From NCBI GenBank assembly GCA_947629815.1, contig CANRFG010000003.1, positions 7,148 to 71,147 on the forward strand: a stretch of 64,000 nucleotides of DNA. The letters are read 5' to 3'. Positions 1 through 64,000 of this stretch are shown one piece after another. The stretch comes from an uncultured Bacilli bacterium (GTDB lineage Bacteria; Bacillota_I; Bacilli_A; RF39; UBA660). Position 1 is the stretch's first letter, and every line of letters starts with the position of its first letter. A program made the translations under genes and the position numbers. Under the pieces are notes generated by a model. That model was given only the letters and a program-made list of their open reading frames with translations, was not told the origin of the DNA and ran no database searches.

Positions 1-507
1 TCAAAAGGTAATCAACAGAAAATACAATTTATTACAGCAATACTAAATGAACCAAAACTATTAATATTAGATGAACCTTTTTCAGGATTAGACCCATTTA
101 ATGTTGAATTATTTAAACAAGAAATAGTAGAAATGTCTAAAAAAGGAAGTATAATCATATTCTCATCACATAGAATGGAACATGTTGAATTATTTTGTAA
201 AAAAATAGTAATACTTTTGAAAGGCAAAAATGTTTTATCTGGAAATATTAAAGACATTAAAGAAAAATATAGAAAGAAAAATATTTTTATAAAAGGTGAT
301 GTTTCAAAAGATGAATTACAAGATATAGAAGGCGTTAGTGAAATAGTAGAACATTCAGATGAATTAGAAGTAAAAATAAAAGATGATACAATAGTACCAT
401 CAGTATTTAAAAAAATAAAAAATAAAAATATAACTAAATTTGTAGTAGAAGAACCATCATTAAATGAAATATTTATTTCAAAAGTAGGTGAATCATATGA
501 AAAGTAA
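1..507 (+). CDS. ABC transporter ATP-binding protein, partial (5' end lies outside the window)
   Basis: Frame 1 reads ...QQKIQFITAILNEPKLLILDEPFSGLDP..., which is the Walker B/D-loop region of an ABC ATPase. A C-terminal regulatory domain follows. The gene overlaps the start of the downstream permease gene by a few codons. Confidence 0.8.
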   Translation, partial: SKGNQQKIQFITAILNEPKLLILDEPFSGLDPFNVELFKQEIVEMSKKGSIIIFSSHRMEHVELFCKKIVILLKGKNVLSGNIKDIKEKYRKKNIFIKGDVSKDELQDIEGVSEIVEHSDELEVKIKDDTIVPSVFKKIKNKNITKFVVEEPSLNEIFISKVGESYEK

Positions 508-1816
508 ACTAGGATTTTTAACAGGCGTAAGTCTAAAAAGAAAAATAAAGTCTAAATGGTTTGTGATAGCTAATGTTTTAATAGCGATAGTTATCGTCGC
601 ACTTATAAACATAGATAGTATAATATCATTTTTTGGTGGAGATTTTAATGAAAAAACAAATATTTATTTGGTTGATAATGCTAACTCATATGAACTATTT
701 AAAAGTGAAATAGAACAAAATGAAGCAGTGATTGGCAATAATGAATCTTCATATAATATTATTTTATCTAATGAGACAATCGATGATTTAAAAGAAAAAT
801 TAAAAACTGATGAAGATAGAAATAGTATTATTTTAAGTATTAAACCATCAGAAGAAAATACAATAGATGTTACTATGATAACAAGAGAATATATGGATTT
901 AATAGATAGTCAAGTTATTACAAATTCAATTAATAATACTAAAGTTGCGCTTGCTATTAAAAATTCTTCTATTTCTGCTGATGAATTAAATAATATATAT
1001 AAAACAGTAGATATTGATAGACAATGGTTAGAAGAAGGAAAAAATTCTACTGATGAGAATATGTCAATAATAATGACTACTGTATTTCCAATAGTTATTT
1101 TACCTTTCTTTTTACTTACTTTATTCTTAGTACAGATGATAGGTGCAGAAGTAAATGATGAAAAAACAACAAGAGGAATGGAAATAATAATATCTAATGT
1201 ATCACCAAAAACTCACTTCTTTTCTAAAGTAATTGCAGGTAATTTATTTGTTCTTATACAAGGTATATTATTAGTTATTTATGCTTTAATTGCGTTCTTT
1301 ATAAGAGATAAAATAGGTTCCTCTTCAATTACAGGTGGAATAGGTAGTGAAATTTCAAATGTAATAGGTAATTTGATAGGTTCAGAGGTGACATCTAAAC
1401 TTGTATATATAATACCTATAACATTAGTTCTTATGTTATTAACTTTTATATCTTATTCTTTATTAGCAGGTATTTTAGCTTCTATGACAACAAATATAGA
1501 AGATTTTCAACAATTACAAACACCTATAATGGTAATTTCATTAGTAGGTTATTATTTAGCGATGATGTCTGGGATGTTTGAAGGCTCAATATTTATAAAA
1601 ATATTATCTTTTGTACCTTTAATATCTGCTATATTATCCCCTTGTTTATTGATGTTAGGACAGATAGGTATAATTGAAGTTATTGTTTCAATATTACTAA
1701 CAATAATATTAAATTTCTTATTAATAAAATATGGTTTAAGAATATATAAGGTTGGTATACTTAATTATTCTTCTAAAGGATTATGGAAGAAAATGTTTAA
1801 AGCTATGAAAAGTTAA
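488..1816 (+). CDS. ABC-2 type transporter permease
   Basis: 442 aa. One N-terminal TM helix is followed by a large extracytoplasmic domain and a C-terminal cluster of 5-6 TM helices. It is translationally coupled to the upstream ATPase gene. Confidence 0.7.
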   Translation: MNHMKSKLGFLTGVSLKRKIKSKWFVIANVLIAIVIVALINIDSIISFFGGDFNEKTNIYLVDNANSYELFKSEIEQNEAVIGNNESSYNIILSNETIDDLKEKLKTDEDRNSIILSIKPSEENTIDVTMITREYMDLIDSQVITNSINNTKVALAIKNSSISADELNNIYKTVDIDRQWLEEGKNSTDENMSIIMTTVFPIVILPFFLLTLFLVQMIGAEVNDEKTTRGMEIIISNVSPKTHFFSKVIAGNLFVLIQGILLVIYALIAFFIRDKIGSSSITGGIGSEISNVIGNLIGSEVTSKLVYIIPITLVLMLLTFISYSLLAGILASMTTNIEDFQQLQTPIMVISLVGYYLAMMSGMFEGSIFIKILSFVPLISAILSPCLLMLGQIGIIEVIVSILLTIILNFLLIKYGLRIYKVGILNYSSKGLWKKMFKAMKS

Positions 1817-1891
1817 CAAAAATATGTTTTTTAACATATTTTTTTGTATATATTTTATAATTTTTCTCATTATAAATTTAGGAGGAAAAAT

Positions 1892-2323
1892 ATGGAAAAA
1901 GAAGATATAAATGCATTAGATGAAATACATAAAGGAGCGTACATGGGAATGGACGCATTAAATTTTGTATTAGATAAAGTAGAAGATAAAAAACTTTCAG
2001 ACGTTTTAAAAGCAGAATATGAACAATATAAAGAAATCGCTAGAAGAGTAGAAGAAATATATCCTAAATATAATGAAGGAGAACCACATAAAACAAGTGC
2101 GATGAATAAGGCAATGACATGGTATGGAATAGAAATGAAAACATTAACAGATAAAAGTGATTCAAAAATAGCAGAGCTTTTATTAAATGGAGTAAATATG
2201 GGAATTATAGAAGGCAGAAAAATTTTAAATAATAAAAAACTAGATAAGGAAGTTAATGGTATCATATCTGAATATGTAACTATGCAAGAAAAAAGTGTAG
2301 AAATTTTAAAACAATATTTATAA
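1892..2323 (+). CDS. hypothetical helical protein (possibly DUF2383/PA2169-like four-helix bundle)
   Basis: AGGAGG RBS at 1881-1886 precedes the ATG at 1892. The ORF-track start at 1844 has no RBS. A hairpin plus T-run terminator lies at 2323-2348. Confidence 0.4.
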   Translation: MEKEDINALDEIHKGAYMGMDALNFVLDKVEDKKLSDVLKAEYEQYKEIARRVEEIYPKYNEGEPHKTSAMNKAMTWYGIEMKTLTDKSDSKIAELLLNGVNMGIIEGRKILNNKKLDKEVNGIISEYVTMQEKSVEILKQYL

Positions 2324-2348
2324 AACAACATCGTGTTGTTTTTTTCTT
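2323..2348 (+). terminator. rho-independent terminator
   Basis: Stem aacaaca/tgttgtt followed by the run tttttt. Confidence 0.6.
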
Positions 2349-2423
2349 TAAAATAAAAATTCTTAGTAAAAATTTAAGTTTTAGTACATATATTTAAGTA
2401 TAGAAAGAGAGGAATTAATATAT

Positions 2424-2684
2424 ATGGAAACACTTAAAGTTTCAACTAAATCAAACCCTAATTCAGTTGCAGGAGCATTAGCTAATGTATTTCGTGAAAA
2501 GGGTACTGTAGAAATACAAGCTATAGGAGCAGGAGCACTTAATCAGGCAATCAAAGCTATTGCAATAGCTAGAGGTTTTGTTGCGCCAAGTGGTAAAAAC
2601 TTAATATGTATACCAGCTTTTACTGATATAGTAATAGAAGGTGAAGAAAGGACAGCAATAAAATTAATTGTAGAAGCTAGATAG
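2424..2684 (+). CDS. spoVS: stage V sporulation protein S
   Basis: 86 aa, METLKVSTKSNPNSVAGALANV...IQAIGAGALNQAIKAIAIARGFVAPSG...ICIPAFTDI..EGEERTAIKLIVE. This matches the SpoVS sequence as I remember it almost along its whole length. Confidence 0.9.
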   Translation: METLKVSTKSNPNSVAGALANVFREKGTVEIQAIGAGALNQAIKAIAIARGFVAPSGKNLICIPAFTDIVIEGEERTAIKLIVEAR

Positions 2685-2755
2685 CTTCTTTTTATTTTAT
2701 ATAAAAATATAGAAAAAAAATATAAATTGTGATATTATTATAATAGAGGTGTGTT

Positions 2756-3310
2756 ATGGAAAAGAGTTATGCATTACAATGTTTAGATTTTGCTTGTATT
2801 AAAACAATGCAAAAAGGTGGCGACTATAATTCATTAGGTCATATTTCAAACTCTATATTAAAACTATTATCAGAAGGCGTTACTGTTGGATTTACAAGTA
2901 AAGAAGGCGCTAGAGGATATGTTAGTGATTTATCTAGTGATGATATAGAAAAAGAAATACTTATAAATTTAATAAGAGCAAAAGCTGTTGAAAGAGAAAA
3001 TGACTTACTTAGAGCATTAAGTACAACAAAAAAAATAGAAGATGATAATTTAAATAGCGAAGAATCACTTTTCTTGATTTATGATAAATTATCTAAAGAT
3101 GGAATGAACAATTTAAAATGGATTTTAAATAAATATCCAAATTTATTTACAGAGTTATGTCTTTCATTCGCAAATACTAGATATTTCGATACAAAAGATT
3201 ATGGAATAAAAAAATTAGATGAAGTTAAACTTAATGAAGAAGATATAGTTTTAATAAATAAAATAAAGTCATATTATAGTGAAACAGAAGAAAAGCAGCC
3301 AAGTAAGTAA
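2756..3310 (+). CDS. hypothetical protein
   Basis: 184-aa ORF with a promoter-like AT-rich upstream region. No motif recognised. Confidence 0.45.
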   Translation: MEKSYALQCLDFACIKTMQKGGDYNSLGHISNSILKLLSEGVTVGFTSKEGARGYVSDLSSDDIEKEILINLIRAKAVERENDLLRALSTTKKIEDDNLNSEESLFLIYDKLSKDGMNNLKWILNKYPNLFTELCLSFANTRYFDTKDYGIKKLDEVKLNEEDIVLINKIKSYYSETEEKQPSK

Positions 3311-3321
3311 AGGTGAAAAAT

Positions 3322-3738
3322 ATGGATTCTAATCTAAAAAGAAGTATAATGCTTGAGCATTATCAAAATCCTAAAAATAAAGGCTTAATTGAAGATGAAA
3401 CATATTTAAAAATAAATATGAACAATGAAAGTTGTATAGATGAAATAAATTTAATGGTAAAATTAGATGGAGATATTATAAAAGATATAAGATTTGATGG
3501 AGAAGCTTGTGCGATATGTACGAGTGCAACCTCAATAATGATAGATACATTAATAGGTAAAAGTAAAGAAGAAGCACAAAATATAATACAAAATTATTAT
3601 AATATGATAGAAGAGAAAGAATACGACCCAAATATTTTAGAGCAAGCAGTAGTATATAGTGATATATCAAAACAACCAAATAGAAAAAAATGTGCACTTT
3701 TATCATGGTGGGGAATTGAAAAAGCAACAAAAAAGTAA
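3322..3738 (+). CDS. sufU: SUF system Fe-S cluster assembly scaffold, NifU/SufU family
   Basis: Reads LEHYQNPKNKGLIEDE...LMVKLDGDIIKDIRFDGEACAICTSATSIMID...KKCALLSWW, which aligns with SufU. RBS AGGTG at 3311-3315 precedes the ATG at 3322. Confidence 0.8.
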   Translation: MDSNLKRSIMLEHYQNPKNKGLIEDETYLKINMNNESCIDEINLMVKLDGDIIKDIRFDGEACAICTSATSIMIDTLIGKSKEEAQNIIQNYYNMIEEKEYDPNILEQAVVYSDISKQPNRKKCALLSWWGIEKATKK

Positions 3739-3790
3739 TATTTTGATGCTTTTTTTCTTATAATTTAGTATAATTATCTATGGTGGGAAT

Positions 3791-5095
3791 ATGCAAAATT
3801 TAAATATAGAAAAAGTAGAACAAATATCAGATATAAAAAAAGAACCAATTTGGATGAAAAAGTTTAGAGTGAATGCATTTAAAACATTTGAAAAACTTGG
3901 AAATCCTAAGTTTGGACCAGAACTAAAAATTGATTTTGATATTATAAATTACTACAAAAAATTAGATGACGAAATACATAATAATTGGAATGATGTTCCA
4001 AAAGATATAAAAGATACATTTGATAAAATAGGACTTCCTGAAGCAGAAAAAAAATATTTATCAGGTGTACATGCCCAATATGAAAGTGAAGGCATATATA
4101 GTAATATGTTAAAAGAACTTGAAGAAAAAAATGTAATATTTTGTGATACTGATACAGCACTTAAAAAATATCCAAAATTATTTAAACAATATTTTAATAA
4201 TTTAGTTAAATATGATGAAAATAAATATACTGCTTTAAATTCAGCAGTATGGAGTGGAGGGACTTTTATTTATGTTCCACCACATACAACAATAGATAGA
4301 CCACTTCAAAGTTACTTTAGAATCAATTCTAAAAATATGGGACAATTTGAAAGAACAATTATAATAGTAGATGAATATAGTAGTCTACATTATATGGAAG
4401 GTTGTACCGCACCTACATATACATCAGATTCTTTACATGCTGCAGTAGTAGAAATATATGTTAAAAAAGGTGCGAAATGTAGATATACAACAATACAAAA
4501 TTGGTCTAATGATGTATATAATTTAGTAACGAAAAGAGCAATAGTAGAAGAAGATGGACTTATGGAGTGGATAGATGGTAATATTGGCTCTAAAATAAAT
4601 ATGAAATATCCAACTTGTATATTAAATGGAAATGGTGCGAAAGGAAACTGTATTTCAATTGCTGTTGCTACAAAAGGACAAATTCAAGATGCAGGTGCGA
4701 AAATGATACACTTATTTCCAAATACAACAAGTAATATAATATCAAAGTCTGTTGCTAGTAATGGTGGAGAAGCTACATATAGAGGAACAGTTAATATAAC
4801 AAAAAATGCTGTTAATTCCAAAAGCATAGTTAAATGTGATACTATTATTTTAGATGATAAGTCAAGAAGCGATACTATTCCTAAAAATAAAGTGGAAAAT
4901 GATAGTTCAACTCTAGAACATGAAGCAACAGTATCAAAAATAAGTAAAGAAAAACTATTTTATTTAATGAGTAGAGGAATAGAAGAAGAAAAAGCAAAAG
5001 AATTATTAATAATGGGATTTATAGATGAATTTAAAGAACAATTACCAATGGAATATGCTATAGAATTAAATGCATTATTAAAAAATTATTTTTAG
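3791..5095 (+). CDS. sufB: Fe-S cluster assembly protein SufB
   Basis: 434 aa with SufB-type conserved blocks: [53 protein letters not shown]. Confidence 0.8.
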
Positions 5096-5106
5096 GAGGG
5101 AAAAGA

Positions 5107-5394
5107 ATGAAAAAAGTTTTATTTTTAATAGTTGTTATTTTACTATCAGGTTGTGGTAATGGTACTAAAAAAGAAGATATAATGCTTGAATATGCAAAAA
5201 CATACTATAATAATCATATGATAATGACAACTGCAAATAGTGTTTCAATTACTAAAGAAATGTTAAATGAAGCATCAGATGAAGATGGATATGATATGTC
5301 AAAATTAGAAGGTTGCGCTAATTCATCAAGGGTAATTTTTCAAATAGAAAACAGAGAAATAAAAAATATTGAATATAATTTAGAATGTAGCTAA
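5107..5394 (+). CDS. small lipoprotein, hypothetical
   Basis: Signal peptide plus lipobox LLSGC: MKKVLFLIVVILLSGCGN. Confidence 0.5.
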   Translation: MKKVLFLIVVILLSGCGNGTKKEDIMLEYAKTYYNNHMIMTTANSVSITKEMLNEASDEDGYDMSKLEGCANSSRVIFQIENREIKNIEYNLECS

Positions 5395-5398
5395 TTTT

Positions 5399-5490
5399 GT
5401 AAATCTGCAACTATTTAGTGCATAAAATACTACCAATTTTAAAAATTGGCTAAGCAGATTTTCAAAATCTGCAAAAAAAATCTGCAAATA
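5399..5490. promoter_or_regulatory. cluster of AAATCTGCA operator-like half-sites (3 direct, 1 inverted) plus the palindrome CCAATTTTAAAAATTGG, upstream of ssb
   Basis: aaatctgca occurs at 5401, 5466 and 5480; gcagattt at 5453. The 13-mer aaatctgcaacta at 5401 is identical to the one in the palindrome at 6104. Confidence 0.5.
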
Positions 5491-5556
5491 AAGCAAATTG
5501 GTATTTTGCTTTATTTTTTTTATTGTTTTATTATGTTCGTGAAAGGAGGAAAAATA

Positions 5557-5889
5557 ATGTTAAATCAAACTATATTAGTAGGTAGAATAGTAAGAAATCC
5601 AGAGTTATATGAAACAGAAAGTGGTAAAAAAGTTACAAATGTTGTTTTAGCGGTACCAAGAAGTTTTAAAAACTCTGAAGGACAATATGAAACAGACTAT
5701 ATAAATTGTGTACTTTGGAAAGGCATAGCAGAAAATACTGTTGAATATTGCCATAAAGGAGATTTGGTTGGAATAAGAGGAAGATTACAATCTAGAAGTA
5801 TAGATGTAGATGAAGAAAATAAAAAACAAATTATGGAAGTAGTTGCTGAAAAAGTAACTTTTCTATCAAGTAAAAAAGTAGATGAATAA
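5557..5889 (+). CDS. ssb: single-stranded DNA-binding protein (short SSB)
   Basis: Reads MLNQTILVGRIVRNPELYETESGKKVTNVVLAVPRSFKNSEGQYETDYINCVLWKG...GDLVGIRGRLQSRSIDVDE, an OB-fold SSB. RBS AAAGGAGG precedes the ATG at 5557. The longer ORF-track start (5446) lacks an RBS. Confidence 0.8.
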   Translation: MLNQTILVGRIVRNPELYETESGKKVTNVVLAVPRSFKNSEGQYETDYINCVLWKGIAENTVEYCHKGDLVGIRGRLQSRSIDVDEENKKQIMEVVAEKVTFLSSKKVDE

Positions 5890-5890
5890 T

Positions 5891-6088
5891 CTACTTTTTA
5901 AAATCATTATAAAAAATATCATCAGGTTTTAAATTAAATATATCAGAAATCCTAATAGCTAATTCATAAGTTAATCGTCTTTTATTATTTTCAATTTGCC
6001 AATAATATGTTTTACTTATATTTAATATATCAGCCACATATTGGTATGAATATTTATTCTTTTGTCTTAATTGCTTTAATTTATGCAT
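5891..6088 (-). CDS. XRE-family HTH transcriptional regulator (Cro-like, 65 aa)
   Basis: HTH reading ...YSYQYVADILNISKTYYWQIENNKR. Transcribed divergently from the 6232 XRE gene. Confidence 0.7.
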   Translation of the reverse strand: MHKLKQLRQKNKYSYQYVADILNISKTYYWQIENNKRRLTYELAIRISDIFNLKPDDIFYNDFKK

Positions 6089-6103
6089 TATATCACTCCT
6101 AAT

Positions 6104-6122
6104 AAATCTGCAACTAAGATTT
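6104..6122. promoter_or_regulatory. perfect 19-bp palindrome AAATCTGCAACTAAGATTT in the divergent XRE intergenic region (putative operator)
   Basis: Read directly from the sequence. It shares the aaatctgcaacta 13-mer with the site upstream of ssb. Confidence 0.55.
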
Positions 6123-6231
6123 ATTATACATTATTTATTTCATAACTTCAAGCAAAAGTTATCTACAAGTTAATTTCAAGTTATAAAGTTTAATAATTGT
6201 TATAATTATTTTAGTAATGTAGGAGGTATTA

Positions 6232-6585
6232 ATGTTATTAGGTAGGAGATTAAAAGAAGCTAGAAAAAATAAAGGTTATACGCAAAGTGATTTAGCGAGT
6301 GAACTAGGTGTATCTAAGGTTACAATATGTGGATATGAAAGAGGAACAAGAGTACCATCACTTGGTATATTTTTACAATTACTAGACATACTTCAAGTTG
6401 AACCTAATTTTTTATTAGGACGAGATACTTTAATAAGAGAAGGAAATACTGAATATTGTATAAAAGTCGCAAAAGAAGATATAAAGATATTAAAGGAAAT
6501 CAGAAATAATGCCACAGTTTATAGTAAATTTTTAGATAATCCTAAAGGTATTATAAATTTTATAGAACGAAAATTAAATAAATGA
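6232..6585 (+). CDS. XRE-family HTH transcriptional regulator (CI-like, 117 aa)
   Basis: Reads LKEARKNKGYTQSDLASELGVSKVTICGYERG, followed by a C-terminal extension. Confidence 0.7.
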   Translation: MLLGRRLKEARKNKGYTQSDLASELGVSKVTICGYERGTRVPSLGIFLQLLDILQVEPNFLLGRDTLIREGNTEYCIKVAKEDIKILKEIRNNATVYSKFLDNPKGIINFIERKLNK

Positions 6586-6635
6586 TGGTAATATCATTTA
6601 TTTTTTGATATAATTATAATAGGAGTGTGTTAGAA

Positions 6636-7664
6636 GTGAAAAGTATTAAAAAAGTATTATATTTAGTTTTATGTTTTTCTTTATTATTTATAAGTGGTTG
6701 TGGAAATAATAAAGCTGCTGAAAAAGAGGAAGTGGATAATGTCCCTGTTGTACCTGAAAAGAAATTAAAAATAGTTGATGAGTCTTCAAATTCAAGGCCA
6801 TATGCAGTAATGATTAATAATCACCCTAGCGCTAGACCTAATCAAGCAGGACTACAAGATGCGTACATAGTTTATGAATTAGTAGCTGAAGGTGGAATAA
6901 CAAGATATATGGCATTATTTAAAGACAAAGATACAGCTAAAATTGGTTCAGTTAGAAGTTCTAGACATTATTACTTAGATTATGCATTAGAAAATGATGC
7001 TATATATGTACATTGGGGTTGGAGTCCTCAAGCACAAACTGATATAAGTAAATTAAAAATAAATAATATTAATGGATTATCTTATGAAGGAAAGTATTTC
7101 TATAGAGATAAAACTTTAAATGTTGCGTATGAACATACAGGGTATACTACTATGGAAATGTTAAAAAAAGCAACAACTGATTTAAATTATAGGGCAACAA
7201 CTAATAAAGATTTACTTTTAAATTATAATGTAGATGAAGTTGATTTAAGTGGAAAAGAAAACTCACAAATTGCGAATAATGTAAGCATCACATATTCTGG
7301 TTCAGTAACTACAAGTTATGTATATGATAGTGATGCAAAAGTGTACAAAAGATTTGTAAATGGTAAAGAACATACAGATGGAGTTACTAAACAACAATAT
7401 ACTGCAAAAAATATAATTACTTATCAAATAAAAAATTATACAATTCCAGGAGATACTAAAGGTAGACAAAATTTTGAAAATATTGGTTCAGGTACAGGGT
7501 ATTACATCACTGATGGTTATGCTGTTGAGATAAATTGGAAAAAAGATTCAAGGGAATCACAAACAGTTTATACTTATTTAGATGGTACAGAAATCGATGT
7601 AAATGATGGAAATACATATATACAAATTCAGCCAAAAGGCCAGAAATTGACAATTTCTGAATAA
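6636..7664 (+). CDS. DUF3048 (YerB-like) lipoprotein
   Basis: Lipobox FISGCGNN. Blocks PYAVMINNHPSARPNQAGLQDAYIVYELVAEGGITRYMALF match my recollection of the YerB/DUF3048 family. RBS AGGAG at 6621 precedes the GTG at 6636 (alternative GTG at 6627). Confidence 0.6.
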   Translation: MKSIKKVLYLVLCFSLLFISGCGNNKAAEKEEVDNVPVVPEKKLKIVDESSNSRPYAVMINNHPSARPNQAGLQDAYIVYELVAEGGITRYMALFKDKDTAKIGSVRSSRHYYLDYALENDAIYVHWGWSPQAQTDISKLKINNINGLSYEGKYFYRDKTLNVAYEHTGYTTMEMLKKATTDLNYRATTNKDLLLNYNVDEVDLSGKENSQIANNVSITYSGSVTTSYVYDSDAKVYKRFVNGKEHTDGVTKQQYTAKNIITYQIKNYTIPGDTKGRQNFENIGSGTGYYITDGYAVEINWKKDSRESQTVYTYLDGTEIDVNDGNTYIQIQPKGQKLTISE

Positions 7665-7745
7665 AATTTTAAAATAATGATAAAAAAAACATTATAATTT
7701 TATTCGTATTGTGATATAATGTAATAGTGTTCGAGGTGAAAACAA

Positions 7746-8249
7746 GTGCAAAAGATTGAAGAAAATACGGAGTATTTGTATTTAGTAAAGCACATTTTAG
7801 ATAATAATGAATTTCAAAAAATAAAAAATATAGAGCATCATGGCGTAACTAGATACGATCATTCTCTTAGAGTTTCTTATTATTCATATAAAATATCAAA
7901 AATTTTAAAACTTGATTATAAACAGGTAGCAACAGGTGGATTACTTCATGATTTCTTTTTAAGTGATGAAGATAGAAATAGTAAAGATAGATTTTTATCA
8001 ACATTTAATCATCCTAAAAGAGCTGTATTAAAAGCAAGTGAACAATTCGATATAACAGAAATGGAAAAAGATATTATTAGAACTCATATGTTTCCAATTA
8101 ATTTATCAGTGCCTAAATATGCTGAATCTTGGATTGTTAGTATGGTAGATAAAGTAGTGGGAGTTTATGAATTTTCTAGGAAGTTTGGTTATAAATTAGT
8201 ATATGCAACAAACTTATTATTGATATTTTTATTGAACAGTGTTAAGTAA
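7746..8249 (+). CDS. HD-domain phosphohydrolase
   Basis: The pair H..H...GLLHDF marks an HD motif. GTG start. Confidence 0.6.
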   Translation: MQKIEENTEYLYLVKHILDNNEFQKIKNIEHHGVTRYDHSLRVSYYSYKISKILKLDYKQVATGGLLHDFFLSDEDRNSKDRFLSTFNHPKRAVLKASEQFDITEMEKDIIRTHMFPINLSVPKYAESWIVSMVDKVVGVYEFSRKFGYKLVYATNLLLIFLLNSVK

Positions 8250-8304
8250 TTAATACTGTTTTTTGTTGAAATAATTTAATATAAATGATATAATTTACTC
8301 ATGT

Positions 8305-8381
8305 GTTTCCGTAGCTCAGTAGGATAGAGCGAACGCCTCCTAAGCGTTAGGTTAGCAGTTCGATTCTGCTCGGGAACACCA
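8305..8381 (+). tRNA. tRNA-Arg (anticodon CCT)
   Basis: Cloverleaf by hand. Acceptor GTTTCCG/CGGGAAC. D-arm GCTCAGTAGGATAGAGC. Anticodon stem AACGC/GCGTT with loop CTCCTAA. T-arm AGCAG TTCGATT CTGCT. Encoded CCA present. Confidence 0.85.
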
Positions 8382-8790
8382 GATTGATACTAAACTTGGA
8401 AAATTCAAGTAAAAATAGAGAATGTACTTGATAAAAGTGCGTTTTTATGTTATTATGAATATGTCAAGGAAACTTGCATAAAATAAAAAAGGATACATTT
8501 GATTGAGAGAATCAGATGTTATCCCTTGTGGAATGCATCTGAAATCAACTATTGTTGAAATCAGATGTTTTTATTATTTAAATAGTAAGGTGATTACTAT
8601 AAAGAATAATAGTAGGATTACAATAAATTGAGAAAATTCTCTCTTTGTCATAAATACCACCACCTTTCTCTTATCTTTTGATAATTGAAAGGGAAAACAT
8701 CTGACATATTTCAAATGTATCCACTGATATTATACCAAACAAATGTTCTAAATTCAAGATATTTTAAATTATTTTATAAGAAAAAGCAAT
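8382..8790 (+). other. conserved noncoding module (copy A): promoter, 6-codon mini-ORF and long imperfect hairpin; homologous to 47252-47640
   Basis: Promoter TTGATA at 8428, 17-bp spacer, TATTAT at 8451. Mini-ORF atgtcaaggaaacttgcataa. Long-range inverted repeat 8491-8520 against 8694-8720. An anti-SD-like motif caccacctttctc. About 75% identity to the copy at 47252 over roughly 400 bp. Confidence 0.5.
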
Positions 8791-8978
8791 ACAAAAAAAT
8801 TATCAAATTTCTTATTTAATAATAAATTATAATTAATCTTCGTTTTTCTAAAAGTTTTACTTTCTTTTATTAATAGTATCATACAAAAAATAAGATTTAT
8901 TAAGATTTATTTTCATAGTTTGCTTAACTAAGTCCAATATTGTATTTTTCATATGATATTATTAAGGGAGATGAAAAG

Positions 8979-9581
8979 ATGAACGAAGAAAATTTTGATA
9001 AATGTGTGCAAGAAAAAATACTTAAACCATGTTGTAGCCCTTGTTATGTGTTAGGTCCAGCTGGACCAAGAGGTGCAACAGGTCCAACAGGCCCAATTGG
9101 ACCAACAGGACCTGCAGGTATACCAGGACCACAAGGAACACAAGGAGAAATAGGCCCAACAGGACCTGCAGCTGGACTTAATGCTTATGGAGGCCTTTAT
9201 TTATCTACTCCACAAACATTTCAAAGTCAACAACAACCTATTACTATTAACTTAGATACTCCTATGGAGGATTATTCAGTAACAGGAGGTACTAATGCTA
9301 TTCAAATAGTAGAAGGTGGAATATATGAAGTAACTTATACTCTTACTGCAACTTTAAATCAACCTGGTAATCTTGTAGTTGGAGTAAAAGAAAATGATAA
9401 AACTATACCTGGTTCTTCTGGAACAATTACATTAGATACTGCTGGAATGGGAGTAATAGCGAATAATATAATTGTTAGATTAACAGATAAATCTTCTATT
9501 TCACTTGCAATATTACCTGAAACAACAGTACAAAATGGTAATATTAATCAAGCATCTTTATCAGTTAAATTATTAGATTAG
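8979..9581 (+). CDS. collagen-like (G-x-y repeat) protein with BclA-type C-terminal globular domain (exosporium-like)
   Basis: [38 protein letters not shown] triple-helix repeats are followed by a roughly 130-aa beta-rich C-terminal domain. RBS GGGAG precedes the ATG at 8979. Confidence 0.7.
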
Positions 9582-9738
9582 TTAAAAATTTAAATTGCAT
9601 TTTTCAATAATAGAATTGTGCAATTTTTTAATATAGTTAAATAAAAATTATATATATGCTCGTTAACTTTAAGTATAATTTTCATTATTTTACTCTTTAT
9701 TATGTAATAATATAAAGTAAATAATGAGGTGAGGTTAT

Positions 9739-9939
9739 ATGTCAACAGAGTATAGATTATATGATGTAGATGACAGTGAGTTATATAGAAATCAGTCTAA
9801 AGAAGATAAAAAAAAGATTCAGTTAGAAATAATAGAAATGGCAAAACAAAGAGGAATAAAACCAACTGCACGCTATTTTAAAACATATCCATCTACAGTT
9901 AGAGGAATTATAAAAAGGTATGAAAAAAACGACAAATAG
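9739..9939 (+). CDS. small HTH protein (transposase-N-terminal-like HTH; possibly a remnant)
   Basis: 66 aa reading ...GIKPTARYFKTYPSTVRGIIKRYEKN. A hairpin (aaacgacaaatagtcgttt) between it and the fic gene looks like a bidirectional terminator. Confidence 0.4.
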   Translation: MSTEYRLYDVDDSELYRNQSKEDKKKIQLEIIEMAKQRGIKPTARYFKTYPSTVRGIIKRYEKNDK

Positions 9940-9944
9940 TCGTT

Positions 9945-10697
9945 TTAAAATTGTTTATTTAATTTCATATATTTTACTTTTTGTTCTTCTGTGAAATTAT
10001 TTTCTTTAATCAATCCTTTTTCATCAAGTTCTTTATATAATGAAATCATAGTATTAAGTTCATTTTCAGATAATTCTTTAAATAATTTTGCCAAATTTTT
10101 AGCATCGCCATTCTCAATTAAATCACAATACATCTTTTTGTGTTCATTAGATATTATACAAGGTGCTAAACTGTTTTTGCACATGTTATAAGCAAGTAAA
10201 ACCCTTGCAGTTCTACCATTTCCATCTTCAAATGGATGAATGTGTAATAATCTTATATGAAATAATGCTTCAATTTCGTATAATTCATCTTCACTTTTGC
10301 AATTATCTAATTGATAATTGTAATCATCAATTAAAAACCATAAATTATTTCTAATCATTTGTGGTTTAGTTCTTTCTACATTAGAACCAACTACGGAAGC
10401 TTCTGTTGTTCTAAAATCACTTACTTCTTCACCTGTTACTCGTTTTGCAACTTCACATAACAAACTTGTAAATTCATAGTGAGAGAAATGATTTTCTTTA
10501 TGTGTGTCAAATATATAATTTATAGCTTGCAATTGATTAAATATTTTCATTGATTGTTTAACATTTGTTAAATCATCAGAAATACCTTCTAATTCTAGAC
10601 TTGCAAATGCCAATCTGTATTTAAGCATTTCAAAATAATTAACTTTAAATTCATTTTTTCCTTTTAATTCTAAAAACATAAAATCACCTTTCGGCAT
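9945..10697 (-). CDS. Fic/Doc family protein (class II, with N-terminal inhibitory motif)
   Basis: Canonical Fic motif HPFEDGNGRTARVL. An N-terminal SLELEG matches the [S/T]xxxE[G/N] inhibitory-helix motif. Confidence 0.85.
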   Translation of the reverse strand: MPKGDFMFLELKGKNEFKVNYFEMLKYRLAFASLELEGISDDLTNVKQSMKIFNQLQAINYIFDTHKENHFSHYEFTSLLCEVAKRVTGEEVSDFRTTEASVVGSNVERTKPQMIRNNLWFLIDDYNYQLDNCKSEDELYEIEALFHIRLLHIHPFEDGNGRTARVLLAYNMCKNSLAPCIISNEHKKMYCDLIENGDAKNLAKLFKELSENELNTMISLYKELDEKGLIKENNFTEEQKVKYMKLNKQF

Positions 10698-10853
10698 ATT
10701 ATAACATAAATAATAAAAAAATCAACATAAATTATTGAGATTTTATTGTTTTGTAAAATCATTTTGTTTATAAAATAATAATAAAATGTTATTATCACTT
10801 GATATTTTAAAGAAAAATATATATAATCAAAATATAGAGAATGAGGTTTTAAG

Positions 10854-13082
10854 ATGGAGAGCAGTAGGAAATATTACAAAGATATAAATTTTATTAGATT
10901 GTTAGCATGTGCTGCTGTATTGTTATATCACTTAAATATATTAAAAGGTGGTTATTTGGCAGTTTGTATTTTTTTTGCTTTAAGTGGATATTTATCATGC
11001 ATATCAGCATTTAAAACAAAAGAATTTTCTTTATCGTCATACTATTCAAAGTTAATACTTAGATTGTATTTGCCACTTGTTGTAGTAGTTTTCATAACAA
11101 TTGCAGTAATATCTTTTTTTCCAAATATTAATTGGCTTAATCTAAAACCAGAATCAACATCTGTATTATTTGGATATAATAACTTTTGGCAATTAAGTGC
11201 GAATTTAGATTATTTTGCAAGACAAATTAGTTCTCCCTTTATGCATTTGTGGTATATAGCGATACTATTTCAATTTGATTTAATATTTCCTTTCATATAT
11301 ATGTTATTGCGTAAAATAGGGGATAAAATAAGTAAAATAATTCCATGTATTATTACAATAATTTTATCTATTGTTTCATTTATGTATTTTTATAAATTAA
11401 ATTTAGACCAAAATATTATGGCTTCATATTATAATACTTTTGCTAGGTCATTTTCACTTTTGTTTGGTTTATCTCTTGGTTTTATACATTCATATTATCG
11501 ACCTATAATGCCAAAAATATTAACTAACAAAATAATTAATAGAATAATATTTTACCTTTATATTTTGATTTCAATATTTTTACTTATATTTATAGACGCT
11601 AATTCAAAATACTTTGTAGTAACTATGTTGTTAATTACACTAATAACTTGTAGACTTATAGATTACGCTAGCGTAAATAAAGAAAAAATAAATAAATTTG
11701 ATATGTTTATCAAGTATTTATCAGGAATGACTTATGAAATATATTTATTTCAATATCCTGTAATTTATTTATTTCAATATATAAATATTGATTTCTATTT
11801 AAAAATACCAATTATTATAATAATAGTACTTTTATTATCTTTTATATTACATTTTTGCACAAATTTCAAATCAAAAAATTATAATGAAATAAGATGCTTA
11901 GTTGCTGCCTTCTTAGTATGTATTTCTTTATATGGTGTATATCAGTACTTTTTGGCGAAAGACCATACACAAGAAATGAAAAATTTAGAACAACAACTTG
12001 AATCAAATGAAAAAATGATAGAACAAAAACAAAAAGAATATGCTGAACAAATGAAACAAGAAGAAGATGATTGGAATAAAGTTTTATCAGATTTAGAAAA
12101 CGACGAAAGTAAAGTAAAAGAAATTGTAAACAATTTACCAGTTGTTGGTGTAGGAGATTCTGTAATGTTAGGTGCAGTTGAGGATTTATATAAACAATTT
12201 CCTAATAGTTATTTCGATGCCAAAATTTCTCGTAGTGCATGGGTTGCTAATGGTATATTACAAGATTTAAAAAACAGAAATTTACTAGGGGATCCAATAG
12301 TTATAAATTTAGGCGCAAACGGGGACTGCACTACTGCTTGTAAAAAAGCAATTATAGAAACATGTAAAGATCGTGATTTATTTTGGTTAACTGTTACTAA
12401 CGATAAAGATGTTCATGTTAATGACAAATTAATTTCACTTGCTAAAGAATATCCTAATATGCATATTATCGATTGGAATTCTATTTCAAGTGGACATCCT
12501 GAATATTTCTTTTCAGATGGAATTCATTTAACTTTAAAAGGAAGACAAGTTTATACTAAAGCAATTTATGATAGTATATATAAAGTATATTTAGAAGAGT
12601 ATAAAAATAAAATACAAAGCATTATAGATGACCATGAGAATGAAAAGAAAAGCAAAATAACTTTTTATGGAAATGATATTTTACTTAATGCATTTGATGA
12701 TTTACAAAATAATTTTAAAACTGCTAAATTTGATATTAGTAAAGATTTAAATTATGAAACATTAAAAGAAAAAATAGAAAATGGTATTAAAGATAATAGT
12801 TTAAATTATAACATAGTATTAGCTTTTGATAACTCTACTAATATAGATATATCTCAATATAAATATTTAATAGAACTTTGTAAGGAGCATAAAATATATA
12901 TTGTTTGTTTAGATGAAAAAATATTTAATGAGTTAAATAAAGAAAATTATGAGAATGTCGCACTTATTAATTTTCAAGAAGAAATTCAGTCTGATGAATA
13001 TTTAATGCCAGATAAATTACATTTGAACGAAGAAGGAAATAAAAAATTAAATAGTGTTTTGTACGATACTATATCTGAATGA
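10854..13082 (+). CDS. OatA-like acyltransferase-3 family membrane protein with C-terminal SGNH/GDSL hydrolase domain (putative O-acetyltransferase)
   Basis: About 10 N-terminal TM helices with the acyltransferase-3 signature (FIRLLACAAVLLYH). A coiled-coil linker follows, then a C-terminal GDS-like domain (VGVGDSVMLG). Confidence 0.7.
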   Translation: MESSRKYYKDINFIRLLACAAVLLYHLNILKGGYLAVCIFFALSGYLSCISAFKTKEFSLSSYYSKLILRLYLPLVVVVFITIAVISFFPNINWLNLKPESTSVLFGYNNFWQLSANLDYFARQISSPFMHLWYIAILFQFDLIFPFIYMLLRKIGDKISKIIPCIITIILSIVSFMYFYKLNLDQNIMASYYNTFARSFSLLFGLSLGFIHSYYRPIMPKILTNKIINRIIFYLYILISIFLLIFIDANSKYFVVTMLLITLITCRLIDYASVNKEKINKFDMFIKYLSGMTYEIYLFQYPVIYLFQYINIDFYLKIPIIIIIVLLLSFILHFCTNFKSKNYNEIRCLVAAFLVCISLYGVYQYFLAKDHTQEMKNLEQQLESNEKMIEQKQKEYAEQMKQEEDDWNKVLSDLENDESKVKEIVNNLPVVGVGDSVMLGAVEDLYKQFPNSYFDAKISRSAWVANGILQDLKNRNLLGDPIVINLGANGDCTTACKKAIIETCKDRDLFWLTVTNDKDVHVNDKLISLAKEYPNMHIIDWNSISSGHPEYFFSDGIHLTLKGRQVYTKAIYDSIYKVYLEEYKNKIQSIIDDHENEKKSKITFYGNDILLNAFDDLQNNFKTAKFDISKDLNYETLKEKIENGIKDNSLNYNIVLAFDNSTNIDISQYKYLIELCKEHKIYIVCLDEKIFNELNKENYENVALINFQEEIQSDEYLMPDKLHLNEEGNKKLNSVLYDTISE

Positions 13083-13153
13083 TTTAATAAATAGGTAAAA
13101 AATACTAGTTTTAATTTACATATTGTGGTACAATACAAAAGAGGTGTTGGAAA

Positions 13154-13621
13154 ATGAAGAAAGAAACTAAAAAAACAGAAACAAAAGAAAAGGTAAAAAT
13201 TGAAAAAACAAAAATAATTGAGAAAGGAAGTAGTTCAATTAAAGAATTCAAACAATTTATTTCAAAAGGAAATGTAATTGATTTAGCTGTTGGTGTTATT
13301 ATAGGTACAGCGTTTGGAAAAATTGTTACATCAATTGTAAATGATATCTTGATGCCATTAATTGGTATAGTAATAGGTGGCCTTAATTTTTCAGGATTGA
13401 GTTTAAAAATTGGAGAAGCTACAATAAATTATGGAGCATTTATACAAAATGTAATTGATTTCTTAATAGTATCTTTATGTGTATTCATATTTATAAAAAT
13501 GATTTCTAAACTAACTAAAAAAGAAGAAAAGAAAGAAGAAGTAGTAGAAAAGAAAGATGAACAAGTAGTATTACTAGAAGAAATTAGAGATTTATTAAAA
13601 CAAAATAAAAAAAGTAAATAA
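13154..13621 (+). CDS. mscL: large-conductance mechanosensitive channel
   Basis: Reads [40 protein letters not shown], the MscL TM1 signature, with a charged C-terminal tail. Confidence 0.85.
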
Positions 13622-13704
13622 TTTTTACTTTTTTTGATTTATTTACTTTAAAAAATAAAACTTTTGTGTTATTATTTATATAGCGTAAGAATAGAGGGGA
13701 TATT

Positions 13705-14232
13705 ATGGCAATTGGAAATGTTAATTTATCAGTTGACGAATTACAAAATAAAAATTATGAATTTTTTGAAAAATTGATATTAGATCTTATAAATAAATAT
13801 AAAGAACACCCTGACTTTGAAAATTGGTATCTTGCAGTAGGGGATAATGCACAGGGAAGGTCAGATGAAAATTTTATATCTATTGGAATGTTGGATAAAA
13901 ATAATAAACTTAATTACAGTAGAATAAGAATACCTAAAAACGAACTTGGAAAAAAATTAATAGAAAAATTTATTAGGTCTGTATTTGCAGGTGGTATAGA
14001 AAGTATTAATATAGTTAAAAATCAAGGAGAAAATCTAAACACAGTTGGTTATATAACTACAAAAGATGATAAATACTTTGAAGTTTATACAATAAAGGAT
14101 GATTTAATTATAAATGGTAATAAAATAGATTTAGACTATTTGAAAAAAGAAAAAACAGAAGATTATGAAGTACTAGAATTTGATGAAATAAATAATAAAA
14201 TAGACCATATTAATGATATGTTGAATTTATAA
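13705..14232 (+). CDS. hypothetical protein
   Basis: 175-aa ORF. Convergent with the downstream gene. The hairpin aagacactatagaaatgtgtctt lies at 14233-14257. Confidence 0.4.
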   Translation: MAIGNVNLSVDELQNKNYEFFEKLILDLINKYKEHPDFENWYLAVGDNAQGRSDENFISIGMLDKNNKLNYSRIRIPKNELGKKLIEKFIRSVFAGGIESINIVKNQGENLNTVGYITTKDDKYFEVYTIKDDLIINGNKIDLDYLKKEKTEDYEVLEFDEINNKIDHINDMLNL

Positions 14233-14238
14233 AAGACA

Positions 14239-14823
14239 CTATAGAAATGTGTCTTCTTTTATGTGAATTGAGTTACATAAATCATTAAGTTTATTAATTG
14301 TTTCGTCAAATTCACTTTCTTTTATTATAAAATTATATTTAATTAATTCATTAAAACTTTTATTTTCAATATTTGTACTTTTAAGTATATTGTCTATTTT
14401 TTTAACATTGTCATATGTAAAAGTAATTTCAACCTTTTTAGCTTTTATTAAATCAATTATTTCTGTTTTATTTAAAGCTTCACTTGCAGATGTTGAATAA
14501 GCTCTAATTAATCCTCCTGCTCCAAGTTTTATACCACCAAAATATCTAATGACAACACATAAAACATTATTTAGATTATTATTTTCTAAAACTTTTAATA
14601 TAGGCATACCAGCTGTTTTACTTGGTTCGTTATCATCATTAAATCTTTTTTCATTTCCTATTATATATGCATAACATATATGAGTTGAATCTTTATATTG
14701 TTTTTTTAATTCATTTAAAATATTATTGAATTTGCAAATATCGTAAATTTTATATAATTTAGTTATAAATTTAGATTTTCTAATAATAATTTCATTTTCT
14801 ACATCATATTTGATTGATTTCAT
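14239..14823 (-). CDS. IMPACT/YigZ family protein (UPF0029)
   Basis: Reads HICYAY...SKTAGMPILKVLENNNLNNVLCVVIRYFGGIKLGAGGLIRAY, the IMPACT-domain signature. Confidence 0.7.
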   Translation of the reverse strand: MKSIKYDVENEIIIRKSKFITKLYKIYDICKFNNILNELKKQYKDSTHICYAYIIGNEKRFNDDNEPSKTAGMPILKVLENNNLNNVLCVVIRYFGGIKLGAGGLIRAYSTSASEALNKTEIIDLIKAKKVEITFTYDNVKKIDNILKSTNIENKSFNELIKYNFIIKESEFDETINKLNDLCNSIHIKEDTFL

Positions 14824-14933
14824 AAAATCACCAATATAATTATATATTAGTGTGTTTTATAAATCAAATGTGAAGTTCTATTTATATTTCAAAATGAATA
14901 TTATTATGGTATAATGAATAAGAAGGTGATAAG

Positions 14934-16016
14934 GTGAGAGTAATAATAAGCGCCGGTGGGACAGGTGGTCATATTTATCCTGCACTTGCTATTATAAATA
15001 AAATAAAAGAATTTGAACCTGATAGTGAGTTTTTATATATAGGAACACATAATAGAATGGAAAAAGATATTATACCAAAATACAATATTCCATTTACAAC
15101 AATTGAAATGTATGGATTTAATAGAAAAAAACTTTTAAAAAACTTTAAAACTTTAAAATATTTAATTAAAAGTTACAGAAAATGTAGAACTATTATTAAA
15201 GAGTTTAATCCTGATATAGTAATAGGAGTTGGAGGATATGTAACAGGACCTGTTATTTATGCAGCTAAAAAATTAGGATATAAAACATTTATACATGAAC
15301 AAAATAGTATTCCTGGTAAATGTAACTTGTTCTTAAGTAAACATGTAAATAAAATTGGAATTTCGCTTAAATCTTCAATAAAATATTTCCCTGAATATAA
15401 ATGTGTATTTACAGGAAATCCTTGCAGTGAAGACGCTATTAACAAACCTGCTCAAAATAAACAAGATTTTGGCTTGAATCCTAATAAGAAACTTGTTCTT
15501 TTTGTAATGGGGTCACTAGGTTCATCAAAAATAAATGATATATTAATAAAAGCTATGAATTTGTTTAAAGAAAAAGATTATGAGATACTTTTTGTAACAG
15601 GGAATTCTTCATATGAAGAAATAAAAGATATGAAATTTTCATCCAATGTAAAAGTTGTACCATACATAGAAAATTTAACTAGGATAATGAAAAATACTGA
15701 TTTAATAGTATCAAGAGCAGGAGCATCAACGCTTAGTGAATTGATTGCGCTTAAATTACCATCAATATTAATACCAAGCCCTTATGTACCAGATAACCAT
15801 CAATATAAAAATGCATTAGACTTATCAAAAAATAATGCCGCTATATTAATTGAAGAAAAAGATTTAAATGGTAATATATTGGTTAAAACTATAGATGAAT
15901 TATTATATGATGATGAAAAAATACAAGAAATAAAACAAAATTTGGAAAAATTATATGTCCCTAATAGTGCGACTAAAATATATAAAACTATTAGAGATGT
16001 AATAGATGGGAAGTAA
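14934..16016 (+). CDS. murG: undecaprenyldiphospho-muramoylpentapeptide beta-N-acetylglucosaminyltransferase
   Basis: N-terminus RVIISAGGTGGHIYPALAI. GT28 family. GTG start. Confidence 0.9.
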   Translation: MRVIISAGGTGGHIYPALAIINKIKEFEPDSEFLYIGTHNRMEKDIIPKYNIPFTTIEMYGFNRKKLLKNFKTLKYLIKSYRKCRTIIKEFNPDIVIGVGGYVTGPVIYAAKKLGYKTFIHEQNSIPGKCNLFLSKHVNKIGISLKSSIKYFPEYKCVFTGNPCSEDAINKPAQNKQDFGLNPNKKLVLFVMGSLGSSKINDILIKAMNLFKEKDYEILFVTGNSSYEEIKDMKFSSNVKVVPYIENLTRIMKNTDLIVSRAGASTLSELIALKLPSILIPSPYVPDNHQYKNALDLSKNNAAILIEEKDLNGNILVKTIDELLYDDEKIQEIKQNLEKLYVPNSATKIYKTIRDVIDGK

Positions 16017-16018
16017 AT

Positions 16019-16912
16019 ATGGAAATTTGTGACATAAAAAAAATAAAATGTGGTAAAGTTTTAGAAAATGTTGATTTAAAAAAATATACTACATTTAAAT
16101 TACAGGCAACAGCAAAATATTTAGTAATACCAAAAACAATAGAAGAGTTGTTAAATACAATTAAATTTGTCAAAATGAATAATATAAAATATAAAATAAT
16201 AGGGAATGGTTCTAATTTAATATTTGTTAATAATTACTATGATGGAATATTAATAAAACTAGAAGAAATTTCACATTTAAAAATAGAAGAAAATAAAGTA
16301 ATAGTAGGAGCAGGATATAGTCTTATTAAACTTGCAAATAAAGTGTCTAAATTAGGCTATTCTGGATTAGAGTTCGCAACAGGTATACCAGCAACAGTAG
16401 GTGGCGCCATATATATGAATGCAGGTGCTTACAATAGTGATATGGGCTATGTAGTAAGTGAAATAAAAGTGTTAACTCCTTCTTTGGAAATTAAGACTTT
16501 ATATAATAAAGATTTAGATTTCCATTATAGAAAATCATTTTTACAAGATAACAAAGATTATATATGTATAGAAGCAACAATAATACTAAAGAAAGCAAAT
16601 CGTGATGAGATATTAGACCTTATAGAAGAAAGAAAAAGTAGAAGACTTATGACACAACCACTTGAATATCCATCAGCAGGCTCTGTATTTAGAAACCCTA
16701 CAAATGATTATGCAGGAAGATTAATAGAAGAAATAGGGTATAAAGGTAAAAAAATAGGTGACGCACAAGTAAGTGAAAAACACGCTAATTTTATTATAAA
16801 TACAGGTAACGCTACTGGAAAAGAAGTTTATTTATTAATAAAAGAAATACAAGAAAAAGTAAAAGAAATATATAAAATTGAATTAAAAGTTGAACAAGAA
16901 TTTGTAGAATAA
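16019..16912 (+). CDS. murB: UDP-N-acetylenolpyruvoylglucosamine reductase
   Basis: FAD-binding blocks GNGSNLIF and SAGSVFRNP. Sits immediately after murG. Confidence 0.9.
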   Translation: MEICDIKKIKCGKVLENVDLKKYTTFKLQATAKYLVIPKTIEELLNTIKFVKMNNIKYKIIGNGSNLIFVNNYYDGILIKLEEISHLKIEENKVIVGAGYSLIKLANKVSKLGYSGLEFATGIPATVGGAIYMNAGAYNSDMGYVVSEIKVLTPSLEIKTLYNKDLDFHYRKSFLQDNKDYICIEATIILKKANRDEILDLIEERKSRRLMTQPLEYPSAGSVFRNPTNDYAGRLIEEIGYKGKKIGDAQVSEKHANFIINTGNATGKEVYLLIKEIQEKVKEIYKIELKVEQEFVE

Positions 16913-16923
16913 AAGGTGATATT

Positions 16924-17694
16924 ATGGCTAGTAGAAGCGATAGATATAATAACTATGTAACTAATAGTAAAACTAATAATAAAAAGGTCCAAAAAGTAAA
17001 AAAAGTCCAAAAAGTACAAAAGGTAAAAGAAAAGAAGAAAGTTAAAATAAATTATAAAAAATTAATAATATTTATAATAATATTAATATTAATAATATTT
17101 GCTATTTTATCTTTTTTAAGATTAAGAATAACAAACATATATATATCAGGTAATAATTTATTAAGTGAAAAAGAAATAATAAATATCGCTTCAGTATCTG
17201 ATTATCCAAATACATTCCTTAATTTATCACCTATAATAGAAAGTAGATTGGAAAAAAATACCTATATAAAATCTGCAAAAGTTTATAAAAAATGGTTTAC
17301 AATTTTATATATCGATATAGAAGAAAATAGACCACTATTTTATAATGATTCAACTAATGAAACAGTATTATTAGATGGCACTAAAGTATCTGATAAGTTT
17401 GAGTGTCCTACATTAGTTAATATTATACCAGATACTTTGTATGATAAGTTTGTTACTAAAATGTCAGAAATAGATGTTAATGTATTAAATAAAGTATCTG
17501 AAATCAAGTATGACAAAAACGAAGTAGACGAAACAAGATTTTTGTTTACCATGACTGATGGTAATTATGTTTATTTAACATTGAATACCTTTGAAAAAGT
17601 AAATGATTATATAAATATAGTTAAAAAATTTAATAATTCAAAAGGTATTTTATATCTTGATTCAGGAGAATATTTTAAAATTTTTGAGAATTAG
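16924..17694 (+). CDS. ftsQ: cell division protein FtsQ/DivIB
   Basis: Lysine-rich N-terminus, one TM helix, POTRA-like region (ITNIYISGNNLLSEKEI). Position between murB and ftsA. Confidence 0.65.
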   Translation: MASRSDRYNNYVTNSKTNNKKVQKVKKVQKVQKVKEKKKVKINYKKLIIFIIILILIIFAILSFLRLRITNIYISGNNLLSEKEIINIASVSDYPNTFLNLSPIIESRLEKNTYIKSAKVYKKWFTILYIDIEENRPLFYNDSTNETVLLDGTKVSDKFECPTLVNIIPDTLYDKFVTKMSEIDVNVLNKVSEIKYDKNEVDETRFLFTMTDGNYVYLTLNTFEKVNDYINIVKKFNNSKGILYLDSGEYFKIFEN

Positions 17695-17771
17695 AATACT
17701 TTTTTCTAATTTTTTCTTTTTTTTTTAAAATAAATATAGTATAATTGTTTTAGATTATAGGAGATGATACA

Positions 17772-19007
17772 GTGAAGCATATATATACAAGCATTGATAT
17801 TGGTTCAGATACAATCAAAGTAGTAACAGCTGAACTGTATAAAGGAAAATTAAATTTGCTTGCAGCTTCTTCAACAAAATCAAAAGGAATAAAAAAAGGA
17901 TTAATTACAGATGTTAATTTAGCAACAGCATCTTTAAAACAAGCAATAAGTGAAGTAGAAGATATGCTTGGAATAAAAATAAAAAAAGTTATTACTACTA
18001 TACCAAGTTATTTTGCAGAATTTACTAAAATTGATGGGGAAATAAAAATATCAAACGAACAACATATGATAACAGGAGAAGATGTAGTAAAGGTTTTACA
18101 ACAATCAATGAAAGCAAAATTAACATCAAATAGAGAAATGGTAACTATTATACCAATAGATTTTTCAGTAGATAGTAAAACAGGAATTAAAGACCCAAAA
18201 GGAATGTTTGGCGATATTTTAAGAGCTCGTGGTATATTAATTTCAACACCTAAAAAAAATATTTATTCAGTAGTTAGTTTAATAGAAAATATTGGAATAG
18301 AAGTAGTAGATATATCTTTAAATAGTATAGGAGATATAAATGCTTTAAAAGTAAAAGGAATGGAAGAAAAGTTAGGAGCAATTATAAATATAGGTTCTGA
18401 AACTACGACTGTTTCTATATATAATAAAAATATATTGATAAAAAATAGTATTATTGGAATGTCTGGAAGAGATGTTGATAATGATATTGCTTATATGTAT
18501 AAAATAGATTTAGATACAGCAAAAAAAATAAAAGAGAAATTTGCACTTGCTCATAAAAAATATGCAAGTAGTTCTGAAATATTTGAATTGCCTGGTGATA
18601 GAAAAATTAATCAAGCAGAAGTATCAGAATACGCTATGTCTAGATTAGAAGATATTCTTACTTTAGCGAAAACTGAACTTTTAGAATTGACAAATCGTGA
18701 AATGGAATATATTATTATTACAGGAGGTATGAGCAACATGAATCATTTTGAACTTGTTGCAGAATCTATCTTCGGTAAAAATGTTATTATAGGAAATGTA
18801 AGATTGATTGGAATTAGAAATAATAAATATTCATCTGCTATAGGTAACATAGTATATTTTATAAATAAATTAAAAGTAAAAGGAAAAAATTACACAATGG
18901 TAAATGATACAGATATGGAAGTTTTATCATCTACTAAAAAGAACTTAATAAATGTTTCGAATGAATCAATGTTAGGTAAAGTATTTGGATACTTTTTCGG
19001 TGAATAG
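17772..19007 (+). CDS. ftsA: cell division protein FtsA
   Basis: Actin-like ATPase N-terminus [15 protein letters not shown]. Directly upstream of ftsZ. Confidence 0.85.
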
Positions 19008-19018
19008 GAGGAAATAAA

Positions 19019-20086
19019 ATGTTTGACTTAGAAATGGACCAATTAGCTAAAATAAAAGTAATAGGAGTTGGTGGTGGAGGCGGAAATGCTGTAAATCGTA
19101 TGATAGAATCAGGAGTTAAAGGAGTAGACTTTATTGTTGCTAATACAGACTTACAAGTATTAAATAACTCTAAAGCACCTGTTAAAATACAAATAGGTAG
19201 TGAACTTACAAATGGACTTGGAGCTGGAGCAAATCCTGAAATAGGAAAAGAAGCTGCTTTGGAGTCTAAGGCAGAATTAGAAGCTGCTTTAGAAGGAGCA
19301 GACATGGTTTTCATCACATGTGGAATGGGTGGTGGAACAGGAACAGGAGCTGCGCCTATAATTGCTGATATTTCTCAACAATTAGGAGCTTTAACTGTTG
19401 GAATTGTTACAAAACCATTTTCGTTTGAAGGTAAAAAAAGAATGCAACATGCATTAGATGGACTTGAAGAATTGAAAAAGCATGTAGATACTTTAATAGT
19501 TATTCCAAATGATAGATTAAGAGAAATAATAGATAAAACAACTCCACTTCTTGAATCATTTAGAGAAGTTGATAATGTATTAAGAAGAGGTGTTCAATCA
19601 ATTTCTGACCTTATTGCAGTAGCTGGATTAATTAACCTTGACTTTGCTGATGTTAAAGCAGTAATGGAAAAGAGAGGAAATGCATTAATTGGTATTGGAA
19701 TTGGTGTTGGAGAAAATAGAGCAACTGAAGCTGCGTTACAAGCTGTATCAAGCCCACTACTTGAAACTAGTATAGATGGAGCAACTGATGCAATAATAAA
19801 TGTAACAGGTGGTTCTAACTTAACTTTATTTGAAGTAGAAGAAGCAGCAGAAACTATAAGAACAAGTGCAAATACAGATATAAATACTATATTTGGTGCT
19901 GTAATTAATGAAAATTTAAATGATGAAATAATTGTTACTGTAATCGCAACAGGTTTTGAAGATGATAAAGACCCTTTATATAAACCATATGATAAAGTTG
20001 AAAAGAAAGTTGAAACAACTGTACCATCTGATGATGATGAAGGAGAAACTAATATACCATCATTCTTAAGAAAAAGAGGATTTTAA
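19019..20086 (+). CDS. ftsZ: cell division GTPase FtsZ
   Basis: Reads [13 protein letters not shown], the tubulin signature, and ends in a PSFLRKR C-terminal peptide. A terminator hairpin follows at 20087-20112. Confidence 0.95.
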
Positions 20087-20112
20087 AAGCAAATAAGTTT
20101 GCTTTTTAATTT
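20087..20112 (+). terminator. rho-independent terminator after ftsZ
   Basis: Hairpin aagcaaataagtttgctt followed by ttttt. Confidence 0.6.
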
Positions 20113-20243
20113 TGCAAAAAAAAATAATTTCTACTTTTAGTTCATTCAAAAAAAAGAATCAATATTATAAAATTTGTTTGAAAGGAAAATATAAATCAAG
20201 AGCGTATTGGAAAATTTATAGTAGAATGCACAAAAAACAATAA

Positions 20244-20441
20244 TTGACACAAGAAGATTTAGCAGAACAATTAGGAGTAAGTAACAAAACAATATCAAAA
20301 TGGGAAAACGCTAAATGTATGCCAGATTATTCAATACTTCCAATGTTATGTGATAAACTTGGTGTAACTATAACAGAATTATTAAGTGGGGAAAAAATAA
20401 AAGAAGAATATGAAAAAAATTTGAAAAAATTTTTATTGTAA
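20244..20441 (+). CDS. XRE-family HTH protein, N-terminally short/possibly disrupted
   Basis: Reads TQEDLAEQLGVSNKTISKWEN. An in-frame ATG at 20226 gives MHKKQ, then a TAA stop, directly upstream. The annotated start is a TTG. Confidence 0.4.
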   Translation: MTQEDLAEQLGVSNKTISKWENAKCMPDYSILPMLCDKLGVTITELLSGEKIKEEYEKNLKKFLL

Positions 20442-20721
20442 ACATGGATTTATTAAAGAAAAGAACAAAAAAATAATATCATATATAATAATTATTATTT
20501 TAAGGCATATCAAACAATAGATATGCCTTAAAATATTGGCAATTATTCTTCATCTGTAAATACTATATTTGAATCCAATTTATCTTCTATTACAGCATAT
20601 TATAAAGTAATATATGAAAAAGGTATGGACTTAAAGGATTAAAAATTTATCATTAAAAACCTTAATAAATTTGATAAAAATAAAAAAAACTGATATAATC
20701 TTTGATTGTGAGGTGTTACTT

Positions 20722-21609
20722 ATGAAAAATAAAATGTTTATTACATTAATTTGTACAATCCTATTACTTTCTGGTTGCGCAAAAAATGAAATAGAAAAAG
20801 TTAAAAAAGGTTATCTTAATGAATGTCAAGATTATACAATCGAAGAATTAGTAAATAATTACATGGAAAATCCAAAATGGGAGTCAGAAACAAGTGATAA
20901 AGGATACTATGTTTATAATGTAGAAAGCAAATCAAATAATGATGAATCAAGTAATATATTAATACAATTTGGTATTGATAAAGATAATATAATAGTAACA
21001 GATTTTGAAATAAATGAAATTAGCCAAGATAGTTTAACTTATTCATCATTAATTAAAGATATGTGTTCAGTAACAAATGAAAAATATAAAGAACAACAAT
21101 TATCTAATATGACAGATGCCCAAAGATTTAAACAAGAATATGAAGAACTAAACTCTTCAAGTGTAAATATGCAAATATCAGAACAAAATCCAATAAAATA
21201 CGCAACTATAAATGAAATATTTGATGTTTTAGAAAATAAAACAGGAATTGTATACTTTGGATTCCCAGGTTGTCCATGGTGTAGAAATATGTTGCCTGTA
21301 TTACTTGAATTCGCAAAAAACAATGATATAGATACAATATATTATCTTAATCCTAGAGAAGTAAGTGATGAAGAACATAGTAAATTAATAGATACTTTAA
21401 AAGACTATTTAGAAACTAATGCTAATGGAGATTTAACCTTATATGTACCAGATGTATATTTTGTTAAAGATGGAAAAATAATAGGACATCATTTAAGTAC
21501 AGTTTCAACTCAAACAGACCCTTATGTACCATTAACAGAAGAACAAAAAGAAGAACTTCTTAAAATATTTGATGATTTATTTGTCAAAATAGGTGATAAT
21601 AATGAGTAA
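20722..21609 (+). CDS. thioredoxin-fold lipoprotein (thiol-disulfide oxidoreductase-like)
   Basis: Lipobox LLLSGC. CxxC motif FGFPGCPWCRNMLPV. RBS GAGGTG precedes the ATG at 20722. Confidence 0.6.
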   Translation: MKNKMFITLICTILLLSGCAKNEIEKVKKGYLNECQDYTIEELVNNYMENPKWESETSDKGYYVYNVESKSNNDESSNILIQFGIDKDNIIVTDFEINEISQDSLTYSSLIKDMCSVTNEKYKEQQLSNMTDAQRFKQEYEELNSSSVNMQISEQNPIKYATINEIFDVLENKTGIVYFGFPGCPWCRNMLPVLLEFAKNNDIDTIYYLNPREVSDEEHSKLIDTLKDYLETNANGDLTLYVPDVYFVKDGKIIGHHLSTVSTQTDPYVPLTEEQKEELLKIFDDLFVKIGDNNE

Positions 21610-21883
21610 GAAAATCAAATTAGATGATTTACAATATGAATTAATCGAAAATTATAAAGATGGATTTGTTCTTAATGAATTAGAAAATAAATTTACAGAC
21701 TATTTTTATGACTATGACTATGTAGTAGGAGATTGGGCATATGGTAAATTAAGATTAAAAGGATTTTATGAAAGTAACAATACAAAATGTAGTGAAATAA
21801 ATAATATTTCAAATTTAAAAACTTATATAAAAGAAAACTGTGCATATGATTGCAAATACTTTGTAATAAAGAAGGTGATTTAA
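21602..21883 (+). CDS. YutD-like protein (DUF1027)
   Basis: The block YDYVVGDWAYGKLRLKGFY matches the conserved YutD block. Confidence 0.55.
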   Translation: MSKKIKLDDLQYELIENYKDGFVLNELENKFTDYFYDYDYVVGDWAYGKLRLKGFYESNNTKCSEINNISNLKTYIKENCAYDCKYFVIKKVI

Positions 21884-22132
21884 TTGATAAAAAAAGAAAA
21901 AAGCCCAATTGATGAACTTATTGATGAAATTAAAAATGATGAAATAGGAATTACAACATTAGAAGAACAATTTGTACAATTATGGATACAAGCAGGTATT
22001 CCATCCATAGAAGAATTAGGTATAGATATTGAAGAATTTTCAAATCCTAATAAAAATACATTAGAAAAATTAAGATTATATATAAAACAATTGGAAAATA
22101 AAAAAGATAAAACTAAACAAAAAACAATTTAA
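21884..22132 (+). CDS. hypothetical acidic protein
   Basis: 82-aa ORF with a TTG start. No motif. Confidence 0.3.
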   Translation: MIKKEKSPIDELIDEIKNDEIGITTLEEQFVQLWIQAGIPSIEELGIDIEEFSNPNKNTLEKLRLYIKQLENKKDKTKQKTI

Positions 22133-22253
22133 TTTTATCTTTTTTTTATATTATTTCACCTTGTAAAATAATATAAAATATAATATAATCAAATAAGTTA
22201 ATAAATAAATTTATAAAAATTAATATTTGTAATATAAATTTATATATTAAAGG

Positions 22254-23237
22254 GTGATTAAATTGGATTTTAAAATAGGTAATATTGATTTAAAAAATAA
22301 AGTTGTTCTCGCACCTATGGCAGACATATCTAATTATGCTTTCATGAAAATAGTTGAAGAAATGGGTGCTTCATTAGTTTATACAGAACTTATAAGTGCA
22401 GAAGCTATAATTAGAAACAATCAAAAAACACTTGATATGCTAAAAGGTATAGAAAAATTAAAAATACCTGTTGGAGTACAATTATTTGGCTCGAATCCAC
22501 AAGTTTTATCAGAAGCTGCTAAAATAGTAACAAAATTATATAAAAATGTATTTATAGATATAAATATGGGTTGCCCTGTTCCTAAAGTCGCACTAAAATC
22601 ACAAGCCGGTAGTGCCTTACTAAAAGATGTAAAAAAAATAGAACAAATAGTTTCATCAGTAGTAAAAAGCGTAAATGTACCTGTAACAGTTAAAATTAGA
22701 AGTGGTTGGGACGAAGAACATATAAATGCAAAAGAAGTTGCAGAAACGATAGAAAAAGCAGGAGCAAGTGCAGTAACAATTCACCCTAGAACAAGAAAAC
22801 AAGGATATAGTGGCCTTTCAGATTGGAATATAATAAAAGAAGTAAAAGAAAATGTTAAAATAACAGTAATTGGTAATGGAGATATAAAAACATGCTATGA
22901 CGCTAAAAAAATGTTAGAACAAACAAATTGTGATGCCATAATGATAGGGCGTGCATGTTTAGGTGATCCATGGTTAATAAAACAAACTGTTGATTATTTA
23001 GAAAAAGGAATTTTACCAACTAGTATAACAATAAAAGAAAAAATAGAAATGATAAAAAAACATATGAATTATTTACTAGAAATAAAAGATGAGAAAGTTG
23101 CTTTACTTGAAATGAGAGGACATGCTTGCTGGTATTTAAAAGGAATTCCTAATACATCTAAAATAAAACAACTTATAAATAAAGTAAAAACAAAAGAAGA
23201 ACTTATAAGTATTTTAAATGAATATGAGGAGGAATAA
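22254..23237 (+). CDS. dusB: tRNA-dihydrouridine synthase
   Basis: Reads LAPMADISNYAFMKIVEEMGA, with a TIM-barrel Dus signature, followed by a C-terminal helical domain. GTG start at 22254 or TTG at 22263. Confidence 0.85.
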   Translation: MIKLDFKIGNIDLKNKVVLAPMADISNYAFMKIVEEMGASLVYTELISAEAIIRNNQKTLDMLKGIEKLKIPVGVQLFGSNPQVLSEAAKIVTKLYKNVFIDINMGCPVPKVALKSQAGSALLKDVKKIEQIVSSVVKSVNVPVTVKIRSGWDEEHINAKEVAETIEKAGASAVTIHPRTRKQGYSGLSDWNIIKEVKENVKITVIGNGDIKTCYDAKKMLEQTNCDAIMIGRACLGDPWLIKQTVDYLEKGILPTSITIKEKIEMIKKHMNYLLEIKDEKVALLEMRGHACWYLKGIPNTSKIKQLINKVKTKEELISILNEYEEE

Positions 23238-23239
23238 AT

Positions 23240-23851
23240 ATGAATGCTAGTTTTTTAAAAAGAGGAGGAGCATATTTAATTGATATTGCGCTTGTAAGTA
23301 TAATAATGAGTTTTATAAGTATTGTATTTACAACACAAAATGCAAATAGACTTACAGAACAATTTTTATCTTTAAATGAAAGCACAATTACAAATAATGA
23401 AGATATTATGACTTATTATAATAGAGTAGCAGATTTGACACTTTCATTAGACAAAGAAAACTTTATGATAAATATAATAAATTGTGTTATAATTATTTTG
23501 TACTTTGTAGTTTTACCACTTTATCAAAAAGGACAAACATTAGGTAAAAAAATATTTAAAATTCGTATTGTAAGAGATGATAAAGAATATTTAGGCGCAA
23601 ACGACTTGATAGTAAGAAATATTATAGTAAATGGTTTACTTAATACATTACTTTCATTTTGTTTAGTATTTTTATTATCAGGATTTGAGTACTTTACAAT
23701 AGTTTCAATATTGGCTTTCGCGCAAATAACACTAATAATTATAAGTATCTTTATGATTATAATAAGAAAAGATAAAAGAGGTTTACAAGATATAATAACA
23801 AAAACACATGTTATAGATGAACAAATGGAGGTAGAATATGAGAGAGTTTAG
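23240..23851 (+). CDS. RDD-family membrane protein
   Basis: N-terminus KRGGAYLIDIALVSII with the RDD topology. Confidence 0.65.
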   Translation: MNASFLKRGGAYLIDIALVSIIMSFISIVFTTQNANRLTEQFLSLNESTITNNEDIMTYYNRVADLTLSLDKENFMINIINCVIIILYFVVLPLYQKGQTLGKKIFKIRIVRDDKEYLGANDLIVRNIIVNGLLNTLLSFCLVFLLSGFEYFTIVSILAFAQITLIIISIFMIIIRKDKRGLQDIITKTHVIDEQMEVEYERV

Positions 23852-25310
23852 TGAACAAGAATTAGTTAGAAGACAAAAAGTAGAAGAAATTAGAAATTTT
23901 TGTAATCCATATCCAGAAAGATATGAGGTAAATGCAAGTTTAAAAGAAGCATCACAATTAGAAGATGGAACAAAAGATGTATCTGTTGCTGGAAGAATTG
24001 TTTTTATGCGTAAAATGGGTAAATTAAGTTTCTTAAAAATAAGAGATATAGAATCAGACTTACAAATATCAATAAAAATTGATTTAGTTGGAGAAGAAAA
24101 ATACGAATTTTTTAAATCTAATATAGATGTAGGAGATTTTATAGGAGCAAAAGGAGAAATGTTTACAACACATACTGGAGAAAAAACATTAAGAGCAGAT
24201 TCTTTTGAGTTTTTAGGTAAAGCCTTAAAACCACTTCCAGAAAAATTTCATGGATTACAAGACCCAGAACTTTGTTATAGAAATCGTTATGTAGACATGA
24301 TAATGAATGAAGAAACAAGAAACAGATTTTTAATTAGATTTAAATTTATAAGAGAATTAAGAAATTACTTAGATAATTTAGGTTATTATGAAATAGAAAC
24401 ACCTATATTAAATAATAAACCAAGTGGAGCAGTTGCTCGTCCATTTATTTCACATCATAATGCACTTGATTTAGACGTTTATTTAAGAATTGCTCCTGAA
24501 ACTTATATGAAAAGAGCAGTTATTGCAGGAATTCCAAAAGTATATGAAATTGCTCGTTGCTTTAGAAACGAAGGAATGGATGCAGCACATTTACAAGATT
24601 TTACTATGATAGAATGTTATCAAGCATATTATAATTATAAAGATAACATGAAATTAATTCAAAATATGTTACAAACAATAATTAAAAACATTTTTGGTAC
24701 ATTAGTTATTAAAATAGGTGATAAAGAAATAGATATAAGTGGAGAATGGAAAAAAGTATCATTTAGAGAACTAATTATAAAATATGCAAATATAGATATA
24801 AACGAATATAATACTAAAGAAAAATTATTAGAAAAAATAAAACAAGAAAAAATAGAATTAGAAAGTGAAACACCAATAGAAAATTTAGGATATGGTAATT
24901 TAGTTGATTACCTTTATAAAAAAGTTGCTCGTCCTCATATGATAGAACCTGTATATTTAACAGAACATCCATCATCACTTTCTCCTTTAGCTCGTACTAA
25001 TGATGAAAACAAAAATATTTCAGATAGATTTCAACTTGTTATAAATGGAGCAGAAATAGTAAATGGTTATTCAGAATTAGTTGACCCACAGGAACAAGAA
25101 AGAAAACTAATTGAACAAGCAAATTTAAAAGCACAAGGTGATGAAGAGGCAATGGATATGGATTATGATTATATAGGGGCTATGGAATATGGAATGCCAC
25201 CAATATCAGGTTGGGGTATGGGAATAGATAGAATAATTCAACTTTTAACTAATAGTGAAAATATAAAAGATGTTGTAATGTTCCCATTAATGAGACCAGA
25301 AAAGGATTAA
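23838..25310 (+). CDS. lysS: lysine--tRNA ligase (class II)
   Basis: N-terminal OB anticodon-binding region. Class II motifs FRNEG, MIECYQAY and GMGIDR. Confidence 0.95.
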   Translation: MREFSEQELVRRQKVEEIRNFCNPYPERYEVNASLKEASQLEDGTKDVSVAGRIVFMRKMGKLSFLKIRDIESDLQISIKIDLVGEEKYEFFKSNIDVGDFIGAKGEMFTTHTGEKTLRADSFEFLGKALKPLPEKFHGLQDPELCYRNRYVDMIMNEETRNRFLIRFKFIRELRNYLDNLGYYEIETPILNNKPSGAVARPFISHHNALDLDVYLRIAPETYMKRAVIAGIPKVYEIARCFRNEGMDAAHLQDFTMIECYQAYYNYKDNMKLIQNMLQTIIKNIFGTLVIKIGDKEIDISGEWKKVSFRELIIKYANIDINEYNTKEKLLEKIKQEKIELESETPIENLGYGNLVDYLYKKVARPHMIEPVYLTEHPSSLSPLARTNDENKNISDRFQLVINGAEIVNGYSELVDPQEQERKLIEQANLKAQGDEEAMDMDYDYIGAMEYGMPPISGWGMGIDRIIQLLTNSENIKDVVMFPLMRPEKD

Positions 25311-25313
25311 AAA

Positions 25314-25838
25314 TTGAAAATATATATAGTAAGACATGGAAAAACAGAGTGGAATGTTTTAGGAAAAATGCAAGGTTCAACTGATATACCATTAAATGAA
25401 ATTGGATTAAAACAAGCAGAAATGTTAAAAGAAAAACTAGAAGGTAAGTTTGATTTGTGTTTTTCAAGCCCACTTGAAAGAGCAGTTGTAACTGCTAAAA
25501 TAATATCAGGTAAAGACCCAATTATAGATGATAGATTAATAGAAAGAAAAATGGGACAATTTGAAGGAAAATCAAATATACTTTACGATAGTAAAAAATA
25601 TTGGGATTACAAAGCAAATCATGGTGATAATGGAGTAGAACCAGTACAAGATTTGTTTAAAAGAGTTAAAAGTTTTATAGAAGAATTAAAACAAAAATAT
25701 AGTGATAAAACAATATTAATTGTTTCACATGGTGCAACAGTAAGGGCACTTCACTTTGTTATTTCTTCTTATAGTGAAGATGAAGATTTCTTAAATTTTG
25801 ATGTTCCAAATTGTAAAGTTTTTGAGTATGATTTATAG
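25314..25838 (+). CDS. histidine phosphatase (phosphoglycerate mutase) family protein
   Basis: RHGKTEWN motif. TTG start with AAAGGA RBS. Confidence 0.75.
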   Translation: MKIYIVRHGKTEWNVLGKMQGSTDIPLNEIGLKQAEMLKEKLEGKFDLCFSSPLERAVVTAKIISGKDPIIDDRLIERKMGQFEGKSNILYDSKKYWDYKANHGDNGVEPVQDLFKRVKSFIEELKQKYSDKTILIVSHGATVRALHFVISSYSEDEDFLNFDVPNCKVFEYDL

Positions 25839-25852
25839 AAAGAAGGAAGAAT

Positions 25853-27031
25853 ATGAAAATATTATCAGTAAATACAGGTAGTTCATCATTAAAGTTTCAA
25901 CTTTATGAAATGCCAGAAGAAAAAGTTTTAATATCAGGGGTATTTGAAAGAATAGGAATAAAAGAAAGTTTTTATACAATAAAAATAAATGGAGAAAAGA
26001 TAAAAAAAGAAGTTGATTTAGAAAATCATAAAGAAGCATTTAAAATATTAGTAGATGAATTACTAAATAATAATATTGTAGATTCATTAGAAGAAATAAA
26101 AGGAATTGGAAATAGAGTAGTACAAGGTGGAAGTTATTTTGATTCATCAGTTGTTGTAGATGAAGAAGTTATTTCAAAAATAGACGAATTAAGTGCACTT
26201 GCTCCTTTACATAATCCTGCTGCAATAGTTGGAATAAGAGCAGAACAAGAAGTATTTCCAAAAGCTTTATTAACAGTAGTATTTGATACTGCTTTTCATC
26301 AAACAATGGAAGAAGAAACATATCTTTATGCTTTACCATATGATTGGTGTAGTAAGTATGGAATAAGAAAGTATGGGGCACATGGTACAAGTCATAAATA
26401 TGTATCATTAAGAGCAAATGAAATATTAGGAAGAAATGATACTAAATTAATAACTTGTCATATAGGAAATGGTGCAAGTATAAGTGCTGTTAAAAATGGA
26501 AAATGTATCAATACTTCTATGGGTTTAACGCCTAATGCTGGACTTATAATGGGAAGTCGTTGTGGTGATATAGATGCAACAATTGTTCCATATATAATGG
26601 ATAAAGCAGGTTTATCTACTAAAGAAATAGATAATATTATGAATAAACAAAGTGGCCTACTTGGAATAAGTGGTGTAAGTAGTGATTCTAGGGATATAGA
26701 ACAAGGTATTGAAGATGGAAATGAAAGATGTATTCTTGCTCATAAAATGTTTGTAAGAAGAATAATTGATTATATAGCTAAGTATTATGTTGAATTAGGT
26801 GGCTGTGATGCAATTATATTTACAGCTGGAATAGGAGAAAAATCTAAAGATACAAGAAAAGATATTATGAATGGATTAAGTGTACTTGGTGTTAAAGTAG
26901 ATGATGAAAATAATTCATTAAGGGGTAAAGAAGTAAGAGTAAGTTCTGAAGATTCTAAAATTCCTTGTTATGTAATTCCTACAGATGAAGAAGTTATGAT
27001 AGCAAGAGATACATATGATTTTATAAAGTAG
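25853..27031 (+). CDS. ackA: acetate kinase
   Basis: N-terminus ILSVNTGSSSLKFQLY, plus the blocks HNPA and KYGAHGTSH. Confidence 0.95.
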   Translation: MKILSVNTGSSSLKFQLYEMPEEKVLISGVFERIGIKESFYTIKINGEKIKKEVDLENHKEAFKILVDELLNNNIVDSLEEIKGIGNRVVQGGSYFDSSVVVDEEVISKIDELSALAPLHNPAAIVGIRAEQEVFPKALLTVVFDTAFHQTMEEETYLYALPYDWCSKYGIRKYGAHGTSHKYVSLRANEILGRNDTKLITCHIGNGASISAVKNGKCINTSMGLTPNAGLIMGSRCGDIDATIVPYIMDKAGLSTKEIDNIMNKQSGLLGISGVSSDSRDIEQGIEDGNERCILAHKMFVRRIIDYIAKYYVELGGCDAIIFTAGIGEKSKDTRKDIMNGLSVLGVKVDDENNSLRGKEVRVSSEDSKIPCYVIPTDEEVMIARDTYDFIK

Positions 27032-27043
27032 AAGGAATAAAAA

Positions 27044-28012
27044 ATGTCAAAAAGAATATATAAGGAAATATTAAAACAAATAAAAAAATATGAAACAATA
27101 GTAATTGCGAGGCATGTAGGAGCAGACCCTGATGCACTTGCTAGTCAAATAGCTCTAAGAGATATAATAATAAATAATTTTCCTTCAAAAAAGGTATATG
27201 CAGTAGGAATGCCTGCAAGTAGATTTAAATTTTTAGGAGCTCTTGATAAATTTACAGATGATATGTATGAAAATTCGTTATTAATTGTTACTGATACTCC
27301 AGATAAAAAAAGAGTAGATGGTGTGGATCCATCAAAGTTTTCTAAAAAAATTAAGATGGACCATCACCCTTTTGTTGAAAAATTTTGTGATATAGAGTAT
27401 ATAGATGATAAATCAAGTAGCGCTAGTCAAATAATAATTGATTTTGTATTTGATATGAAACTTAAAATAACTAAAGAAGCAGCAGAAAAGTTATATATTG
27501 GTATTGTTGCTGATACAAATAGATTTATGTTTTCATATACAACACCAAAAACATTTGACCTTATATCTAAATTAATTAAAAAAACAAATATTAATTTTAC
27601 ATCTTTATATGAAAATTTATATTTAAGAAATTTAAAAGAATTAAAATTTCAAAGTTATATTATAAATAATTTAGTTGTAACTGAAAATAAATTTGCTTAT
27701 ATAAAACTTACAGATGATATTTTAAAAAAATATGATGTTGATGCTGCAACAGCAGGAAATATGGTAAATAATTTTAATTATATAGAAGATTTTATAACTT
27801 GGGCAGTATTTACAGAAGATAAGACAAATGAATTTATAAGAGGTTCTATAAGGTCTAGGGGCCCTGTTGTAAATGAGGTTGCTGCATCCTTTGGTGGTGG
27901 AGGTCATAAGTTTGCAAGTGGAGTTAGAATGAATGATTTTGAAACTGTAGACGAACTTATAAAAGCACTTGATGATGAATGTATGAAATATATTTCAAAT
28001 ATGGAAATGTAA
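27044..28012 (+). CDS. DHH/DHHA1 phosphoesterase (NrnA-like)
   Basis: Motifs HVGADPDALAS, DHH and GGGGH. Confidence 0.8.
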   Translation: MSKRIYKEILKQIKKYETIVIARHVGADPDALASQIALRDIIINNFPSKKVYAVGMPASRFKFLGALDKFTDDMYENSLLIVTDTPDKKRVDGVDPSKFSKKIKMDHHPFVEKFCDIEYIDDKSSSASQIIIDFVFDMKLKITKEAAEKLYIGIVADTNRFMFSYTTPKTFDLISKLIKKTNINFTSLYENLYLRNLKELKFQSYIINNLVVTENKFAYIKLTDDILKKYDVDAATAGNMVNNFNYIEDFITWAVFTEDKTNEFIRGSIRSRGPVVNEVAASFGGGGHKFASGVRMNDFETVDELIKALDDECMKYISNMEM

Positions 28013-28087
28013 AAATGTGTTAAACACATTTTTTTTTGACAATAGAGTTAAAAATGTTATAATAAAATTGATAATGGAGGCTAGGTT

Positions 28088-30061
28088 ATGGAAAATAGTG
28101 GGATAGAGTTTTTAAATAAAATATATAAAGATTTACATTTAAAAGAAGAAGTAATGCATACAGCAAAACCAAGCGATGATAAAAATAAAAAAGTAGAAAG
28201 ATATATAGATAGAATAGAAAATGTTACAAAAAAAGCAGTAGATAAAAATAAATTAAGTTTATTAAAAAAATACTATTATGATAAATATGTAATAAAAAAG
28301 GAAAATGTACCGGATTCATATTTTAGATTAGAAGAAAGAATAGCCTTAGAAAGAGGATATGGTCATATAAAATATAATGAACAATTGAAGAACCAAGCAA
28401 TAGAAACAATAATAAAAGAGCAAGAAGATTCAATAGATAGATGGTTAGAATATTTTACAAGTGAAGAAACATCTTATTATCCAACATGGTTTAAATATTA
28501 TACATTTCAAGGAATGTTAAAATTAGGAGAATATGATAAAGAAAAAGGAGAATATACAAAAAGGACATCAAGTACAACAAAACCATTTATAGAAATAAAT
28601 AGAGAAGCAGTTGCAATGTTATATTCAGAGCTTATAAAATTATTTAAAAAAGAAGAAATACTAGATAAAGAATTAGAAAAATTATTAAATAATGGAAGTT
28701 TTACAAAAATATATTCATATATAACAAAGAAATTAGATGAAATAAATAAAGAAAAGTCAAACTCAGAAGAAGGAGTATGGAAAAAATATAATCAAGGAAG
28801 TGATCCAGAAATATTATTTAATGATGTACATGGAAAAGGAACAGGTTGGTGTACAGCAGGAGGAATAGAAACAGCAAGAACACATATAAATGGAGGAGAT
28901 TTCTATGTATATTATACAAAAGATAAAGAGGGAAAATTCACAATACCGAGAATAGCTATAAGGATGGAAAATAATAAAATAGGTGAAATAAGAGGGGTAG
29001 CAAAAGATCAAAATATAGAATCCAATATGGAAAAAGTAGTAAAAGAAAAACTAAATGAATTTCCAGATAAAGAAGAATATTTAAAAAAAGTAAAAGATAT
29101 GGAAATGCTTACATATGTATATACAAAATGGAAAAATAAAGTAGAATTAACAAAAGAAGATTTAAGATTTTTATATGAGATAGATGATATAATAATAGGA
29201 TTTGGCTATGAAGAAGACCCAAGAATAAAAGAGATAACAGATACTAGAAATATAAGAAAAGATTTAGCAAGTGCACTTGATTGTAAAGAAGAAGAAATAT
29301 CTCTTACAAAAGAAGAAGCATTAAGTGGAAATATAAAATATCATTATGGAGACTTAGATTTAGAAAATATAAGAAATGCTAAAGGATTAAAATTGCCAGA
29401 ACATGTAGGTGGAAATTTAAGGTTACATAATCTAACAAGTGCCGAAGGCTTGAATTTACCAGAACATGTAGGTGGAGGTTTATATTTAAACAGTTTAACA
29501 AGTGTGGAAGAATTGAATTTACCAAATCGTATAGACGGAAGTTTAAATTTAGAAAGATTGATAAGAGCCAAAGGTTTAAAATTACCAGAACATGTAGGTG
29601 GAGGTTTATATTTAAACAGTTTAACAAGTGTGGAAGAATTGAATTTACCAAATCGTATAGACGGAAGTTTAAATTTAGAAAGATTGATAAGAGCCAAAGG
29701 TTTAAAATTACCAGAATATGTAGGTGGATATTTAAATTTGAATAGTTTAACAAGTGCTGACGGCTTGAAGTTGCCAAACTATATAGGTGGATATTTAAAT
29801 TTGCATAGTTTAACAATTACCGAAGGTTTAAAATTACCAAGTCATGTAGGTGGAGATTTATATTTAGATAGTTTAACAAGTGCCGAAGGCTTGAATTTAC
29901 CAAGCCATATAGGTGGATATTTATATTTAGATAGTTTAACAAGTGCCAGAGGTTTAGAATTACCAGATAATTTTGATATAAATAAATTAGTATGTAGTGA
30001 TGAAGTAAAAATGCAATTAATAAGAAGAATGGAAAATAGCCAAAAATGTAAAATAATATAA
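28088..30061 (+). CDS. large repeat protein: unknown N-terminal domain plus about 13 C-terminal LRR-like repeats of roughly 20-21 aa (..L.L.SLTSAEGL.LP.HVGG..)
   Basis: Tandem repeats read in the translation. Contains a perfect 126-bp tandem DNA duplication at 29459-29710. Terminator at 30064-30090. Confidence 0.6.
   Translation: MENSGIEFLNKIYKDLHLKEEVMHTAKPSDDKNKKVERYIDRIENVTKKAVDKNKLSLLKKYYYDKYVIKKENVPDSYFRLEERIALERGYGHIKYNEQLKNQAIETIIKEQEDSIDRWLEYFTSEETSYYPTWFKYYTFQGMLKLGEYDKEKGEYTKRTSSTTKPFIEINREAVAMLYSELIKLFKKEEILDKELEKLLNNGSFTKIYSYITKKLDEINKEKSNSEEGVWKKYNQGSDPEILFNDVHGKGTGWCTAGGIETARTHINGGDFYVYYTKDKEGKFTIPRIAIRMENNKIGEIRGVAKDQNIESNMEKVVKEKLNEFPDKEEYLKKVKDMEMLTYVYTKWKNKVELTKEDLRFLYEIDDIIIGFGYEEDPRIKEITDTRNIRKDLASALDCKEEEISLTKEEALSGNIKYHYGDLDLENIRNAKGLKLPEHVGGNLRLHNLTSAEGLNLPEHVGGGLYLNSLTSVEELNLPNRIDGSLNLERLIRAKGLKLPEHVGGGLYLNSLTSVEELNLPNRIDGSLNLERLIRAKGLKLPEYVGGYLNLNSLTSADGLKLPNYIGGYLNLHSLTITEGLKLPSHVGGDLYLDSLTSAEGLNLPSHIGGYLYLDSLTSARGLELPDNFDINKLVCSDEVKMQLIRRMENSQKCKII
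29459..29710 (+). repeat. perfect 2 x 126-bp in-frame tandem duplication inside the repeat-protein gene
   Basis: 29459-29584 is identical to 29585-29710, both starting ccagaacatgtaggtggaggtttatattt. Confidence 0.85.
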
Positions 30062-30120
30062 AGAACACATAAAACATGTGTTTTTTCTTTTAATAAATTT
30101 TTAAATAGTGTATAATAGAG

Positions 30121-30867
30121 ATGGTGAAACTAATGATAAAGCAAATAATGAATACAGATGTTAATTATATAAATTATGGAAATAAAGAAGGAAAAACAGT
30201 TGTTTTATTACATGGTTGGGGACAAAATATAGAAATGATGAAACCAATTGGAGATGCTCTACAAAATAAATACAATGTAATAATAATTGATTTACCAGGA
30301 TTTGGAGAAAGTTTAGAACCTACTTATGTATGGCAAATAAAAGATTATGTCGAATGTGTACATGAATTATTAAATTACTTAAAAGTAAAAAAACCTATAA
30401 TGATAGGTCATTCATTTGGTGGGAAAATAACTTTACTTTATTCAAGTATGTATGAAACAGAAAAAATAGTATTATTTGGAAGCCCTTATACAAAAGAAGT
30501 ACAAAAATTGTCATTAAAAACAAAAGTACTTAAAGGATTAAAAAAAGTACCTGTAGTAAATAAATTAGAAGGATTTGCTAAAAAACACATAGGTTCAACT
30601 GATTATAGAAATGCATCAGAAATGATGAGAAAAATATTAGTAGAAACAGTTAATTTAGATATAACAGAAGATGTAAAAAAAATAAAAGTTCCAACACTTT
30701 TAATATGGGGAACATTAGATGAAGCAGTTCCTATTGATTTAGGAAGAAAATTAGAAAAATTAATTTCAGATTGTGCTTTAATAGAATATGAAGGTTGTAC
30801 TCATTATGCATACTTAGAAAGGTTAGAACAAACAATAAACATTTTAAATAGTTTTTTAGGAGGATAG
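30121..30867 (+). CDS. alpha/beta hydrolase
   Basis: Reads VVLLHGWGQN, then the nucleophile elbow GHSFGG. Confidence 0.7.
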   Translation: MVKLMIKQIMNTDVNYINYGNKEGKTVVLLHGWGQNIEMMKPIGDALQNKYNVIIIDLPGFGESLEPTYVWQIKDYVECVHELLNYLKVKKPIMIGHSFGGKITLLYSSMYETEKIVLFGSPYTKEVQKLSLKTKVLKGLKKVPVVNKLEGFAKKHIGSTDYRNASEMMRKILVETVNLDITEDVKKIKVPTLLIWGTLDEAVPIDLGRKLEKLISDCALIEYEGCTHYAYLERLEQTINILNSFLGG

Positions 30868-30868
30868 T

Positions 30869-32458
30869 ATGAATTATTTTTTATTTAGTTTGATAACATT
30901 TTTCTTATATATATATTTAAAATCATCTAAAGCATTACACTCATTGCAACAAAATTGGTATAATGATGGAAATAGATATATAAAATGGATAAATAACAAT
31001 AAAGAAAAAGTTTTTTTAAACTTTGATATGTTATTTTTAATAGTAATAATTATAGGATTTTTTGGTAATACAGAAATACAAATAGTTTCATGGGCAACAT
31101 TTTATTTGATTTGTTTATTTATTTTAAATAGAAAAAAAGAACAAGTAAAAATACCACTTAAATATACAAGTAGAGTAAAAAGATTATTATTTACGATAAC
31201 ACTTATATATTTAATACCAGTAGTAATAATGTGTTTTAATTATTTTGATTATTCATTAAATATATATTATATAATATTGGGTATTTTAGCTTACTTTAAT
31301 TATTATATAGTTTATTTAGCCAACATTATAAATAAACCAGCAGAAAAATGTGTTTATTATTACTATAAAAATAAAGCATCAAAAAAATTAAAATCAATGA
31401 ATAATATGAATGTTATAGGAATTACAGGAAGTTATGGTAAAACAAGTAGTAAAAATATACTATCGGATATTTTAAATGTAAGATATAATGCTTTACCAAC
31501 ACCTAAAAACTTCAATACAACATATGGAATAATGAGAACAATAAATGAATATTTAGATAAATTTACAGACACATTTATAGTAGAAATGGGAGCATTTAGA
31601 ATGGGCGAAATAAAAATACTTTGTGATTTTGTTAAGCCTAAATATGGTATTATAACTACTATAGGAACTGCTCACTTAGAAACATTTGGAAGTAGAGAAA
31701 ATATATGTAAAGGTAAATTTGAACTTATAGAATCATTACCTAGTGATGGAATAGGTATTTTAAATGGTGATGATGAATATCAATTAAATTATAAAATAAA
31801 AAACGATTGTAAAATACTTATGATAGGAATTAATAATAAAAAAGTTGATTTATATGCTGATAATATTAAATTATCAAGCAGTGGAATGAGTTTTGATGCA
31901 CACTTTAAAGGAGATAAAAAAGCATATAAATTTGAAACAAAATTATTAGGACAAGCTAATATATATAATATTTTAGCGGCAGTACTTTTAGGTAAAAACT
32001 TAGGAATAACTATAGATGAATTAATAAGAGCAGTAAAAATGGTAAAAGCAGTAGAACATAGATTAGAATTAAAGAAAATGGGAAATATTAATATAATAGA
32101 TGATGCTTATAATTCAAATCCTGTTGGCTCTAAAATGGCACTTGAAGTATTGGATTTAATGAAAGGAAAAAAAATAATAGTAACGCCTGGAATGATTGAA
32201 TTAGGTGAAGAACAATATAATATAAATAAACAATTTGGTGAAAATATAAGTGAAGTATGTGATGAAGTTATATTAATAGGAGAAGAACAAACAAAACCTA
32301 TATATGATGGATTAATAGAAAAAAAATATGATAAAAAACATATTCACATATTAAATGATGTAAAAAAAGCATTCCCACTAATGCAACAATTAAGTGGAAA
32401 AGAAACATATGTGCTTTTAGAAAACGATTTACCAGATATATTTAATGAAAAGGAGTAG
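30869..32458 (+). CDS. murF: Mur ligase (MurF-like UDP-MurNAc-tripeptide--D-Ala-D-Ala ligase) with an unusual N-terminal polytopic membrane domain
   Basis: Central domain IGITGSYGKTSSKNIL, and TIGTAHLETFGS, align with MurF. The first roughly 170 aa are 4-5 TM helices replacing the usual N-terminal domain. Located directly upstream of ddl. Confidence 0.65.
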   Translation: MNYFLFSLITFFLYIYLKSSKALHSLQQNWYNDGNRYIKWINNNKEKVFLNFDMLFLIVIIIGFFGNTEIQIVSWATFYLICLFILNRKKEQVKIPLKYTSRVKRLLFTITLIYLIPVVIMCFNYFDYSLNIYYIILGILAYFNYYIVYLANIINKPAEKCVYYYYKNKASKKLKSMNNMNVIGITGSYGKTSSKNILSDILNVRYNALPTPKNFNTTYGIMRTINEYLDKFTDTFIVEMGAFRMGEIKILCDFVKPKYGIITTIGTAHLETFGSRENICKGKFELIESLPSDGIGILNGDDEYQLNYKIKNDCKILMIGINNKKVDLYADNIKLSSSGMSFDAHFKGDKKAYKFETKLLGQANIYNILAAVLLGKNLGITIDELIRAVKMVKAVEHRLELKKMGNINIIDDAYNSNPVGSKMALEVLDLMKGKKIIVTPGMIELGEEQYNINKQFGENISEVCDEVILIGEEQTKPIYDGLIEKKYDKKHIHILNDVKKAFPLMQQLSGKETYVLLENDLPDIFNEKE

Positions 32459-32462
32459 TTTT

Positions 32463-33677
32463 ATGAAAATTAAAGTTGGAATAATTTTTGGAGGAGACAC
32501 AGTTGAACATGAAGTAAGTGTTATTTCTGCAATTCAAGCAATGAATCATATTGACCAAGAAAAGTACGAAGTAGTACCTATATATATTACAAAAGAAAAA
32601 ATTTGGTATACAGGTAAAATGCTTATGGATATTGAAATATATAAAGATATGGATTTATTAAAAAGATACGCTTCAAAAGTTACTTTATGTAAAAGAGAAG
32701 ATGGATTTTATTTAATAAAAACAAATGGAATGTTTAGAAAAGATGTAGAACAATTAGATATTGCATTTCCAATAGTACATGGAAATAATGTAGAAGATGG
32801 AACTTTACAAGGTTACTTAGATACAATAGGAATACCTTATGTAGGTAGTAAAGTAATAGGTTCTGCTATAGGTCAAGATAAGGTTATTATGAAACAAATA
32901 TTTGAATCTGTTGGATTATCTGTTGTTCCATATACTTGGTTTTATGATACAGAATATATGAATGATTCTGAAACAATTTTAAAAAATATTCAAAAACTAA
33001 AATATCCTGTAATTGTAAAACCAGCTAATTTAGGTAGTAGTGTAGGTATTAAATTTGTTGATTCTAAAGAAAAAATAGAAGAAGCGATAATGGAAGCAAT
33101 TAAATATGATACTAAAATAGTTGTAGAAAAAGTTGTTAGTGATATGATAGAAGTTAATTGTTCTGTACTTGGAAATTATGAACATCAAACTACTAGTGAA
33201 ATAGAAGAAGTTATGAGTACAAAAGAATTTTTAACATATGCTGATAAATATATTGGTTCTTCTAAAGTAAAAGGAAAAATAAATATGGGTTCTAAAGGTA
33301 TGGCAAGCGCAAAAAGAATAATACCTGCCCGTATTACAAAGGAAGAAAAAACAAAAGTTATTGAATATTCAAAAGAAGTATTTAGAGCGTTAAATTTAAG
33401 TGGTGTTTGTAGAATAGATTTTATGATTGATAAAAAAGATAAAAAGGTTTATGTAAATGAACCAAATACAATACCAGGTTCTTTATCTTTCTATTTATGG
33501 GAACCAATTGGAAAAAGTTATACTGAACTTTTAGATGAAATGATAACTTTAGCTATTAAAGATTATAAAAATAGAAGTAAAAAAGTTTCATCTTTTGAAA
33601 CAAACATATTAAGTAATTTTAATGGTACAAAAGGTGTTAAAGGTTTAAAAGGAATTAAAGGATTAAAAAGGGGCTGA
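32463..33677 (+). CDS. ddl: D-alanine--D-alanine ligase; its last codons and stop lie inside the IS element
   Basis: N-terminus MKIKVGIIFGGDTVEHEVSV. ATP-grasp fold. RBS AAGGAG precedes the ATG at 32463. The reading frame runs into the IS left inverted repeat (..KRG stop). Confidence 0.85.
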   Translation: MKIKVGIIFGGDTVEHEVSVISAIQAMNHIDQEKYEVVPIYITKEKIWYTGKMLMDIEIYKDMDLLKRYASKVTLCKREDGFYLIKTNGMFRKDVEQLDIAFPIVHGNNVEDGTLQGYLDTIGIPYVGSKVIGSAIGQDKVIMKQIFESVGLSVVPYTWFYDTEYMNDSETILKNIQKLKYPVIVKPANLGSSVGIKFVDSKEKIEEAIMEAIKYDTKIVVEKVVSDMIEVNCSVLGNYEHQTTSEIEEVMSTKEFLTYADKYIGSSKVKGKINMGSKGMASAKRIIPARITKEEKTKVIEYSKEVFRALNLSGVCRIDFMIDKKDKKVYVNEPNTIPGSLSFYLWEPIGKSYTELLDEMITLAIKDYKNRSKKVSSFETNILSNFNGTKGVKGLKGIKGLKRG

Positions 33678-35411
33678 GTAGAAATGAATAATTTCTATTC
33701 AGTTCTTTTTTTGCTTTGGAAAAGGAAATTTTTCGAAGTTTAAATTGTTTGGTGTATCCCAATAATTACCTTTTAATTTATTGCCATCTAAAGTAGAAAA
33801 ATATTTTCTTATGTTGGCACCTAAGCACATAAGCATAATCTCACAAGAAACTTTATTTAAACCTCGTCTTCTTATTCTATCATAATTCATATTATTTTTT
33901 ATTTGTCCAAATGCACCTTCTACTTGGATGCTTCTGTTTATTCTTATTTCTATTCCTCTTGGACTTTGTAAATTTTTTCTAGCTTCTTCTTTTAATAATT
34001 CATATTCTGGTACTAGTTCATATAATCTATAATCGTAGCTTTTATTTTTTAAGTTTTTCTTACAGACATAAGAATAATTACAATTGTTACAACCAACAAA
34101 TTTATAAAGTTTACTATTTTTATATCTTTGATGTCTAATACCATCAAATGATATTTCTTCTCCGATACAAGTATTTAAACACATAACTCCATCATTAAAA
34201 GTATAAAATAATTGGGGCCTTTTTCCATCAGCTTCACCACTCCATGTAGAATGTTTAACGTAATTTTTTATATTGTGATTTTTCATATATTGATAATTTT
34301 CATACATTCCATATCCTGAATCTGCACATTCATTTTTAGGATATTCTTCATAATATTTATAATATAGGTCATTCATTGGGATAAAAGTATAGAAATCATC
34401 TCGATTTTGAAATACTCCATACATTGTTATTAACCCACTTGATACCATTACTTGTATATTATATCCTGCATGAAAATCATGACTGCTTTTTGAATAATAA
34501 TCTTCCTTTAATACCATCGCAGTGGCATCTTTATCAGTTTTGTAATAAGAATTCCTATTTTCACCACATATTGTTTCTTTTTCTTCGTATTCAAGTAACT
34601 TGATTAAATATTGATAAGCTAATTTATAATTTCTTTGTTCTTTAGTTAATCGTTTACCTTTACCCGTGGGAATAGAATTAATATCTATATTTTCTCTTAC
34701 AACATACTCTTTTATTAGCTCATTTAACTCAAATGATTTTATTTTATTTTTTATTTCAATTCCCATTTTAAGTAATAGTTCTTTAATCTTAATATCTAAT
34801 TTTTTATGGTAAGTAGTTGGCTTCCATACAAATTTATATTTATTCGCATTTGCTTCTATTTTTGTTCCATCATTATATTGAATATCTATATTAACATTAA
34901 GATCTTCTATAATTGCTTTTGTAATCATAGTAAATATTTCATATTGATAAGGGACTATATATTTATTAATGCAATCCTTTATTGAACTGTCACTTGGTTG
35001 TTGTTGTTCCATTAAATAAATAACTCTTAAATCAAATTGACATAGATTTTCTATTTCTCGTAAACTACCTTTAAATTTTGAAAAACAATAAATAATAGTT
35101 GCAATTAAATTAAATGGATTGTATCCTTTTCTTCCAACGTCACTTTGAACGTTTTTTATTATCAATCCTATTCCTGAGTTATTCAAAATTTCAAGGAATT
35201 TATCAATTTTATCAAATTCCTCACAGCATTTCACTGAGGGGACTATGAAAATTGGTCTTTTTGTGTTAAAATATCCCATGTGATACATCTTCTTTCGTCA
35301 ATTAGATTGTATCACGAATTGGTCTTGAAGTCTTATGATTTCAGGACTTTTTATTTTTTGGAATAAATTAAAAAAGAACTGAATAGAAATTATTCATTTC
35401 TACTCAGCCCC
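33670..35411 (-). mobile_element. IS1182-family insertion sequence, copy 1 (1742 bp)
   Basis: Perfect roughly 36-bp terminal inverted repeats: GGGGCTGAGTAGAAATGAATAATTTCTATTCAGTTC at the left and its reverse complement at the right. No clear target-site duplication. The flanks ttaaaaa|IS|tttttaa look palindromic. Confidence 0.8.
33699..35288 (-). CDS. IS1182-family transposase (DUF772 N-terminal domain plus DDE domain)
   Basis: 529 aa. The block GRKGYNPFNLIATIIYCFSKFKGSLREIENLCQFDLRVIYL fits the DUF772 pattern. Identical to the ORF at 39048..40637. Confidence 0.75.
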   Translation of the reverse strand: MYHMGYFNTKRPIFIVPSVKCCEEFDKIDKFLEILNNSGIGLIIKNVQSDVGRKGYNPFNLIATIIYCFSKFKGSLREIENLCQFDLRVIYLMEQQQPSDSSIKDCINKYIVPYQYEIFTMITKAIIEDLNVNIDIQYNDGTKIEANANKYKFVWKPTTYHKKLDIKIKELLLKMGIEIKNKIKSFELNELIKEYVVRENIDINSIPTGKGKRLTKEQRNYKLAYQYLIKLLEYEEKETICGENRNSYYKTDKDATAMVLKEDYYSKSSHDFHAGYNIQVMVSSGLITMYGVFQNRDDFYTFIPMNDLYYKYYEEYPKNECADSGYGMYENYQYMKNHNIKNYVKHSTWSGEADGKRPQLFYTFNDGVMCLNTCIGEEISFDGIRHQRYKNSKLYKFVGCNNCNYSYVCKKNLKNKSYDYRLYELVPEYELLKEEARKNLQSPRGIEIRINRSIQVEGAFGQIKNNMNYDRIRRRGLNKVSCEIMLMCLGANIRKYFSTLDGNKLKGNYWDTPNNLNFEKFPFPKQKKN

Positions 35412-35470
35412 TTTTTAAGTATCAGTTGATTTTAAATTTGAGTGGTGTATAATATTTTTGGTGGTATTAA

Positions 35471-36559
35471 GTGAATGAAAAACTGAAAGAAATTATTAGT
35501 GAATTGGTACTTAAAGATGCAACTTGTGGAGTTAATTATGCAGTTATAGATAATAAAACAATATATACAGGGTCAATAGGATTAAAAGCAAAATATGGTT
35601 TAAAGGAAGATAAACTAATAGAGCAATTTGAAGATAATAATATAAATACAATGTATGATATAGCATCTTTAACTAAGGTAGTTTGTACATTATCAATTAT
35701 TTTTAGATTATATGAAAGGGGATTATTAAATTTAAATGATAAAGTTCAAAAATATTTGAAAGCTTTTAAATATGATGATATTACGATATATGATTTATTA
35801 ACTCATACATCAGGATTACCTGCTGATTTTTCTTTTAAAGATATAATTCCAAAAACAGATGCAATAAATATTTTATATACAATGGATAAAATTAATCCAA
35901 AAGGCACGTTTTTATATTCTGATATTGGATACATGTTACTTGGATTATTAATAGAAAAAATATGTAATAAACCACTTGATAAGGTATTTAAAGAAGAAGT
36001 TACAGATTTACTTGAAATGAATAATACATGTTTTAATCCAAAAAATAAATTCTTAGTCGCTCCAACTGAAATAACAAAAGAAAGAGGCGTTGTAAGAGGA
36101 GTAGTACATGATGAAAAGGCTATGTCTATGGAAGGTATAGCTGGACATGCTGGAGTTTTTTCTAATATAGAAGATTTAATTAAATTTTCACAAATGATTT
36201 TAAATAATGGAAAATTTAAAAATAAGAAATATTTAAGCGAATCAACAATTGAAAGTTGGTATGAAGGAAATGTTATAGATGGTACAGAGAAGAGGTCATT
36301 TAGTTGGTTTGTTGGAAATAATTCAATAGTTATAGAGAATCAGAATGCAATTTCATTTAATGGATTTACAGGACCAAGTATATCTATAGATAGAAAAAAC
36401 AATATAGCGATTATATTATTAACTAATAGAGTTCATCCTACTAGAAATAATACTTTAATTAGTAAAATGAGACCAATTATCAGTGATAAAATATATGAAT
36501 TAATTCTTAGTAATAGAAAAGAAAAATTTTATTCTGAAAATCATGTAAAAAAAATGTAA
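35471..36559 (+). CDS. beta-lactamase-related serine hydrolase (class C/PBP-fold)
   Basis: S-x-x-K motif IASLTK near the N-terminus. The length and DxG/HTSG blocks are typical. GTG start. Confidence 0.75.
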   Translation: MNEKLKEIISELVLKDATCGVNYAVIDNKTIYTGSIGLKAKYGLKEDKLIEQFEDNNINTMYDIASLTKVVCTLSIIFRLYERGLLNLNDKVQKYLKAFKYDDITIYDLLTHTSGLPADFSFKDIIPKTDAINILYTMDKINPKGTFLYSDIGYMLLGLLIEKICNKPLDKVFKEEVTDLLEMNNTCFNPKNKFLVAPTEITKERGVVRGVVHDEKAMSMEGIAGHAGVFSNIEDLIKFSQMILNNGKFKNKKYLSESTIESWYEGNVIDGTEKRSFSWFVGNNSIVIENQNAISFNGFTGPSISIDRKNNIAIILLTNRVHPTRNNTLISKMRPIISDKIYELILSNRKEKFYSENHVKKM

Positions 36560-36646
36560 TAAGTTTGAATCATGATTTTAAAAGTAGTTATTGTATTTTT
36601 TTTAAAATATGATATACTATAGTAGTAATTTAATATTACTACTTAT

Positions 36647-36689
36647 GGACTGTTAGCTCAGTTGGTAGAGCAACTGACTCTTAATCAGT
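36647..36689 (+). other. 5' half of a second tRNA-Lys gene (acceptor, D-arm and anticodon stem-loop), truncated after the anticodon stem; attL-side core ACTGACTCTTAATCAGT at 36673-36689
   Basis: GGACTGTTAGCTCAGTTGGTAGAGCAACTGACTCTTAATCAGT is followed by non-tRNA sequence. Its matching 3' half lies at 47219-47251. Confidence 0.65.
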
Positions 36690-36716
36690 TGCTCGTGCTA
36701 AAAGGCACAAAAATAT

Positions 36717-36792
36717 GGACCGTTAGCTCAGTTGGTAGAGCAATCGACTCTTAATCGATGGGTCTAGGGTTCGAATCCCTAACGGTCCACCA
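36717..36792 (+). tRNA. tRNA-Lys (anticodon CTT), intact
   Basis: Acceptor GGACCGT/ACGGTCC. Anticodon stem ATCGA/TCGAT with loop CTCTTAA. T-arm TAGGG TTCGAAT CCCTA. CCA present. Confidence 0.85.
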
Positions 36793-36941
36793 TATTTGAT
36801 AAGTAAAATTCCTAGCAATTATAAGGGTTTGTTAGGAATTTTTATTTTTTGATTTTAAAAATTTTATGAAAAAAATGACATCAAAATTTGATGTAAAAAT
36901 GAAAAAAATTTTGTATAAATACAAATTTTAAAAAAATATAA

Positions 36942-37004
36942 ACTTATCACAAAGTATCATAATTTATCATAAGACGGCACCAATTACGGCACCCACACGG
37001 CACC
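36942..37004. repeat. three 10-bp iteron-like repeats (NTATCAYAA) followed by three CGGCACC direct repeats near the left end of the element
   Basis: cttatcacaa, agtatcataa, tttatcataa, then acggcacc..acggcaccc..acggcacc. Matching repeats occur at 45408-45447 (iterons, four units) and 47043-47062 (CGGCACC, two units). Confidence 0.6.
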
Positions 37005-37086
37005 TTTTAAAAAAATCTCTATCTAAAATTGAATATTTGATAAAACATTTAAAGGAGCAAATAAAAAAATTAGATAGGAGCAAAAA

Positions 37087-37347
37087 ATGAACGAACAAGA
37101 TTTTGAAAATTTAAAAGATTTAAGGTTTACTATTACCGAAGAAATGAAAGACACAATAATTGAAACTGCATTTACTAACCAAATACTTGACGAGTGCGAA
37201 CTATCGAAAAAAGATAGAAAACTTTTGAAAAAGCACGCCGAAAAATTAAAACGAAAATTTGCGTTAGATTTACAAGCACACAACCAAGTACAAGTACAAA
37301 TTATTCGTGCCTATATAAGTGGTAAAAAAGAGATAGACCAAAAATAA
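37087..37347 (+). CDS. hypothetical protein (element cargo)
   Basis: 86-aa ORF with a GGAG RBS. Charged and helical. Confidence 0.4.
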   Translation: MNEQDFENLKDLRFTITEEMKDTIIETAFTNQILDECELSKKDRKLLKKHAEKLKRKFALDLQAHNQVQVQIIRAYISGKKEIDQK

Positions 37348-37362
37348 AGTTTATCTCTTTTC

Positions 37363-38013
37363 TTATTCTAAATTTATACTATCAATAAATTCAATACTTT
37401 TCATTTCTTCATAAATTTGTTCTTGTGTCTTTCTTTTTTCTTCCATTATTCTTGCTTTCAATTCGCTACTACTTAATTGAGAGTGTTCGTTTGTATAATT
37501 AAATTTTGAATTTTCAAATAATTTAAAAATTTTAGTTGGTACTCGTTTATCGTGGGTGGCAATAAAAGGGTTTAATATAAAATTGTTGCCTCTACCTGTA
37601 ATCGCGGGTACTTTTTTTATAATTTCTTCATTTTCAAGTTGTTTAATTCCGTCCCTAAAAGATGTATCACTACATAAAGTTAAGGCTTGTATTTCCTTAC
37701 TATTCATAAACCCGTCAAAATGTTTATTTTTCATTTTTATAATAAAGCCACTATATGTACCCCAACCAAGAGAGGAAAGCATAACCATTAAAATATCGTA
37801 TGAACTTTTTGTTAAATTACATTGTGCTATCATACGAAAAGGCAAGTCCATTGACTTATTAAATTTTTTACCTTTGTTTATTTCTTTTGTCTTGCTTAAA
37901 TATTCTATTGTTTTAGCACTAATTATGTAAAACCTATCGTTTCTATTTAGATAAGTTGTTTCTCCTGTTTCCAAGTTGGCTAGAACTCTTGTATAATCTT
38001 CATAGTTTATCAC
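37363..38013 (-). CDS. RepL-like Firmicute plasmid replication protein
   Basis: C-terminal block KVPAITGRGNNFILNPFIATHDKR resembles RepL (..RKTGVLMLNPELLMRGDD..). GTG start with AGGGGGT RBS. Palindromic sites ACGAAAATTCGT x2 lie just upstream (38036-38079). Confidence 0.55.
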   Translation of the reverse strand: MINYEDYTRVLANLETGETTYLNRNDRFYIISAKTIEYLSKTKEINKGKKFNKSMDLPFRMIAQCNLTKSSYDILMVMLSSLGWGTYSGFIIKMKNKHFDGFMNSKEIQALTLCSDTSFRDGIKQLENEEIIKKVPAITGRGNNFILNPFIATHDKRVPTKIFKLFENSKFNYTNEHSQLSSSELKARIMEEKRKTQEQIYEEMKSIEFIDSINLE

Positions 38014-38160
38014 ATATCTTAACCCCCTATAAGAGCGAAAATTCGTGGTCGAAAAAGTAGTTTACCCACGAAAATTCGTACCCATTAAAAACTCAATTTT
38101 TCTTTTAAATAAAGGCTAAAAGAGATGTTTATTGCATTTCTTCTTTTATTGTTCTAGTAT

Positions 38161-38517
38161 TTAATCAATTTTACAATAATCTCTATTAGCATTGTAGCAA
38201 CAAGTAGGACAATTTCTTTCAAAGCCTTGATACTCTAAAGCCCTATAAAACTTTTCCCCAAATATACCTTGCCCTCGTGCAAGTTTTTGTATTTCTTCTT
38301 GTATAACTTGACGGACAATTTTTTCGATGTATAAGTCTTGCTCGTCCTTTTGTAGTGGGTAGGAAAAAGTCTTTTTTCTTTCTTCCTTTTCCTTACTTTC
38401 TTTTTCCCATTGTTCCATAAGTTTTAAGATGTCATATTCTATCGTTTGTTCGAAAACCTTTTCAATATCTTGCAAGTCGAAGATGTCCTCAAAACCTATC
38501 TTGTCAGTTTGTTTCAT
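38161..38517 (-). CDS. hypothetical protein with C-terminal Cys cluster (CPTCCYNANRDYC)
   Basis: 118-aa ORF with an acidic N-terminus. No motif recognised. Confidence 0.4.
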   Translation of the reverse strand: MKQTDKIGFEDIFDLQDIEKVFEQTIEYDILKLMEQWEKESKEKEERKKTFSYPLQKDEQDLYIEKIVRQVIQEEIQKLARGQGIFGEKFYRALEYQGFERNCPTCCYNANRDYCKID

Positions 38518-38585
38518 ATATAACCCTCCATATAGATTTTTTCTTTCATTGTCATTTTATAAAGTGTTGCTAGTCGTTGTTAAGA

Positions 38586-38750
38586 TTAGACTTTTTTATT
38601 TTCGATGTATTCTTTTAAAGTGCTTTCACTAACTAGATAACGATTAGCAACTCTAAAAGCCTCGAGTTTATGTTCTCGTATTAACTTTTGAATAGTCTTA
38701 ACATTAACCCCAAGAATACAACTTATTTCCTTTGTTGTGTAAAATTTCAT
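38586..38750 (-). CDS. excisionase/MerR-superfamily HTH DNA-binding protein (54 aa; not in the ORF track)
   Basis: Reverse-strand translation MKFYTTKEISCILGVNVKTIQKLIREHKLEAFRVANRYLVSESTLKEYIENKKV. The TKEISxxLGVSxxTIxxLIRExKL pattern is typical of Xis-family HTH proteins. Confidence 0.5.
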   Translation of the reverse strand: MKFYTTKEISCILGVNVKTIQKLIREHKLEAFRVANRYLVSESTLKEYIENKKV

Positions 38751-39018
38751 ATACACACACCTCCTTTAATCTAAAGAGTAGTGATTTAACTACCCCTTAC
38801 TTAAAAGAGAATAAATGCAACTAAAAATACACAAAACATACCTTACTTATCTAGTGCAAACAAAAGAGGCATTTATAAGCACATAAAAAGCCCCTTATAT
38901 TCGCATATAAAAGGCTTATAGCAAAGATTTACAAGCAAGCAATAAAAAGATACATCTAAAACCAAACATCTTGTATCGTGCAAGTATTCCAGCTTGAAAT
39001 CTATTGACAATATAAAAA

Positions 39019-40760
39019 GGGGCTGAGTAGAAATGAATAATTTCTATTCAGTTCTTTTTTTGCTTTGGAAAAGGAAATTTTTCGAAGTTTAAATTGTTTG
39101 GTGTATCCCAATAATTACCTTTTAATTTATTGCCATCTAAAGTAGAAAAATATTTTCTTATGTTGGCACCTAAGCACATAAGCATAATCTCACAAGAAAC
39201 TTTATTTAAACCTCGTCTTCTTATTCTATCATAATTCATATTATTTTTTATTTGTCCAAATGCACCTTCTACTTGGATGCTTCTGTTTATTCTTATTTCT
39301 ATTCCTCTTGGACTTTGTAAATTTTTTCTAGCTTCTTCTTTTAATAATTCATATTCTGGTACTAGTTCATATAATCTATAATCGTAGCTTTTATTTTTTA
39401 AGTTTTTCTTACAGACATAAGAATAATTACAATTGTTACAACCAACAAATTTATAAAGTTTACTATTTTTATATCTTTGATGTCTAATACCATCAAATGA
39501 TATTTCTTCTCCGATACAAGTATTTAAACACATAACTCCATCATTAAAAGTATAAAATAATTGGGGCCTTTTTCCATCAGCTTCACCACTCCATGTAGAA
39601 TGTTTAACGTAATTTTTTATATTGTGATTTTTCATATATTGATAATTTTCATACATTCCATATCCTGAATCTGCACATTCATTTTTAGGATATTCTTCAT
39701 AATATTTATAATATAGGTCATTCATTGGGATAAAAGTATAGAAATCATCTCGATTTTGAAATACTCCATACATTGTTATTAACCCACTTGATACCATTAC
39801 TTGTATATTATATCCTGCATGAAAATCATGACTGCTTTTTGAATAATAATCTTCCTTTAATACCATCGCAGTGGCATCTTTATCAGTTTTGTAATAAGAA
39901 TTCCTATTTTCACCACATATTGTTTCTTTTTCTTCGTATTCAAGTAACTTGATTAAATATTGATAAGCTAATTTATAATTTCTTTGTTCTTTAGTTAATC
40001 GTTTACCTTTACCCGTGGGAATAGAATTAATATCTATATTTTCTCTTACAACATACTCTTTTATTAGCTCATTTAACTCAAATGATTTTATTTTATTTTT
40101 TATTTCAATTCCCATTTTAAGTAATAGTTCTTTAATCTTAATATCTAATTTTTTATGGTAAGTAGTTGGCTTCCATACAAATTTATATTTATTCGCATTT
40201 GCTTCTATTTTTGTTCCATCATTATATTGAATATCTATATTAACATTAAGATCTTCTATAATTGCTTTTGTAATCATAGTAAATATTTCATATTGATAAG
40301 GGACTATATATTTATTAATGCAATCCTTTATTGAACTGTCACTTGGTTGTTGTTGTTCCATTAAATAAATAACTCTTAAATCAAATTGACATAGATTTTC
40401 TATTTCTCGTAAACTACCTTTAAATTTTGAAAAACAATAAATAATAGTTGCAATTAAATTAAATGGATTGTATCCTTTTCTTCCAACGTCACTTTGAACG
40501 TTTTTTATTATCAATCCTATTCCTGAGTTATTCAAAATTTCAAGGAATTTATCAATTTTATCAAATTCCTCACAGCATTTCACTGAGGGGACTATGAAAA
40601 TTGGTCTTTTTGTGTTAAAATATCCCATGTGATACATCTTCTTTCGTCAATTAGATTGTATCACGAATTGGTCTTGAAGTCTTATGATTTCAGGACTTTT
40701 TATTTTTTGGAATAAATTAAAAAAGAACTGAATAGAAATTATTCATTTCTACTCAGCCCC
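39019..40760 (-). mobile_element. IS1182-family insertion sequence, copy 2 (identical to copy 1, same orientation), nested inside the integrative element
   Basis: Same inverted repeats as copy 1 and an identical 529-aa transposase ORF at 39048..40637. Confidence 0.8.
39048..40637 (-). CDS. IS1182-family transposase (copy 2)
   Basis: Identical translation to the ORF at 33699..35288. Confidence 0.75.
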   Translation of the reverse strand: MYHMGYFNTKRPIFIVPSVKCCEEFDKIDKFLEILNNSGIGLIIKNVQSDVGRKGYNPFNLIATIIYCFSKFKGSLREIENLCQFDLRVIYLMEQQQPSDSSIKDCINKYIVPYQYEIFTMITKAIIEDLNVNIDIQYNDGTKIEANANKYKFVWKPTTYHKKLDIKIKELLLKMGIEIKNKIKSFELNELIKEYVVRENIDINSIPTGKGKRLTKEQRNYKLAYQYLIKLLEYEEKETICGENRNSYYKTDKDATAMVLKEDYYSKSSHDFHAGYNIQVMVSSGLITMYGVFQNRDDFYTFIPMNDLYYKYYEEYPKNECADSGYGMYENYQYMKNHNIKNYVKHSTWSGEADGKRPQLFYTFNDGVMCLNTCIGEEISFDGIRHQRYKNSKLYKFVGCNNCNYSYVCKKNLKNKSYDYRLYELVPEYELLKEEARKNLQSPRGIEIRINRSIQVEGAFGQIKNNMNYDRIRRRGLNKVSCEIMLMCLGANIRKYFSTLDGNKLKGNYWDTPNNLNFEKFPFPKQKKN

Positions 40761-40854
40761 TTAATTATTGCTATATATCGCTCGTACGAGGGGGTATAGT
40801 TTAGTAATTTGTACTTGACTTTTCAAAAAATCGGTCGCCACCTCGTATATTGAT

Positions 40855-41397
40855 TTAGTCAGTTCTATAATATTGTTTAAGGCTTCCGTCAGTATCGTCC
40901 CTCTCATATAGTTCGTCATAATCATTATTGTATTGAAAATGCTCGTGAAAATCAGTATCTTCTTCCATATACAAGAAAATATCATTATCCTCATTTGCAT
41001 AAACATCTATTTTTCCTTTGTAAGAGTATTTAAAATCGTCATTACCTTGATAAATAAAACCACTTGTTTTTTTAAATGTTTTGTTTTCAGAAAAAGTTAT
41101 AATATCATAACTTATGCCACCATTTGTTTTTGATGTTTTTCTATATTCCCAAGTCCCAACAATTTTATCAAGTAGTTTTTCCTCTTGTTTATGCTTTATA
41201 CTTTCCGTAAACAAAATAAATGATACTATGCCAACTATAAATACCGAAATAACACTAATAATCGGCACAATAATTTTAAAAGCCTTTGACTTTTCTTTTT
41301 TTGCTTTTTCTTTTTTATAAACAAAACCACAATGAGGACATCGCTTTGCACTATCACTTATTTCTTTGCCACACTCTTTACATTTAATTAGAGCCAT
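40855..41397 (-). CDS. zinc-ribbon domain membrane protein, paralog 3 (with C-terminal soluble domain)
   Basis: N-terminus MALIKCKECGKEISDSAKRCPHCG (CxxC...CxxC), one TM helix, then a roughly 110-aa extracytoplasmic domain. Confidence 0.55.
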   Translation of the reverse strand: MALIKCKECGKEISDSAKRCPHCGFVYKKEKAKKEKSKAFKIIVPIISVISVFIVGIVSFILFTESIKHKQEEKLLDKIVGTWEYRKTSKTNGGISYDIITFSENKTFKKTSGFIYQGNDDFKYSYKGKIDVYANEDNDIFLYMEEDTDFHEHFQYNNDYDELYERDDTDGSLKQYYRTD

Positions 41398-41839
41398 TTT
41401 TTTCGCTCCTTAAAACCATTAAATATAATAAAATATAAATTGTATAATTATTGATAAAATCCATCAATACTTTTAATATTCCATAGTATTTAAGAGTAAA
41501 ACCAAGTTGTAAAAAAATATATGTAATCATATTTATTGTCAAAACAATTCCTACTACGATTTTTAAAATTGGCAATTTCATTTTAGCCATAAAGAAAATT
41601 AACCATAAAATTGCAATGTTAGTAATATTATAAATTGTTTGTATTGTTAAAGGGAAAATACTAGGTATCATACAAAGGGTATAAAGGCTCAATAAAATTA
41701 TTATTCCTATATCTATATTGCTAATTTTTCCTTTTTTCTTTTCAATTCTTTTTGTTTTTATTTCAATACCACAATGAGGGCAAGTTTTTAATGTATCACT
41801 CATTTCTTTGCCACACTCGGTACACTTAATTAAAGCCAT
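41384..41839 (-). CDS. zinc-ribbon domain membrane protein, paralog 2 (4 TM)
   Basis: N-terminus MALIKCTECGKEMSDTLKTCPHCG, followed by a polytopic membrane region. Overlaps paralog 3 by 14 nt. Confidence 0.55.
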   Translation of the reverse strand: MALIKCTECGKEMSDTLKTCPHCGIEIKTKRIEKKKGKISNIDIGIIILLSLYTLCMIPSIFPLTIQTIYNITNIAILWLIFFMAKMKLPILKIVVGIVLTINMITYIFLQLGFTLKYYGILKVLMDFINNYTIYILLYLMVLRSEKNGSN

Positions 41840-41854
41840 TTTTTGCTCCTTTCT

Positions 41855-41941
41855 TTATTTCTTCTTATTTAGAATAATAGCAACTATAATACCAACAACT
41901 ATTGCTACTACTACACAAATTAAAATTGGTAAAAACATCAT
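41855..41941 (-). CDS. 28-aa hydrophobic peptide ORF with strong RBS (MMFLPILICVVVAIVVGIIVAIILNKKK)
   Basis: AAGGAG RBS sits 7 nt upstream of the ATG on the minus strand. A single TM helix with a KKK tail. Lies between zinc-ribbon paralogs 1 and 2. Confidence 0.3.
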   Translation of the reverse strand: MMFLPILICVVVAIVVGIIVAIILNKKK

Positions 41942-41956
41942 ATAAAATCACTCTCC

Positions 41957-42361
41957 TTAATATGTTGAATATATAATTATCCACAAAAAGCCTATGAATA
42001 AAAAGACACTACTTATTATGACGGAAATAAGCCCCATTGTTTTAGCACTATTTTGTTTTCCTTTATTTGAATTTAAAACAATGATACCTAAAACTAAACT
42101 AACTATTGATGTGATACCAAAGAACGAACATATAAGAGAGGCTAAAGCCATATTGTAATTTTCGCCTCTTTCGTCAGTTGTCTTATTGTTGCTATTAGTT
42201 TGAAAAGCATACCCACAATTAGGACACATTGTTGCTTTACGACTTAATTGTTTATCACACTCAGGGCAAAACATTATATTGTTTTCAACACCACAATTAG
42301 GGCATATTTTTGCGTGGTCGCTCATTTCTTTTCCACACTCATTGCACTTAATCATTGCCAT
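41957..42361 (-). CDS. double zinc-ribbon membrane protein, paralog 1 (DUF4190-like C-terminus)
   Basis: N-terminus MAMIKCNECGKEMSDHAKICPNCG, then a second ribbon CPECD...CPNCG, then two TM helices. Confidence 0.55.
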   Translation of the reverse strand: MAMIKCNECGKEMSDHAKICPNCGVENNIMFCPECDKQLSRKATMCPNCGYAFQTNSNNKTTDERGENYNMALASLICSFFGITSIVSLVLGIIVLNSNKGKQNSAKTMGLISVIISSVFLFIGFLWIIIYSTY

Positions 42362-42472
42362 ACATAAAACCTCCTTTCTTCCACATCTCTATTATAACAC
42401 ATTTTATCTACGAACGATAGATAAAGAAAGCCGATTTTTCTTGAGATAATTATATAGAGAGGTGGTGAGGCT

Positions 42473-42724
42473 ATGACGGACAACAAAAAAGACGAAAACT
42501 ATATCTATTATATTATCGGTCAAAATTTGAAAAGACTACGAAAAGAAAAAGGCTTTACCCAAGAAAAACTTGCCGAGGCGAGCAATTATGCTTTAAGTTT
42601 TATTGGCAATTTAGAAAGTGATAAAGTGTTTCAAACGGCTTCCGTTGGTAGCCTTTACCATATAGCCAAGATTTTAAAAATCGATATAAGAGAGTTATTC
42701 GTCCCAATAGACGAAAATAAGTAG
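42473..42724 (+). CDS. XRE-family HTH regulator divergent from the zinc-ribbon operon
   Basis: Reads IGQNLKRLRKEKGFTQEKLAEASNY. Confidence 0.65.
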   Translation: MTDNKKDENYIYYIIGQNLKRLRKEKGFTQEKLAEASNYALSFIGNLESDKVFQTASVGSLYHIAKILKIDIRELFVPIDENK

Positions 42725-42849
42725 ATGTGTAGTACATCTTTTTTTATTGCCAAAAAGGGCTTTTATTTGCCTACTATTTAAGTGATAAAGTTAGAGGGGT
42801 ATATTTTATAATACTTTTATTTAAAGCAACAAAAAAGGCTTAAAACACA

Positions 42850-43593
42850 TTATTTAGTGCTAGCCTTTAAGTATTGCTCGATGTCAAACTTATCAATGTT
42901 TTTGACATCTATTTTTTTATAGTTATTTATTAGAAAATCTTTGACTATTCCAACAAACTCATTTTTTGCATTTTCATTATCATTAAATAAAAAGTTCCAG
43001 TCGTTTGTGTATTCTTCGTCATATAGGTATTTGAATATAGAAAAGCCAATACTTTCTTTCGTTTCGTGATAGATATATTTTTTTACAAGTTGCATTGTGT
43101 TATTTGTCATAAGACTTGTTTCTTTTTCTTTGCTTTCAGTATCATAGATTATTATTTTATCTTTGCTTAATTCTTCGAGCATAGGTACAATATATTTGTT
43201 TATATAATCATTTACTTTTGTATTATAAGTAAATTGTTTTATAACACTTTCTCTTATTCTATTTGCTATATCTTTTTTAAGTTTAACATCTCCCTTATCT
43301 AAAAAGCCAATTTCTTCGTCCTTTAACATATTAGGGGCTTTGTTTTCTTCGTTTACTTGTGCGAATAATATTGTCATATCTACTGCCGAAGATGTCATAT
43401 TTTGCGAGTAGATTATTTCTTCTTTTTTATTTGTTGTTCCTATTAAATCATAAATATTTATTTTAGGCATTATATAAGTATTAACAAAATCATTGGCTTT
43501 ATTTATAAGTGTTTGTTCTTCACTTGTGTTTTTTCGATTCTTTGCTCTTGTTTGATTTTCTTCGTTTAATTTTTTAATAACATTTATTGCCAT
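42850..43593 (-). CDS. hypothetical protein (element cargo; second gene of a two-gene operon)
   Basis: 247 aa. No recognisable motif. Its start abuts the stop of the upstream 372-aa ORF. Confidence 0.45.
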   Translation of the reverse strand: MAINVIKKLNEENQTRAKNRKNTSEEQTLINKANDFVNTYIMPKINIYDLIGTTNKKEEIIYSQNMTSSAVDMTILFAQVNEENKAPNMLKDEEIGFLDKGDVKLKKDIANRIRESVIKQFTYNTKVNDYINKYIVPMLEELSKDKIIIYDTESKEKETSLMTNNTMQLVKKYIYHETKESIGFSIFKYLYDEEYTNDWNFLFNDNENAKNEFVGIVKDFLINNYKKIDVKNIDKFDIEQYLKASTK

Positions 43594-43594
43594 A

Positions 43595-44713
43595 CTAACT
43601 CAACCTTTCGTATAGATTTTTATTTCTTTCAATAATTGCTTGTACTTTATCAAAAGCCTTTTTAAAATTGGCTTGCTTTTGTTCTTCCGTTTCAGTTTGT
43701 AAAACTACCAATTCATAAGCCTCTTTTAAATCAATAACTATTTTATTGATAAGCATATTACTTGCTATTGCTTTTATGTTTCCGTCAATTATATCTTTCA
43801 TTGTAGTTATAAAGTAGTAATAATCAAACTTGTTTATGTAGTCGGTCATTTCAATATTGTATGCTATTTCTTTAGGTAGTTGTTCCGTTAGTTTTTGACT
43901 AACTAAAATAATTAAATCTAAAAACTTTTCGCTATTCTTTTTGAATAAGTCATTATCTTTAATATCAAGATGTAATAAAGAAAGATAGGCTTTGTAGTAT
44001 TCTTCAGGACTAGATTTTTCGCTTAAATCAAACTCAATAGGCTCTTTATCATATAAAGTTTTTACGATGCCATTATTTGCATAGGCTACCAAGTCGTAAA
44101 TAAAGCCTATATATTGCATTTCTTCCTTTGTTAAGTCAATTCCATAGGTATTAACAAAATCACTCTTATATTGGCTTTTAAAAGCCTTATAATCGGTATA
44201 TAAATTATTAAATTTACTTATAAATATTTTGTAGTTGCTATCTTTGTTTTTTTCGTATTCAATACCACCTTTTACAACACTATCAAAACCGATATTTTCT
44301 AGTTGTTGCATTTCTTCTTCAATTTCAATTTTAAAAGTATCTATATATTTATCGTTATAAGATAATTTTTCATACCAAGCAATAAACTTGTTATATAAAA
44401 TTCTCGTGTTGCTATCGATTAAAGCCTTTAATGTCCTTACACTATATTTGTTTCGGTCGTCGTCCTCGCTTTTATAAATTATCTTTTCAAGTATTATTTG
44501 TATTTCGTCTTGTTTTTCCTTTTTGCTTTTATTACTATCGGCAAAAAGTATGTTATTTATTATTATAAGAGTTTTATATACATCTAGCATTATATCGTAT
44601 TGCTCTTTGTATTCTTTTCTAAAATCAGTTATGCCGAGTTCTCGTTCTATTGTATTTATATACTTGCTATTGCGAAAAATATCGTCATTTAAAGTATTAT
44701 GTCTTTTTCCCAT
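43595..44713 (-). CDS. hypothetical protein (element cargo; first gene of a two-gene operon)
   Basis: 372 aa, all-helical composition. No recognisable motif. Confidence 0.45.
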   Translation of the reverse strand: MGKRHNTLNDDIFRNSKYINTIERELGITDFRKEYKEQYDIMLDVYKTLIIINNILFADSNKSKKEKQDEIQIILEKIIYKSEDDDRNKYSVRTLKALIDSNTRILYNKFIAWYEKLSYNDKYIDTFKIEIEEEMQQLENIGFDSVVKGGIEYEKNKDSNYKIFISKFNNLYTDYKAFKSQYKSDFVNTYGIDLTKEEMQYIGFIYDLVAYANNGIVKTLYDKEPIEFDLSEKSSPEEYYKAYLSLLHLDIKDNDLFKKNSEKFLDLIILVSQKLTEQLPKEIAYNIEMTDYINKFDYYYFITTMKDIIDGNIKAIASNMLINKIVIDLKEAYELVVLQTETEEQKQANFKKAFDKVQAIIERNKNLYERLS

Positions 44714-44850
44714 AAAAAGCCCTCCATACTTAAATTATACCACGAAAAAAGGCTATCTCATATAAGATAACCTTTGTTTTAGTTTAGATTAAGTTTAATT
44801 TAGTTTGTTTATAGTTTAAATTAGTTTTTCAATAGTTTAATTTAGTCTAA

Positions 44851-45111
44851 TTAACTCAAAATAGAGTTTAATTCAACAAAGTTGTCATATTCTTTTTTTA
44901 TAGCCTTGTATAAACTAGCAACTCTATTATCAATACTATTTTTAGAGCCATTTTTTTGTTGTTGATTTGCTACATATTTAGCAAATTTATTCAAAGTTGT
45001 TTTTGATACCTCTCTTTCAGTATATTTGTTAAGCATAACCTCAACCATAGCACCTTTAATATCACTTAAATCTAAAACCTCTTTAACATTTTTATCTAAC
45101 ATCTTAATCAC
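44851..45111 (-). CDS. hypothetical small protein
   Basis: 86-aa ORF in the element. Confidence 0.35.
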   Translation of the reverse strand: MIKMLDKNVKEVLDLSDIKGAMVEVMLNKYTEREVSKTTLNKFAKYVANQQQKNGSKNSIDNRVASLYKAIKKEYDNFVELNSILS

Positions 45112-45407
45112 TTTCCTTTCTTTGTGGGGCTACCACTTTTTCGTTAGATTTTCACAAACTTTTCAACCGGTTTCTTCGTTTGTGATTACATCTTACCAAG
45201 AAAATACCTAAAAAAAAGTATCAAGAAACAAGTAAAAGTGTACCATTTCAAAAATACTAATTGCCTTTATTTACGGGCTTTTCTTAATTTTTAAGACCGA
45301 TTTTTCGAATAAATAATCAAAAAATAAATAAAAATTTTTTGATATTTTTTTATTCTTCTAGCCCCGTATTTTTTCTTATTTATATATATAGGCTGTTGGA
45401 CGAAAAA

Positions 45408-45447
45408 AGTATCATAAACTATCACAAAGTATCACAAACTATCATAA
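45408..45447. repeat. four tandem 10-bp iteron-like repeats (agtatcataa actatcacaa agtatcacaa actatcataa) next to an AT-rich stretch
   Basis: Read directly. Same unit as the repeats at 36943-36972. An AT-rich tract lies upstream at 45312-45350. Confidence 0.6.
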
Positions 45448-45639
45448 AATTTTACAATAAATTTTGTATTTTCAACTCGATAAATCGGTTAAGTATTTTT
45501 ATCTAGCCCTTATAATATGGGCTTTTTTAATGTTTTAAATTAGTACAAAGTTATTATTTTTTAGTACGAGATTAAAGGCTTTCTTAATTGCTAAACTCTA
45601 ATTGTTCGAACGGAAAATCAATGAATTGGAGGTTTAACA

Positions 45640-45837
45640 ATGACAAAAGAAATTTGTAATTTAAAAGATTTATCAAACTATTTAAAAATATCTATTTCGG
45701 AAATTAGAAAGTTAGTACGAGAAAGAAAAATACCACATTTTAGAATCGGCAATCGTATTATGTTTGATTTAAAAAGTATAAATACTTGGCTTGAAAATTT
45801 ACAAGAAAAAGAAAGCAAAACATCTCTATTTTACTAG
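45640..45837 (+). CDS. xis: excisionase / AlpA-family HTH protein
   Basis: 65 aa with the HTH LSNYLKISISEIRKLVRERKIPHFRIGNRIMF. Lies immediately upstream of the integrase gene. Confidence 0.6.
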   Translation: MTKEICNLKDLSNYLKISISEIRKLVRERKIPHFRIGNRIMFDLKSINTWLENLQEKESKTSLFY

Positions 45838-45909
45838 GAAAAATAAGAAAAATATGATATAATTATAAGTAGATAGAGATTGTTTTATCAAATGTTAGGA
45901 GGAAAGAAA

Positions 45910-47025
45910 ATGATAAAACAACTATCAAAAAATAAATATAAAATAATAGCAGAAATTGGCTACACTATGGACGGCAAAAGAAAAAGAAAAACGGAAATTT
46001 TTGAGGGTACTAAAAAGCAAGCCGAAACAAGAGAATTTGAAATTAAGCAACAATATTCTAAAAAAGGCTTTATTACTGATAGTAAAAATTTAACCTTTGA
46101 AGATTATGGAAAAATTTTCATTAAGCATTATTGCGAAGGAAATATTGGTGCTAAAACTATGGACGGCTATCTATCAATGCTAGAAAAAATCAATTCGTAT
46201 CTAGGAAATTGGCAATTAAAAAGTATCGAAACATTTACTTTAACACAACTATATAAGAAATTAAAAAAAGGTACTAGAAAAGATGTTGTTACCAATAACA
46301 CTTTATTGCATTATTACAATCTTATCAATTTAATGTTTACACAAGCAGTTAAGTGGAATTTTATTGATAGCAACCCAAATTCAAATATTCCTAGACCAAA
46401 GAAAGAAAAACATCTAGCCGAGTGTTACGATATCGACCAAATACATACATTATTAAATGGCTTAACAAACGAGTGCTTAAAATATCAAGCCTTAATTATT
46501 CTAGCCATTGACTCGGGAGCAAGGAGGAGCGAGATATTGGCTCTTACTTGGAAAGATATTGATTTTGATACCAAAGTATTAACTATCAATAAATCACTAG
46601 ATGTTATTAGAGGCGAGTTTATAGAAAAAGCAACAAAAAATGATACATCAACAAGAAAAATGGTATTAACTGATACCACTATAAATGTATTAAAAGCCTA
46701 TCGTGAAGAATTAAAAACATCTAATACTTGGAAAGAAACAAACAAATTATTTCTAGCAAAAGACGGAAAACCTATGTACCCAACAACTTGTGGCAAAATT
46801 TTTCAAAAAGTAGCCGTTAAAAATGGACTACCTAAAATTAACTTTCACTCATTAAGACATAGTTCGGCAAGTTTACAAATTGCTTTAGGTGTTCACACAA
46901 AATTGATACAAGAAAGAATGGGGCATTCTTCTATGGCAGTTACAACAAGTATTTACTCACATATTTTTCAAGCCAATAGGACGGAGGTTGCTAACAAGTT
47001 AAATGGTGCTTTATCACTCAATTAG
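45910..47025 (+). CDS. int: site-specific tyrosine recombinase (phage-type integrase)
   Basis: C-terminal catalytic region ARRSEILAL...HSLRHSSASL...HSSMAVTTSIYSH (R..H..R/H..Y). AGGAGG RBS at 45897 precedes the ATG at 45910. Confidence 0.9.
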   Translation: MIKQLSKNKYKIIAEIGYTMDGKRKRKTEIFEGTKKQAETREFEIKQQYSKKGFITDSKNLTFEDYGKIFIKHYCEGNIGAKTMDGYLSMLEKINSYLGNWQLKSIETFTLTQLYKKLKKGTRKDVVTNNTLLHYYNLINLMFTQAVKWNFIDSNPNSNIPRPKKEKHLAECYDIDQIHTLLNGLTNECLKYQALIILAIDSGARRSEILALTWKDIDFDTKVLTINKSLDVIRGEFIEKATKNDTSTRKMVLTDTTINVLKAYREELKTSNTWKETNKLFLAKDGKPMYPTTCGKIFQKVAVKNGLPKINFHSLRHSSASLQIALGVHTKLIQERMGHSSMAVTTSIYSHIFQANRTEVANKLNGALSLN

Positions 47026-47201
47026 ACAACATTTTTAAAATTTCGGCACCTTTTCGGCACCCATTATCAAAAATAGCCTATTGTATAACCAATAAAAAAA
47101 TGCTATAATATATATGACAAATCCCAAAAACCCCTATAAAATAAGGGAATAATTGGTAGTATGTCTTATCATTAAATTGGTGTTGTCGTTGTATATAGCC
47201 C

Positions 47202-47251
47202 ACTGACTCTTAATCAGTGGGTCTAGGGTTCGAATCCCTAACAGTCCACCA
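47202..47251 (+). other. attR: 17-bp core plus the 3' half of the split tRNA-Lys (variable loop, T-arm, acceptor ACAGTCC, CCA)
   Basis: cactgactcttaatcagtgggtctagggttcgaatccctaacagtccacca. The 54-bp region is an imperfect direct repeat (2 mismatches) of 36746-36798. Confidence 0.65.
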
Positions 47252-47700
47252 TATTTGATACTAAACTTGGAAAATTTCTGGGTATTAAGTAAAACGACTT
47301 GTCAAAAAGTCGTTTTTGTGATATGATGAATATGTCAAGGGAACTTGAATAAAATAAAAAAGGAATACCTAATTTTGATGAGTTAGGTACTATCCAAATC
47401 TTAGATTAGTACCGACTTATATAGTTGGTACCATTTTTATTAGTATGATTAAAATCACAATAATAAGGAGTATTATGATAGTGCAAAGATATTTCTCTGA
47501 TTTTCTCATAACTTCACCTCCTTTCACTTTAAAAAGTAAAGGAGAATAGTACCTAAAATAATTAAGTATTCCTCTGACATTATATCAAACATTTGTTCTT
47601 GATACAAGAGATTTTATATTAAATCAGAATAATAAAAACAACTTGTCAAAAAGTCGTTTTTATTATTAATATGCCAAGTAAATTTGCATTAAATAAAAAT
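47252..47700 (+). other. conserved noncoding module (copy B) plus a third copy of its promoter/mini-ORF segment
   Basis: Promoter TTGTCA at 47299, 17-bp spacer, TATGAT at 47322. Mini-ORF atgtcaagggaacttgaataa. Long inverted repeat 47377-47406 against 47548-47572. The motif cacctcctttc (identical to the 16S 3' end). A third promoter/mini-ORF copy at 47640-47700. Confidence 0.5.
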
Positions 47701-47996
47701 GAATAGTTAATATTGAAGTGTTGAGTGTGCCATAAAATTGGTTAAAATAATTTATTTAGATGATTTTTTATTTAAAAACAAAAATAATAATATTAATAGA
47801 AAGATAAGAGTGGGTACAATTAAAAGATTAATATCTTTCTCATATGATAAACTTCGATATGTATGATGATAAGGTTTTAGATTATTATGAAATTGAAGAA
47901 TTATATTTAAACAAAGAAAAAGATGACTTTGGAATATAATTCTTTATTCAAAATATTAAAAAGTATGATATAATAATTAATAGAGGAGGCCTTATT

Positions 47997-48629
47997 ATGA
48001 TTATGAACGAAACATTAAAAGATTTGCAAACACCAGAAGGAAAAGCAAGATTGGAAAAATATGTTGAGGAATATATCGCTAAAATAAAAGTTAGAAATGA
48101 AAAAATTAAGAGTATGATGTCTAATGCTGAGTATCTTGAATGGCTTAATGAATTTACTAAAGATAAAGATAGATTTTCTGATGATGATTGGATATATTTT
48201 CAAAAAAAAATAAGTGATTCTGATAGAGAAAATGTTAAAAAATTATGCTTGTTTTATGAAGGAATTAAAGAATATGCCACAGAAAATTATATTTATCCTA
48301 CACCTTGTGATTTTGGAGAATATTATAAGATTAAATTAAATGATTTTGGCTTTAAGATTGGAGTTTTATTTAGACAGAAGACTGTATTCTTTTTTGATAA
48401 AACATTAATAGAAAATGAAAAAGAATTAATTGATTTTAAAGATGTTATGATTGGAAAAAAGCAAGATAATGTAGATAAAATTAATGCTACATTAAATTCT
48501 CTATCAAGTGAGGTTATGACAGCTTATGAAAGTGGAGTTCCAATTGAAGCAATAGTTGATACATTAAAAAATATAATTAAAGAAATATCTAAAAAAAAGG
48601 ATAAACCTAAAATATTAGTAATAAAATAA
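47997..48629 (+). CDS. hypothetical protein
   Basis: 210-aa ORF with GGAGG RBS. Confidence 0.4.
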   Translation: MIMNETLKDLQTPEGKARLEKYVEEYIAKIKVRNEKIKSMMSNAEYLEWLNEFTKDKDRFSDDDWIYFQKKISDSDRENVKKLCLFYEGIKEYATENYIYPTPCDFGEYYKIKLNDFGFKIGVLFRQKTVFFFDKTLIENEKELIDFKDVMIGKKQDNVDKINATLNSLSSEVMTAYESGVPIEAIVDTLKNIIKEISKKKDKPKILVIK

Positions 48630-48970
48630 ATAATTAATGCTTAATAAAGTATTTTGATAAATTAATAAATGCTTTATCAAAATAAGTATAAAATATTAGT
48701 GTTTATATATTTATATTAATCATTAAATTTAATATCCATAAATATATATGCTTTCTTATTGAGAGGTAGAAAAAGGAATAATATTCCTTTTTTAATATTA
48801 TTTAATCTAATAGTTAACTAAAAATACAATAAAAAGGATAGCAACTTTATATATAGACAATTAGTGAACATAGAATCAATTTTGTTGATTTAAAAAAAAT
48901 TGTATGCTAGAATAATATCAAAAATTAAATTAAAAAATTAATAATTATTATATGGTTAAGGGGGCTAACT

Positions 48971-51001
48971 ATGAATAATGATTTAAAGATAATAGAGAAA
49001 AAATATGGAGAAAAGATGAGCCATTTATGTAGAGAGTATTTTCCAATATTATTAGAACAAGAAGGTTTACTTTCTAGATTAATGGAGCAAAACTTTGAAC
49101 CAAATCATGAATTATATAATGATATTATTGAAAATAATCTTGAATTAACTTTTAAGAAATATATTTATAGTTTAGTAGATGTAGAAAAAATGATAGATTT
49201 AGAAATAGAAAAAACACCAGAAGAATTACTAAATGAAGCTGGATATATACTTTATGAATGTAAAAGTGAAAAAGATATACAAAAATTTAAAAAATATTAT
49301 GCTGAACGCGAAGAATTATGTACATTTAATGGAGGAAGACTTAATAGGTGTAGAGTATTCTTTGCAGTAAAAAAAGATGTTGATAATATTAAAAGAGAAA
49401 ATTTTGATAAACCACAAAGACAAGATTTGTATGGAACATCTGTAATAAGTATACAATTTACTAAAGATGGAACAAATACATTATCTATAAAAAATAGGTA
49501 TAACCATAAAGTAAATAATCCAGATGCAACATTTTCAAATAATTTGGACAATATAATATTAGGCTTGACAAAAAGTTTTGAAAAATTTTATGGAATAAAG
49601 CAAAAACATCAAAATTCTATGTTAGAAATACCAGGGTATGTGAGAGCGAATGATGGAAAATACTATAAATATAATTATGAGATTCATAATGTATATTATT
49701 GTACAGATAATGTTATAATTGATAATTTTAAAGTTAAAAGATTTCCTAAGGAACAATATATATTAATAGATTATTTTTTAGTTGATTTGAAAAGTAAAAA
49801 AGTATTTTTATATGACGAAGAAATAAAAGATTCATTTCCAAGTTCTTTTGGGAAAATAGATAAAATAGAAGTATTAAAAACAGCAAATGGTAGAAAAATA
49901 CTTATGACACAAACAAATTCAAAAGATAAAATAGAAATAGAGATAGACAAAGAAAATAAAATATTAAAATTATATAATGATAATTTAAAAGAAATAGGAG
50001 ATGCTTTTCTATATTGGAACGAAAGTCTAACAAGTTTTGAAGCGCCAAATTTAAAAAAAGTAGAATATAGTTTTCTATATAATAATGAAAGTCTAACAAG
50101 TCTCGTAATGCCAAATTTAAAAAAAGTAGGGGACTATTTTCTATGTAGGAACAAAAGTCTAGCAAGTTTCGAAGCACCAAATCTAATAATAGTAGGAAAT
50201 AGATTTCTATTTTTTAATAAAAGTCTAACAAGTCTCGTAATGTCGAATTTAAAAAAAGTAGGAGACGATTTTCTATTTAATAATAGAAGTTTAACAAGTT
50301 TCATAGCACCAAATTTAAAAGAAGTAGGGAATGATTTTCTATATGGTAATAAAATTCTAACAAGTTTCGAAGCACCAAATTTGGCAGTAGTGGGACATAA
50401 TTTTCAATATTATAACGAAAGTTTAATAAGTTTTGAAGCACCAAATTTAATAAAAGTAGGACATAATTTTCTATTTTATAACAATGGACTAACAAAATTC
50501 ATAGCACCCAATTTAAAAGAAGTAGGAGACAATTTTTTACTTTATAACTACTTTTTAACAAGTTTTATAGCGCCAAATTTAACAAAATTAGGATATAGTT
50601 TTCTATATAATAACAAAAGTCTAACAAGTTTCAAAGCACCAAATCTGACAATAGTAGGACATAGTTTTCTATTTTTTAACGAAAGTCTAACAAGTTTCGA
50701 AGCCCCAAATTTAACAAAAGTAGGAGACCATTTTCTATGTCATAACGAAAGCCTAACAAGTTTCATAGCCCCAAATTTAATAGAAACAGGAGATGATTTT
50801 CTATTTTATAACAAAAGCTTAACAAGGTTCGAAGCACCAAATTTAACAACAATAGGAGATAATTTTCTATATTATAACAAGAGTCTAAAAAGTTTAGAAA
50901 CGCCAAATTTAAAAGAAGTAGGAATAGATTTTTTATGTAGTAATGAAAACAACTTAAATGAAGCAGAAAATGGAAAAAGCAAAAAACTCATTAATAATTA
51001 A
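48971..51001 (+). CDS. BspA-like leucine-rich-repeat protein (about 20 x 22-aa repeats FLY.N.SLTSF.APNL..VG..) with an unknown roughly 330-aa N-terminal domain
   Basis: Repeats read in the translation. The DNA shows a diverged 66-bp periodicity. Confidence 0.6.
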   Translation: MNNDLKIIEKKYGEKMSHLCREYFPILLEQEGLLSRLMEQNFEPNHELYNDIIENNLELTFKKYIYSLVDVEKMIDLEIEKTPEELLNEAGYILYECKSEKDIQKFKKYYAEREELCTFNGGRLNRCRVFFAVKKDVDNIKRENFDKPQRQDLYGTSVISIQFTKDGTNTLSIKNRYNHKVNNPDATFSNNLDNIILGLTKSFEKFYGIKQKHQNSMLEIPGYVRANDGKYYKYNYEIHNVYYCTDNVIIDNFKVKRFPKEQYILIDYFLVDLKSKKVFLYDEEIKDSFPSSFGKIDKIEVLKTANGRKILMTQTNSKDKIEIEIDKENKILKLYNDNLKEIGDAFLYWNESLTSFEAPNLKKVEYSFLYNNESLTSLVMPNLKKVGDYFLCRNKSLASFEAPNLIIVGNRFLFFNKSLTSLVMSNLKKVGDDFLFNNRSLTSFIAPNLKEVGNDFLYGNKILTSFEAPNLAVVGHNFQYYNESLISFEAPNLIKVGHNFLFYNNGLTKFIAPNLKEVGDNFLLYNYFLTSFIAPNLTKLGYSFLYNNKSLTSFKAPNLTIVGHSFLFFNESLTSFEAPNLTKVGDHFLCHNESLTSFIAPNLIETGDDFLFYNKSLTRFEAPNLTTIGDNFLYYNKSLKSLETPNLKEVGIDFLCSNENNLNEAENGKSKKLINN

Positions 51002-51081
51002 TTTTATTAATGACTTTTTTATTACATAAAAATCTTGGATAATGTATAAACGAAATGTTATAATTAATATGGTGAAGTATT

Positions 51082-51957
51082 ATGATATTAATGGTAAGTG
51101 GAAGAACAGATGTAGTTGCATTTTACTCAGATTGGTTTATTAAAAGATATAATGAAGGATTTGTAGATGTAAGAAATCCATTTAATGAAAAAATAGTAAG
51201 TAGAATTTATTTTGAAGATGTAGATGCAATTCTATTTTGTACAAAAAATCCAATTCCAATTTTAAATAAATTAAAATATATAGATAAACCAATATTATTT
51301 CATGTTACTTTGACACCATATAAAAAAGATATAGAACCAAATATTCCACCAAAAGGAACAATAATACAAGCAATAAAAAAATTATCAAATATAATTGGAA
51401 TTGATAATTTATATGTAAGATATGACCCAATATTATTAAATGAAGAATATAATATAGAATATCATAAAAAAGCATTTGATAATATGTGTTCTTTATTAAA
51501 TGGATATGTTAAACACATAATAGTATCATTTATAGATGATTATAAAAATGTTAGAAAAAATATTAGTATATTAAAATTAAAACAATTTAGTGATGAAGAC
51601 TATAAACAAATAGGAACATCATTTAGTGAAAGTGCGAAAAAGTATGGGATGACTGTACAAACTTGCTTTGAGGAAAAAAACTTAGTTGAATATGGCTTTG
51701 TAAAAGGTGAATGTTTATCTCATTCTTTAGCGTTTAAATTAACAGGTAAAAGTTATAAAAATTGGAAAGCAAGAAAATGTAATTGCGTTGAAATGGTAGA
51801 TATAGGAGTTTATAATTCTTGTAAACATTTTTGTAAATACTGTTATGCAAATTACGACGAAAAAAAAGTTAGTTTTAATTATAAAGAACATGATTCTAAT
51901 TCAACATTTCTTGTCGGTAATTTAAAAGATGACGATATTATAAAACAGAGAAAATAA
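51082..51957 (+). CDS. DUF1848-family protein (Cys-rich C-terminus)
   Basis: N-terminal SGRTDVVAFYSDWFIKRYNEGFV, and C-terminal CNCVEMVDIGVYNSCKHFCKYCYAN, match my memory of DUF1848. Confidence 0.5.
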   Translation: MILMVSGRTDVVAFYSDWFIKRYNEGFVDVRNPFNEKIVSRIYFEDVDAILFCTKNPIPILNKLKYIDKPILFHVTLTPYKKDIEPNIPPKGTIIQAIKKLSNIIGIDNLYVRYDPILLNEEYNIEYHKKAFDNMCSLLNGYVKHIIVSFIDDYKNVRKNISILKLKQFSDEDYKQIGTSFSESAKKYGMTVQTCFEEKNLVEYGFVKGECLSHSLAFKLTGKSYKNWKARKCNCVEMVDIGVYNSCKHFCKYCYANYDEKKVSFNYKEHDSNSTFLVGNLKDDDIIKQRK

Positions 51958-52024
51958 AGAAAAATGCACATATAAAATATTGATTTGAATATTATTTAAT
52001 AGTATAATTTTAGTAGGTGGTTTT

Positions 52025-52444
52025 ATGACAATTTGTTGGTTAGTTATAATACTCATTCTAGTTTTAATAGAAGTATCAACTGTTAGTCTAACAACTATTT
52101 GGTATATTGCAAGTGGTATAGTATCGCTTATTGCATCTATATTTACAGATTCTATTATTATACAATTTTCTATATTTGTTTTACTAGGAACATTGCTATT
52201 AATTACTACAAGAAAAACACTTTTAAAATTATTTAAAATAAAAAATGAAGAAACAAACATTGAAAGAATATTAAATATGAATGGAGTGGTAACAGAAAAT
52301 ATAGAAAAAAATAAATATGGAGAAGTAAAAGTAGATGGAAAAAGATGGACTGCTTATTCAGATAGTAACTTAGAAGTTGGGACAATTGTAAAGATACTTA
52401 AAATTGATGGAGTAAAAATAAAAGTAGAGAAAGTAGAGGAATAG
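52025..52444 (+). CDS. NfeD-like membrane protein (OB-fold C-terminus)
   Basis: Two or three TM helices and a C-terminal beta domain. Located directly upstream of an SPFH gene. Confidence 0.65.
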   Translation: MTICWLVIILILVLIEVSTVSLTTIWYIASGIVSLIASIFTDSIIIQFSIFVLLGTLLLITTRKTLLKLFKIKNEETNIERILNMNGVVTENIEKNKYGEVKVDGKRWTAYSDSNLEVGTIVKILKIDGVKIKVEKVEE

Positions 52445-52445
52445 T

Positions 52446-53336
52446 ATGGAAATATTAATAGTTATTTTAGTTTTAGTAGTTGCTATAATTATACCTTGTA
52501 TAAAAATAGTACCACAAGCAACAAGTTATGTAATTGAAAGAATAGGCTCTTATCATGAAACATGGAAAAATGGATTACATTTTAAAATACCATTTATTGA
52601 TAGAGTAGCTAATAAAGTAAGTTTAAAGGAAATAGTAAAAGATTTCGCACCACAACCTGTTATAACAAAAGATAATGTAACAATGCAAATAGATACAGTT
52701 GTTTATTTTCAAATAACAGACCCTAAACTTTACACATATGGTGTTGAAAACCCAATAAGCGCAATTGAAAATTTAACTGCAACAACACTTCGTAATATAA
52801 TTGGTGAACTAGAATTAGACCAAACTTTAACATCAAGAGATATAATAAATTCAAAAATGCGTTCAATATTAGATGAAGCAACAGATCCATGGGGAATAAA
52901 AGTAAATAGAGTGGAAGTTAAAAACATAATTCCACCAAGAGATATACAAGAAGCAATGGAAAAACAAATGCGTGCAGAAAGAGAAAGAAGAGAAAAAATT
53001 CTTCAAGCAGAAGGAGAAAAGAAATCAAGTATATTAATAGCAGAAGGAGAAAAAGAAAGTGCTATTTTAAGAGCAGAAGCTAAAAAAGAAGCTCAAATAA
53101 AAATAGCAGAAGGTGAAGCTGAAGCACTTGTTAAAACAAAACAAGCTGAAGCAGAAGGAATAAAATTACTTAAAGAAGCTGGGGCAGATAAGGCAGTATT
53201 GACATTAAAAAGTTTTGAAGCATTAAGTAATGTAGCAAATGGTCAATCAACTAAAATCATTGTTCCATCAGATTTACAGAATTTAGCGACTATAGGTACA
53301 ACTATAAAAGAAATGATGAAGGAAGATAAAAAATGA
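52446..53336 (+). CDS. SPFH/band-7 (stomatin-like) protein
   Basis: N-terminal TM helix, SPFH core blocks (PQPVITKDNVTMQIDTVVYFQI), then an Ala/Glu-rich coiled-coil tail. Confidence 0.85.
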   Translation: MEILIVILVLVVAIIIPCIKIVPQATSYVIERIGSYHETWKNGLHFKIPFIDRVANKVSLKEIVKDFAPQPVITKDNVTMQIDTVVYFQITDPKLYTYGVENPISAIENLTATTLRNIIGELELDQTLTSRDIINSKMRSILDEATDPWGIKVNRVEVKNIIPPRDIQEAMEKQMRAERERREKILQAEGEKKSSILIAEGEKESAILRAEAKKEAQIKIAEGEAEALVKTKQAEAEGIKLLKEAGADKAVLTLKSFEALSNVANGQSTKIIVPSDLQNLATIGTTIKEMMKEDKK

Positions 53337-54160
53337 AAACTTTAGATTATATAAAAAATATAATCAAAGTTATGATTTGGCCAATTCTATTTGGGATTGG
53401 TCAATTTTTTGTAATTTTGATTTTTACATTCTCATTTAATAATAATATTTACAATAATTTAGTACAAAATAATAGTAACTTATCAACAGAAGAAATAAAC
53501 GAAATGTTTAATTTATATACAAGTAGTGATGAATATAGTACATCACTTACAAATTATATTAATGATAATACATTATGGATAGTACTTATAGTAGCTGTAA
53601 TTTTTATTCCTTTACTTATTTTTAAATATAAAAAACAAAAAAAATTAAATTTTAAAATAAATAAAAATATTATATTTGTAATATTAGTAGGATTTTCAAT
53701 ATCTATCTTACTTAATTTAATAATAATTAATATTAATAAGTTATTTAATATAAATAATAATTTACTTGATTATAAATATTTAATACAGACAATAATTGCT
53801 TCTTGTTTACTTGGACCAATTATAGAAGAATTATTATTTAGAGGTGTTATGTTCAATAAAATTAAAACTTTTAATAATTTGAATGTTTCTATTTTATTAA
53901 CAACATTTATATTTGCCTTTTTTCATGATTCTATAACACAAATGATATATGCGTTTATAATAGGTTATATTTGTATAAAATTATATGTAGAATATGATAC
54001 ATTATTAGTTCCTATTATATTTCATATATCGTGTAATTTAGTTGTTCCTTTATTAAATAATTATCTAGTAAATCTAAATTATATTTATACTATATTAATA
54101 ATAATTGCTAGTTTAATAATTTTTATAATTTTTTACAAAAAAATGTATAAAAAAAATTAA
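53333..54160 (+). CDS. CPBP-family intramembrane metalloprotease (CAAX protease-like)
   Basis: Motifs GPIIEELLFRG (EExxxR) and FAFFH. A terminator hairpin aaactccacataatgtggagttt lies at 54202-54228. Confidence 0.7.
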   Translation: MKTLDYIKNIIKVMIWPILFGIGQFFVILIFTFSFNNNIYNNLVQNNSNLSTEEINEMFNLYTSSDEYSTSLTNYINDNTLWIVLIVAVIFIPLLIFKYKKQKKLNFKINKNIIFVILVGFSISILLNLIIININKLFNINNNLLDYKYLIQTIIASCLLGPIIEELLFRGVMFNKIKTFNNLNVSILLTTFIFAFFHDSITQMIYAFIIGYICIKLYVEYDTLLVPIIFHISCNLVVPLLNNYLVNLNYIYTILIIIASLIIFIIFYKKMYKKN

Positions 54161-54320
54161 TTTGTAAAATATAATAATGTGAATATCAATTATTCACGCC
54201 ACAAACTCCACATAATGTGGAGTTTATTTGTATTTAAATTGATATTTTTATTAAAATTACTTAATTTATTGCAAAAAATATTGAAAAAATTAAAAATATA
54301 TGGTAAATTATAGTTGCAAT

Positions 54321-54427
54321 GCTGATTGCATGGAGAAGATTTATCGATGAACCAATAAGTCAATCATGTTTTGTACATTTGAGCGAATAGCATTGAGAAG
54401 CGTAAGCGATGAACATATAAGTCTATT
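54321..54427 (+). repeat. about 2.5 direct repeats of a roughly 45-nt unit at 62-nt spacing (putative ToxI-like antitoxin RNA)
   Basis: Units at 54321-54365 and 54383-54427 share the core gagaagNNNNNNcgatgaacNNataagtcNat. A further copy lies downstream at 54931-54975. A promoter-like TTGAAA...TAAATT lies upstream, around 54282. Confidence 0.55.
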
Positions 54428-54430
54428 TTG

Positions 54431-54465
54431 AAAAGGGAAGTATATCTTCCCTTTTCATGTATTTT
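54431..54465 (+). terminator. rho-independent terminator between the repeat array and the toxin gene
   Basis: Perfect hairpin aaaagggaag-tata-cttccctttt followed by a T-rich tract. GGAGG RBS and the ATG at 54477 come next. Confidence 0.7.
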
Positions 54466-54476
54466 GGAGGTATGTT

Positions 54477-54893
54477 ATGAGTAGTTCAAAAAGGCTTTAT
54501 ATAAGTTATGATGAAGGAAGTGTTTATCATATTAACTTTGGTAGAACATTTCACCCTGAATTAAATAATAAACATTTGGGAATATTATTTAATATTAAAT
54601 CAAGTCAAAATATGATATTTTGTTTGCCATTAACAAGCCCAAAAGAAAAGCATTTTAAAACTAAAGAGGGTTTTAATAGTAGAAATCATTTTGATTTAAA
54701 ATATCCACATTTATACTATATAAAAGAAACGGATTCAATAGTTTTGATGGAGCAGTTTAGAACAATTTCTAAAAGAAGAATTGAATCTCAGTATAAAGAT
54801 TCAATAAGTAATCAAAAGGTTGTAATATCAGAAATAGAAATGAAAAAACTAAAAGACGCGTTTAATAAATTTTATAAGACTATTATAAAATAG
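54477..54893 (+). CDS. ToxN/AbiQ-like type III toxin (endoribonuclease, Kid/MazF-like fold)
   Basis: The block LGILFNIKSSQNMIFCLPLTSPKEKH, with T53-S54-P55-K56, matches my recollection of the ToxN active-site block (..YLAPLTSPKKWH, T52/S53/K55). The later block SIVLMEQFRTISKRRI is MazF/Kid-like. Confidence 0.6.
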   Translation: MSSSKRLYISYDEGSVYHINFGRTFHPELNNKHLGILFNIKSSQNMIFCLPLTSPKEKHFKTKEGFNSRNHFDLKYPHLYYIKETDSIVLMEQFRTISKRRIESQYKDSISNQKVVISEIEMKKLKDAFNKFYKTIIK

Positions 54894-55125
54894 TAATAAA
54901 TATATAAAAAATGAATAAAATATAAATAAATGCGAATAGCGTAGAGAAGATTTATCGATGAACTTATAAGTCTATTCGTATACCATTATATATGGTATGA
55001 GCTAGTCATAAGACTAGCTTTTAAAGTATATATAATATGTTCTTAGAAATACTAAATAAAAAAATGTATTATTCTATTCTTTATTTTTGTAATCTAATAT
55101 GCTAAAATAATCATAGGGTGAGAAT

Positions 55126-56091
55126 ATGAATCTAGAAGACTTAGAAATAAAAAAAGAACTAAAAATAATATTTATGGGAACTCCAGATTTTGCAGTTCCA
55201 ATATTACAAGCATTAATAGATAACTACAAAGTGCGTGCTATTGTAACTCAACCAGATAGAGAAGTAGGAAGAAATGCAGAAGTACGATTTAGCCCAATAA
55301 AAAAAGTAGGAATGGATAATACTATATTAGTTTTACAACCTGAAAAAATAAAAGATGAAATAGAAACAATAAAAAATTTAGAACCTGATTTAATAATAAC
55401 TTGTGCTTATGGTCAGATATTACCACAAGAACTACTTGATATACCTAAAATAGCTTGTATAAATGTACATGCATCTCTTCTTCCAAAATTAAGAGGAGGC
55501 GCTCCAATACATAGAGCAATTATGAATGGATATAAAACAACAGGAATAACAATAATGTACATGAACTCTAAAATGGATGAAGGAGATATAATAAGTAGTG
55601 AAGAAATAGAAATAGAGTATGATGATACTGCTTCAACTTTACATGATAAATTAAGTAAATTAGGCGCAAAATTATTAATAGAAACATTACCTTCAGTAAT
55701 AAATGGAACAAATGATAGAATAAAACAAGATAGTACACTTGCTACATATGCATTTGTAATAAAAAGAGAAGACGAAAAAATAGATTTTAGTAAAACAAAA
55801 AGAGAAATATATAATAAAGTTAGAGGATTAAATTCTTGGCCAGGAGCATATGCAATGTGTGATTCAAAAATATTAAAAATATGGGAATGTTATGAAACAG
55901 ATAATTTTTTCCCCGAATTATTAGATGGACAAATTACAAAGGTATATGAAGATGGAATAGGTGTTAAGGTTAGTAATGGGGAAATAGTTTTAACTTTAGT
56001 TCAACCAGAAGGAAAAGGTAAAATGAAAGCTGTTGATTTTGCTAGAGGTTTAGCTAATAAAGGAAATGTTGAAGGGAAAATATTAAGTTAA
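55126..56091 (+). CDS. fmt: methionyl-tRNA formyltransferase
   Basis: N-terminus KIIFMGTPDFAVPIL, plus the blocks NVHASLLPKLRGGAPI and a C-terminal domain. Confidence 0.9.
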   Translation: MNLEDLEIKKELKIIFMGTPDFAVPILQALIDNYKVRAIVTQPDREVGRNAEVRFSPIKKVGMDNTILVLQPEKIKDEIETIKNLEPDLIITCAYGQILPQELLDIPKIACINVHASLLPKLRGGAPIHRAIMNGYKTTGITIMYMNSKMDEGDIISSEEIEIEYDDTASTLHDKLSKLGAKLLIETLPSVINGTNDRIKQDSTLATYAFVIKREDEKIDFSKTKREIYNKVRGLNSWPGAYAMCDSKILKIWECYETDNFFPELLDGQITKVYEDGIGVKVSNGEIVLTLVQPEGKGKMKAVDFARGLANKGNVEGKILS

Positions 56092-56096
56092 GATTT

Positions 56097-56816
56097 ATGA
56101 AGTTAATAGAAAAAATAAAAAGTAACAATGTAGTAAGTAAAATACTAGAAATATGGAAAAACAGAAGATATAGAGGACTTATAATATTAGGATTATGGTT
56201 TATATTTTTCTTCTTTGTTATAATGTTATTAAGAGTAAGCGCTAGAAATAATCAAAATATACCTCAACAAACAATAAAAACAGTTCCCAATATATTAGAA
56301 AGTATTAAAAACTATGAATTTCAATATGATATAACACAAGATGATATTACTTATAGTATAAATGGTTCATATATAGATAATGAAACATTATTTACTTATA
56401 ATGAAAACACATATTTTATTAAAGATAAAATATATATTGTAAATAATGAAGAATTACAAGAAGTAGAAAATCCAATAGAAATAGATATTTCAAAATTAAA
56501 TATAGAAAATATATATAATTTAATAAAAGATAAAGATAAATTATATGAAACAGAAGAAAGTGGAATAAAAACTACAGTTTATAAAATAAGTATAAACGAG
56601 TTTTCAAAATTATTTGGACTAGATATCGAAAGCGAAGATTTTATAGAAATAAATATTGAAACAAAAGACAATAGTTATGAATCAATATATATGGATTTAA
56701 CCCAATATATGAATTATTATGAATTAAAATATAGAAAATACAATATAAAATTAGAACTAAATTCTATAAATGATGTAGATAAAAGTTCATATAGTAGTTT
56801 AGTAGAAGGAGAGTAA
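56097..56816 (+). CDS. hypothetical membrane-anchored protein
   Basis: 239-aa ORF with one N-terminal TM helix. Confidence 0.4.
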   Translation: MKLIEKIKSNNVVSKILEIWKNRRYRGLIILGLWFIFFFFVIMLLRVSARNNQNIPQQTIKTVPNILESIKNYEFQYDITQDDITYSINGSYIDNETLFTYNENTYFIKDKIYIVNNEELQEVENPIEIDISKLNIENIYNLIKDKDKLYETEESGIKTTVYKISINEFSKLFGLDIESEDFIEINIETKDNSYESIYMDLTQYMNYYELKYRKYNIKLELNSINDVDKSSYSSLVEGE

Positions 56817-56820
56817 AAAA

Positions 56821-57138
56821 ATGGATGTAGTAGCAGTAATAGTTTTAGCGATAATAGTAATACTTGTTTTCTTTGTAAAAAGAACATTTAGTGGATTTGT
56901 ATATTCAGTTGCGATGATTGATATATTTTTAAGAATAGTTAATGCATTAAATTATAGAATATTTGGTGGTAAAGGAGATATAGGAAATTTTATAACAAAT
57001 TATCTCCCATCATCATTTGAAAGTATAATTGTAAAATATACTGATAGTATACTTCAAACTGTATTAGTATGGGGATATATAATAATAATGATAATATTTG
57101 AATTTTATGTTATTAGAACATTTTTTCATAAAAAATAG
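56821..57138 (+). CDS. small membrane protein, hypothetical
   Basis: 105 aa with two TM helices. Confidence 0.35.
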   Translation: MDVVAVIVLAIIVILVFFVKRTFSGFVYSVAMIDIFLRIVNALNYRIFGGKGDIGNFITNYLPSSFESIIVKYTDSILQTVLVWGYIIIMIIFEFYVIRTFFHKK

Positions 57139-57410
57139 TTTTCACTATTTATTCATATAGATTTCACATTTCACTGCTATACTTTAAATAGTGGAGGTGA
57201 TAATAATAAATTTATAACTTGAATAATTGACACAAAATAATAATTTTAAAAAAATACGATTCTCTATAAAATATATACGGTTATATTATTAAAGATATCT
57301 TCACTCCTTACTTAATGATATCTAAAATAATATTAGACACACATTTGTGTGTCTTTTTGTTTACTATTTTTTTAATTTGTGGTACTATTTATATAGTAAG
57401 AAGGTGACTT

Positions 57411-58430
57411 ATGAATAGAAAAGGATTTACTTTACCAGAAATATTAGGAGTTATAGTTTTACTTTCTATTATAGCGATTATTTCCATTTCACAAATAACT
57501 AATAGAGTTAATAGTACAAAAGGTAAAATAAGTGATGCTCAAAAACAACTTATACTTTCTGCAACTAAATTATTTGTAGATGAGAATAGATTGGAATATA
57601 AAAAAGAAGAAGGTAATGTTTATTGTATATTAGTTCAATCTGTAATTGATGGTGGATATTTAACTTCTCCTATATTAGATGTTGAAGGAAAAGAAATAGA
57701 CTATAATACAAAAATTAAAGCATCATATATAAATGATAAATTTGACTTTGAATATAATCCAAGTGGCTGTAATAGAAAATATGAAAATGGGACACCAATT
57801 TATTTTAATCCTGTAACAAATTTAGTTTGTACAGAAGGGGAAGCAAATAAAAATATGAATAGTAATGGAACCCCAACAGGTATAAAAGCAGGTTGTATGA
57901 AATGGTATACATTTAATGATAGTAGTGATAGTGATACAGTTAATTTAATACTTGACCATAATACAACACCACTTGTTGCTTGGAATTCAAGTGGAAATAG
58001 TACAGATGGAATGAAAGAAGTACAAGATGCATTAGTAAATGATATTAAAATTTGGAATGAAAATGTTAAGAAAACAGCACGATTAATAACAGCAGATGAG
58101 GTGGCAAAAATAATAGAAAATAGTAGTTTTGACTCTTCAAAGTCCACTGATACAGTTTACTTTGATACATGTACTCAACTTAAAAGTTGCAGTAAAGGAA
58201 GCAATAAATATTCATGGTTATTTGATTATACTCAAGGTTGCACGACTTATGGATGCAATGTTGATGATAATACGACAGGAGGCTATTGGACTTCTACACC
58301 TAGGGCTAATACCACTAATGGTGTATGGAACATACATCGTTTAGGGACACTGGGTATCAATTCAGTTGCAAATACAACTATTGATGGCATTCGCCCTGTT
58401 ATAACGCTACCTAAAACAATACTTCAATAA
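57411..58430 (+). CDS. prepilin-type N-terminal cleavage/methylation domain protein with DUF1566-like C-terminal domain
   Basis: N-terminus MNRKGFTLPEILGVIVLLSIIAII, the class III signal/pilin N-terminus. C-terminus GYWTSTPRANTTNGVWNIHRLGTL...GIRPVITLP resembles the DUF1566 consensus. Confidence 0.6.
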   Translation: MNRKGFTLPEILGVIVLLSIIAIISISQITNRVNSTKGKISDAQKQLILSATKLFVDENRLEYKKEEGNVYCILVQSVIDGGYLTSPILDVEGKEIDYNTKIKASYINDKFDFEYNPSGCNRKYENGTPIYFNPVTNLVCTEGEANKNMNSNGTPTGIKAGCMKWYTFNDSSDSDTVNLILDHNTTPLVAWNSSGNSTDGMKEVQDALVNDIKIWNENVKKTARLITADEVAKIIENSSFDSSKSTDTVYFDTCTQLKSCSKGSNKYSWLFDYTQGCTTYGCNVDDNTTGGYWTSTPRANTTNGVWNIHRLGTLGINSVANTTIDGIRPVITLPKTILQ

Positions 58431-58545
58431 ACTAAAGTCATAGATTTTCTATGACTTTTAATGTAAATTAAAACACAAAAATAATTAAATCTATTGACGA
58501 ACAAATGTATGAAGTGTTAAAATGAAATAGAGGATAGGTGTTAAA

Positions 58546-59091
58546 ATGTACTCATATATAGAAGGAATAGTAAAAGAAATAGAAAGTAATTATATAACAT
58601 TAGAAAATAATGGAATTGGATTTCTAATATATACTGCAAATCCATATTCATTTAATTTAGATGAAAAATATAAAATATATTTATATCAAAATGTAAGAGA
58701 AGATGAATTAAATTTATATGGCTTTAAAACAAAAGAAGAAAGAAATCTATTTTTAAAATTAATAGAAGTAAAAGGATTAGGTTGTAAAATGGCACTTCCT
58801 ATGCTTGCGATGGGAGAAACAAAAGGTATAATAGATGCAATAGAAAGAGAAAATATTTTATATTTAAAAAAATTTCCTAAAATAGGAGATAAAGTTGCTA
58901 GACAAATAATACTTGATTTAAAAGGAAAATTAGTAAGTAAACAAGAAGTAATAAAAACAAACGATGAGTTAGTAGAGGCTTTAAAAGCACTTGGATATAA
59001 GCCTGCTGATATAAATAAAATATTACCAAATATAAAAGAAACTGAAATAGAAAAACAAATAAAAGAAGCACTAAGATTACTTTTAAAATAG
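58546..59091 (+). CDS. ruvA: Holliday junction DNA helicase RuvA
   Basis: N-terminus MYSYIEGIV...GIGFLIY. HhH motifs and a C-terminal domain III. Confidence 0.85.
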   Translation: MYSYIEGIVKEIESNYITLENNGIGFLIYTANPYSFNLDEKYKIYLYQNVREDELNLYGFKTKEERNLFLKLIEVKGLGCKMALPMLAMGETKGIIDAIERENILYLKKFPKIGDKVARQIILDLKGKLVSKQEVIKTNDELVEALKALGYKPADINKILPNIKETEIEKQIKEALRLLLK

Positions 59092-59098
59092 GTGGTAT

Positions 59099-59650
59099 AT
59101 GAGAATAGGTATAGATATAGATGATACAATATGTGAAACTTGGGAATATGTAAAACCAATATATAAAAAACACTTTAATTTAAGTGATGAAGAATTAAAT
59201 AAAAATAAATATTCTAGAGTTTTAAAATGTACAATAGATGAATATTACGATTTTTATAAAAAAATAATTTCACCACTACTAATAAATGTTCCTATAAAAA
59301 AAGATGCAGTAAAATATATTAACAAATTAAAAGAAGAAGGAAACGAAATATATTTTATTACTGCAAGAAGTACATTTGATATGTACAATCCATATGAATT
59401 AACTAAACAATATTTAGAAAACAATAATATAAAATATGATAAATTACTTGTTAATTCACTAAAAAAAGAACAAGTAGCTAAAGACAATAATATAGATATT
59501 TTTATAGATGATAGTATAAAACATTGTACAAATGTATCAAAAGAAGGAATAAAAGTTTTTCTTATGGATAATATATACAATAAAAATTGTAATGATTTTC
59601 CAAAAGTAAAAAATTGGAAACAATTATATGAAAAAATAACATTAAATTAA
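59099..59650 (+). CDS. HAD-superfamily 5'(3')-deoxyribonucleotidase-like protein
   Basis: N-terminus [11 protein letters not shown] (DxDxT), plus FITARS and FIDD blocks. Inserted between ruvA and ruvB. Confidence 0.55.
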
Positions 59651-59663
59651 AAGGACTGATGAT

Positions 59664-60653
59664 ATGGACGAAAGAATAATAACAAGTGAAAGACTAAATG
59701 AAGATATAGACGCAAATATAAGACCAAATAGTATAGACGAATATATTGGACAAACAGAAGTAAAAGAAAATTTAAATATTTTTATAAAAGCTGCTAAAAT
59801 GCGTAATGAATCATTAGACCATGTATTATTATATGGCCCTCCAGGACTAGGTAAAACAACACTTGCTTTTATAATTGCAAACGAACTTGGAACAAATATA
59901 AAAACAACTAGTGGACCTGCAATAGAAAAAAGTGGGGACTTGGCTGCAGTTTTATCAACACTAGAAGAAGGAGATGTACTATTTATTGACGAAATACATA
60001 GAATTCCAAGATTTATAGAAGAGATTTTATATTCAGCTATGGAAGATTATAAATTAGATATAATTGTTGGAAGTGATTCATCAAGTAGAAGTATAGAAAT
60101 AGACCTTCCTCCTTTTACACTAGTAGGCGCAACTACAAGAGCAGGCGATTTAACAGGACCATTAAGAGATAGATTTGGTATAGTTTCAAAATTAAATTAT
60201 TACACAGATGAAGAATTAACAGAAATAGTTAAAAGAACAAGTAGAGTACTTGATTGTAAAATAACAGATGATGCAGCAGTAGAACTTGCTAGAAGAAGTA
60301 GAGGAACCCCTAGAATTGCGAACAGATTATTTAAAAGAGTAAGAGATTATGCATTAGTACTTGGTGATGGTGAAATAAATTTAGAAATAACAACATATGC
60401 ACTAGATAAACTAAAAGTAGATAGTTTAGGACTTGACCAAACTGACTATAATTTACTTAAATCAATAATAGAAAAATTCAATGGTGGACCTGTTGGTATA
60501 GAAGCAATAGCCTCTTCAATAGGAGAAGAACAAACTACAATAGAAGATGTGTATGAGCCTTTTTTACTACAAAAAGGATTACTTAAAAGAACAAATAGAG
60601 GAAGAATAGTTACAGATAAAGCATATGAACATTTAGGAATAAACAAAAAATAA
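59664..60653 (+). CDS. ruvB: Holliday junction DNA helicase RuvB
   Basis: Walker [12 protein letters not shown], plus LFIDEIHR and a RuvB C-terminal winged helix. Confidence 0.95.
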
Positions 60654-60758
60654 TTTGGAATTCATATTTCAAATTTTTTTGTAAACATACTTTACAAAAA
60701 ATAATACATTTATCTTTTTATATGTTATAATTATTTTAGATAATTGGAGGGACATCTA

Positions 60759-62987
60759 ATGGCAAAAAAGAAGAAACGAAAAGATGAAAATAAAACAAAA
60801 AGTGGATATAAAGTAGAGGTAATAGGAATCTTACTTATATTAATTGGAATAATAGGAATATGTAAATTTGGACCTGTTGGAATGTTTATAAGTGGATTTG
60901 CTGCATTTTTTGTTGGAACAGCTAATAATATTTTACTTGCTATGCTATTTGTAGTAGGTGGGTATATAATAGTAAAAAGAGAAAAACCTGTATTTTTTAC
61001 ATCCAAATTAATTGGACTTTATATAATAATAATTGCTTTACTTGTATTAATGCATATTAATTATGTAAAACAACTAGATATAGAAGTAGGAGAAATACTT
61101 AAAGAAACATTAAATAATTTACTTGGATATATCAAGTCAGTAGAAAAATTACAAGGTGGAGGAATGCTTGGTGCCTTATTTGGAACATTGTTTGTTAAAT
61201 GTTTTACAATAAGTGGAACAAGTATAGTATGTTTCGCACTAATAATTTGTGGATTTATAATGTTTACAGGTTTATCTATATATGATATGGTTACATCAAG
61301 TAAAAATAAAATAAAAAATATAGTTAAAAAAGATAAAATCAATAGACAAGAAAAAGAAATTGCTGCAGCTGCAACAGAATATGAAAATGATAATAAAGTC
61401 GTTATATCAAGTGTTGATGAACTTATACATCAATCTGATGACTTAAAAGAAGAAATAAAAGAAGAAAAAATAGAACAAACTCAAGTAGTTGTACCTCAAA
61501 TAAATATGGATGATGATTATATAGAAAATAAAGGATATAAATGTCCACCATCAACTATATTAACGCCTCCATCTAAAAAAGGTAAAACAATAACAAAAGA
61601 AGAAATAACAGAAACAGCAGAAATTTTAAGAAATGTTTTCCATGATTTTAATATAGAAGGACATGTTGTTGCTGTTAATGTTGGACCTGCTGTAACACAA
61701 TATGAAATGGAAATTAAAGCAGGAACAAAAGTAAGTAAAATATTATCATTGAATAGAGAGATTGCTCTTTCTTTAGCAGCAAAAGATGTTCGTATACAAG
61801 CGCCAATTCCAGGTAAAAGAACAGTAGGAATTGAAATACCTAATAAATCAATTTCAATGGTAACAGTAAGAGAAATAATAGATTCTATACCAAAAAGTAT
61901 GGATGAAAGTAAACTTGCAGTAACACTTGGTAAAGATATAATGGGTAAACCAATATATTGTGAAATAAATAAAACACCACACCTTTTAGTTGCAGGTTCA
62001 ACAGGTAGTGGTAAATCAGTATGTATTAATAGTATAATAATTTCTATTTTAATGAGAGCAAAACCAGATGAAGTAAAGTTTGTACTTGTTGACCCTAAAA
62101 AAGTAGAACTTAGTATGTATAATGGTGTACCACATCTACTTATACCCGTAGTAACAGACCCTAGAAAAGCTAATATCGCTCTTAAAAAAATAGTTGCTGA
62201 AATGGAAAGAAGATATGACTTATTTGAGGCAAGTGGTACAAAAAATATAGCTGGATACAATACATATATTGAAAAGAAAAATGAAGAATTGCCAGAATCA
62301 GAACAAATAAAAAAATTACCATTTATAGTTGTAATAATAGATGAACTTGCAGATTTAATGTTAGTTGCTGCAAAAGAAGTAGAAGACTCTATAATGAGAA
62401 TTACACAGATGGCAAGAGCAGCAGGAATACACTTGATAGTTGCTACACAAAGACCTTCAACAGATGTAATAACAGGTGTAGTTAAAGCAAATATACCTTC
62501 TCGTATTTCATTTGCTGTATCATCAAGTATAGATTCAAGAACAATACTTGATATGACAGGTGCTGAAAAATTATTAGGAAAAGGTGATATGTTATTTTTA
62601 CCTCAGGGAGAAAATACACCTATAAGAGTACAAGGTACTTTTATATCAGATGAAGATATTAAGAAAGTAGTTGATTATACAATATCACAACAAAAAGCAA
62701 GATATGATGAAACATTACTAATGGACGAAGAAGAAATGAATGCAACAACAATGGTTGAAAGTAACGAAAAAGAAGATTATGATGACCCATTATATAATGA
62801 AATTGTTGAGTTTGTAGTAACTCAAGGTAAAGCAAGTGCCTCACTACTACAAAGAAGATTTAGACTTGGATATAATAGAGCTGCAAGATGTATAGATTTA
62901 CTAGAAGAAAGAGGAATAATAGGTCCTGTAAATGGCTCTAAACCTAGAGAGGTTTTAGTAAAATTAGAAAGGAAAGAAGATGAATAA
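60759..62987 (+). CDS. ftsK: DNA translocase FtsK/SpoIIIE
   Basis: N-terminal TM segments, a linker, a motor domain (GSTGSGKSV Walker A, VIIDELADLM) and a C-terminal gamma domain. GGAGGG RBS precedes the ATG at 60759. Confidence 0.9.
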   Translation: MAKKKKRKDENKTKSGYKVEVIGILLILIGIIGICKFGPVGMFISGFAAFFVGTANNILLAMLFVVGGYIIVKREKPVFFTSKLIGLYIIIIALLVLMHINYVKQLDIEVGEILKETLNNLLGYIKSVEKLQGGGMLGALFGTLFVKCFTISGTSIVCFALIICGFIMFTGLSIYDMVTSSKNKIKNIVKKDKINRQEKEIAAAATEYENDNKVVISSVDELIHQSDDLKEEIKEEKIEQTQVVVPQINMDDDYIENKGYKCPPSTILTPPSKKGKTITKEEITETAEILRNVFHDFNIEGHVVAVNVGPAVTQYEMEIKAGTKVSKILSLNREIALSLAAKDVRIQAPIPGKRTVGIEIPNKSISMVTVREIIDSIPKSMDESKLAVTLGKDIMGKPIYCEINKTPHLLVAGSTGSGKSVCINSIIISILMRAKPDEVKFVLVDPKKVELSMYNGVPHLLIPVVTDPRKANIALKKIVAEMERRYDLFEASGTKNIAGYNTYIEKKNEELPESEQIKKLPFIVVIIDELADLMLVAAKEVEDSIMRITQMARAAGIHLIVATQRPSTDVITGVVKANIPSRISFAVSSSIDSRTILDMTGAEKLLGKGDMLFLPQGENTPIRVQGTFISDEDIKKVVDYTISQQKARYDETLLMDEEEMNATTMVESNEKEDYDDPLYNEIVEFVVTQGKASASLLQRRFRLGYNRAARCIDLLEERGIIGPVNGSKPREVLVKLERKEDE

Positions 62988-62989
62988 TT

Positions 62990-63895
62990 ATGGCAGATTC
63001 TAAAAAGAAAACAAGTAAAGTATCTAAAGAAAAAAAAGATTTAAAATCTAAAGTTGATTCATTAGAAGAACTTAATGATGTAACTGAAGTAGAAAAAAAA
63101 GATGACAACATAAAGTCAAATAAATTAGATAAAAGAGCTTATGCTAAAAATTTATTTCAATCATTAATATTAATTTGTGGTCTTGCTTGTATAATATATG
63201 GCCTATATAGTATGTTTTTTAAAGAACCAAAACAAGAAGAACAACCAGAAGAAAAGCCTAGAATTCAATTAAAAGATGTAAAAAAACTATATGGATACAT
63301 TTCTAAAGAAGAATTTCATCAAAATAAGTTATTAACAATTCAGAATATAGAAGAAGATATAATTTTTTCTGAGTTGTTAAATTCTAGAGGATTTGATAGA
63401 AAAACATATGAATCTGAAGGCTGTGAAGATTATACTCAACCTTGTAAAACAGGAGAAATATCATATAATGATGCATTATCAGAATTAAAATCAAAATATG
63501 GAAATATTTCTTTAACAAAAGATGTTTATTATTGGAATTATGGATTAGATAGATGTGATTTAGTTAACGATAAATTTGAGTGTTATGTATTATTAGGTGG
63601 ATTAGAAGATGTACTAGATGTATATTTTGATATGACTAATTTTATAGAAACAGATGATAAATTGTTAATATATGATAAATATGTAACATATTCTGGTTAT
63701 TATTCCGATGAATCTAAATGTTATGTAGATAGTAATTATGAAGTAGAATGTTTGGATACACAAAATTTAAGAGATGATGTAAATAGTTTAACTCAAGATG
63801 AAATACTAGAAAAATATGGTAAAGAATATGTTCATACATTCTTAAAAGATGAAAATGGAAATTACTATTGGTATAGTAGTGAAATGGTTAAATAA
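62990..63895 (+). CDS. hypothetical membrane-anchored protein
   Basis: 301 aa. Lysine-rich N-terminus, one TM helix, Cys-containing C-terminal domain. Confidence 0.4.
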   Translation: MADSKKKTSKVSKEKKDLKSKVDSLEELNDVTEVEKKDDNIKSNKLDKRAYAKNLFQSLILICGLACIIYGLYSMFFKEPKQEEQPEEKPRIQLKDVKKLYGYISKEEFHQNKLLTIQNIEEDIIFSELLNSRGFDRKTYESEGCEDYTQPCKTGEISYNDALSELKSKYGNISLTKDVYYWNYGLDRCDLVNDKFECYVLLGGLEDVLDVYFDMTNFIETDDKLLIYDKYVTYSGYYSDESKCYVDSNYEVECLDTQNLRDDVNSLTQDEILEKYGKEYVHTFLKDENGNYYWYSSEMVK

Positions 63896-64000
63896 AAACT
63901 CTTTAGAGAACTAAAGAGCTTTTTTTAATCAAATACTTCTTGTCTAATTAAATCTATATTTTCTTTCATTATAGAAATGTAATCTTTTTTATCATTTCTA

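Follow-up and report, generated by a model that had tools for sequence, protein, structure and literature searches.

A convergent two-transcript module behind tRNA genes of gut Bacilli looks like a new family of the type I toxin-antitoxin kind

[quoted passage not shown] As far as the cited accounts go, the Bacillus subtilis systems bsrG/SR4, bsrE/SR5 and txpA/RatA combine a hydrophobic peptide with an antisense RNA of ~100 nt in this convergent, 3'-overlapping arrangement, sequester the Shine-Dalgarno (SD) sequence of the toxin within the structure of its mRNA and reside in horizontally acquired DNA (PMC3834814, PMC6562991, PMC8594479). A second way of silencing the toxin mRNA is known from hok/Sok of Escherichia coli and aapA/IsoA of Helicobacter pylori, where the full-length hok and aapA mRNAs are locked by a long-distance interaction that closes the 5' end on the 3' end, and where many paralogous chromosomal loci carry module-specific antisense RNAs (PMC6733600). 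The par locus of Enterococcus faecalis (fst/RNA II) encodes a small membrane toxin in a low-GC Firmicute, with convergent transcripts that share a bidirectional terminator and interact outside their overlap through 5' direct repeats (PMC8594479). Finally, the type I systems of Clostridioides difficile, found in prophages and near CRISPR arrays, belong to an AT-rich gut Firmicute and to mobile or variable DNA, which they have been proposed to stabilize (PMC7699646).

Here, we analyzed a 64,000-nt stretch of DNA from an uncultured Bacilli bacterium (GenBank assembly GCA_947629815.1, contig CANRFG010000003.1, positions 7,148 to 71,147; hereafter, the window) in which an initial annotation had marked two related copies of a module, at 8382-8790 (copy A) and at 47252-47640 (copy B). 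We consider it likely that this module encodes two convergent transcripts and is of the type I TA kind, in the Gram-positive layout, with a candidate toxin and a candidate antitoxin, an assignment made from architecture because no Pfam or NCBIfam toxin and no Rfam antitoxin matches it. It looks like a new, previously undescribed family of this known kind: our literature searches returned no description of the module family, no report linking type I loci to tRNA genes and nothing relevant on type I TA systems in Erysipelotrichia or Mollicutes. The module resembles the B. subtilis systems in each of the respects listed above but differs from them in that (i) it shows no sequence or covariance-model similarity to them, with no covariance-model match to TxpA/RatA, BsrG/SR4 or the other Rfam antitoxin families; (ii) its peptides are shorter (25 to 30 aa); (iii) its mRNA is predicted to be closed by a long 5'-3' helix; and (iv) its antisense promoter sits inside a probable tRNA terminator hairpin, behind tRNA genes and not in prophages. 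It shares the predicted 5'-3' lock and the many paralogous loci, each with its own antisense RNA, with hok/Sok and aapA/IsoA, to which its sequences are unrelated. In those Gram-negative systems, however, it is the 5' portion of the mRNA that the antisense RNA overlaps, and activation depends on trimming at the 3' end; in the module, the antisense RNA lies over the 3' portion, in which the pairing partner of the 5' end is included. Compared to par, with which it has the convergent transcripts, the small predicted membrane peptide and the low-GC Firmicute host in common, each RNA of the module has its own terminator, and no match to the Fst_toxin or Ldr Pfam models or to an Rfam antitoxin RNA was found even at E <= 10. 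Like the C. difficile systems it belongs to variable DNA of AT-rich gut Firmicutes; unlike them, it is linked to tRNA 3' ends and is not found on phages in the collections searched, and it has no Rfam match. The parts of the two copies and their surroundings, in window coordinates, are as follows.

8305-8381, plus strand: tRNA-Arg(CCT) (ARAGORN; Rfam, 66.3 bits); copy A begins at the next base.
8382-8412, plus strand: tRNA trailer GATTGATAnnAAAC..., with a small hairpin (ACTTG/CAAGT) at 8394-8410.
8421-8446, no strand assigned: terminator-like hairpin and T-run, whose loop and upper stem hold the -35 of the copy A small RNA.
8428-8456, plus strand: copy A small-RNA promoter, TTGATA-17-TGtTATTAT (promoter scan).
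8462-8577, plus strand: copy A antisense small RNA of ~115 nt, candidate antitoxin (fold, covariation and a covariance-model score of 95.4 bits), with GNRA hairpin (8465-8476), A-rich linker, hairpin 1 (8491-8524) and terminator (8536-8567) plus U-run.
8480-8722, minus strand: copy A predicted peptide mRNA of ~243 nt, with putative ends.
8574-8651, minus strand: copy A peptide ORF MTKREFSQFIVILLLFFIVITLLFK, 25 aa plus stop, candidate toxin.
8656-8667, minus strand: copy A SD AAAGGTGGTGGT.
8729-8757, minus strand: copy A peptide-gene promoter, TTGAAT-17-TGgTATAAT (promoter scan).
36717-36792: intact tRNA-Lys(CTT) (ARAGORN and Rfam).
36746-36801 and 47205-47260, plus strand: 56-nt direct repeats that bracket a 10.5-kb integrase island.
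45880-47025: tyrosine integrase, inside the 10.5-kb island.
47205-47260, plus strand: the right-hand repeat, consisting of the 3' part of tRNA-Lys and ~10 nt of trailer.
47291-47327, plus strand: copy B terminator-like hairpin (47291-47300/47307-47316), overlapping the small-RNA promoter.
47299-47327, plus strand: copy B small-RNA promoter, TTGTCA-17-TGaTATGAT (promoter scan).
47333-47441, plus strand: copy B antisense small RNA (covariance-model score of 103.9 bits), with 5' hairpin (47336-47347), hairpin 1 (47362-47395) and terminator (47409-47431) plus U-run.
47350-47572, minus strand: copy B predicted peptide mRNA, with 5'-3' closure.
47417-47509, minus strand: copy B peptide ORF MRKSEKYLCTIIILLIIVILIILIKMVPTI, 30 aa plus stop, its last codons overlapping the small RNA.
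47515-47522, minus strand: copy B SD AGGAGGTG.
47579-47607, minus strand: copy B peptide-gene promoter, TTGTAT-17-TGaTATAAT (read from the sequence; the -35 is under the threshold of the scanner).
47625 to ~47880, plus strand: decayed third module, in tandem and of a different subfamily (alignment; covariance model, 33.7 bits, E = 0.0016).

That the two copies are related, as the initial annotation had it, is confirmed by shared blocks that are absent from shuffled sequences: the window has exactly two occurrences each of a 33-nt block (ATGTCAAGGRAACTTGMATAAAATAAAAAAGGA) and a 22-nt block (TTGATACTAAACTTGGAAAATT). The identity given there, about 75% over ~400 bp, is too high, with 56.6% across the claimed span 8382-8790; identity amounts to 76% in the initial 113 nt and falls to 42.5% in the central 221 nt, and a 50-nt block on the 3' side reaches 74%. 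In the middle, architecture is common to both copies and sequence is not. The plus-strand promoters of that annotation were recovered in both copies by the promoter scan, as were its long-range inverted repeats, at 8479-8502/8711-8734 and 8512-8527/8689-8704 in copy A and at 47349-47374/47560-47585 and 47383-47393/47546-47556 in copy B. Its label "noncoding" does not hold, since each copy carries a minus-strand ORF with SD and ATG (25 residues in copy A and 30 in copy B). This overlooked opposite-strand peptide gene rearranges the meaning of all the parts that had been listed. The motif said to resemble the 3' end of 16S rRNA is present and is in reality the reverse complement of the SD of the minus-strand ORF; the "conserved 3' flank" is indeed conserved and is the promoter of the minus-strand peptide gene, by scan in copy A and by reading the sequence in copy B; and the long-range inverted repeat is, in the predicted folds, the 5' end of the peptide mRNA closing on its own 3' end. 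A third, partial copy, likewise marked before, stands by both alignment and covariance model as a decayed module in which the -10, the terminator hairpin and the SD are damaged or lost and the ORF is shortened to MRKILIF* (seven codons). A scan of the window with a covariance model derived from the small-RNA alignment of the family returned only copy B (103.9 bits), copy A (95.4 bits) and this weak third copy.

The wider family was gathered by scanning one genome per species with an exact 25-nt motif from the 5' end of the small RNA, which yielded at least 120 loci with at least 131 modules from at least ~101 metagenome-assembled genome (MAG) assemblies, as counted by accession prefix. Every relative retrieved is a gut MAG, and among the matches listed the labels are mainly Bacilli, Tenericutes, Mollicutes or Erysipelotrichaceae, with a few Clostridia or Firmicutes and one Muribaculaceae. 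Several loci hold tandem arrays with a spacing of 350 to 485 nt, and decayed copies are found too. A comparison with Rfam, which the initial annotation had proposed, gave no family for the module RNA: only the tRNA passes the gathering threshold, and what remains at E <= 10 is noise (e.g., GibS with 19.5 bits against the 115 needed). Six peptide types gave nothing meaningful in Pfam and NCBIfam. None of 10 peptide variants is present, by exact look-up, in a collection of 15 billion proteins, and gene callers therefore appear to miss them. A pattern scan of IMG/VR returned no exact match to the motif, nor did blastn with copy A find a match in phage and plasmid collections. As a separate observation, the related loci contain a conserved 31-nt element, "AAGTTGTnG...GGGCACCA", and also carry a conserved promoter/operator-like motif, "TGACAATTTAG...GCATATTGACAA".

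On the plus strand, a hairpin with a U-run stands ~75 to 80 nt past the predicted start in both copies. Given these terminators after the plus-strand promoters, we predict a terminated RNA of ~110 nt and therefore not a leader. Both small RNAs fold more stably than expected (z = -5.45 in copy A and -4.6 in copy B). They converge with the peptide mRNA and overlap its 3' end by 92 to 100 nt, with a computed duplex energy of -145 to -160 kcal/mol. Outside the overlap, an interaction between the small RNA and the 5' UTR of the peptide mRNA, like that of Fst or SprA1, is not clearly better than in shuffles. The view of the initial annotation that structure is conserved while sequence drifts, as in a functional RNA, is strongly supported by the compensatory base changes it had suggested looking for. 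In an alignment of 106 small RNAs with three helices, 13 of 19 pairs are compensatory (13 of 15 in the two variable helices), 98.9% of the cells are paired compared to 22 to 40% when the partners are slid, 324 cells are compensatory, and the observed score is reached by none of 500 shuffles. The 242 cells with a plus-strand G-U pair would be A-C on the opposite strand, so selection acts on the hairpins of the plus-strand RNA. Among the matches listed, 109 of 120 modules have a -10 for the small RNA, which in 105 is TG-extended. The first 31 nt of the RNA are near-invariant, far above the rest, across subfamilies with different hairpins and peptides; part of the invariance of the 25-nt anchor is due to ascertainment, the family having been gathered by exact match only, and modules found by the covariance model show variants of the motif.

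The conserved 5' segment includes the six-codon mini-ORF that had been annotated as a possible coding element, hinting at translational attenuation. This element is a GNRA hairpin, CAAG-GNAA-CTTG, whose loops are GAAA and GGAA in the two copies of the window; the hairpin is retained in modules found independently of the motif, including with GUGA and GUAA loops. If the mini-ORF were translated to control the downstream hairpin, as in a cis-regulatory leader, this would account for the NTG codon at the start of the mini-ORF in 115 of 127 modules among the matches listed, which we treat as a by-product of start-site conservation. Such a leader has next to no probability in our assessment: the mini-ORF lacks an SD and has its start codon where transcription is predicted to begin; the two sites at which it varies, in or beside the loop, are non-synonymous yet preserve the GNRA tetraloop; the plus-strand RNA stops at its own terminator; and the unit holds no gene on the same strand, with a minus-strand promoter following copy A and the decayed module following copy B in the window.

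The minus strand of copy A reads AAAGGTGGTGG and then the ORF MTKREFSQFIVILLLFFIVITLLFK, from 8651 down to 8574. An opposite-strand ORF of this kind, filtered for SD and ATG, a hydrophobic run and a length of 15 to 60 aa, is found in 99 of the 120 full-length modules among the matches listed, and 21 of the 120 have no ORF passing the filter. In all but two of those 99 the ORF starts 171 to 210 nt from the motif; most encode 23 to 31 aa, and the peptides form at least five subfamilies. The coding signature is visible in the substitutions: in every one of the five peptide classes variability is lowest at codon position 2 (0.02 to 0.10), in four of these classes it is highest at position 3, and synonymous single-base codon differences outnumber non-synonymous ones in three classes (530:183, 317:148 and 1179:767), with about even counts in the other two. 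Among the matches listed, 85 of 120 modules have a -35/-10 pair for the peptide gene where it is expected.

The predicted peptide mRNAs are highly structured, with -77.8 kcal/mol in copy A (z = -7.97 versus shuffles) and -66.8 kcal/mol in copy B (z = -6.67). In copy A, the 5' arm (8688-8722) is predicted to pair with the 3' region (8479-8527), and the terminator of the mRNA is the complement of hairpin 1 of the small RNA, followed by a U-run; in copy B, the predicted fold pairs the SD with an upstream CUCCUUU. The minimum-free-energy folds of both copies have the SD paired and the 5'-3' helix formed. Across the family, the duplex between 5' arm and 3' region has a mean of -34.0 kcal/mol for cognate combinations compared to -21.6 kcal/mol for non-cognate ones, and a matrix of the hairpin classes against each other is diagonal, i.e., the 5'-3' pairing is subfamily-specific. 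Among the features by which type I TA systems are recognized, the module thus has a gene for a small (<70 aa) hydrophobic peptide with its own SD and start, an antisense RNA that is complementary in silico to the mRNA of the candidate toxin, and an mRNA whose predicted folds would limit translation through SD occlusion and 5'-3' closure.

On this architecture, we propose the following mechanism. From a sigma-70-type promoter on the minus strand, an mRNA of ~225 to 245 nt would be made for a single-helix membrane peptide of 25 to 30 residues, the candidate toxin. The 5' end of this mRNA would pair with its own 3' end over ~30 bp, with the SD base-paired, and with the closure and the paired SD the full-length mRNA is therefore expected to be poorly translated. 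A TG-extended promoter on the plus strand, whose -35 region would at the same time be the tRNA terminator hairpin, would give the RNA of ~110 nt with its GNRA hairpin, A-rich linker, internal hairpin and intrinsic terminator. Being fully complementary to the last 92 to 100 nt of the peptide mRNA, this RNA could pair with it (~-150 kcal/mol) into a long duplex and neutralize the presumed toxin through mRNA decay, with a nuclease possibly involved, by holding the mRNA closed, or by both; the 5' GNRA hairpin may protect the 5' end of the small RNA. Some observations speak against a type I system: most Gram-positive type I toxins are longer than these peptides, some subfamilies are without a charged or polar C-terminal tail, two of the peptide classes have the about even counts of synonymous and non-synonymous differences given above, 21 of the 120 listed modules lack an ORF that passes the filter, and the near-invariant 31 nt at the 5' end of the small RNA are needless in an antisense model.

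The second of these points bears on what the peptide does. The same anatomy could belong to a small membrane protein that does no harm and whose expression is adjusted by a cis-antisense RNA, with no function in addiction or stasis, and this would fit the missing similarity to any toxin family in Pfam and NCBIfam and those subfamilies whose peptides lack the polar tail typical of type I toxins. We hold this to be unlikely, given the diverged paralogs within genomes, the tandem arrays and the decayed copies, which are hallmarks of type I systems and not of housekeeping small proteins (Fozo 2010, PMC2887945), as are the location in variable DNA, the locked mRNA and the dedicated antisense RNA.

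The last point raises the question of whether the plus-strand RNA itself is the main product, acting in trans with its 5' hairpin and A-rich stretch as a seed or protein site, and with the ORF secondary. The conserved 5' segment extends beyond the terminator of the peptide mRNA and is unneeded for antisense pairing, its conservation greatly exceeds that of the remaining RNA across differing subfamilies, and the hairpin with GNRA loops persists in modules found without the motif. Part of this conservation is explained by the A-rich stretch being the complement of the U-tract in the peptide-mRNA terminator, however, and the coding constraint on the peptide ORF and the covariation of the 5'-3' pairing of the peptide mRNA with the small-RNA hairpin are at odds with a secondary ORF. 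We know of no trans target of the small RNA and regard a trans-acting main product as very unlikely.

A type I TA module remains our preferred reading, and its most unusual trait is its position. Since the direct repeats bracket the integrase island, copy B lies behind the native 3' part of tRNA-Lys and outside the island, which agrees with its earlier placement after the tRNA-Lys 3' half at attR. We classified the upstream context of the 127 modules with enough upstream sequence among the matches listed. The association with tRNA 3' ends that the initial annotation had suggested is apparent in 45 of them, which have a tRNA on the same strand ending 57 to 141 nt (mostly 83 to 90) before the motif; these tRNAs cover 14 anticodon types, and never is the tRNA on the opposite strand. 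Another 15 of the 127 stand behind a "CACCA + trailer" remnant where no tRNA was called, 8 stand behind another module and 59 are in none of these three contexts. Between tRNA and small RNA lies the trailer, (G/T)AT(T/A)GATA-NN-AAACTCG..., followed by a T-run hairpin with the -35 in its loop. The hairpin at 8421-8446 is probably the terminator of the tRNA, because such a hairpin (dG <= -6) is found in 37 of the 45 tRNA-adjacent modules compared to 12 of the 59 others among the matches listed; as judged by eye, the sequence of its stem varies between loci and the pairing is kept. The trailer is generic to the terminal tRNAs of this lineage, many of which have no module and carry the trailer and a full terminator.

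These contexts invite the explanation, offered as an alternative in the initial annotation, that the module is merely the terminal, att-proximal arm of a family of tRNA-integrating islands or prophages, without RNA function. Part of this idea stands: the first 10 to 30 nt after the CCA are the generic trailer, and the crossover repeat of the island extends into it. It would also suit the 45 modules directly at a tRNA 3' end, the pseudo-tRNA-end repeats that bracket modules in two loci (L006 and L117), and the synteny with the closest metagenomic relatives (76 to 91% protein identity), which are colinear from 3791 to exactly 8382 and have the tRNA-Arg(CCT) but not the module. Beyond this stretch the module is no att arm, with no trace in the phage, plasmid and viral collections searched (no exact motif match in IMG/VR and no blastn match to copy A). 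A terminal arm would come with direct repeats of the tRNA 3' end and a cognate recombinase; copy B, however, lies outside the repeats, no further att repeat of tRNA-Arg or tRNA-Lys occurs in the window, and tblastn of the window's tyrosine integrase, the one recombinase covered by our screen, gave only noise against the 120 loci listed at E = 10. Moreover, an att arm does not explain the 59 of 127 listed modules outside the three classified contexts, the covariation with its strand-specific G-U pairs or the coding ORF, and we judge this explanation highly improbable.

For the type I module that we favor, the placement behind tRNAs most likely reflects the 3' flank of tRNA genes as a hot spot of integration and variable DNA, where selfish modules settle and persist. 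Other cassettes are found between tRNA and module in two loci (L037 and L021), one of them a PhD/YoeB pair. We accordingly read the modules as small selfish residents of tRNA-linked variable regions. A mechanistic link to the tRNA is possible, if doubtful, and could take either of two forms. On one hand, an integrase-less cassette of ~450 bp, mobilized in trans, might home to the CCA-trailer junction of many tRNA genes and then hold the hot spot. On the other hand, the supply of antitoxin might be coupled to tRNA transcription or read-through, in that with the antitoxin promoter in the tRNA terminator a shut-down of stable-RNA synthesis would release the toxin. Both forms would be compatible with the fixed distance at which 45 of the 127 listed modules stand behind 14 types of tRNA, with the 15 modules behind remnants, with the bracketed modules of L006 and L117 and with the related species whose tRNA-Arg locus lacks the module.

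The family would add a covariation-rich set of more than 130 modules, with at least five peptide subfamilies, from ~100 uncultured and very AT-rich gut Bacilli carried by rabbit, mouse, goat, chicken and human. It provides a clean natural experiment on the locking of mRNAs by 5'-3' closure within the Gram-positive 3'-overlap layout. Its unusual part is the recurrent placement exactly behind tRNAs, with a terminator hairpin that carries the -35 of the antisense promoter. Should this link to tRNA genes prove mechanistic, it would be relevant to the question of how tRNA-linked variable regions come to be colonized and stabilized by small selfish modules.

Over positions 3791-8382, the window is colinear with its closest metagenomic relatives (L121-L126, from human gut, with 76-91% protein identity to the window), and this colinearity stops exactly at the 3' end of the tRNA-Arg gene. 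DUF3048, the HD gene, and tRNA-Arg(CCT) are retained in these relatives, whereas the DNA that follows the tRNA is unrelated and the module, a candidate type I toxin-antitoxin unit, is absent from it. Beyond tRNA-Arg, the window encodes a BclA-like collagen protein, a Fic protein, and an acyltransferase. Further along lies an integrated island, and the features concerned are as follows.

8979-9581, BclA-like collagen protein, downstream of tRNA-Arg
33699-35288, minus strand, DDE transposase ORF, 529 aa (PF13751/PF01609)
36644-36709, truncated tRNA-Lys-like copy, just upstream of the intact tRNA-Lys gene
36746-47260, integrated island of 10.5 kb at tRNA-Lys(CTT), bounded by a 56-nt direct repeat
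39048-40637, minus strand, DDE transposase ORF, 529 aa (PF13751/PF01609)
45880-47025, tyrosine integrase, inside the island and adjoining its right repeat

The island's cargo includes two zinc-ribbon proteins, and several of its ORFs have no Pfam match. The two transposase ORFs are of equal length and have identical Pfam scores, and one sits within the island and the other just outside it, an arrangement that points to two or more copies of an IS element.

Among the gut loci listed for the exact 25-nt small-RNA motif (the anchor; L001-L120), two subtypes are seen of a 31-nt element, AAGTTGTnG...(C/T)TTAGGGCACCA. Its terminus resembles a tRNA 3' end and has the usual tRNA trailer behind it, but the element belongs to no tRNA.

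L006 6950-7010, copy of the 31-nt element
L006 7780-7830, copy of the 31-nt element
L117 3690-3730, copy of the 31-nt element
About 20 other loci among the matches listed, further copies

In L117 and L006, copies flank one or two modules on both sides, and the element might form the right-hand terminus of small integrase-less cassettes.

At no fewer than 34 sites in L001-L120 (e.g., L029, L035, L095, L111, and L118) there is a motif, TGACAATTTAG(A)AAACACACTTGCATATTGACAA-n-CAATATGC, that resembles a promoter/operator and holds two palindromes; window copy A lacks it. In at least 24 cases it lies 303-328 nt past the small-RNA motif, that is, just beyond the peptide-gene promoter. Immediately downstream of the motif come small, unrelated enzyme genes, which by sequence appearance only would encode GNAT, metallo-β-lactamase fold, methyltransferase, MazG-like, and TatD proteins.

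Other sequences also sit behind tRNA genes.

L037 5800-6345, PhD/YoeB-like cassette, inserted after tRNA-Arg(TCT) and the tRNA terminator and before a unit of CACCA, trailer, and type I module

From the look of its sequence, this cassette would be a type II toxin-antitoxin pair of the PhD/YoeB kind, and two kinds of toxin-antitoxin system would thus be stacked behind one tRNA. At tRNA loci of L019, L066, and L072 that lack the module, a different conserved sequence, TTTGAnnTATGATAnAAT...TAGATTnAAATTG, follows the tRNA terminator, after tRNA-Thr or tRNA-Leu trailers; this could be a further small transcription unit occupying the same post-tRNA position.

Finally, the covariance model of the module small RNAs recovered at least 13 further modules without the exact anchor in the first 60 loci (in L006, L010, L023, L025, L038, L039, L059, and L060). 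The family is therefore more extensive than the anchored set would indicate, and the 5' motif varies more.

Follow-up and report, generated by a model that had tools for sequence, protein, structure and literature searches.

A region of the 64,000-nt (64 kb) stretch of DNA analysed here, in the following referred to as the window, is very probably occupied by a tyrosine-integrase element that splits a tRNA-Lys(CTT) gene and carries a replacement tRNA-Lys(CTT) inside its attP. The element spans 36673-47201 (10,529 bp; ~8.8 kb before the arrival of an IS) and, together with the two tRNA halves, covers 36647-47251 (Table 1). A lambda-type tyrosine integrase would recombine the short attP core with the anticodon stem-loop of the chromosomal tRNA-Lys(CTT), and the element would offset the loss of its target by bringing a complete tRNA-Lys(CTT) between the attP core and the P' arm-type sites. 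Once integrated, this inner tRNA would most likely be transcribed from the host tRNA promoter and freed by the usual processing of 5' ends; a promoter-like site of the P arm would lie in front of it in the excised circle. The principle of tRNA replacement, absent from the reading in an earlier note on this DNA, has already been described (PMC10865867) and is known from mycobacterial viruses (2024); what differs here is the carrier, a small non-viral element of uncultured gut bacteria, and the placement of the tRNA inside attP, presumably behind the host promoter.

Table 1. Features of the element and its junctions (window coordinates)
Feature	Position	Strand	Evidence
Extended -10 promoter-like box (TGATATACT) of host tRNA-Lys gene	36610..36618	+	read from sequence
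Host tRNA-Lys(CTT) 5' half, ending in attL core 36673-36689	36647..36689	+	sequence, Rfam, ARAGORN
attL core region, perfect 9-bp inverted repeat AGCAACTGA / CTCTTAA / TCAGTTGCT	36669..36693	.	sequence
Spacer from attL core to inner tRNA, 27 bp, small hairpin (GTGCT AAAA GGCAC)	36690..36716	+	
Complete tRNA-Lys(CTT), probable replacement copy	36717..36792	+	ARAGORN, Rfam 73.8 bits
Hairpin + T-run 3' of inner tRNA, terminator-like	36806..36852	+	fold -15.5 kcal/mol, z = -4.2
Three 10-bp iterons TATCAYAA	36945..36972	+	
Three arm-type repeats CGGCACC, P' arm of attP	36975..37004	+	
ORF 86 aa, conserved backbone gene	37087..37347	+	
ORF 216 aa, winged-helix DNA-binding protein (predicted)	37363..38013	-	
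ORF 118 aa	38161..38517	-	
HTH_17/excisionase-family DNA-binding protein, second copy	38586..38756	-	PF12728 E 7e-13; TIGR01764 E 1e-11
IS 1,750 bp, DDE_Tnp_1_6 transposase 529 aa, terminal inverted repeats ~40 bp	39013..40762	-	
Three paralogous N-terminal zinc-ribbon, probably membrane, proteins (180, 151, 134 aa)	40855..42361	-	
XRE-family HTH regulator	42473..42724	+	PF12844/PF01381; phrog_3, phrog_8
Conserved backbone operon (86, 372, 247 aa; 372-aa protein is the family marker)	42850..45111	-	
Four 10-bp iterons TATCAYAA, upstream of xis-int	45410..45447	+	
Xis-like HTH_17 gene directly upstream of int	45640..45837	+	PF12728 E 4e-11; TIGR01764; phrog_66
Tyrosine integrase, ORF 381 aa, likely start ATG 45910	45880..47025	+	PF00589 E 1e-25; phrog_1 E 4e-67
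Two arm-type repeats CGGCACC, 11 bp apart, P arm	47044..47061	+	
Promoter-like TTGTAT-17-TATAAT preceded by TG + hairpin CCCCTATAAAATAAGGG, conserved P-arm features	47081..47147	.	six-element alignment, scan
attR core region, perfect 9-bp inverted repeat GCCCACTGA / CTCTTAA / TCAGTGGGT; 17-bp core 47202-47218	47198..47222	.	
Host tRNA-Lys(CTT) 3' half: variable loop, T arm, ACAGTCC, ACCA	47219..47251	+	

The left junction (36647-36689) reads GGACTGTTAGCTCAGTTGGTAGAGCA followed by ACTGACTCTTAATCAGT, and the right one (47202-47251) ACTGACTCTTAATCAGT followed by GGGTCTAGGGTTCGAATCCCTAACAGTCCACCA. When joined, the halves are recognized by ARAGORN as a 76-nt tRNA-Lys(ctt), in which GGACTGT of the 5' half pairs 7/7 with ACAGTCC at 47241-47247, bearing out the split gene with a duplicated anticodon stem-loop that had been read as attL and attR. 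The alignment of the two junctions that the earlier note had called for yields cores identical at 17/17 positions. This 17-bp stem-loop occurs exactly twice in the 64 kb, even with up to two mismatches allowed (0.03 matches expected; two copies reached in 0/100 shuffles); the shared core is 17 bp here and 11 bp (GACTCTTAATC) across the family. The 7-nt anticodon loop CTCTTAA is likely the overlap region, and the 9-bp inverted repeats of the attL core may serve as integrase half-sites. The RNA of 36647-36716 folds into a 10-bp hairpin (z = -5.0). Against the Rfam tRNA model, the 5' half together with the spacer is a partial match of 30.8 bits (model positions 7-64), and the attR region reaches 23.7 bits. 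A box (TGATATACT) 28 nt upstream of the 5' half, not called in a two-hexamer promoter scan, may function as the host tRNA promoter; TGTTATAAT is found at the equivalent spot upstream of the 5' halves in the related loci L005, L008, L007 and L112.

The inner tRNA, the one intact tRNA-Lys(ctt) reported by ARAGORN, has the acceptor GGACCGT/ACGGTCC and the anticodon stem ATCGA/TCGAT, and 6 of its 76 positions deviate from the reconstructed host tRNA. Oriented like the target, it lies 27 bp away from the crossover and 70 bp downstream of the old tRNA start; the intervening spacer hairpin is aligned as T-arm-like by the Rfam tRNA model. The same layout is seen in three elements from MAGs of other gut Bacilli and Clostridia (L005, L007 and L008; integrase 84%, 68% and 62% identical to that of the window), which have different flanks: each comprises a 5' half, TC(G/A)GTTG, a 25-27-bp spacer and a full tRNA-Lys(CTT), followed by a hairpin with a T-run. 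Two further elements, L004 and L006 (integrase 87%), have a matching attR. All four complete loci show 7/7 pairing between the acceptor strands of the two host halves, which ARAGORN calls as tRNA-Lys once they are joined. More distant relatives (L112, L115 and L128; integrase 43% identical, as measured on L115) interrupt a tRNA(CAT) gene, with GTTCATACCCG as the core, and hold a full tRNA(CAT) 40 bp inside, with both junctions present in L128. The suggestion that the element carries its own replacement tRNA is thus upheld by the recurrence of the layout in three other species beside related integrases, by the covariation of the split halves in 4/4 loci, and by near-identical backbones that combine a serine recombinase with the lack of a tRNA.

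These latter backbones (L125 and L126) are 94-99% identical to window positions 37082-45393, so that the block from xis through int and attP to the tRNA is an exchangeable cassette. This portable unit of ~2.2 kb is made up of xis and int, the P arm, the core, the spacer, the tRNA with its terminator, the iterons and the P' arm, and the cryptic backbone uses other integration modules elsewhere. Domain matches agree with the earlier calls of int, two Xis-like HTH genes, an XRE regulator, zinc-ribbon genes and transposase. The integrase has SAM-like N-terminal domains, and its translation contains the motifs ARRSE, HSLRH, GHSS and IYSH. The arm-type repeat CGGCACC has only five copies in the 64 kb, every one of them at one or the other end of the element (0/100 shuffles reach five); the P-arm copies are kept in L004-L006 and L008, and L007 has GTGCCACC twice in its P arm and single related copies, GTGCCAC and GTGTCGCC, in its P' arm. 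The conserved TTGTAT-17-TATAAT of the P arm reads towards the core and may act as a promoter, and the hairpin CCCCTATAAAATAAGGG, terminator-like on the minus strand, possibly as a terminator. The 10-bp iterons noted earlier are present in both places (Table 1), those next to the P' arm also in L005 and L120.

The backbone itself is largely cryptic. The operon at 42850..45111 has no family matches in profile searches (Pfam, PHROG, NCBIfam, PADLOC), its AF2 model (pLDDT 87) has no meaningful structural neighbour, and none of the 390 homologues of the 372-aa marker is named. The 216-aa protein had been called a RepL-like initiator, a designation that did not hold: it has no Pfam, PHROG or NCBIfam match, and its AF2 model (pLDDT 68) finds in Foldseek only weak matches to MarR/BlaI/TubR and a RepA N-terminal domain (E at least 3e-3), i.e., a generic winged-helix fold. 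The zinc-ribbon genes have no PADLOC match. The secondary hit by an IS was corroborated by the IS-free homologue L125, which shows the uninterrupted site; an identical IS copy lies outside the element (33664-35413).

The IS insertion could have disabled the element, and it is possible, albeit rather unlikely, that the copy in the window has the anatomy described but is a fixed, chromosomally inherited remnant, immobilized by the IS or by the loss of a helper. The IS sits in the backbone, no transfer- or packaging-like gene was found with Pfam, PHROG or NCBIfam, and sequence searches for an excised circle and an empty site, the checks proposed in the earlier note, returned neither. The attP signature GCCCNNTGACTCTTAATCRGTTG had no match in viral contigs and a single one in metagenome contigs, which was high-GC and unrelated; in the same species every contig with the flanking genes is occupied, and the upstream flanking gene has homologues in other species that are non-syntenic. 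However, int and both xis-like ORFs are intact, the two cores have remained identical, the IS replaced an intergenic hairpin rather than a gene, and large stretches of the backbone are 98-99% identical to elements with a different recombinase in other metagenomes, which points to recent movement. The element may still be capable of excision.

The class I anticodon-loop tRNA sites of tyrosine integrases are reportedly set out by Williams 2002 (NAR 30:866, as cited in PMC11476347). In class I sites, as here, the two strands of the symmetric anticodon stem flank the 7-nt anticodon loop, within which the crossover takes place. [quoted passage not shown] Haemophilus phage HP1 has whole tRNA genes in attP; they belong to a long block of attP/attB identity, by which the operon is restored. 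A complete tRNA gene within the attP region is common to both, but the identity here extends over only 11-17 bp, and the element adds its tRNA as a further copy that is not identical.

The closest precedent is the "tRNA-dependent lysogeny" of actinobacteriophages (Fionnbharth/K4, Cluster L, Gaia and others; Guerrero-Bustamante & Hatfull, mBio 2024, PMC10865867), which use a tyrosine integrase, arm-type sites and an attB overlapping the anticodon-loop part of a tRNA gene, frequently tRNA-Lys; with a common core of just 8-17 bp, integration does not restore the tRNA, and their close relatives use a canonical long core. The element shares the short core, the anticodon-loop attB and the supplied tRNA, and its relative L120 (integrase 45% identical), which resides at tRNA-Asn, has the long repeat typical of such sites and leaves no isolated 5' half behind, mirrors the long-core phages. 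In contrast to the phages, the carriers here are of 7-10 kb, lack recognizable phage genes and come from low-GC Bacilli and Clostridia MAGs. A need for the cargo tRNA is presumed here. In Fionnbharth, the tRNA is encoded at another place in the genome, where it overlaps gene 37 and is served by a promoter of its own that has been demonstrated (PMC10865867), whereas the tRNA considered here is located within attP, at a distance of 25-40 bp from the core, points the same way as the target and would thus land behind the host tRNA promoter. The Lj965 prophage of Lactobacillus johnsonii and, in Sinorhizobium meliloti, phage-related sequences are likewise reported to leave the tRNA unrebuilt and to substitute the inactivated gene with a cognate tRNA (as cited in PMC10865867, PMC3714127 and PMC11476347); the carriers are prophages or phage-related islands, unlike here.

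Given this phage precedent, the int-xis-XRE layout and the satellite-like size of 7-10 kb, the element might be a PICI-like phage satellite, as had been considered, or a defective prophage, its tRNA serving strict phage-type tRNA-dependent lysogeny. This is improbable: homologues of capsid, terminase, small-terminase, primase, lysis or capsid-redirection genes are absent in Pfam, PHROGs and NCBIfam searches, the 372-aa marker has no relative in IMG/VR, and the integrases in IMG/VR are only ~30% identical. Nothing was found in support of a satellite or PICI nature.

A canonical integration, in which the inner tRNA would be a hybrid attL composed of a host 5' half and a 3' half brought by the element, a longer imperfect repeat the att pair and the upstream 5' half an unrelated relic or pseudogene, is highly improbable, although L120 uses the canonical mode and the repeat exists (36746-36801 versus 47205-47260, 56 nt, 95% identity, running 9 nt past the tRNA end), since the ancestor it implies, inner 5' half plus attR 3' half, attains only 5-6/7 acceptor pairs in all four loci and has mismatched anticodon stems in the window, and the serine-recombinase backbones without a tRNA likewise count against it. 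The alternative 54-bp att pair of the earlier note (36746-36798 against 47214-47266), whose second copy was misregistered by 9 nt, was rejected because each split half finds its pairing partner in the other half rather than in the inner tRNA. The same 7/7 pairing in four loci contradicts the concern that the 5' half might be an unrelated pseudogene; in all four species, it keeps a constant distance of 25-27 bp to the inner tRNA, in a conserved junction of the element type.

ARAGORN finds two tRNAs in the window, one of them the intact tRNA-Lys(ctt) at 36717-36792 that lies inside the element, and calls none in the 5′ half of the interrupted gene plus the following spacer, where the sequence beyond 36689 (TGCTCGTGCT...) is no longer that of a tRNA. 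Joined, the two halves that flank the element form a 76-nt tRNA-Lys(ctt) (ARAGORN) with 7/7 acceptor pairs. The Rfam tRNA model assigns 73.8 bits to the inner gene, 30.8 bits (partial) to the 5′ half with its spacer and a sub-threshold 23.7 bits to attR. The 17-mer shared by the junctions, ACTGACTCTTAATCAGT, occurs at exactly two sites in 64 kb with up to two mismatches allowed (0.03 expected by chance; 0/100 shuffles give two). Since both junctions are perfect inverted repeats around the 7-nt anticodon loop, this loop suggests itself as the overlap region of recombination. With a core of only 17 bp, neither attL nor attR restores a functional tRNA. The coordinates of the halves and junctions in the earlier note are correct except for a longer imperfect repeat, which does exist (56 nt, 95% identity) but is located at 36746-36801 and 47205-47260.

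Features of the split tRNA-Lys gene, its junctions and the integration functions of the element
Feature	Position	Sequence or match	Remark
tRNA 5′ half through the anticodon stem-loop	36647-36689	GGACTGTTAGCTCAGTTGGTAGAGCA then ACTGACTCTTAATCAGT	70 bases 5′ of the inner tRNA
attL core	36669-36693 (17-bp core 36673-36689)	AGCAACTGA-CTCTTAA-TCAGTTGCT	perfect 9-bp inverted repeat around the 7-nt anticodon loop, read from the sequence
CGGCACC, three copies	36975-37004		290 bp inside attL
HTH_17/excisionase-family gene	45640-45837		right end of the element
Tyrosine integrase	45880-47025	PF00589, E 1e-25; phrog_1, E 4e-67	ARRSE, HSLRH, GHSS and IYSH motifs intact
CGGCACC, two copies	47044-47061		just past the int stop
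17-mer and tRNA 3′ half	47202-47251	ACTGACTCTTAATCAGT + GGGTCTAGGGTTCGAATCCCTAACAGTCCACCA	
attR core	47198-47222 (17-bp core 47202-47218)	GCCCACTGA-CTCTTAA-TCAGTGGGT	perfect 9-bp inverted repeat around the 7-nt anticodon loop, read from the sequence

Judged from these junctions, the tyrosine integrase presumably mediates attP × attB recombination. The heptamer CGGCACC, present in only five copies in 64 kb and in one orientation throughout (0/100 shuffles reach five), corresponds to the arm-type sites expected for a lambda-like integrase. As these sites are found at both ends, the inner tRNA lies within attP, flanked by the core and the P′ arm sites; the latter adjoin 10-bp iterons (TATCAYAA), of which a further set is located 5′ of xis. 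The predicted attP reads ...GTTGTATATAGCCC-ACTGACTCTTAATCAGT-TGCTCGTGCTAAAAGG... and the predicted attB ...GGTAGAGCA-ACTGACTCTTAATCAGT-GGGTCTAGGG..., with flanks at 36600-36646 and 47252-47300. In the P arm (47081-47147, and aligned positions in the related loci L004-L008), a conserved promoter-like box is directed at the core. A conserved P-arm hairpin, CCCCTATAAAATAAGGG, has the score of a terminator on the minus strand and would keep antisense transcription from running through into int; its stem differs in L008 (CCTTG...CAAGG) in a by-eye comparison, which RNAalifold did not count as covariation.

When one genome per species was searched with the integrase sequence, five close relatives (62-87% identity) emerged, all in metagenome-assembled genomes of uncultured Bacilli or Clostridia. 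Three of these loci (L005, L007 and L008) contain both ends of the element and share one arrangement: a promoter-like TGTTATAAT box is followed by the tRNA-Lys 5′ half, an element-type junction TC(G/A)GTTG, a spacer of 25-27 bp, an entire tRNA-Lys(ctt) with terminator hairpin, the remainder of the element, which ends in int, then the conserved P arm, and finally the core with a 3′ half. The host of L005 is represented by the complete metagenome-assembled genome OZ006981.1. The attR of the other two, L004 and L006, matches this layout, and none of the more distant integrase loci (L009-L071) combines a 5′ half with a tRNA of the same anticodon in this way. At four of four loci the flanking halves yield a tRNA-Lys(ctt) when joined (ARAGORN); attB overlaps a host tRNA gene. 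The attL and attR of the window share 17 bp, those of the relatives 11-14 bp, the core common to the family being GACTCTTAATC.

The intact tRNA might have been an ordinary hybrid attL, or, as a second option in the earlier note had it, one of two tandem host tRNAs, with the long repeat as the att pair. Both readings are rejected by the acceptor stems: the host halves change in concert (GGACTGT/ACAGTCC for both the window and L008, GGGGCGT/ACGCCCC for L005, GTGACAT/ATGTCGC for L007) and pair with each other 7/7 at each of the four loci, whereas the inner 5′ half forms only 5-6 of 7 acceptor pairs with the host 3′ half. Nor can insertion into one member of a tandem host pair place the inner tRNA and then the element between a 5′ half and a 3′ half.

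That attR might encode a functional chimeric tRNA was considered in view of an ARAGORN call in L005 and the Rfam score of 23.7 bits, and was ruled out: such a molecule would lack a D arm, its 5′ strand fails to pair with the host acceptors, which are variable, and what looks like an “acceptor” is paired with the CCA end. The attR regions (window 47179-47251; L005 11301-11378) do fold in a tRNA-like manner, with GCCC lengthening the anticodon stem via the host variable loop and the P-arm TGGTG pairing with the 3′ CACCA; in L005, ARAGORN reports a 78-nt “tRNA-Lys” without a D arm. This shape is probably non-functional, and GCCC, which is invariant, may serve as an integrase half-site instead. 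T-arm-like hairpins also occur in the spacers between core and cargo tRNA, GTGCT-AAAA-GGCAC in the window (36690-36716) and GGGG-TTAC-TCCC in an element that targets tRNA(CAT) (L112, 5221-5260), and may have decayed from a tRNA 3′ half that an ancestral attP carried.

An element that carries a complete tRNA within attP could replace its target in the following manner: The stranded 5′ half would be inert; together with the spacer it is predicted to fold into two hairpins (z = -5.0). The 27-bp spacer contains no promoter-like box, so that the host tRNA promoter would be the simplest source of transcripts of the inner tRNA; within the circle, this tRNA would be positioned behind the conserved promoter-like TTGTAT-17-TATAAT (with TG) of the P arm. 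Since the spare tRNA resides inside attP, integration exchanges the gene in situ, with the new copy behind the host promoter. Among the six target tRNA-Lys(CTT) genes there are five different acceptor stems, so that a borrowed 3′ half would mispair in many hosts, and an 11-nt anticodon-loop region is common to 6/6; a plausible rationale in terms of host range is that a whole tRNA works wherever the anticodon loop is conserved. We regard it as possible, if on the doubtful side, that xis-int-attP-tRNA constitutes a self-sufficient, host-independent cassette with horizontal replacement of chromosomal tRNA genes as a by-product. Such a cassette would need only the 11-nt region and, because it supplies the whole tRNA itself, could enter hosts with differing tRNA bodies, where a hybrid tRNA would fail.

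Homologous recombination between the 3′ halves of the inner tRNA and attR, which form the 56-bp repeat, would delete the element and fix the foreign tRNA behind a 5′-half scar. Such a scar would be recognisable by the attL signature GAGCANNNGACTCTTAATCRGTTG and a tRNA-Lys within 30 bp, with no integrase within 12 kb. The cargo tRNA-Lys of L008 (4497-4572) is identical over 76/76 positions to the reconstructed chromosomal target of L005 (1392-1433 + 11331-11378), which belongs to a different species, and the cargo tRNA of L007 is 5 nt away from the tRNA of its host and 15-19 nt away from the other cargo tRNAs; these relationships hint that cargo and host have exchanged tRNA genes. Cargo tRNAs follow the lineages of their hosts, which, like the match between L008 cargo and L005 target, would be a footprint of tRNA traffic. 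The target tRNAs of the window and L008 are identical. The cassette is also a candidate mechanism for horizontal tRNA-gene turnover and for the origin of tRNA half-gene fragments, and annotators should expect a 5′ half plus a full tRNA at such sites.

The same principle is found at a second isotype. Three related loci (L112, L115 and L128) share the backbone and encode an integrase 43% identical to that of the window (measured on L115); the core at which they split a tRNA(CAT) gene is GTTCATACCCG, a complete tRNA(CAT) lies 40 bp inside attL, adjoining int and convergent with it, and the arm repeats are ATGTGGCCAT. The cargo is again of the target's isotype, a full tRNA(CAT) being present in L112 and L128, and in L128, where both junctions are present, the joined halves are tRNA-Met(cat) by ARAGORN. 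L115 is a 10.2-kb metagenome contig that corresponds to exactly one element of this type; it starts (1-13) and ends (10186-10196) in GTTCATACCCG, the assembly breaking at the repeated core, and these ends could reflect a mix of circular and integrated forms.

In class I (anticodon-loop) integration as defined by Williams, attP reportedly carries the part of the tRNA gene between anticodon loop and 3′ end and restores the gene at attL. Here, in contrast, the element side of attL is TGCTCGTGCTAAAAGGCAC... and not a tRNA 3′ half. The canonical look is displayed by L120, a locus at tRNA-Asn(GTT) with an integrase 45% identical to the window's: a classical long repeat covers the tRNA from anticodon loop to 3′ end, and there is no 5′ half left stranded. 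The direct repeat of L120 covers ~200 bp (6390-6560; 16646-16815), past the tRNA 3′ half and terminator into iterons and arm-type sites, and looks like what is left of a second element in tandem beside attR.

PICIs and phage satellites are distinguished by primase/replicase and terS, cpm/ppi-like genes alongside int and a repressor. Only int, the xis-like genes and XRE are recognisable in the element by Pfam, PHROG and NCBIfam; the resemblance to a satellite or PICI-like island noted earlier is not borne out, as no packaging or capsid-redirection genes are recognisable. The hallmarks of ICEs, IMEs and AICEs are a relaxase with oriT, a T4SS or an FtsK-like translocase, and no ORF of the element has a relaxase, T4SS or FtsK-like match in Pfam/NCBIfam, matches that very divergent versions could escape.

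The closest precedent is “tRNA-dependent lysogeny” of mycobacteriophages, in which a temperate phage integrates at a short anticodon-loop core (~8-17 bp), the tRNA is not rebuilt and a same-isotype tRNA compensates (PMC10865867). Tyrosine integrase, attB in a tRNA gene, short core and cognate cargo tRNA are common to both, and the element shows every sequence-testable feature of that system except being a phage. Structural, packaging and lysis families are absent and IMG/VR holds no backbone relatives; the element therefore works like tRNA-dependent lysogeny but is not a phage member of that system. In Fionnbharth, the tRNA is located elsewhere in the genome and has its own promoter (PMC10865867), whereas the tRNA of the element lies inside attP and would be swapped in behind the host promoter, a tidier design than the phage precedent. 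Canonical relatives occur within the same integrase family in the phages as well, and tRNA-replacing integration was demonstrated experimentally only in 2024, in actinobacteriophages (PMC10865867); further cases cited are Lj965 and phage-related sequences of S. meliloti (PMC10865867, PMC3714127, PMC11476347). The element is a variation on a described principle, not a new one, and extends tRNA-replacing integration beyond actinobacteriophages to small non-phage elements of uncultured gut Firmicutes.

The backbone also occurs with other integration functions. A conserved 372-aa ORF (43595-44713, -) has 390 homologues (E <= 1e-5) in gut metagenomes, none of them named and without a Pfam domain, and marks a large unannotated element family that is widespread and acts on at least two tRNA isotypes; the AF2 model of this protein is confident (pLDDT 87), yet yields no sequence-family or structural match. 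The loci with its closest relatives, L125 and L126, are 94-99% identical in DNA to window 37082-45393, and a 526-aa serine recombinase replaces xis-int, with no tRNA. A serine recombinase (~526 aa) takes the place of xis, int and tRNA in L113, L116-L119, L122 and L125-L127, and the identical marker protein of such copies in at least four different chromosomal contexts suggests that this version is actively mobile. The segments 45394-47201 and 36690-37081, contiguous in the circle, together comprise ~2.2 kb with iterons, xis, int, P arm, core, spacer, tRNA, terminator, iterons and P′ arm. By sequence comparison, this unit is a swappable cassette and the tRNA belongs to the integration module; its compactness suggests how integration vectors might be designed for low-GC gut bacteria of poor tractability.

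Among the remaining genes, the 216-aa ORF at 37363-38013 had been called RepL-like, for which no Pfam, PHROG or NCBIfam match was found: the core of its AF2 model is a generic winged helix, with MarR/BlaI/TubR as best Foldseek matches and RepA N-terminal domains (4pql, 4pt7) at E of about 0.03. A variable array of paralogous small proteins with an N-terminal zinc ribbon (MALIKCxECGKE...) is located at 40855-42361 (-) in the window (n = 3), 5098-8010 in L113 and 4928-7843 in L115 (n = 5 each); their 5′ ends are 74-88% identical in DNA, and the array looks like rapidly diversifying cargo. PADLOC has no match in the element.

Searches for the excised form with the family-wide attP signature GCCCNNTGACTCTTAATCRGTTG gave no matches in viral contigs and one chance match, on an unrelated high-GC contig, in metagenome contigs. 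For the empty site, both flanking genes were looked up by exact protein sequence, and every contig retrieved was an occupied one from the same strain; the nearest homologues of the upstream flanking gene (65% identity) are not syntenic. DNA similarity to known plasmids and phages is confined to tRNA-sized matches; integrase relatives in IMG/VR reach only ~30% identity and belong to unrelated prophages.

The element was, as noted before, hit by an IS: a 1,750-bp copy (39013-40762, DDE_Tnp_1_6), with the IS-free state visible in comparison with L125/L126. It is 100% identical to a copy at 33664-35413 in direct orientation. The internal copy took the place of a 26-bp palindromic hairpin, aatgtgtggtacacaccacacatttt, between two genes, which is intact in L125 (7790-7822), and may have landed by hairpin targeting. 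The two copies bracket a serine-hydrolase gene, attL and the left part of the element; recombination between them would delete attL. On the other side of the element are a 210-aa ORF without family match (47997-48629) and, just 3′ of the insertion site, a gene (48971-51001, +) for a 676-aa BspA-type leucine-rich-repeat protein, of which the L102 variant has 498 aa.

What the first reader, a model, noticed from the sequence alone, without database searches (positions are those of the whole stretch)
40855..42724. Operon of three tandem paralogous zinc-ribbon membrane proteins plus a 28-aa hydrophobic peptide, with a divergent XRE regulator, inside the integrative element
Three consecutive minus-strand genes all begin MA(L/M)IKC.ECGKE(I/M)SD..K.CP.CG, a CxxC..CxxC zinc ribbon. 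Their membrane or extracytoplasmic parts then differ: two TM helices with a DUF4190-like tail, four TM helices, and one TM helix plus a roughly 110-aa soluble domain. A strongly RBS-preceded 28-aa single-TM peptide (MMFLPILICVVVAIVVGIIVAIILNKKK) sits between the first and second. Paralogs 2 and 3 overlap by 14 nt, indicating coupled translation. A divergent XRE-family repressor gene (42473..42724) faces the operon. Tandem diversified membrane proteins plus a small hydrophobic peptide on a mobile element suggest superinfection exclusion, abortive infection or a holin-like function. I know of no described system with this composition.
Basis: partly seen in the sequence, partly recalled or inferred. 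Interest (0 to 1): 0.55.

Follow-up and report, generated by a model that had tools for sequence, protein, structure and literature searches.

The report
Regulated zinc-ribbon membrane-protein operon on mobile element
A small mobile DNA element in an uncultured gut bacterium carries a switch-controlled operon of three membrane proteins that share only a zinc-binding N-terminal cap, plus a conserved 28-residue membrane peptide; the protein type is common and poorly understood, and nothing here shows what it does.

Summary
Three consecutive minus-strand genes begin with the same CX2CX10CX2C zinc ribbon (about 75% DNA identity over the first 88 nt) and are unrelated beyond it. A 28-aa single-TM ORF lies between the first two and is conserved in three diverged relatives. 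A divergent 83-aa XRE gene faces the operon across a conserved palindrome next to an extended -10.

The locus sits in a ~10.5-kb element integrated at tRNA-Lys. The element family is abundant in uncultured low-GC gut Bacilli: its 372-aa backbone protein has 390 unannotated relatives. The slot beside XRE always holds ribbon-membrane genes, numbering one to five.

The ribbon-TM-ectodomain architecture (PF13240/PF13248/PF12773) is widespread, often tandem, and often chromosomal. The Lactococcus lactis llmg_0524-0525-0526 operon has the same layout, proven zinc binding and a cell-wall phenotype.

There is no homology to known exclusion, abortive-infection, defence or holin proteins, and a crude test found no defence-gene enrichment near such arrays.

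Best reading: an XRE-gated cargo operon of envelope-acting proteins. Which envelope function it serves is unresolved. This is a new variant of a known but obscure kind, of moderate-low interest.

The parts
42473..42724 (+). XRE-family HTH regulator, 83 aa, HTH domain only, divergent from the array
   Evidence: Pfam HTH_19 1.3e-9 and HTH_3 3.3e-8. It resembles R-M control proteins and CapH in PADLOC. It is 80% identical in L009.
42403..42425 (.). Candidate operator: perfect palindrome TTTATCTA-N7-TAGATAAA in the 111-nt XRE/ZnR-A intergenic region
   Evidence: It is the only perfect copy in the 64-kb window. It occurs exactly once per element, at the same place, in eight related loci. The half-sites are invariant while the flanks diverge.
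42391..42399 (-). Extended -10 (TGTTATAAT) of the array promoter, immediately downstream of the palindrome
   Evidence: Read from the sequence. TATAAT is invariant in L009, L004 and L007. The role as a promoter is inferred.
41957..42361 (-). ZnR-A: double zinc ribbon plus a 2-TM hairpin (DUF4190-like); the most conserved protein of the element
   Evidence: Pfam DZR 37.3 bits, Zn_Ribbon_1 41.9 bits, DUF4190 24.6 bits (below the cut-off of 35). It is 79-82% identical in L009, L091 and L092, against 36-56% for the p372/p247 backbone proteins.
41855..41941 (-). 28-aa single-TM peptide MMFLPILICVVVAIVVGIIVAIILNKKK
   Evidence: AAGGAGAG ribosome-binding site 11 nt upstream. The ORF is conserved in L009 and L091, with synonymous changes, and has decayed in L092.
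41384..41839 (-). ZnR-B: single ribbon plus 3-4 TM segments
   Evidence: Pfam Zn_Ribbon_1 26.3 bits. There are only about 8 full-length relatives. The three whose contigs I examined directly (P0212, P0211, and the window's own protein) lie in this element family.
40855..41397 (-). ZnR-C: single ribbon, one TM helix, and a ~100-aa eight-stranded beta-barrel ectodomain; overlaps ZnR-B by 14 nt
   Evidence: Pfam. AF2 model with pLDDT 86. Weak but consistent lipocalin-like fold matches: 3lhn with TM 0.62-0.64, ToxS/VtrC, the NlpE N-domain, and phage lipoproteins. About 10 full-length relatives.
39013..40762 (-). IS1182-family insertion sequence directly downstream of ZnR-C; not part of the module
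   Evidence: NCBIfam transpos_IS1182 2.9e-60. It has a 100% identical second copy at 33663-35418. It is absent from L004, L006 and L007. It replaces a 22-nt terminator palindrome found in L004.
36673..36689 (.). attL core ACTGACTCTTAATCAGT (anticodon stem-loop of the split host tRNA-Lys)
47202..47218 (.). attR core, identical 17 nt, followed by the host tRNA 3' half up to 47251
45880..47025 (+). Tyrosine integrase of the element (preceded by a 65-aa HTH_17 ORF at 45640..45837)
   Evidence: Pfam Phage_integrase 1.1e-25. HTH_17 was annotated on the identical gene in L001.
42850..44713 (-). Backbone genes p247 (42850..43593) and p372 (43595..44713), function unknown, convergent with XRE
   Evidence: No Pfam, NCBIfam, phage or plasmid match, and only one marginal PHROG hit of unknown function for p372. 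The p372 family has 390 clusters. The AF2 model is helical with no PDB match.
37087..38756 (-). Downstream backbone genes: HTH_17 of 54-56 aa (38586..38756), p118 (38161..38517), p216 (37363..38013), and an 86-aa gene on the + strand (37087..37347)
   Evidence: Syntenic in all family members. The 188-aa protein at the p216 position in L091 has a weak HTH_36 hit.

Best explanation
This is a self-contained, XRE-gated cargo operon of envelope-acting membrane proteins. It is carried in a fixed slot of a widespread family of small tRNA-integrating elements of uncultured low-GC gut Bacilli.

Shown:
- Each protein starts with a CX2CX10CX2C ribbon of the PF13240 type.
- A Lys-rich linker and TM segments follow, so the ribbon should be cytoplasmic and the variable part should lie in or beyond the membrane.
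- ZnR-C displays a small lipocalin-like beta-barrel outside the cell.
- The operon has its own promoter region, with one conserved palindrome, and its own terminators.

Inferred:
- The ribbon is a structural Zn(Cys)4 cap and anchor, as measured for the L. lactis proteins, rather than a catalytic or DNA-binding unit. The variable membrane and ecto parts would do the work.
- The 28-aa peptide is an accessory single-pass subunit, probably of ZnR-A or ZnR-B.
- XRE binds the palindrome, which lies immediately upstream of the array's -10, and limits expression.
- The module changes or guards the host envelope to the element's benefit. Exclusion of incoming phage or rival elements is the leading sub-hypothesis. 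Plain envelope-integrity support is close behind.

The array grows and shrinks by recombination between the conserved ribbon-coding 5' ends.
For: Zinc binding, membrane location and a cell-wall phenotype were shown for same-family ribbon proteins in an operon of the same layout (PMC4628341).

The transcription unit is self-contained. The palindrome and -10 are conserved where the flanks diverge, and the palindrome is unique in the window and occurs once per element. In the IS-free L004, two strong hairpin terminators lie between ZnR-C and the next gene (four terminator-like sites against 0.1 expected).

The slot is fixed but its content varies. All ten family loci tabulated have at least one ribbon-TM gene between XRE and HTH_17, and the number ranges from one to five.

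Recombination at the ribbons is supported by 3-gene and 5-gene arrays in near-identical elements, and by a hybrid 5' junction in L007.

Purifying selection is indicated by ZnR-A at 80% identity against 37-55% for p372/p247, and by conservation of the peptide ORF.

Phage genomes encode the same ribbon-TM architecture, including one PHROG filed under 'moron ... membrane protein'. The ZnR-C barrel resembles phage 'lipoproteins'.
Against: No homology links any of the four products to a protein of known exclusion or defence function. The element has no recognisable phage genes, so the classical prophage exclusion logic does not transfer directly.

Tandem ribbon arrays elsewhere are flanked by a mixture of housekeeping and mobile genes. 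A crude near-versus-far PADLOC comparison shows no defence enrichment.

Sequence divergence of ZnR-B and ZnR-C equals that of the backbone, so there is no arms-race signal.

The array sits at the promoter that XRE would repress. That fits a gene set kept low or off better than one that is constitutively protective.

Fold matches for the ectodomain are weak (E about 0.01).
Confidence: 0.4

Rival explanations
1. Ordinary envelope-homeostasis proteins that happen to ride on a mobile element. Like Llmg_0524/0526, TcaA, YdjG or ZnR-PspC, they would support cell-wall or membrane integrity or stress tolerance, with no role in conflict with phages or other elements.
For: Every ribbon-TM protein with experimental or contextual data points to the envelope: PMC4628341, weak TcaA-type N-terminal similarity, and ZnR-PspC and YdjG in PSP contexts. 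Many arrays sit among housekeeping genes. ZnR-A is under strong purifying selection. No defence enrichment was found.
Against: The ZnR-B and ZnR-C families were found only in this element family. Gene content in the slot changes quickly between near-identical elements, which is unusual for a housekeeping function. A dedicated repressor with a private operator suggests that expression is costly.
Confidence: 0.25
2. Membrane-tethered signalling. The ectodomains or TM bundles would sense an extracellular or envelope cue, and the shared cytoplasmic ribbon would relay it. The relay could work by binding DNA or RNA, or by sequestering the small XRE protein. This would tune the module itself or induction of the element.
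For: A published hypothesis proposes this for the same architecture (PMC3355149). The ZnR-C barrel resembles the ToxS/VtrC and NlpE sensory domains. A divergent XRE sits next to ribbon genes in at least nine loci outside this family, and HTH_3 is the most frequent neighbouring family. One shared ribbon on diverse bodies fits a common cytoplasmic partner.
Against: A ribbon of about 25 residues is small for specific DNA binding. The operator occurs only at the module's own promoter, so there is no visible link to excision or replication genes. In L. lactis the Zn site was stable and judged structural rather than a sensor. The fold matches are weak.
Confidence: 0.1
3. Membrane-damaging toxin, abortive-infection or holin-like set, kept silent by XRE. 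Once derepressed, the multi-TM ZnR-B and/or the 28-aa peptide would depolarise or permeabilise the membrane. That would kill the cell or act as an addiction module.
For: The 28-aa peptide has the size and shape of small hydrophobic toxins. The promoter is tightly placed next to a repressor's operator. The XRE resembles R-M control proteins and CapH. Two distant ribbon pairs sit inside or beside defence loci: a type I R-M operon, and a SMODS gene.
Against: The peptide is an internal cistron with its own ribosome-binding site, not a stand-alone toxin gene, and no antisense or regulatory RNA family was detected. It has been lost without loss of the rest in L092. The element has no endolysin or sensor component. 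There is no PADLOC hit. ZnR-C has a folded ectodomain, which is unlike a pore former.
Confidence: 0.1
4. Part of the element's own transfer or maintenance machinery. This could be a membrane platform for DNA export or uptake, entry exclusion against sister elements, or anchoring of the excised element.
For: Ribbon-TM genes are present in every family member examined, next to the same backbone genes. ZnR-A is the best-conserved protein of the element. The element has no recognisable transfer genes, so unknown proteins must provide or exploit transfer.
Against: The content of the slot is not constant, and ZnR-A, ZnR-B and ZnR-C are replaced by other ribbon proteins in L014, L016, L044 and L067. 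The same architecture is common outside mobile DNA. The module is transcriptionally separate from the HTH_17/p118/p216 genes.
Confidence: 0.1

Closest known systems
Lactococcus lactis llmg_0524-llmg_0525-llmg_0526 operon (Roussel et al. 2015, PMC4628341)
   Same: It has two membrane proteins, each with an N-terminal cytoplasmic CX2CX10CX2C motif, both in PF13240. One has 2 TM segments and the other has 1 TM segment plus an ectodomain. A short hydrophobic protein is encoded between them. All three genes form one operon. Zinc binding and membrane location were shown experimentally.
   Different: It is chromosomal and was not reported as mobile. No adjacent XRE was described. The intervening protein is 64 aa rather than 28 aa. 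The membrane and ecto parts are unrelated to ZnR-A, ZnR-B and ZnR-C, and Llmg_0524 carries DUF6574. It has two ribbon genes rather than three to five.
Generic PF13240/PF13248/PF12773 'zinc-ribbon domain-containing' membrane proteins (such as the ribbon-TM-YARHG proteins, PMC3355149; ZnR-PspC and YdjG, PMC11237479; TcaA)
   Same: They share the N-terminal ribbon or ribbons, a TM segment and a variable extracytoplasmic or multi-TM part. They are very common in Firmicutes and are frequently tandem.
   Different: No function is established for the class. The trio's body domains form small lineage-specific families. TcaA membership fails outright (18-24 bits against a cut-off of 550).
Prophage superinfection-exclusion proteins of Gram-positive phages (Sie2009 and Ltp type; from my own knowledge, not tested here)
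   Same: They are small N-in/C-out membrane-anchored proteins encoded beside the repressor on an integrated element.
   Different: There is no sequence or family match. Here the element has no phage genes, and the genes are divergent from the regulator rather than co-transcribed with it. No phenotype is known.
C-protein (controller) or CapH-type XRE regulators of R-M and CBASS loci
   Same: They are HTH-only XRE proteins of about 80 aa that act on a palindrome at their own locus to limit expression of a potentially costly cargo (PADLOC similarity).
   Different: The cargo here is a set of membrane proteins rather than a nuclease or cyclase. Binding is untested.

Membership tests
Pfam PF13240 Zn_Ribbon_1 (with PF13248 and PF12773 DZR) | HMM score at or above the gathering cut-off (25 bits; DZR 27.3 bits) | tested here: met
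   ZnR-A scores 41.9 bits (DZR 37.3), ZnR-B 26.3 bits and ZnR-C 31.0 bits.
Pfam PF13240 Zn_Ribbon_1 (with PF13248 and PF12773 DZR) | Four Cys arranged as CX2C-X10-CX2C | tested here: met
   C6, C9, C20 and C23 are present in all three proteins and invariant across the family alignment A1.
Pfam PF13828 DUF4190 | HMM score at or above the gathering cut-off (35 bits) | tested here: not met
   ZnR-A scores 24.6 bits (E 2.1e-5, residues 71-125). It is DUF4190-like only.
Llmg_0524-0526-type zinc membrane protein operon | Two or more membrane proteins with an N-terminal CX2CX10CX2C motif encoded in one operon | tested here: met
   Operon status is inferred from a single promoter region, gaps of 15 nt, a 14-nt overlap and downstream terminators.
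Llmg_0524-0526-type zinc membrane protein operon | A short hydrophobic protein encoded between the ribbon genes | tested here: met
   The 28-aa ORF at 41855..41941 is conserved in L009 and L091. In L. lactis the equivalent is 64 aa.
Llmg_0524-0526-type zinc membrane protein operon | Homology beyond the ribbon (orthology) | tested here: not met
   BLASTP aligns only the ribbons, plus one low-identity (20%) stretch. Llmg_0524 carries DUF6574, which is absent here.
Llmg_0524-0526-type zinc membrane protein operon | The ribbon binds zinc and the proteins are in the membrane | not testable with these tools
   This needs metal analysis and fractionation. It was shown only for the L. lactis proteins.
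TcaA (NCBIfam NF053815) | Equivalog score at or above 550 bits | tested here: not met
   Scores are 18-24 bits, on the N-terminal ribbon and TM only.
Known anti-phage defence systems (PADLOC-DB 2.0) | A match of any array protein to a defence-system model | tested here: not met
   There are no hits for ZnR-A, ZnR-B, ZnR-C or the peptide at E <= 0.01. Only XRE hits regulator models.
Prophage superinfection-exclusion proteins | Encoded in the lysogeny module of a prophage | tested here: not met
   The element has no protein with an informative PHROG match other than the regulator. The backbone protein is absent from the phage collection and IMG/VR.
Prophage superinfection-exclusion proteins | Blocks phage adsorption or DNA entry | not testable with these tools
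   This requires plaque, adsorption or injection assays.
Holin / lysis cassette | A small TM protein adjacent to an endolysin | tested here: not met
   The element has no muramidase, amidase or peptidase domain.
Type I toxin-antitoxin small hydrophobic toxin (for the 28-aa ORF) | A stand-alone toxin gene with an overlapping antisense RNA | tested here: inconclusive
   The ORF is an internal cistron, 15 nt from each neighbour and with its own ribosome-binding site. No Rfam family matches there, but an undescribed antisense RNA cannot be excluded.
tRNA-integrating genomic island / integrative element | A site-specific recombinase plus direct repeats derived from a tRNA gene at both ends | tested here: met
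   Integrase. A 17-nt identical core and a 56-nt repeat at 95% identity. Relatives abut tRNA-Leu or tRNA-Arg and carry Tyr or Ser recombinases.
tRNA-integrating genomic island / integrative element | An empty attB site in a related genome | tested here: inconclusive
   The intact host-type tRNA occurs in 41 metagenome contigs, but none shares the window's flanks.

The most novel reading that the evidence does not exclude
The ribbon would be a universal cytoplasmic docking head, and the array a recombination-shuffled cassette system of surface-exposed or membrane modules. In that reading, a mobile element uses the array as a new kind of diversifiable exclusion, immunity or sensing apparatus. 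New bodies would be swapped in behind a conserved ribbon-coding 5' end, much as polymorphic toxins swap C-terminal cassettes, and a private XRE controller would gate the whole array.
Probability: 0.12. Interest if true: 0.7.

Novelty: new variant of a known kind. Interest (0 to 1): 0.33.

Why it matters
N-terminal zinc-ribbon membrane proteins are among the commonest uncharacterised architectures in gut Firmicutes, and only one operon of this type has been studied at the bench. Here the same layout appears as a compact, separately regulated unit on a small mobile element, with natural 3-gene and 5-gene variants and a conserved micro-peptide. That makes it a convenient construct for finding out what the class does.

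As a by-product, the work outlines an abundant element family of uncultured low-GC gut Bacilli. Its backbone proteins match no known domain or fold. Its recombinase modules and tRNA targets are interchangeable.

Tried and rejected
1. Defence or exclusion homology. PADLOC gave no hit for the array proteins. PHROGs gave only families of unknown function, plus one generic 'membrane protein' moron family.

2. Phage or plasmid origin of the element. p372 has no tblastn match in the phage or plasmid collections or in IMG/VR. The few phage hits to ZnR-A cover the ribbon only, and the annotated records list only hypothetical proteins.

3. Backbone function. PDB sequence searches for p372 and p216 were empty or noise. 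The AF2 model of p372 is confident but has no Foldseek match.

4. Defence-island association of the class. Two anecdotal cases were found. However, Pfam and PADLOC tallies of 103 adjacent ORFs against 83 distal ORFs show no enrichment. The test is crude, because only family counts are returned.

5. Empty attB. The hybrid tRNA exists elsewhere but not with the window's flanks.

6. Alternative operators in elements with diverged XRE. Only short AT-rich palindromes were found, which is uninformative.

8. Chance or a non-coding artefact for the 28-aa ORF. I rejected this because of its conservation pattern.
Full report
**1. The observation**

On the minus strand lie:
- ZnR-A, 41957..42361, 134 aa
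- a 28-aa ORF, 41855..41941
- ZnR-B, 41384..41839, 151 aa
- ZnR-C, 40855..41397, 180 aa

An 83-aa XRE gene (42473..42724) diverges from them on the plus strand.

The three larger genes share about 75% nucleotide identity over their first 88 nt. Their first 29 residues are 71-75% identical, and nothing recognisable is shared beyond that. The shared part is a CX2CX10CX2C ribbon, and all three pass Pfam's own threshold for PF13240.

Three corrections to the description:
- ZnR-A carries two ribbons (PF12773).
- Its 2-TM tail is only DUF4190-like, at 24.6 bits against a cut-off of 35.
- ZnR-B has three to four TM segments.

ZnR-B and ZnR-C overlap by 14 nt. Every cistron, including the small one, has an AAGGAG-type ribosome-binding site.

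**2. The 28-aa ORF is a real gene**

In L009 and L091 the neighbouring ZnR-B is only 48-61% identical. The small ORF is nevertheless intact there, with the same length and the same C-terminal IIVAIILNKKK. Reading the two sequences codon by codon, the window and L009 differ by 8 synonymous and 9 non-synonymous changes. All replacements are hydrophobic, and there is no indel. In L092 the gene has decayed while its neighbours persist. It is therefore conserved but dispensable. No Rfam family overlaps it.

**3. Regulation and transcription unit**

The 111-nt intergenic region holds a perfect palindrome, TTTATCTA-N7-TAGATAAA (42403-42425). On the array strand it is followed immediately by an extended -10, TGTTATAAT. 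The half-sites, the -10 and both ribosome-binding sites are invariant in L009, L004 and L007, while the sequence between them diverges.

The perfect palindrome occurs once in the 64-kb window. It occurs once per element, always at this position, in eight related loci. XRE therefore looks like a private regulator of this module rather than the element's master switch. Binding itself is inferred, not shown.

In the IS-free copy L004, two strong hairpin terminators lie between ZnR-C and the next gene (four terminator-like sites against 0.1 expected). In the window an IS1182-family element sits exactly where the first 22-nt hairpin should be. It is identical to a second copy at 33663-35418.

**4. 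The element**

The locus lies in a ~10.5-kb insertion. It is bounded by a 17-nt identical core (36673-36689 and 47202-47218), which corresponds to the anticodon stem-loop of a tRNA-Lys(CTT). A tyrosine integrase lies at the right end.

The same backbone recurs in L009, L014, L016, L044, L067, L091, L092 and L094. Its order is: ~86 aa, ~60 aa, ~375 aa, ~240 aa, then XRE facing the other way, then the ribbon array, HTH_17, ~116 aa and ~190-215 aa. L016 comes from a closed 1.54-Mb MAG chromosome.

The recombinase is either a tyrosine integrase or a large serine recombinase. The adjacent tRNA is Lys, Leu or Arg.

The 372-aa backbone protein has 390 cluster-level relatives with no Pfam domain and no name. 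It has no match in phage or plasmid collections or in IMG/VR. Its confident helical AF2 model has no PDB neighbour. The element type is therefore unresolved; it could be a satellite, a mobilisable island or something else. The host is an uncultured low-GC gut 'Bacilli bacterium'.

**5. The slot**

In the ten family loci tabulated, the interval between XRE and HTH_17 contains at least one ribbon-TM gene, and the number ranges from one to five. These are mixed with other small membrane or secreted proteins. Examples:
- A + peptide + B + C in the window, L009 and L091
- 299 aa + 284 aa + A + peptide + B + C in L004 and L006, which are otherwise near-identical to the window
- five different genes in L094, including a ribbon-TM-thioredoxin protein and a fusion of a double ribbon, several TM segments and the ZnR-C ectodomain

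L007 has a hybrid junction: the 5' leader of the 299-aa gene joined to the body of ZnR-A. This indicates recurrent recombination within the conserved ribbon-coding 5' ends.

ZnR-A is the best-conserved protein of the element, at 79-82% identity against 36-56% for p372 and p247. ZnR-B and ZnR-C diverge at backbone rate. Gene content is therefore fluid, but the sequences are not hyper-variable.

**6. Structure**

AF2 models ZnR-C with pLDDT 86. The model has a ribbon at residues 1-25, a disordered Lys-rich linker, a long TM helix at 38-79 and an eight-stranded beta-barrel at 81-179.

Foldseek gives no significant match (best E about 0.01), but the list is coherent. It contains a small bacterial lipoprotein (3lhn, TM 0.62-0.64), the ToxS/VtrC sensory barrels, the NlpE N-domain, lipocalins and fatty-acid binders. 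In BFVD it contains phage 'lipoproteins'. I read the ectodomain as a lipocalin-like barrel, held with low confidence.

**7. How common the kind is**

Of these, 509 were confirmed as relatives, across Bacillota, Bacteroidota, Proteobacteria and other phyla.

Tandem arrays are frequent: nine genes in L010 and in L063, five in L040 and L062, and a recurrent ~237 + ~390-aa pair in many MAGs.

The 103 ORFs flanking such arrays fall in 98 Pfam families. Housekeeping genes (a class II tRNA synthetase, TIM, iPGM, DnaA) are mixed with mobile or defence genes (T4SS coupling protein, resolvase, HipA, AbiEii-like ATPase). HTH_3 is the commonest family.

Two sampled distant relatives sit inside a type I R-M operon or next to a SMODS gene. 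However, a near-versus-far PADLOC comparison shows no enrichment.

By contrast, full-length relatives of ZnR-B (about 8) and ZnR-C (about 10) are few, and every one whose context I could read lies in this element family.

**8. What is known**

The closest described system is the L. lactis llmg_0524-0525-0526 operon (PMC4628341). It encodes two membrane proteins with the same N-terminal CX2CX10CX2C motif, one with 2 TM and one with 1 TM plus a long ectodomain. A short hydrophobic protein is encoded between them, and all three genes are transcribed as one operon. Zinc binding by the motif was measured, and the Zn site was stable and judged structural. A mutant lacking the motif grew poorly and was lysozyme-resistant.

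I took the two sequences from the paper's supplement. Both pass PF13240, but they align with the trio only in the ribbon. The relationship is therefore a shared module and architecture, not orthology.

The same architecture was noted with YARHG ectodomains, where membrane-tethered signalling was proposed (PMC3355149). It was also noted in phage-shock contexts (PMC11237479). No paper in the searchable library links ribbon-TM proteins to exclusion or defence.

**9. Interpretation**

What is shown: a conserved, separately regulated operon of ribbon-anchored membrane proteins and a micro-peptide, in a fixed but variable slot of an abundant mobile-element family.

What is inferred: the ribbon is a cytoplasmic structural Zn cap, the variable parts act in or on the envelope, XRE limits expression through the palindrome, and the array evolves by recombination at the ribbons.

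I commit to an XRE-gated envelope-acting cargo module that benefits the element (confidence 0.4). Exclusion of incoming DNA is the leading sub-hypothesis. The rivals are:
- plain envelope homeostasis of the Llmg_0524 type (0.25)
- membrane-tethered signalling (0.1)
- a repressed membrane toxin, abortive-infection or holin-like set (0.1)
- a role in the element's own transfer or maintenance (0.1)

None can be excluded by computation.

**10. Verdict**

The composition is not unprecedented, and the proposed conflict functions have no positive evidence. The locus is a new variant of a known, functionally obscure kind. Interest is moderate-low (0.33). The main value lies in offering a compact experimental handle on a very common unknown protein class, and in exposing an unannotated element family.

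Noticed in passing
window 36647-36792 and 47202-47251: The host tRNA-Lys(CTT) appears split in its anticodon stem-loop by the element. The 5' half at 36647-36689 and the 3' half at 47202-47251 would together form a perfect cloverleaf. The element carries its own complete tRNA-Lys(CTT) at 36717-36792, 27 nt inside attL, with compensatory differences in both the acceptor and anticodon stems. The element may therefore replace the gene it disrupts. Rfam scores the remnant just above threshold (30.8 bits).
   Followed up: partly
window 33663-35418 and 39013-40762: There are two 100% identical IS1182-family copies in the same orientation. They bracket a PF00144 beta-lactamase-family gene, the tRNA/attL region and the left arm of the element, giving a composite-transposon-like arrangement. 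The second copy sits exactly where a 22-nt terminator palindrome lies in the IS-free relative L004.
   Followed up: partly
window 42850-44713 (p247, p372) and relatives: The element's two largest proteins have no Pfam or NCBIfam match, only one marginal PHROG hit of unknown function, and (for p372) no phage, plasmid or PDB match. The 372-aa protein has 390 cluster-level relatives. Its confident all-helical AF2 model has no structural neighbour in the PDB.
   Followed up: yes
L099 4693-5856 and L100 4837-6000: Two tandem ribbon-TM genes (199 and 182 aa) are inserted between hsdR and hsdM of a type I restriction-modification operon in another uncultured Bacilli genome.
   Followed up: no
L095 7001-10788: A 298-aa double-ribbon membrane protein lies next to DUF6602 and SMODS (nucleotidyltransferase) genes and a SHOCT protein. 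This is a possible signalling or defence neighbourhood.
   Followed up: no
L010 482-6532; L063 313-11068: Very long tandem arrays, each of nine consecutive genes starting with the same ribbon, occur in an uncultured Bacilli MAG and in a Prevotellaceae MAG. The L010 array is preceded by a divergent XRE gene.
   Followed up: no
L091 379-1932 versus window 45880-47025: Otherwise syntenic elements carry either a large serine recombinase or a tyrosine integrase. They abut different tRNA genes: Lys-CTT, Leu-GAG and Arg-CCT. This shows modular exchange of the integration module.
   Followed up: partly

Follow-up and report, generated by a model that had tools for sequence, protein, structure and literature searches.

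A probable new family of type III-like toxin-antitoxin cassettes pairing two hairpin RNA units with a putative MazF/PemK-fold endoribonuclease

The locus studied here raises the question of whether a short cassette of repeats followed by a single gene encodes a toxin that is held in check by RNA, and, if so, to which family of toxin-antitoxin (TA) systems it belongs. An earlier note had read the cassette as a candidate type III TA locus of the ToxIN/CptIN kind, closer in appearance to CptIN. In operational terms, a type III locus is a toxin gene preceded by a terminator, which is in turn preceded by tandem repeats, and 125 type III loci were catalogued by Blower et al. in 2012 (PMC3401426). 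The literature considered here, up to July 2025, recognizes only three type III TA families, toxIN, cptIN and tenpIN (PMC12283969); besides these, a few unrelated RNA-antitoxin systems have been described. We delimited the cassette in the window, by which we mean the whole 64-kb stretch of DNA analyzed, and compared it with related loci at the level of layout, RNA structure and protein.

All parts of the cassette lie on the plus strand. Its upstream neighbor, a CPBP/Rce1-like gene, ends in its own terminator (54203-54225), so that the cassette constitutes a separate transcription unit between this gene and fmt. A sigma-70-type promoter is predicted by consensus match at 54281-54309, with a -35 element TTGAAA, a 17-nt spacer and a TG-extended -10 element TAAATT; the promoter scan places the transcript start a few bases 5' of the first RNA unit, and related loci have a TTGAC(T/A)...TATAAT/TAAATT promoter at an equal distance from their units. 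RNA unit 1 (54319-54369) is followed by a single-stranded linker (54370-54380), RNA unit 2 (54381-54431) and an intrinsic terminator or attenuator (54429-54465) that separates the RNA units from the toxin gene. The attenuator is a stem-loop with a T-rich tail: a perfect 12-bp stem closed by a 5-nt loop (54429-54457), then TGTATTTTGG. The region has two terminator-like sites, compared to 0.2 expected from shuffled sequence. A ribosome-binding site, GGAGG (54466-54470, by sequence reading), stands 6 nt 5' of the ATG of a 138-aa gene (54477-54893), for which profile, fold and motif evidence, given below, points to a putative MazF/PemK-fold endoribonuclease. RNA unit 3 (54930-54980) lies in the 3' UTR, 36 nt past the stop codon, and two hairpins read from the sequence close the cassette at 54980-55022 (54980-54998, 7 bp; 55000-55019, 8-9 bp, then TTTT), probably as the terminator of the toxin transcript. 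The earlier note had placed the promoter, the hairpin terminator with its T-run, the RBS and the 138-aa ORF essentially where we find them, and had rightly seen a further repeat copy downstream of the gene (our unit 3, 54930-54980) followed by two hairpins (here 54980-55019).

At the DNA level, a 47-nt repeat occurs three times (54318-54364, 54380-54426 and 54929-54975) with a mutual identity of 70-83%, the upstream copies being 62 nt apart. The spacing reported in the earlier note is thus retained, while its figures of about 2.5 copies and a 45-nt repeat are replaced by two upstream copies and a functional RNA unit of approximately 51-53 nt. A covariance model built from related loci returned exactly three matches over the 64-kb window, at 57-60 bits (unit 1, 57.4 bits, E 1.8e-14; unit 2, 58.1 bits, E 1.2e-14; unit 3, 59.8 bits, E 3.2e-15), and the next best match scored 14.7 bits. 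Tandem Repeats Finder, the array detection tool used in PMC3401426, reported nothing for the array in the window, because its copies are only about 70% alike.

The same arrangement recurs across 51 genomic and 2 viral loci that encode homologues of the protein (53 loci, 266 kb, both strands), drawn from gut metagenome-assembled genomes labelled Bacilli, Tenericutes, Erysipelotrichaceae and similar. Nearly all of them share a common leader: the promoter comes first, then units 1 and 2 with a 13-18-nt linker between them, and last the terminator and RBS. Exactly two upstream units were present in 47 of the 51 assessable loci, with a spacing of 57-63 nt in 46 of the 47. The exceptions were two loci with toxin fragments (L036 and L051), one with a single unit (L011), and one (L010) in which an apparently intact toxin gene has a single hybrid unit, possibly the result of assembly collapse. 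A hairpin and T-run preceded the toxin start in every locus with an upstream unit (49/49). The covariance model gave 112 matches in the 53 loci, all of them on the toxin strand and all adjoining the toxin gene; two distant PemK-like relatives, P0093 and P0144, had no matching RNA units. With respect to the operational definition of PMC3401426, terminator and tandem repeats (two units) are both present, and the promoter upstream of the repeats, which that work prefers without strictly demanding it, is found as a consensus match.

We also considered whether a protein antitoxin is encoded nearby. ORF inspection found no plausible ORF between the terminator at 54203-54225 and the toxin gene, in agreement with the earlier note, and no flanking ORF family was conserved across the loci, where recurrent frames were short, inconsistent and spurious, lay over the repeats and occurred in at most 14 loci. 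A protein antitoxin was rejected on the ground that flanking ORFs are not conserved. An antisense (type I) mechanism was likewise rejected, as no complementarity of 12 nt or more was found between units and toxin mRNA.

Next, we examined the structure of the RNA units. In the window, unit 1 has a closing stem P1 (UGAUUG/CAAUCA), inner helices and the conserved loops GNGAAG and GANGAAC; unit 2 has the P1 stem GAAUAG/CUAUUU and a P2 hairpin GC-GUAA-GC; and unit 3 combines a P1 like that of unit 2 with a P2 like that of unit 1. Units 1 and 2 are consistently distinct in P1 across loci (UUGAUUG/CAAUCA versus GAAUAG/CUAUUC). We aligned 66 non-redundant units with MAFFT, that is, without fitting the alignment to a structure, and RNAalifold recovered from it 11 pairs, 10 of which carry compensatory changes. 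When a 13-pair structure was scored on the same alignment, 89.3% of cells were paired, compared to 29-38% with slid partners, and 185 cells showed double changes, compared to 5-32 in the slid controls; compensatory changes occurred in 12 of the 13 pairs. The covariation score was 0.566 versus at most 0.115 in controls, and no shuffle reached 0.566. The column pairs with the highest mutual information were the proposed base pairs, and mutual information added one non-canonical pair (A-G to C-U), by which P2 is extended. Among the top 30 mutual-information column pairs none crossed, a test to which pairing that involves invariant bases is invisible.

By covariation, the unit is a nested extended hairpin with helices P1, P1b and P2 and no detectable pseudoknot. 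It is closed by stem P1, which has a bulged U; inward of P1 follow a short helix, an asymmetric GA-rich internal loop in which G17 A18 / A40 G42 A44 are nearly invariant, and a variable P2 hairpin, often capped by GNRA or UUCG loops. A classical K-turn in the GA-rich loop found no support, position 43 being G in one third of units. Every type III antitoxin solved so far is a pseudoknot (PMC4627078); the earlier note had suggested looking for pseudoknot-forming repeats, and covariation and mutual information here support nested helices instead of an H-type pseudoknot. The thermodynamic stability of single units was not higher than that of shuffled sequence (z -1.8 to +1.75). It is therefore covariation that carries the structural claim, and the fold probably depends on protein or tertiary contacts.

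A search with the Rfam 15 covariance models, those of ToxI-type antitoxins included, yielded nothing relevant, either over 53500-55600 at E<=10 or in 13 related loci at E<=1. RF02913, the pemK RNA motif, which is reported as a structured element preceding pemK genes in Firmicutes, embodies a similar concept, namely a conserved RNA before an apparently solitary PemK-type toxin gene. It gave no covariance-model match in the window region or in the 13 loci, and is set apart from the present units by that search.

A third unit was found in 16 loci besides the window, at 11-38 nt past the stop codon in 15 of the 16; the other is L040, whose toxin ORF is interrupted and whose third unit stands at the equivalent position. 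In seven loci the gap between stop codon and unit is only 11-19 nt, which leaves no space for a separate promoter outside the ORF, so that unit 3 is most likely part of the toxin mRNA. This placement bears on the reading of the leader as a tandem riboswitch, or another ligand- or tRNA-sensing element, that controls an orphan type II MazF/PemK toxin whose antitoxin is encoded elsewhere. A pair of structured elements in tandem before a terminator does resemble tandem riboswitches, and homologues of the protein are publicly annotated as type II PemK/MazF toxins. Against this, a unit 3' of the ORF in 16 loci does not occupy the position of a riboswitch, no neighboring ORF is conserved, no Rfam family matches, and the RNA is tied to a single protein family while stand-alone copies of it exist. 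We regard this explanation as highly improbable.

We then turned to the protein. The window toxin matches Pfam PemK_toxin (PF02452) with a marginal pass, at 23.3 bits versus a gathering threshold of 23.1, and 26 of 27 family members match this profile (best E 3.5e-9). The ToxN_toxin profile (PF13958), which the earlier note had proposed as a check, aligned to residues 29-137 and scored 19.5 bits (E 1.2e-3), below its cut-off of 25; 7 of the 27 members matched it at E<0.01 (best 1.3e-5). NCBIfam NF047359 (CptIN) gave 18.9 bits versus a curated equivalog cut-off of 90, and PADLOC returned no match for the locus. Searches of PDB sequences with the protein, the family profile or a 38-aa motif peptide retrieved MazF-type chains only, or nothing. 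Just 19 of 1.84 billion cluster representatives matched at E<=1e-10, indicating a small, isolated family. Beyond these, at E 1e-7 to 1e-3, come PemK-domain proteins; 9 of the 10 tested pass the PF02452 cut-off, and none of the same ten matched NCBIfam CptIN or Pfam ToxN. The 68 homologues are mostly unnamed, some being labelled type II PemK/MazF toxin and one a Caudoviricetes endoribonuclease. Both by sequence and by fold, the nearest relatives are MazF/PemK.

Two stretches of the protein are conserved. The motif PLTSPKEKHF (T53/S54/K56), part of the LPLTSPKEKH stretch singled out in the earlier note, is almost identical to PLTSPKKWH of ToxN (T52/S53/K55, PDB 2xd0), with which the form given in that note, APLTSPKKWH with T52/S53/K55, agrees. 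The Kid/MazF-like block that it had noticed corresponds to residues 81-106, where ETDSIVLMEQFRTISKRRI, of the form TDSxxLxEQxRTxSxxR, aligns with the ERDSVILLEQIRTIDKQRL block of MazF/EndoA. Fourteen residues are invariant in 51 near-full-length copies (E28, H33, T53, P55, K56, K58, F60, R69, Y81, D86, S87, Q93, S98 and R101), all but F60, Y81 and S98 being of active-site type, and S54 is present in 50 of the 51, a pattern that fits an active enzyme under selection. The published active site of CptN consists of a Ser-Ser/Thr-Arg triad, Asp81, Ser85 and Tyr104; judged from this description, these residues plausibly have counterparts in the toxin. Together, these data assign the protein a putative ToxN/Kid/MazF-type endoribonuclease fold.

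How, then, does the cassette compare with known systems? The closest type III relative by fold is CptIN (Eubacterium rectale, PDB 4RMO), which the earlier note had favored. In addition to the score far below the CptIN cut-off, the repeat period here is 57-63 nt versus 40-48 in cptIN (PMC3401426), and cptIN repeats are near-identical whereas the present units are consistently non-identical (about 70% in the window). Moreover, the CptIN antitoxin is an H-type pseudoknot with an A-rich loop, in contrast to the nested hairpin indicated here by covariation, and the present cassette has a third unit in the 3' UTR; we therefore set the CptIN-like reading aside. CptIN provided no phage resistance in an E. 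coli test (PMC3401426). ToxIN/AbiQ (Pectobacterium ToxN, PDB 2XD0/2XDD) has the same locus order, and its catalytic loop T-S-x-K, which follows the central strand, finds an almost identical PLTSPK(x)(x)H in our family. Relative to type II MazF/PemK/EndoA (PF02452; S. aureus 4MZM, B. subtilis 4MDX), the present locus is without a MazE/PemI-type antitoxin gene and instead has structured RNA repeats and an attenuator 5' of the gene. As in the present cassette, the repeats reported for tenpIN are long and small in number (about 2 copies of 39-57 nt), and some are non-identical (PMC3401426). According to its description, TenpN resembles ToxN and has a core of about 150 residues and a kinked helix; the present family may differ from it, and no chain described as TenpN was among the fold matches listed.

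Thus, the type III architecture proposed in the earlier note holds, on the strength of approximately 50 loci, covariation and exclusive linkage to the toxin strand, while membership in ToxN/AbiQ or CptIN does not, as their cut-offs are missed. Given these missed cut-offs, the proximity to MazF/PemK and the nested hairpin, the cassette is better described as a separate family working like type III. We consider it probable that this is a new family of type III TA, its function being inferred.

To look beyond the toxin-bearing loci, we searched viral contigs by a degenerate DNA pattern scan followed by a covariance-model filter. Eleven of 93 scanned viral stretches were confirmed by the covariance model, most pattern matches having arisen by chance, and two of the 11 were the already known toxin-bearing contigs. 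In the other nine, a profile search of six-frame ORFs (E<=1) detected no toxin homologue in the fetched stretch. At least four of these nine toxin-less copies stand behind a predicted promoter. The scan assigned promoters to L089, L126 and, less convincingly, L071, while those of L107 and L115 come from reading the sequence. L089 is organized as a stand-alone gene, with a promoter (10/12 match with TG), a unit of 60.5 bits and a predicted terminator. In L126, L107 and L115, a TTGACA...TATAAT promoter (12/12 with TG extension in L126) lies a few bases 5' of a unit whose P1 is GC-rich and fully compensated. In L126 and L107, at least ten tRNA genes form an array about 140 nt beyond the unit; the L115 stretch stops shortly past the unit and yielded no tRNA gene call. 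In all, three toxin-less units lie ahead of tRNA genes or tRNA-like sequence.

These stand-alone, toxin-less units argue that the RNA acts in trans, and against purely cis-acting explanations. One such explanation is an autoregulatory leader, in which the RNase would control its own expression through the units as binding or cleavage sites (attenuation, mRNA decay) without being neutralized by them; it might then be a regulated RNase and not a toxin restrained by RNA. In favor of this, the units occupy the 5' leader, right before the terminator, and the 3' UTR, which is where cis control of the transcript would place them, and single units fold weakly on their own. Yet phage contigs carry units behind a predicted promoter, followed in L089 by a predicted terminator, which indicates RNA that exists apart from toxin mRNA; the two-unit copy number and the distinct identities of units 1 and 2 are conserved; and the known relatives with such a layout are antitoxins. 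We thus judge cis control without neutralization to be unlikely.

Phage-encoded antitoxin mimics have a precedent in pseudo-ToxI of Pectobacterium phage PhiTE, which the stand-alone units resemble; by this analogy, they may neutralize the toxin of hosts that such phages would infect. Several toxin-bearing loci lie between genes for an M23 peptidase (endolysin-like) and an HNH endonuclease, and are therefore placed in prophages. Other loci adjoin tRNA genes. In L010, L038 and L049, a cassette of 0.74-0.91 kb is flanked by direct repeats, which in L010 and L038 include parts of a tRNA gene, as if the cassette were the relic of an integrated element. The location of some loci in prophages and the toxin-less RNA copies in phage contigs are the only hint of a role in phage defense.

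The linker between units 1 and 2 provides a further shared feature. In each of the related loci listed, N-CAU-Y occurs 3-7 nt 5' of unit 2; in the clade of the window this is UACAU (54374-54378), a sequence that MazF of B. subtilis and S. aureus is reported to recognize. We regard the N-CAU-Y linker as a candidate processing site. Conserved single-stranded CAU linkers and strict RNA-protein linkage could also be cited for a module of RNA maturation, whose product would be the units themselves, as a small regulatory or decoy RNA, and whose protein would be a nuclease devoted to processing them, much as Cas6 processes CRISPR repeats, and not a growth-inhibiting toxin. The phage units that lack the protein, three of which precede tRNA genes or tRNA-like sequence, could be accommodated in the same way. 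However, the protein has the fold and motifs of MazF/ToxN-type toxins, the attenuator keeps it low relative to the RNA, as in TA systems, and decayed toxin genes, like the placement of loci in prophages or islands, are in keeping with selfish TA modules. A maturation module is, in our estimate, quite unlikely.

We conclude with good, though not full, confidence that the cassette is a type III-like TA system built on a MazF/PemK-fold endoribonuclease. In the mechanism that we infer, one promoter would drive a short, abundant transcript with two different structured units of about 52 nt, most transcription halting at the attenuator. Read-through would produce the toxin mRNA, which in the window clade would carry the third unit in its 3' UTR and hence one antitoxin unit per message. 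The toxin probably cuts the precursor in its single-stranded linkers at the conserved N-CAU-Y, and the released hairpin units would then hold it inactive, bound via their conserved GA-rich internal loops. Should synthesis of the presumably unstable RNA stop, whether upon phage infection or loss of the element, free toxin would cleave cellular RNA.

A more far-reaching version would make this the fourth classical type III family, in which a MazF-type RNase is inhibited by two distinct hairpin RNAs in place of pseudoknots, the 3' UTR of the toxin mRNA has a further antitoxin copy built in, and phages counter with stand-alone mimic RNAs, some of them heading tRNA arrays. We put this forward tentatively and consider it doubtful as a whole. 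A 2026 preprint on coevolutionary mining of non-coding elements reportedly mentions type III TA and may overlap with our findings.

MazF-type RNases are otherwise known to be neutralized by proteins. If our reading is true, a MazF/PemK-fold toxin held in check by hairpin RNAs would form a link between MazF of type II and ToxN/CptN of type III, and would widen the range of RNA folds known to inhibit an enzyme. Database entries for PemK/MazF toxins that seem to stand alone may have been assigned the wrong type; homologues of the present one carry a type II label. Since Tandem Repeats Finder passes over diverged arrays of two copies, similar systems may have gone undetected on a wide scale. The toxin-less phage units, if they are mimics, would represent a second natural case of RNA-based anti-TA counter-defense, and such phage-borne units offer a direct handle on the question of phage defense.

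We identified bona fide copies of the RNA unit, scoring 30–60 bits against the covariance model built from related loci, in nine viral contigs that carry no toxin homologue within the fetched stretch. They lie at L107:2106-2157 (minus strand), L115:13671-13722, L071:179-229 (minus strand), L089:2839-2958, L123:3867-3926, L064:5162-5221, L144:8541-8600 (minus strand), L149:3033-3092 (minus strand) and L126:4803-4892 (minus strand). In L089, the unit is preceded by a predicted promoter and followed by a predicted terminator. A consensus-type promoter lies a few bases 5' of the unit in each of L126, L107 and L115, and the first two of these contigs carry an array of at least 10 tRNA genes with the unit at its head. 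By analogy, these toxin-less viral units may act as phage antitoxin mimics.

Phage-type genes also neighbor some of the toxin-RNA cassettes. Six loci carry a phage-type HNH endonuclease gene 3' of the cassette (e.g., L052:3537-4046 and L005:3483-3998, both minus strand), and five have an endolysin-like M23 peptidase gene nearby (e.g., L002:1822-2718 and L024:1726-2472), which lies 5' of the cassette in four of these; four of the five also possess the HNH gene. This placement is the typical prophage 'moron' position. Moreover, direct repeats bracket the 0.74–0.91-kb cassette in L010 (2107-2206 vs 2849-2940, including most of a tRNA-Thr gene), L038 (2588-2638 vs 3499-3549, including the 3' end of a tRNA-Ala gene) and L049 (2616-2733 vs 3447-3564), an arrangement that points either to a minimal mobile cassette or to what is left of a tRNA-integrated element.

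Within the RNA unit, a non-canonical pair that covaries from A-G to C-U (columns 19 and 39 of the unit alignment; 54337 and 54349 in unit 1 of the window) lengthens the variable inner hairpin P2. It adjoins a GA-rich asymmetric internal loop in which G17, A18, A40, G42 and A44 are nearly invariant; the loop resembles a K-turn but does not match the classical consensus. In many loci of the short-toxin clades, the -10 box is embedded in an inverted repeat (GTGTTATAATATGTAACAC; approximately L050:2788-2808, with equivalent sites in L043, L045, L016, L008 and others) that may serve as an operator or a 5' hairpin, and which is absent from the window promoter.

Tandem Repeats Finder, applied to window positions 54100-55100, returned only AT-rich micro-repeats and missed the 62-nt array; TRF-based type III surveys would therefore overlook this toxin-RNA family. 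Decay is evident in L040 (2998-3183), where the toxin ORF is interrupted and all three RNA units are retained, and in L036 (389-679) and L051 (1108-1269), where only a fragment of the toxin is left and the upstream units are gone. The distant toxin homologue P0087, apparently frameshifted, retains weak unit copies 5' and 3' of its gene (L054:1398-1448 and 1917-1965). For the still more distant PemK-like P0093, from a Mollicute reading TGA as Trp, no recognizable RNA unit was found in the leader, which is structured and followed by a terminator (L055:1340-1500). PemK-like genes that stand alone behind an RNA leader may be more widespread.
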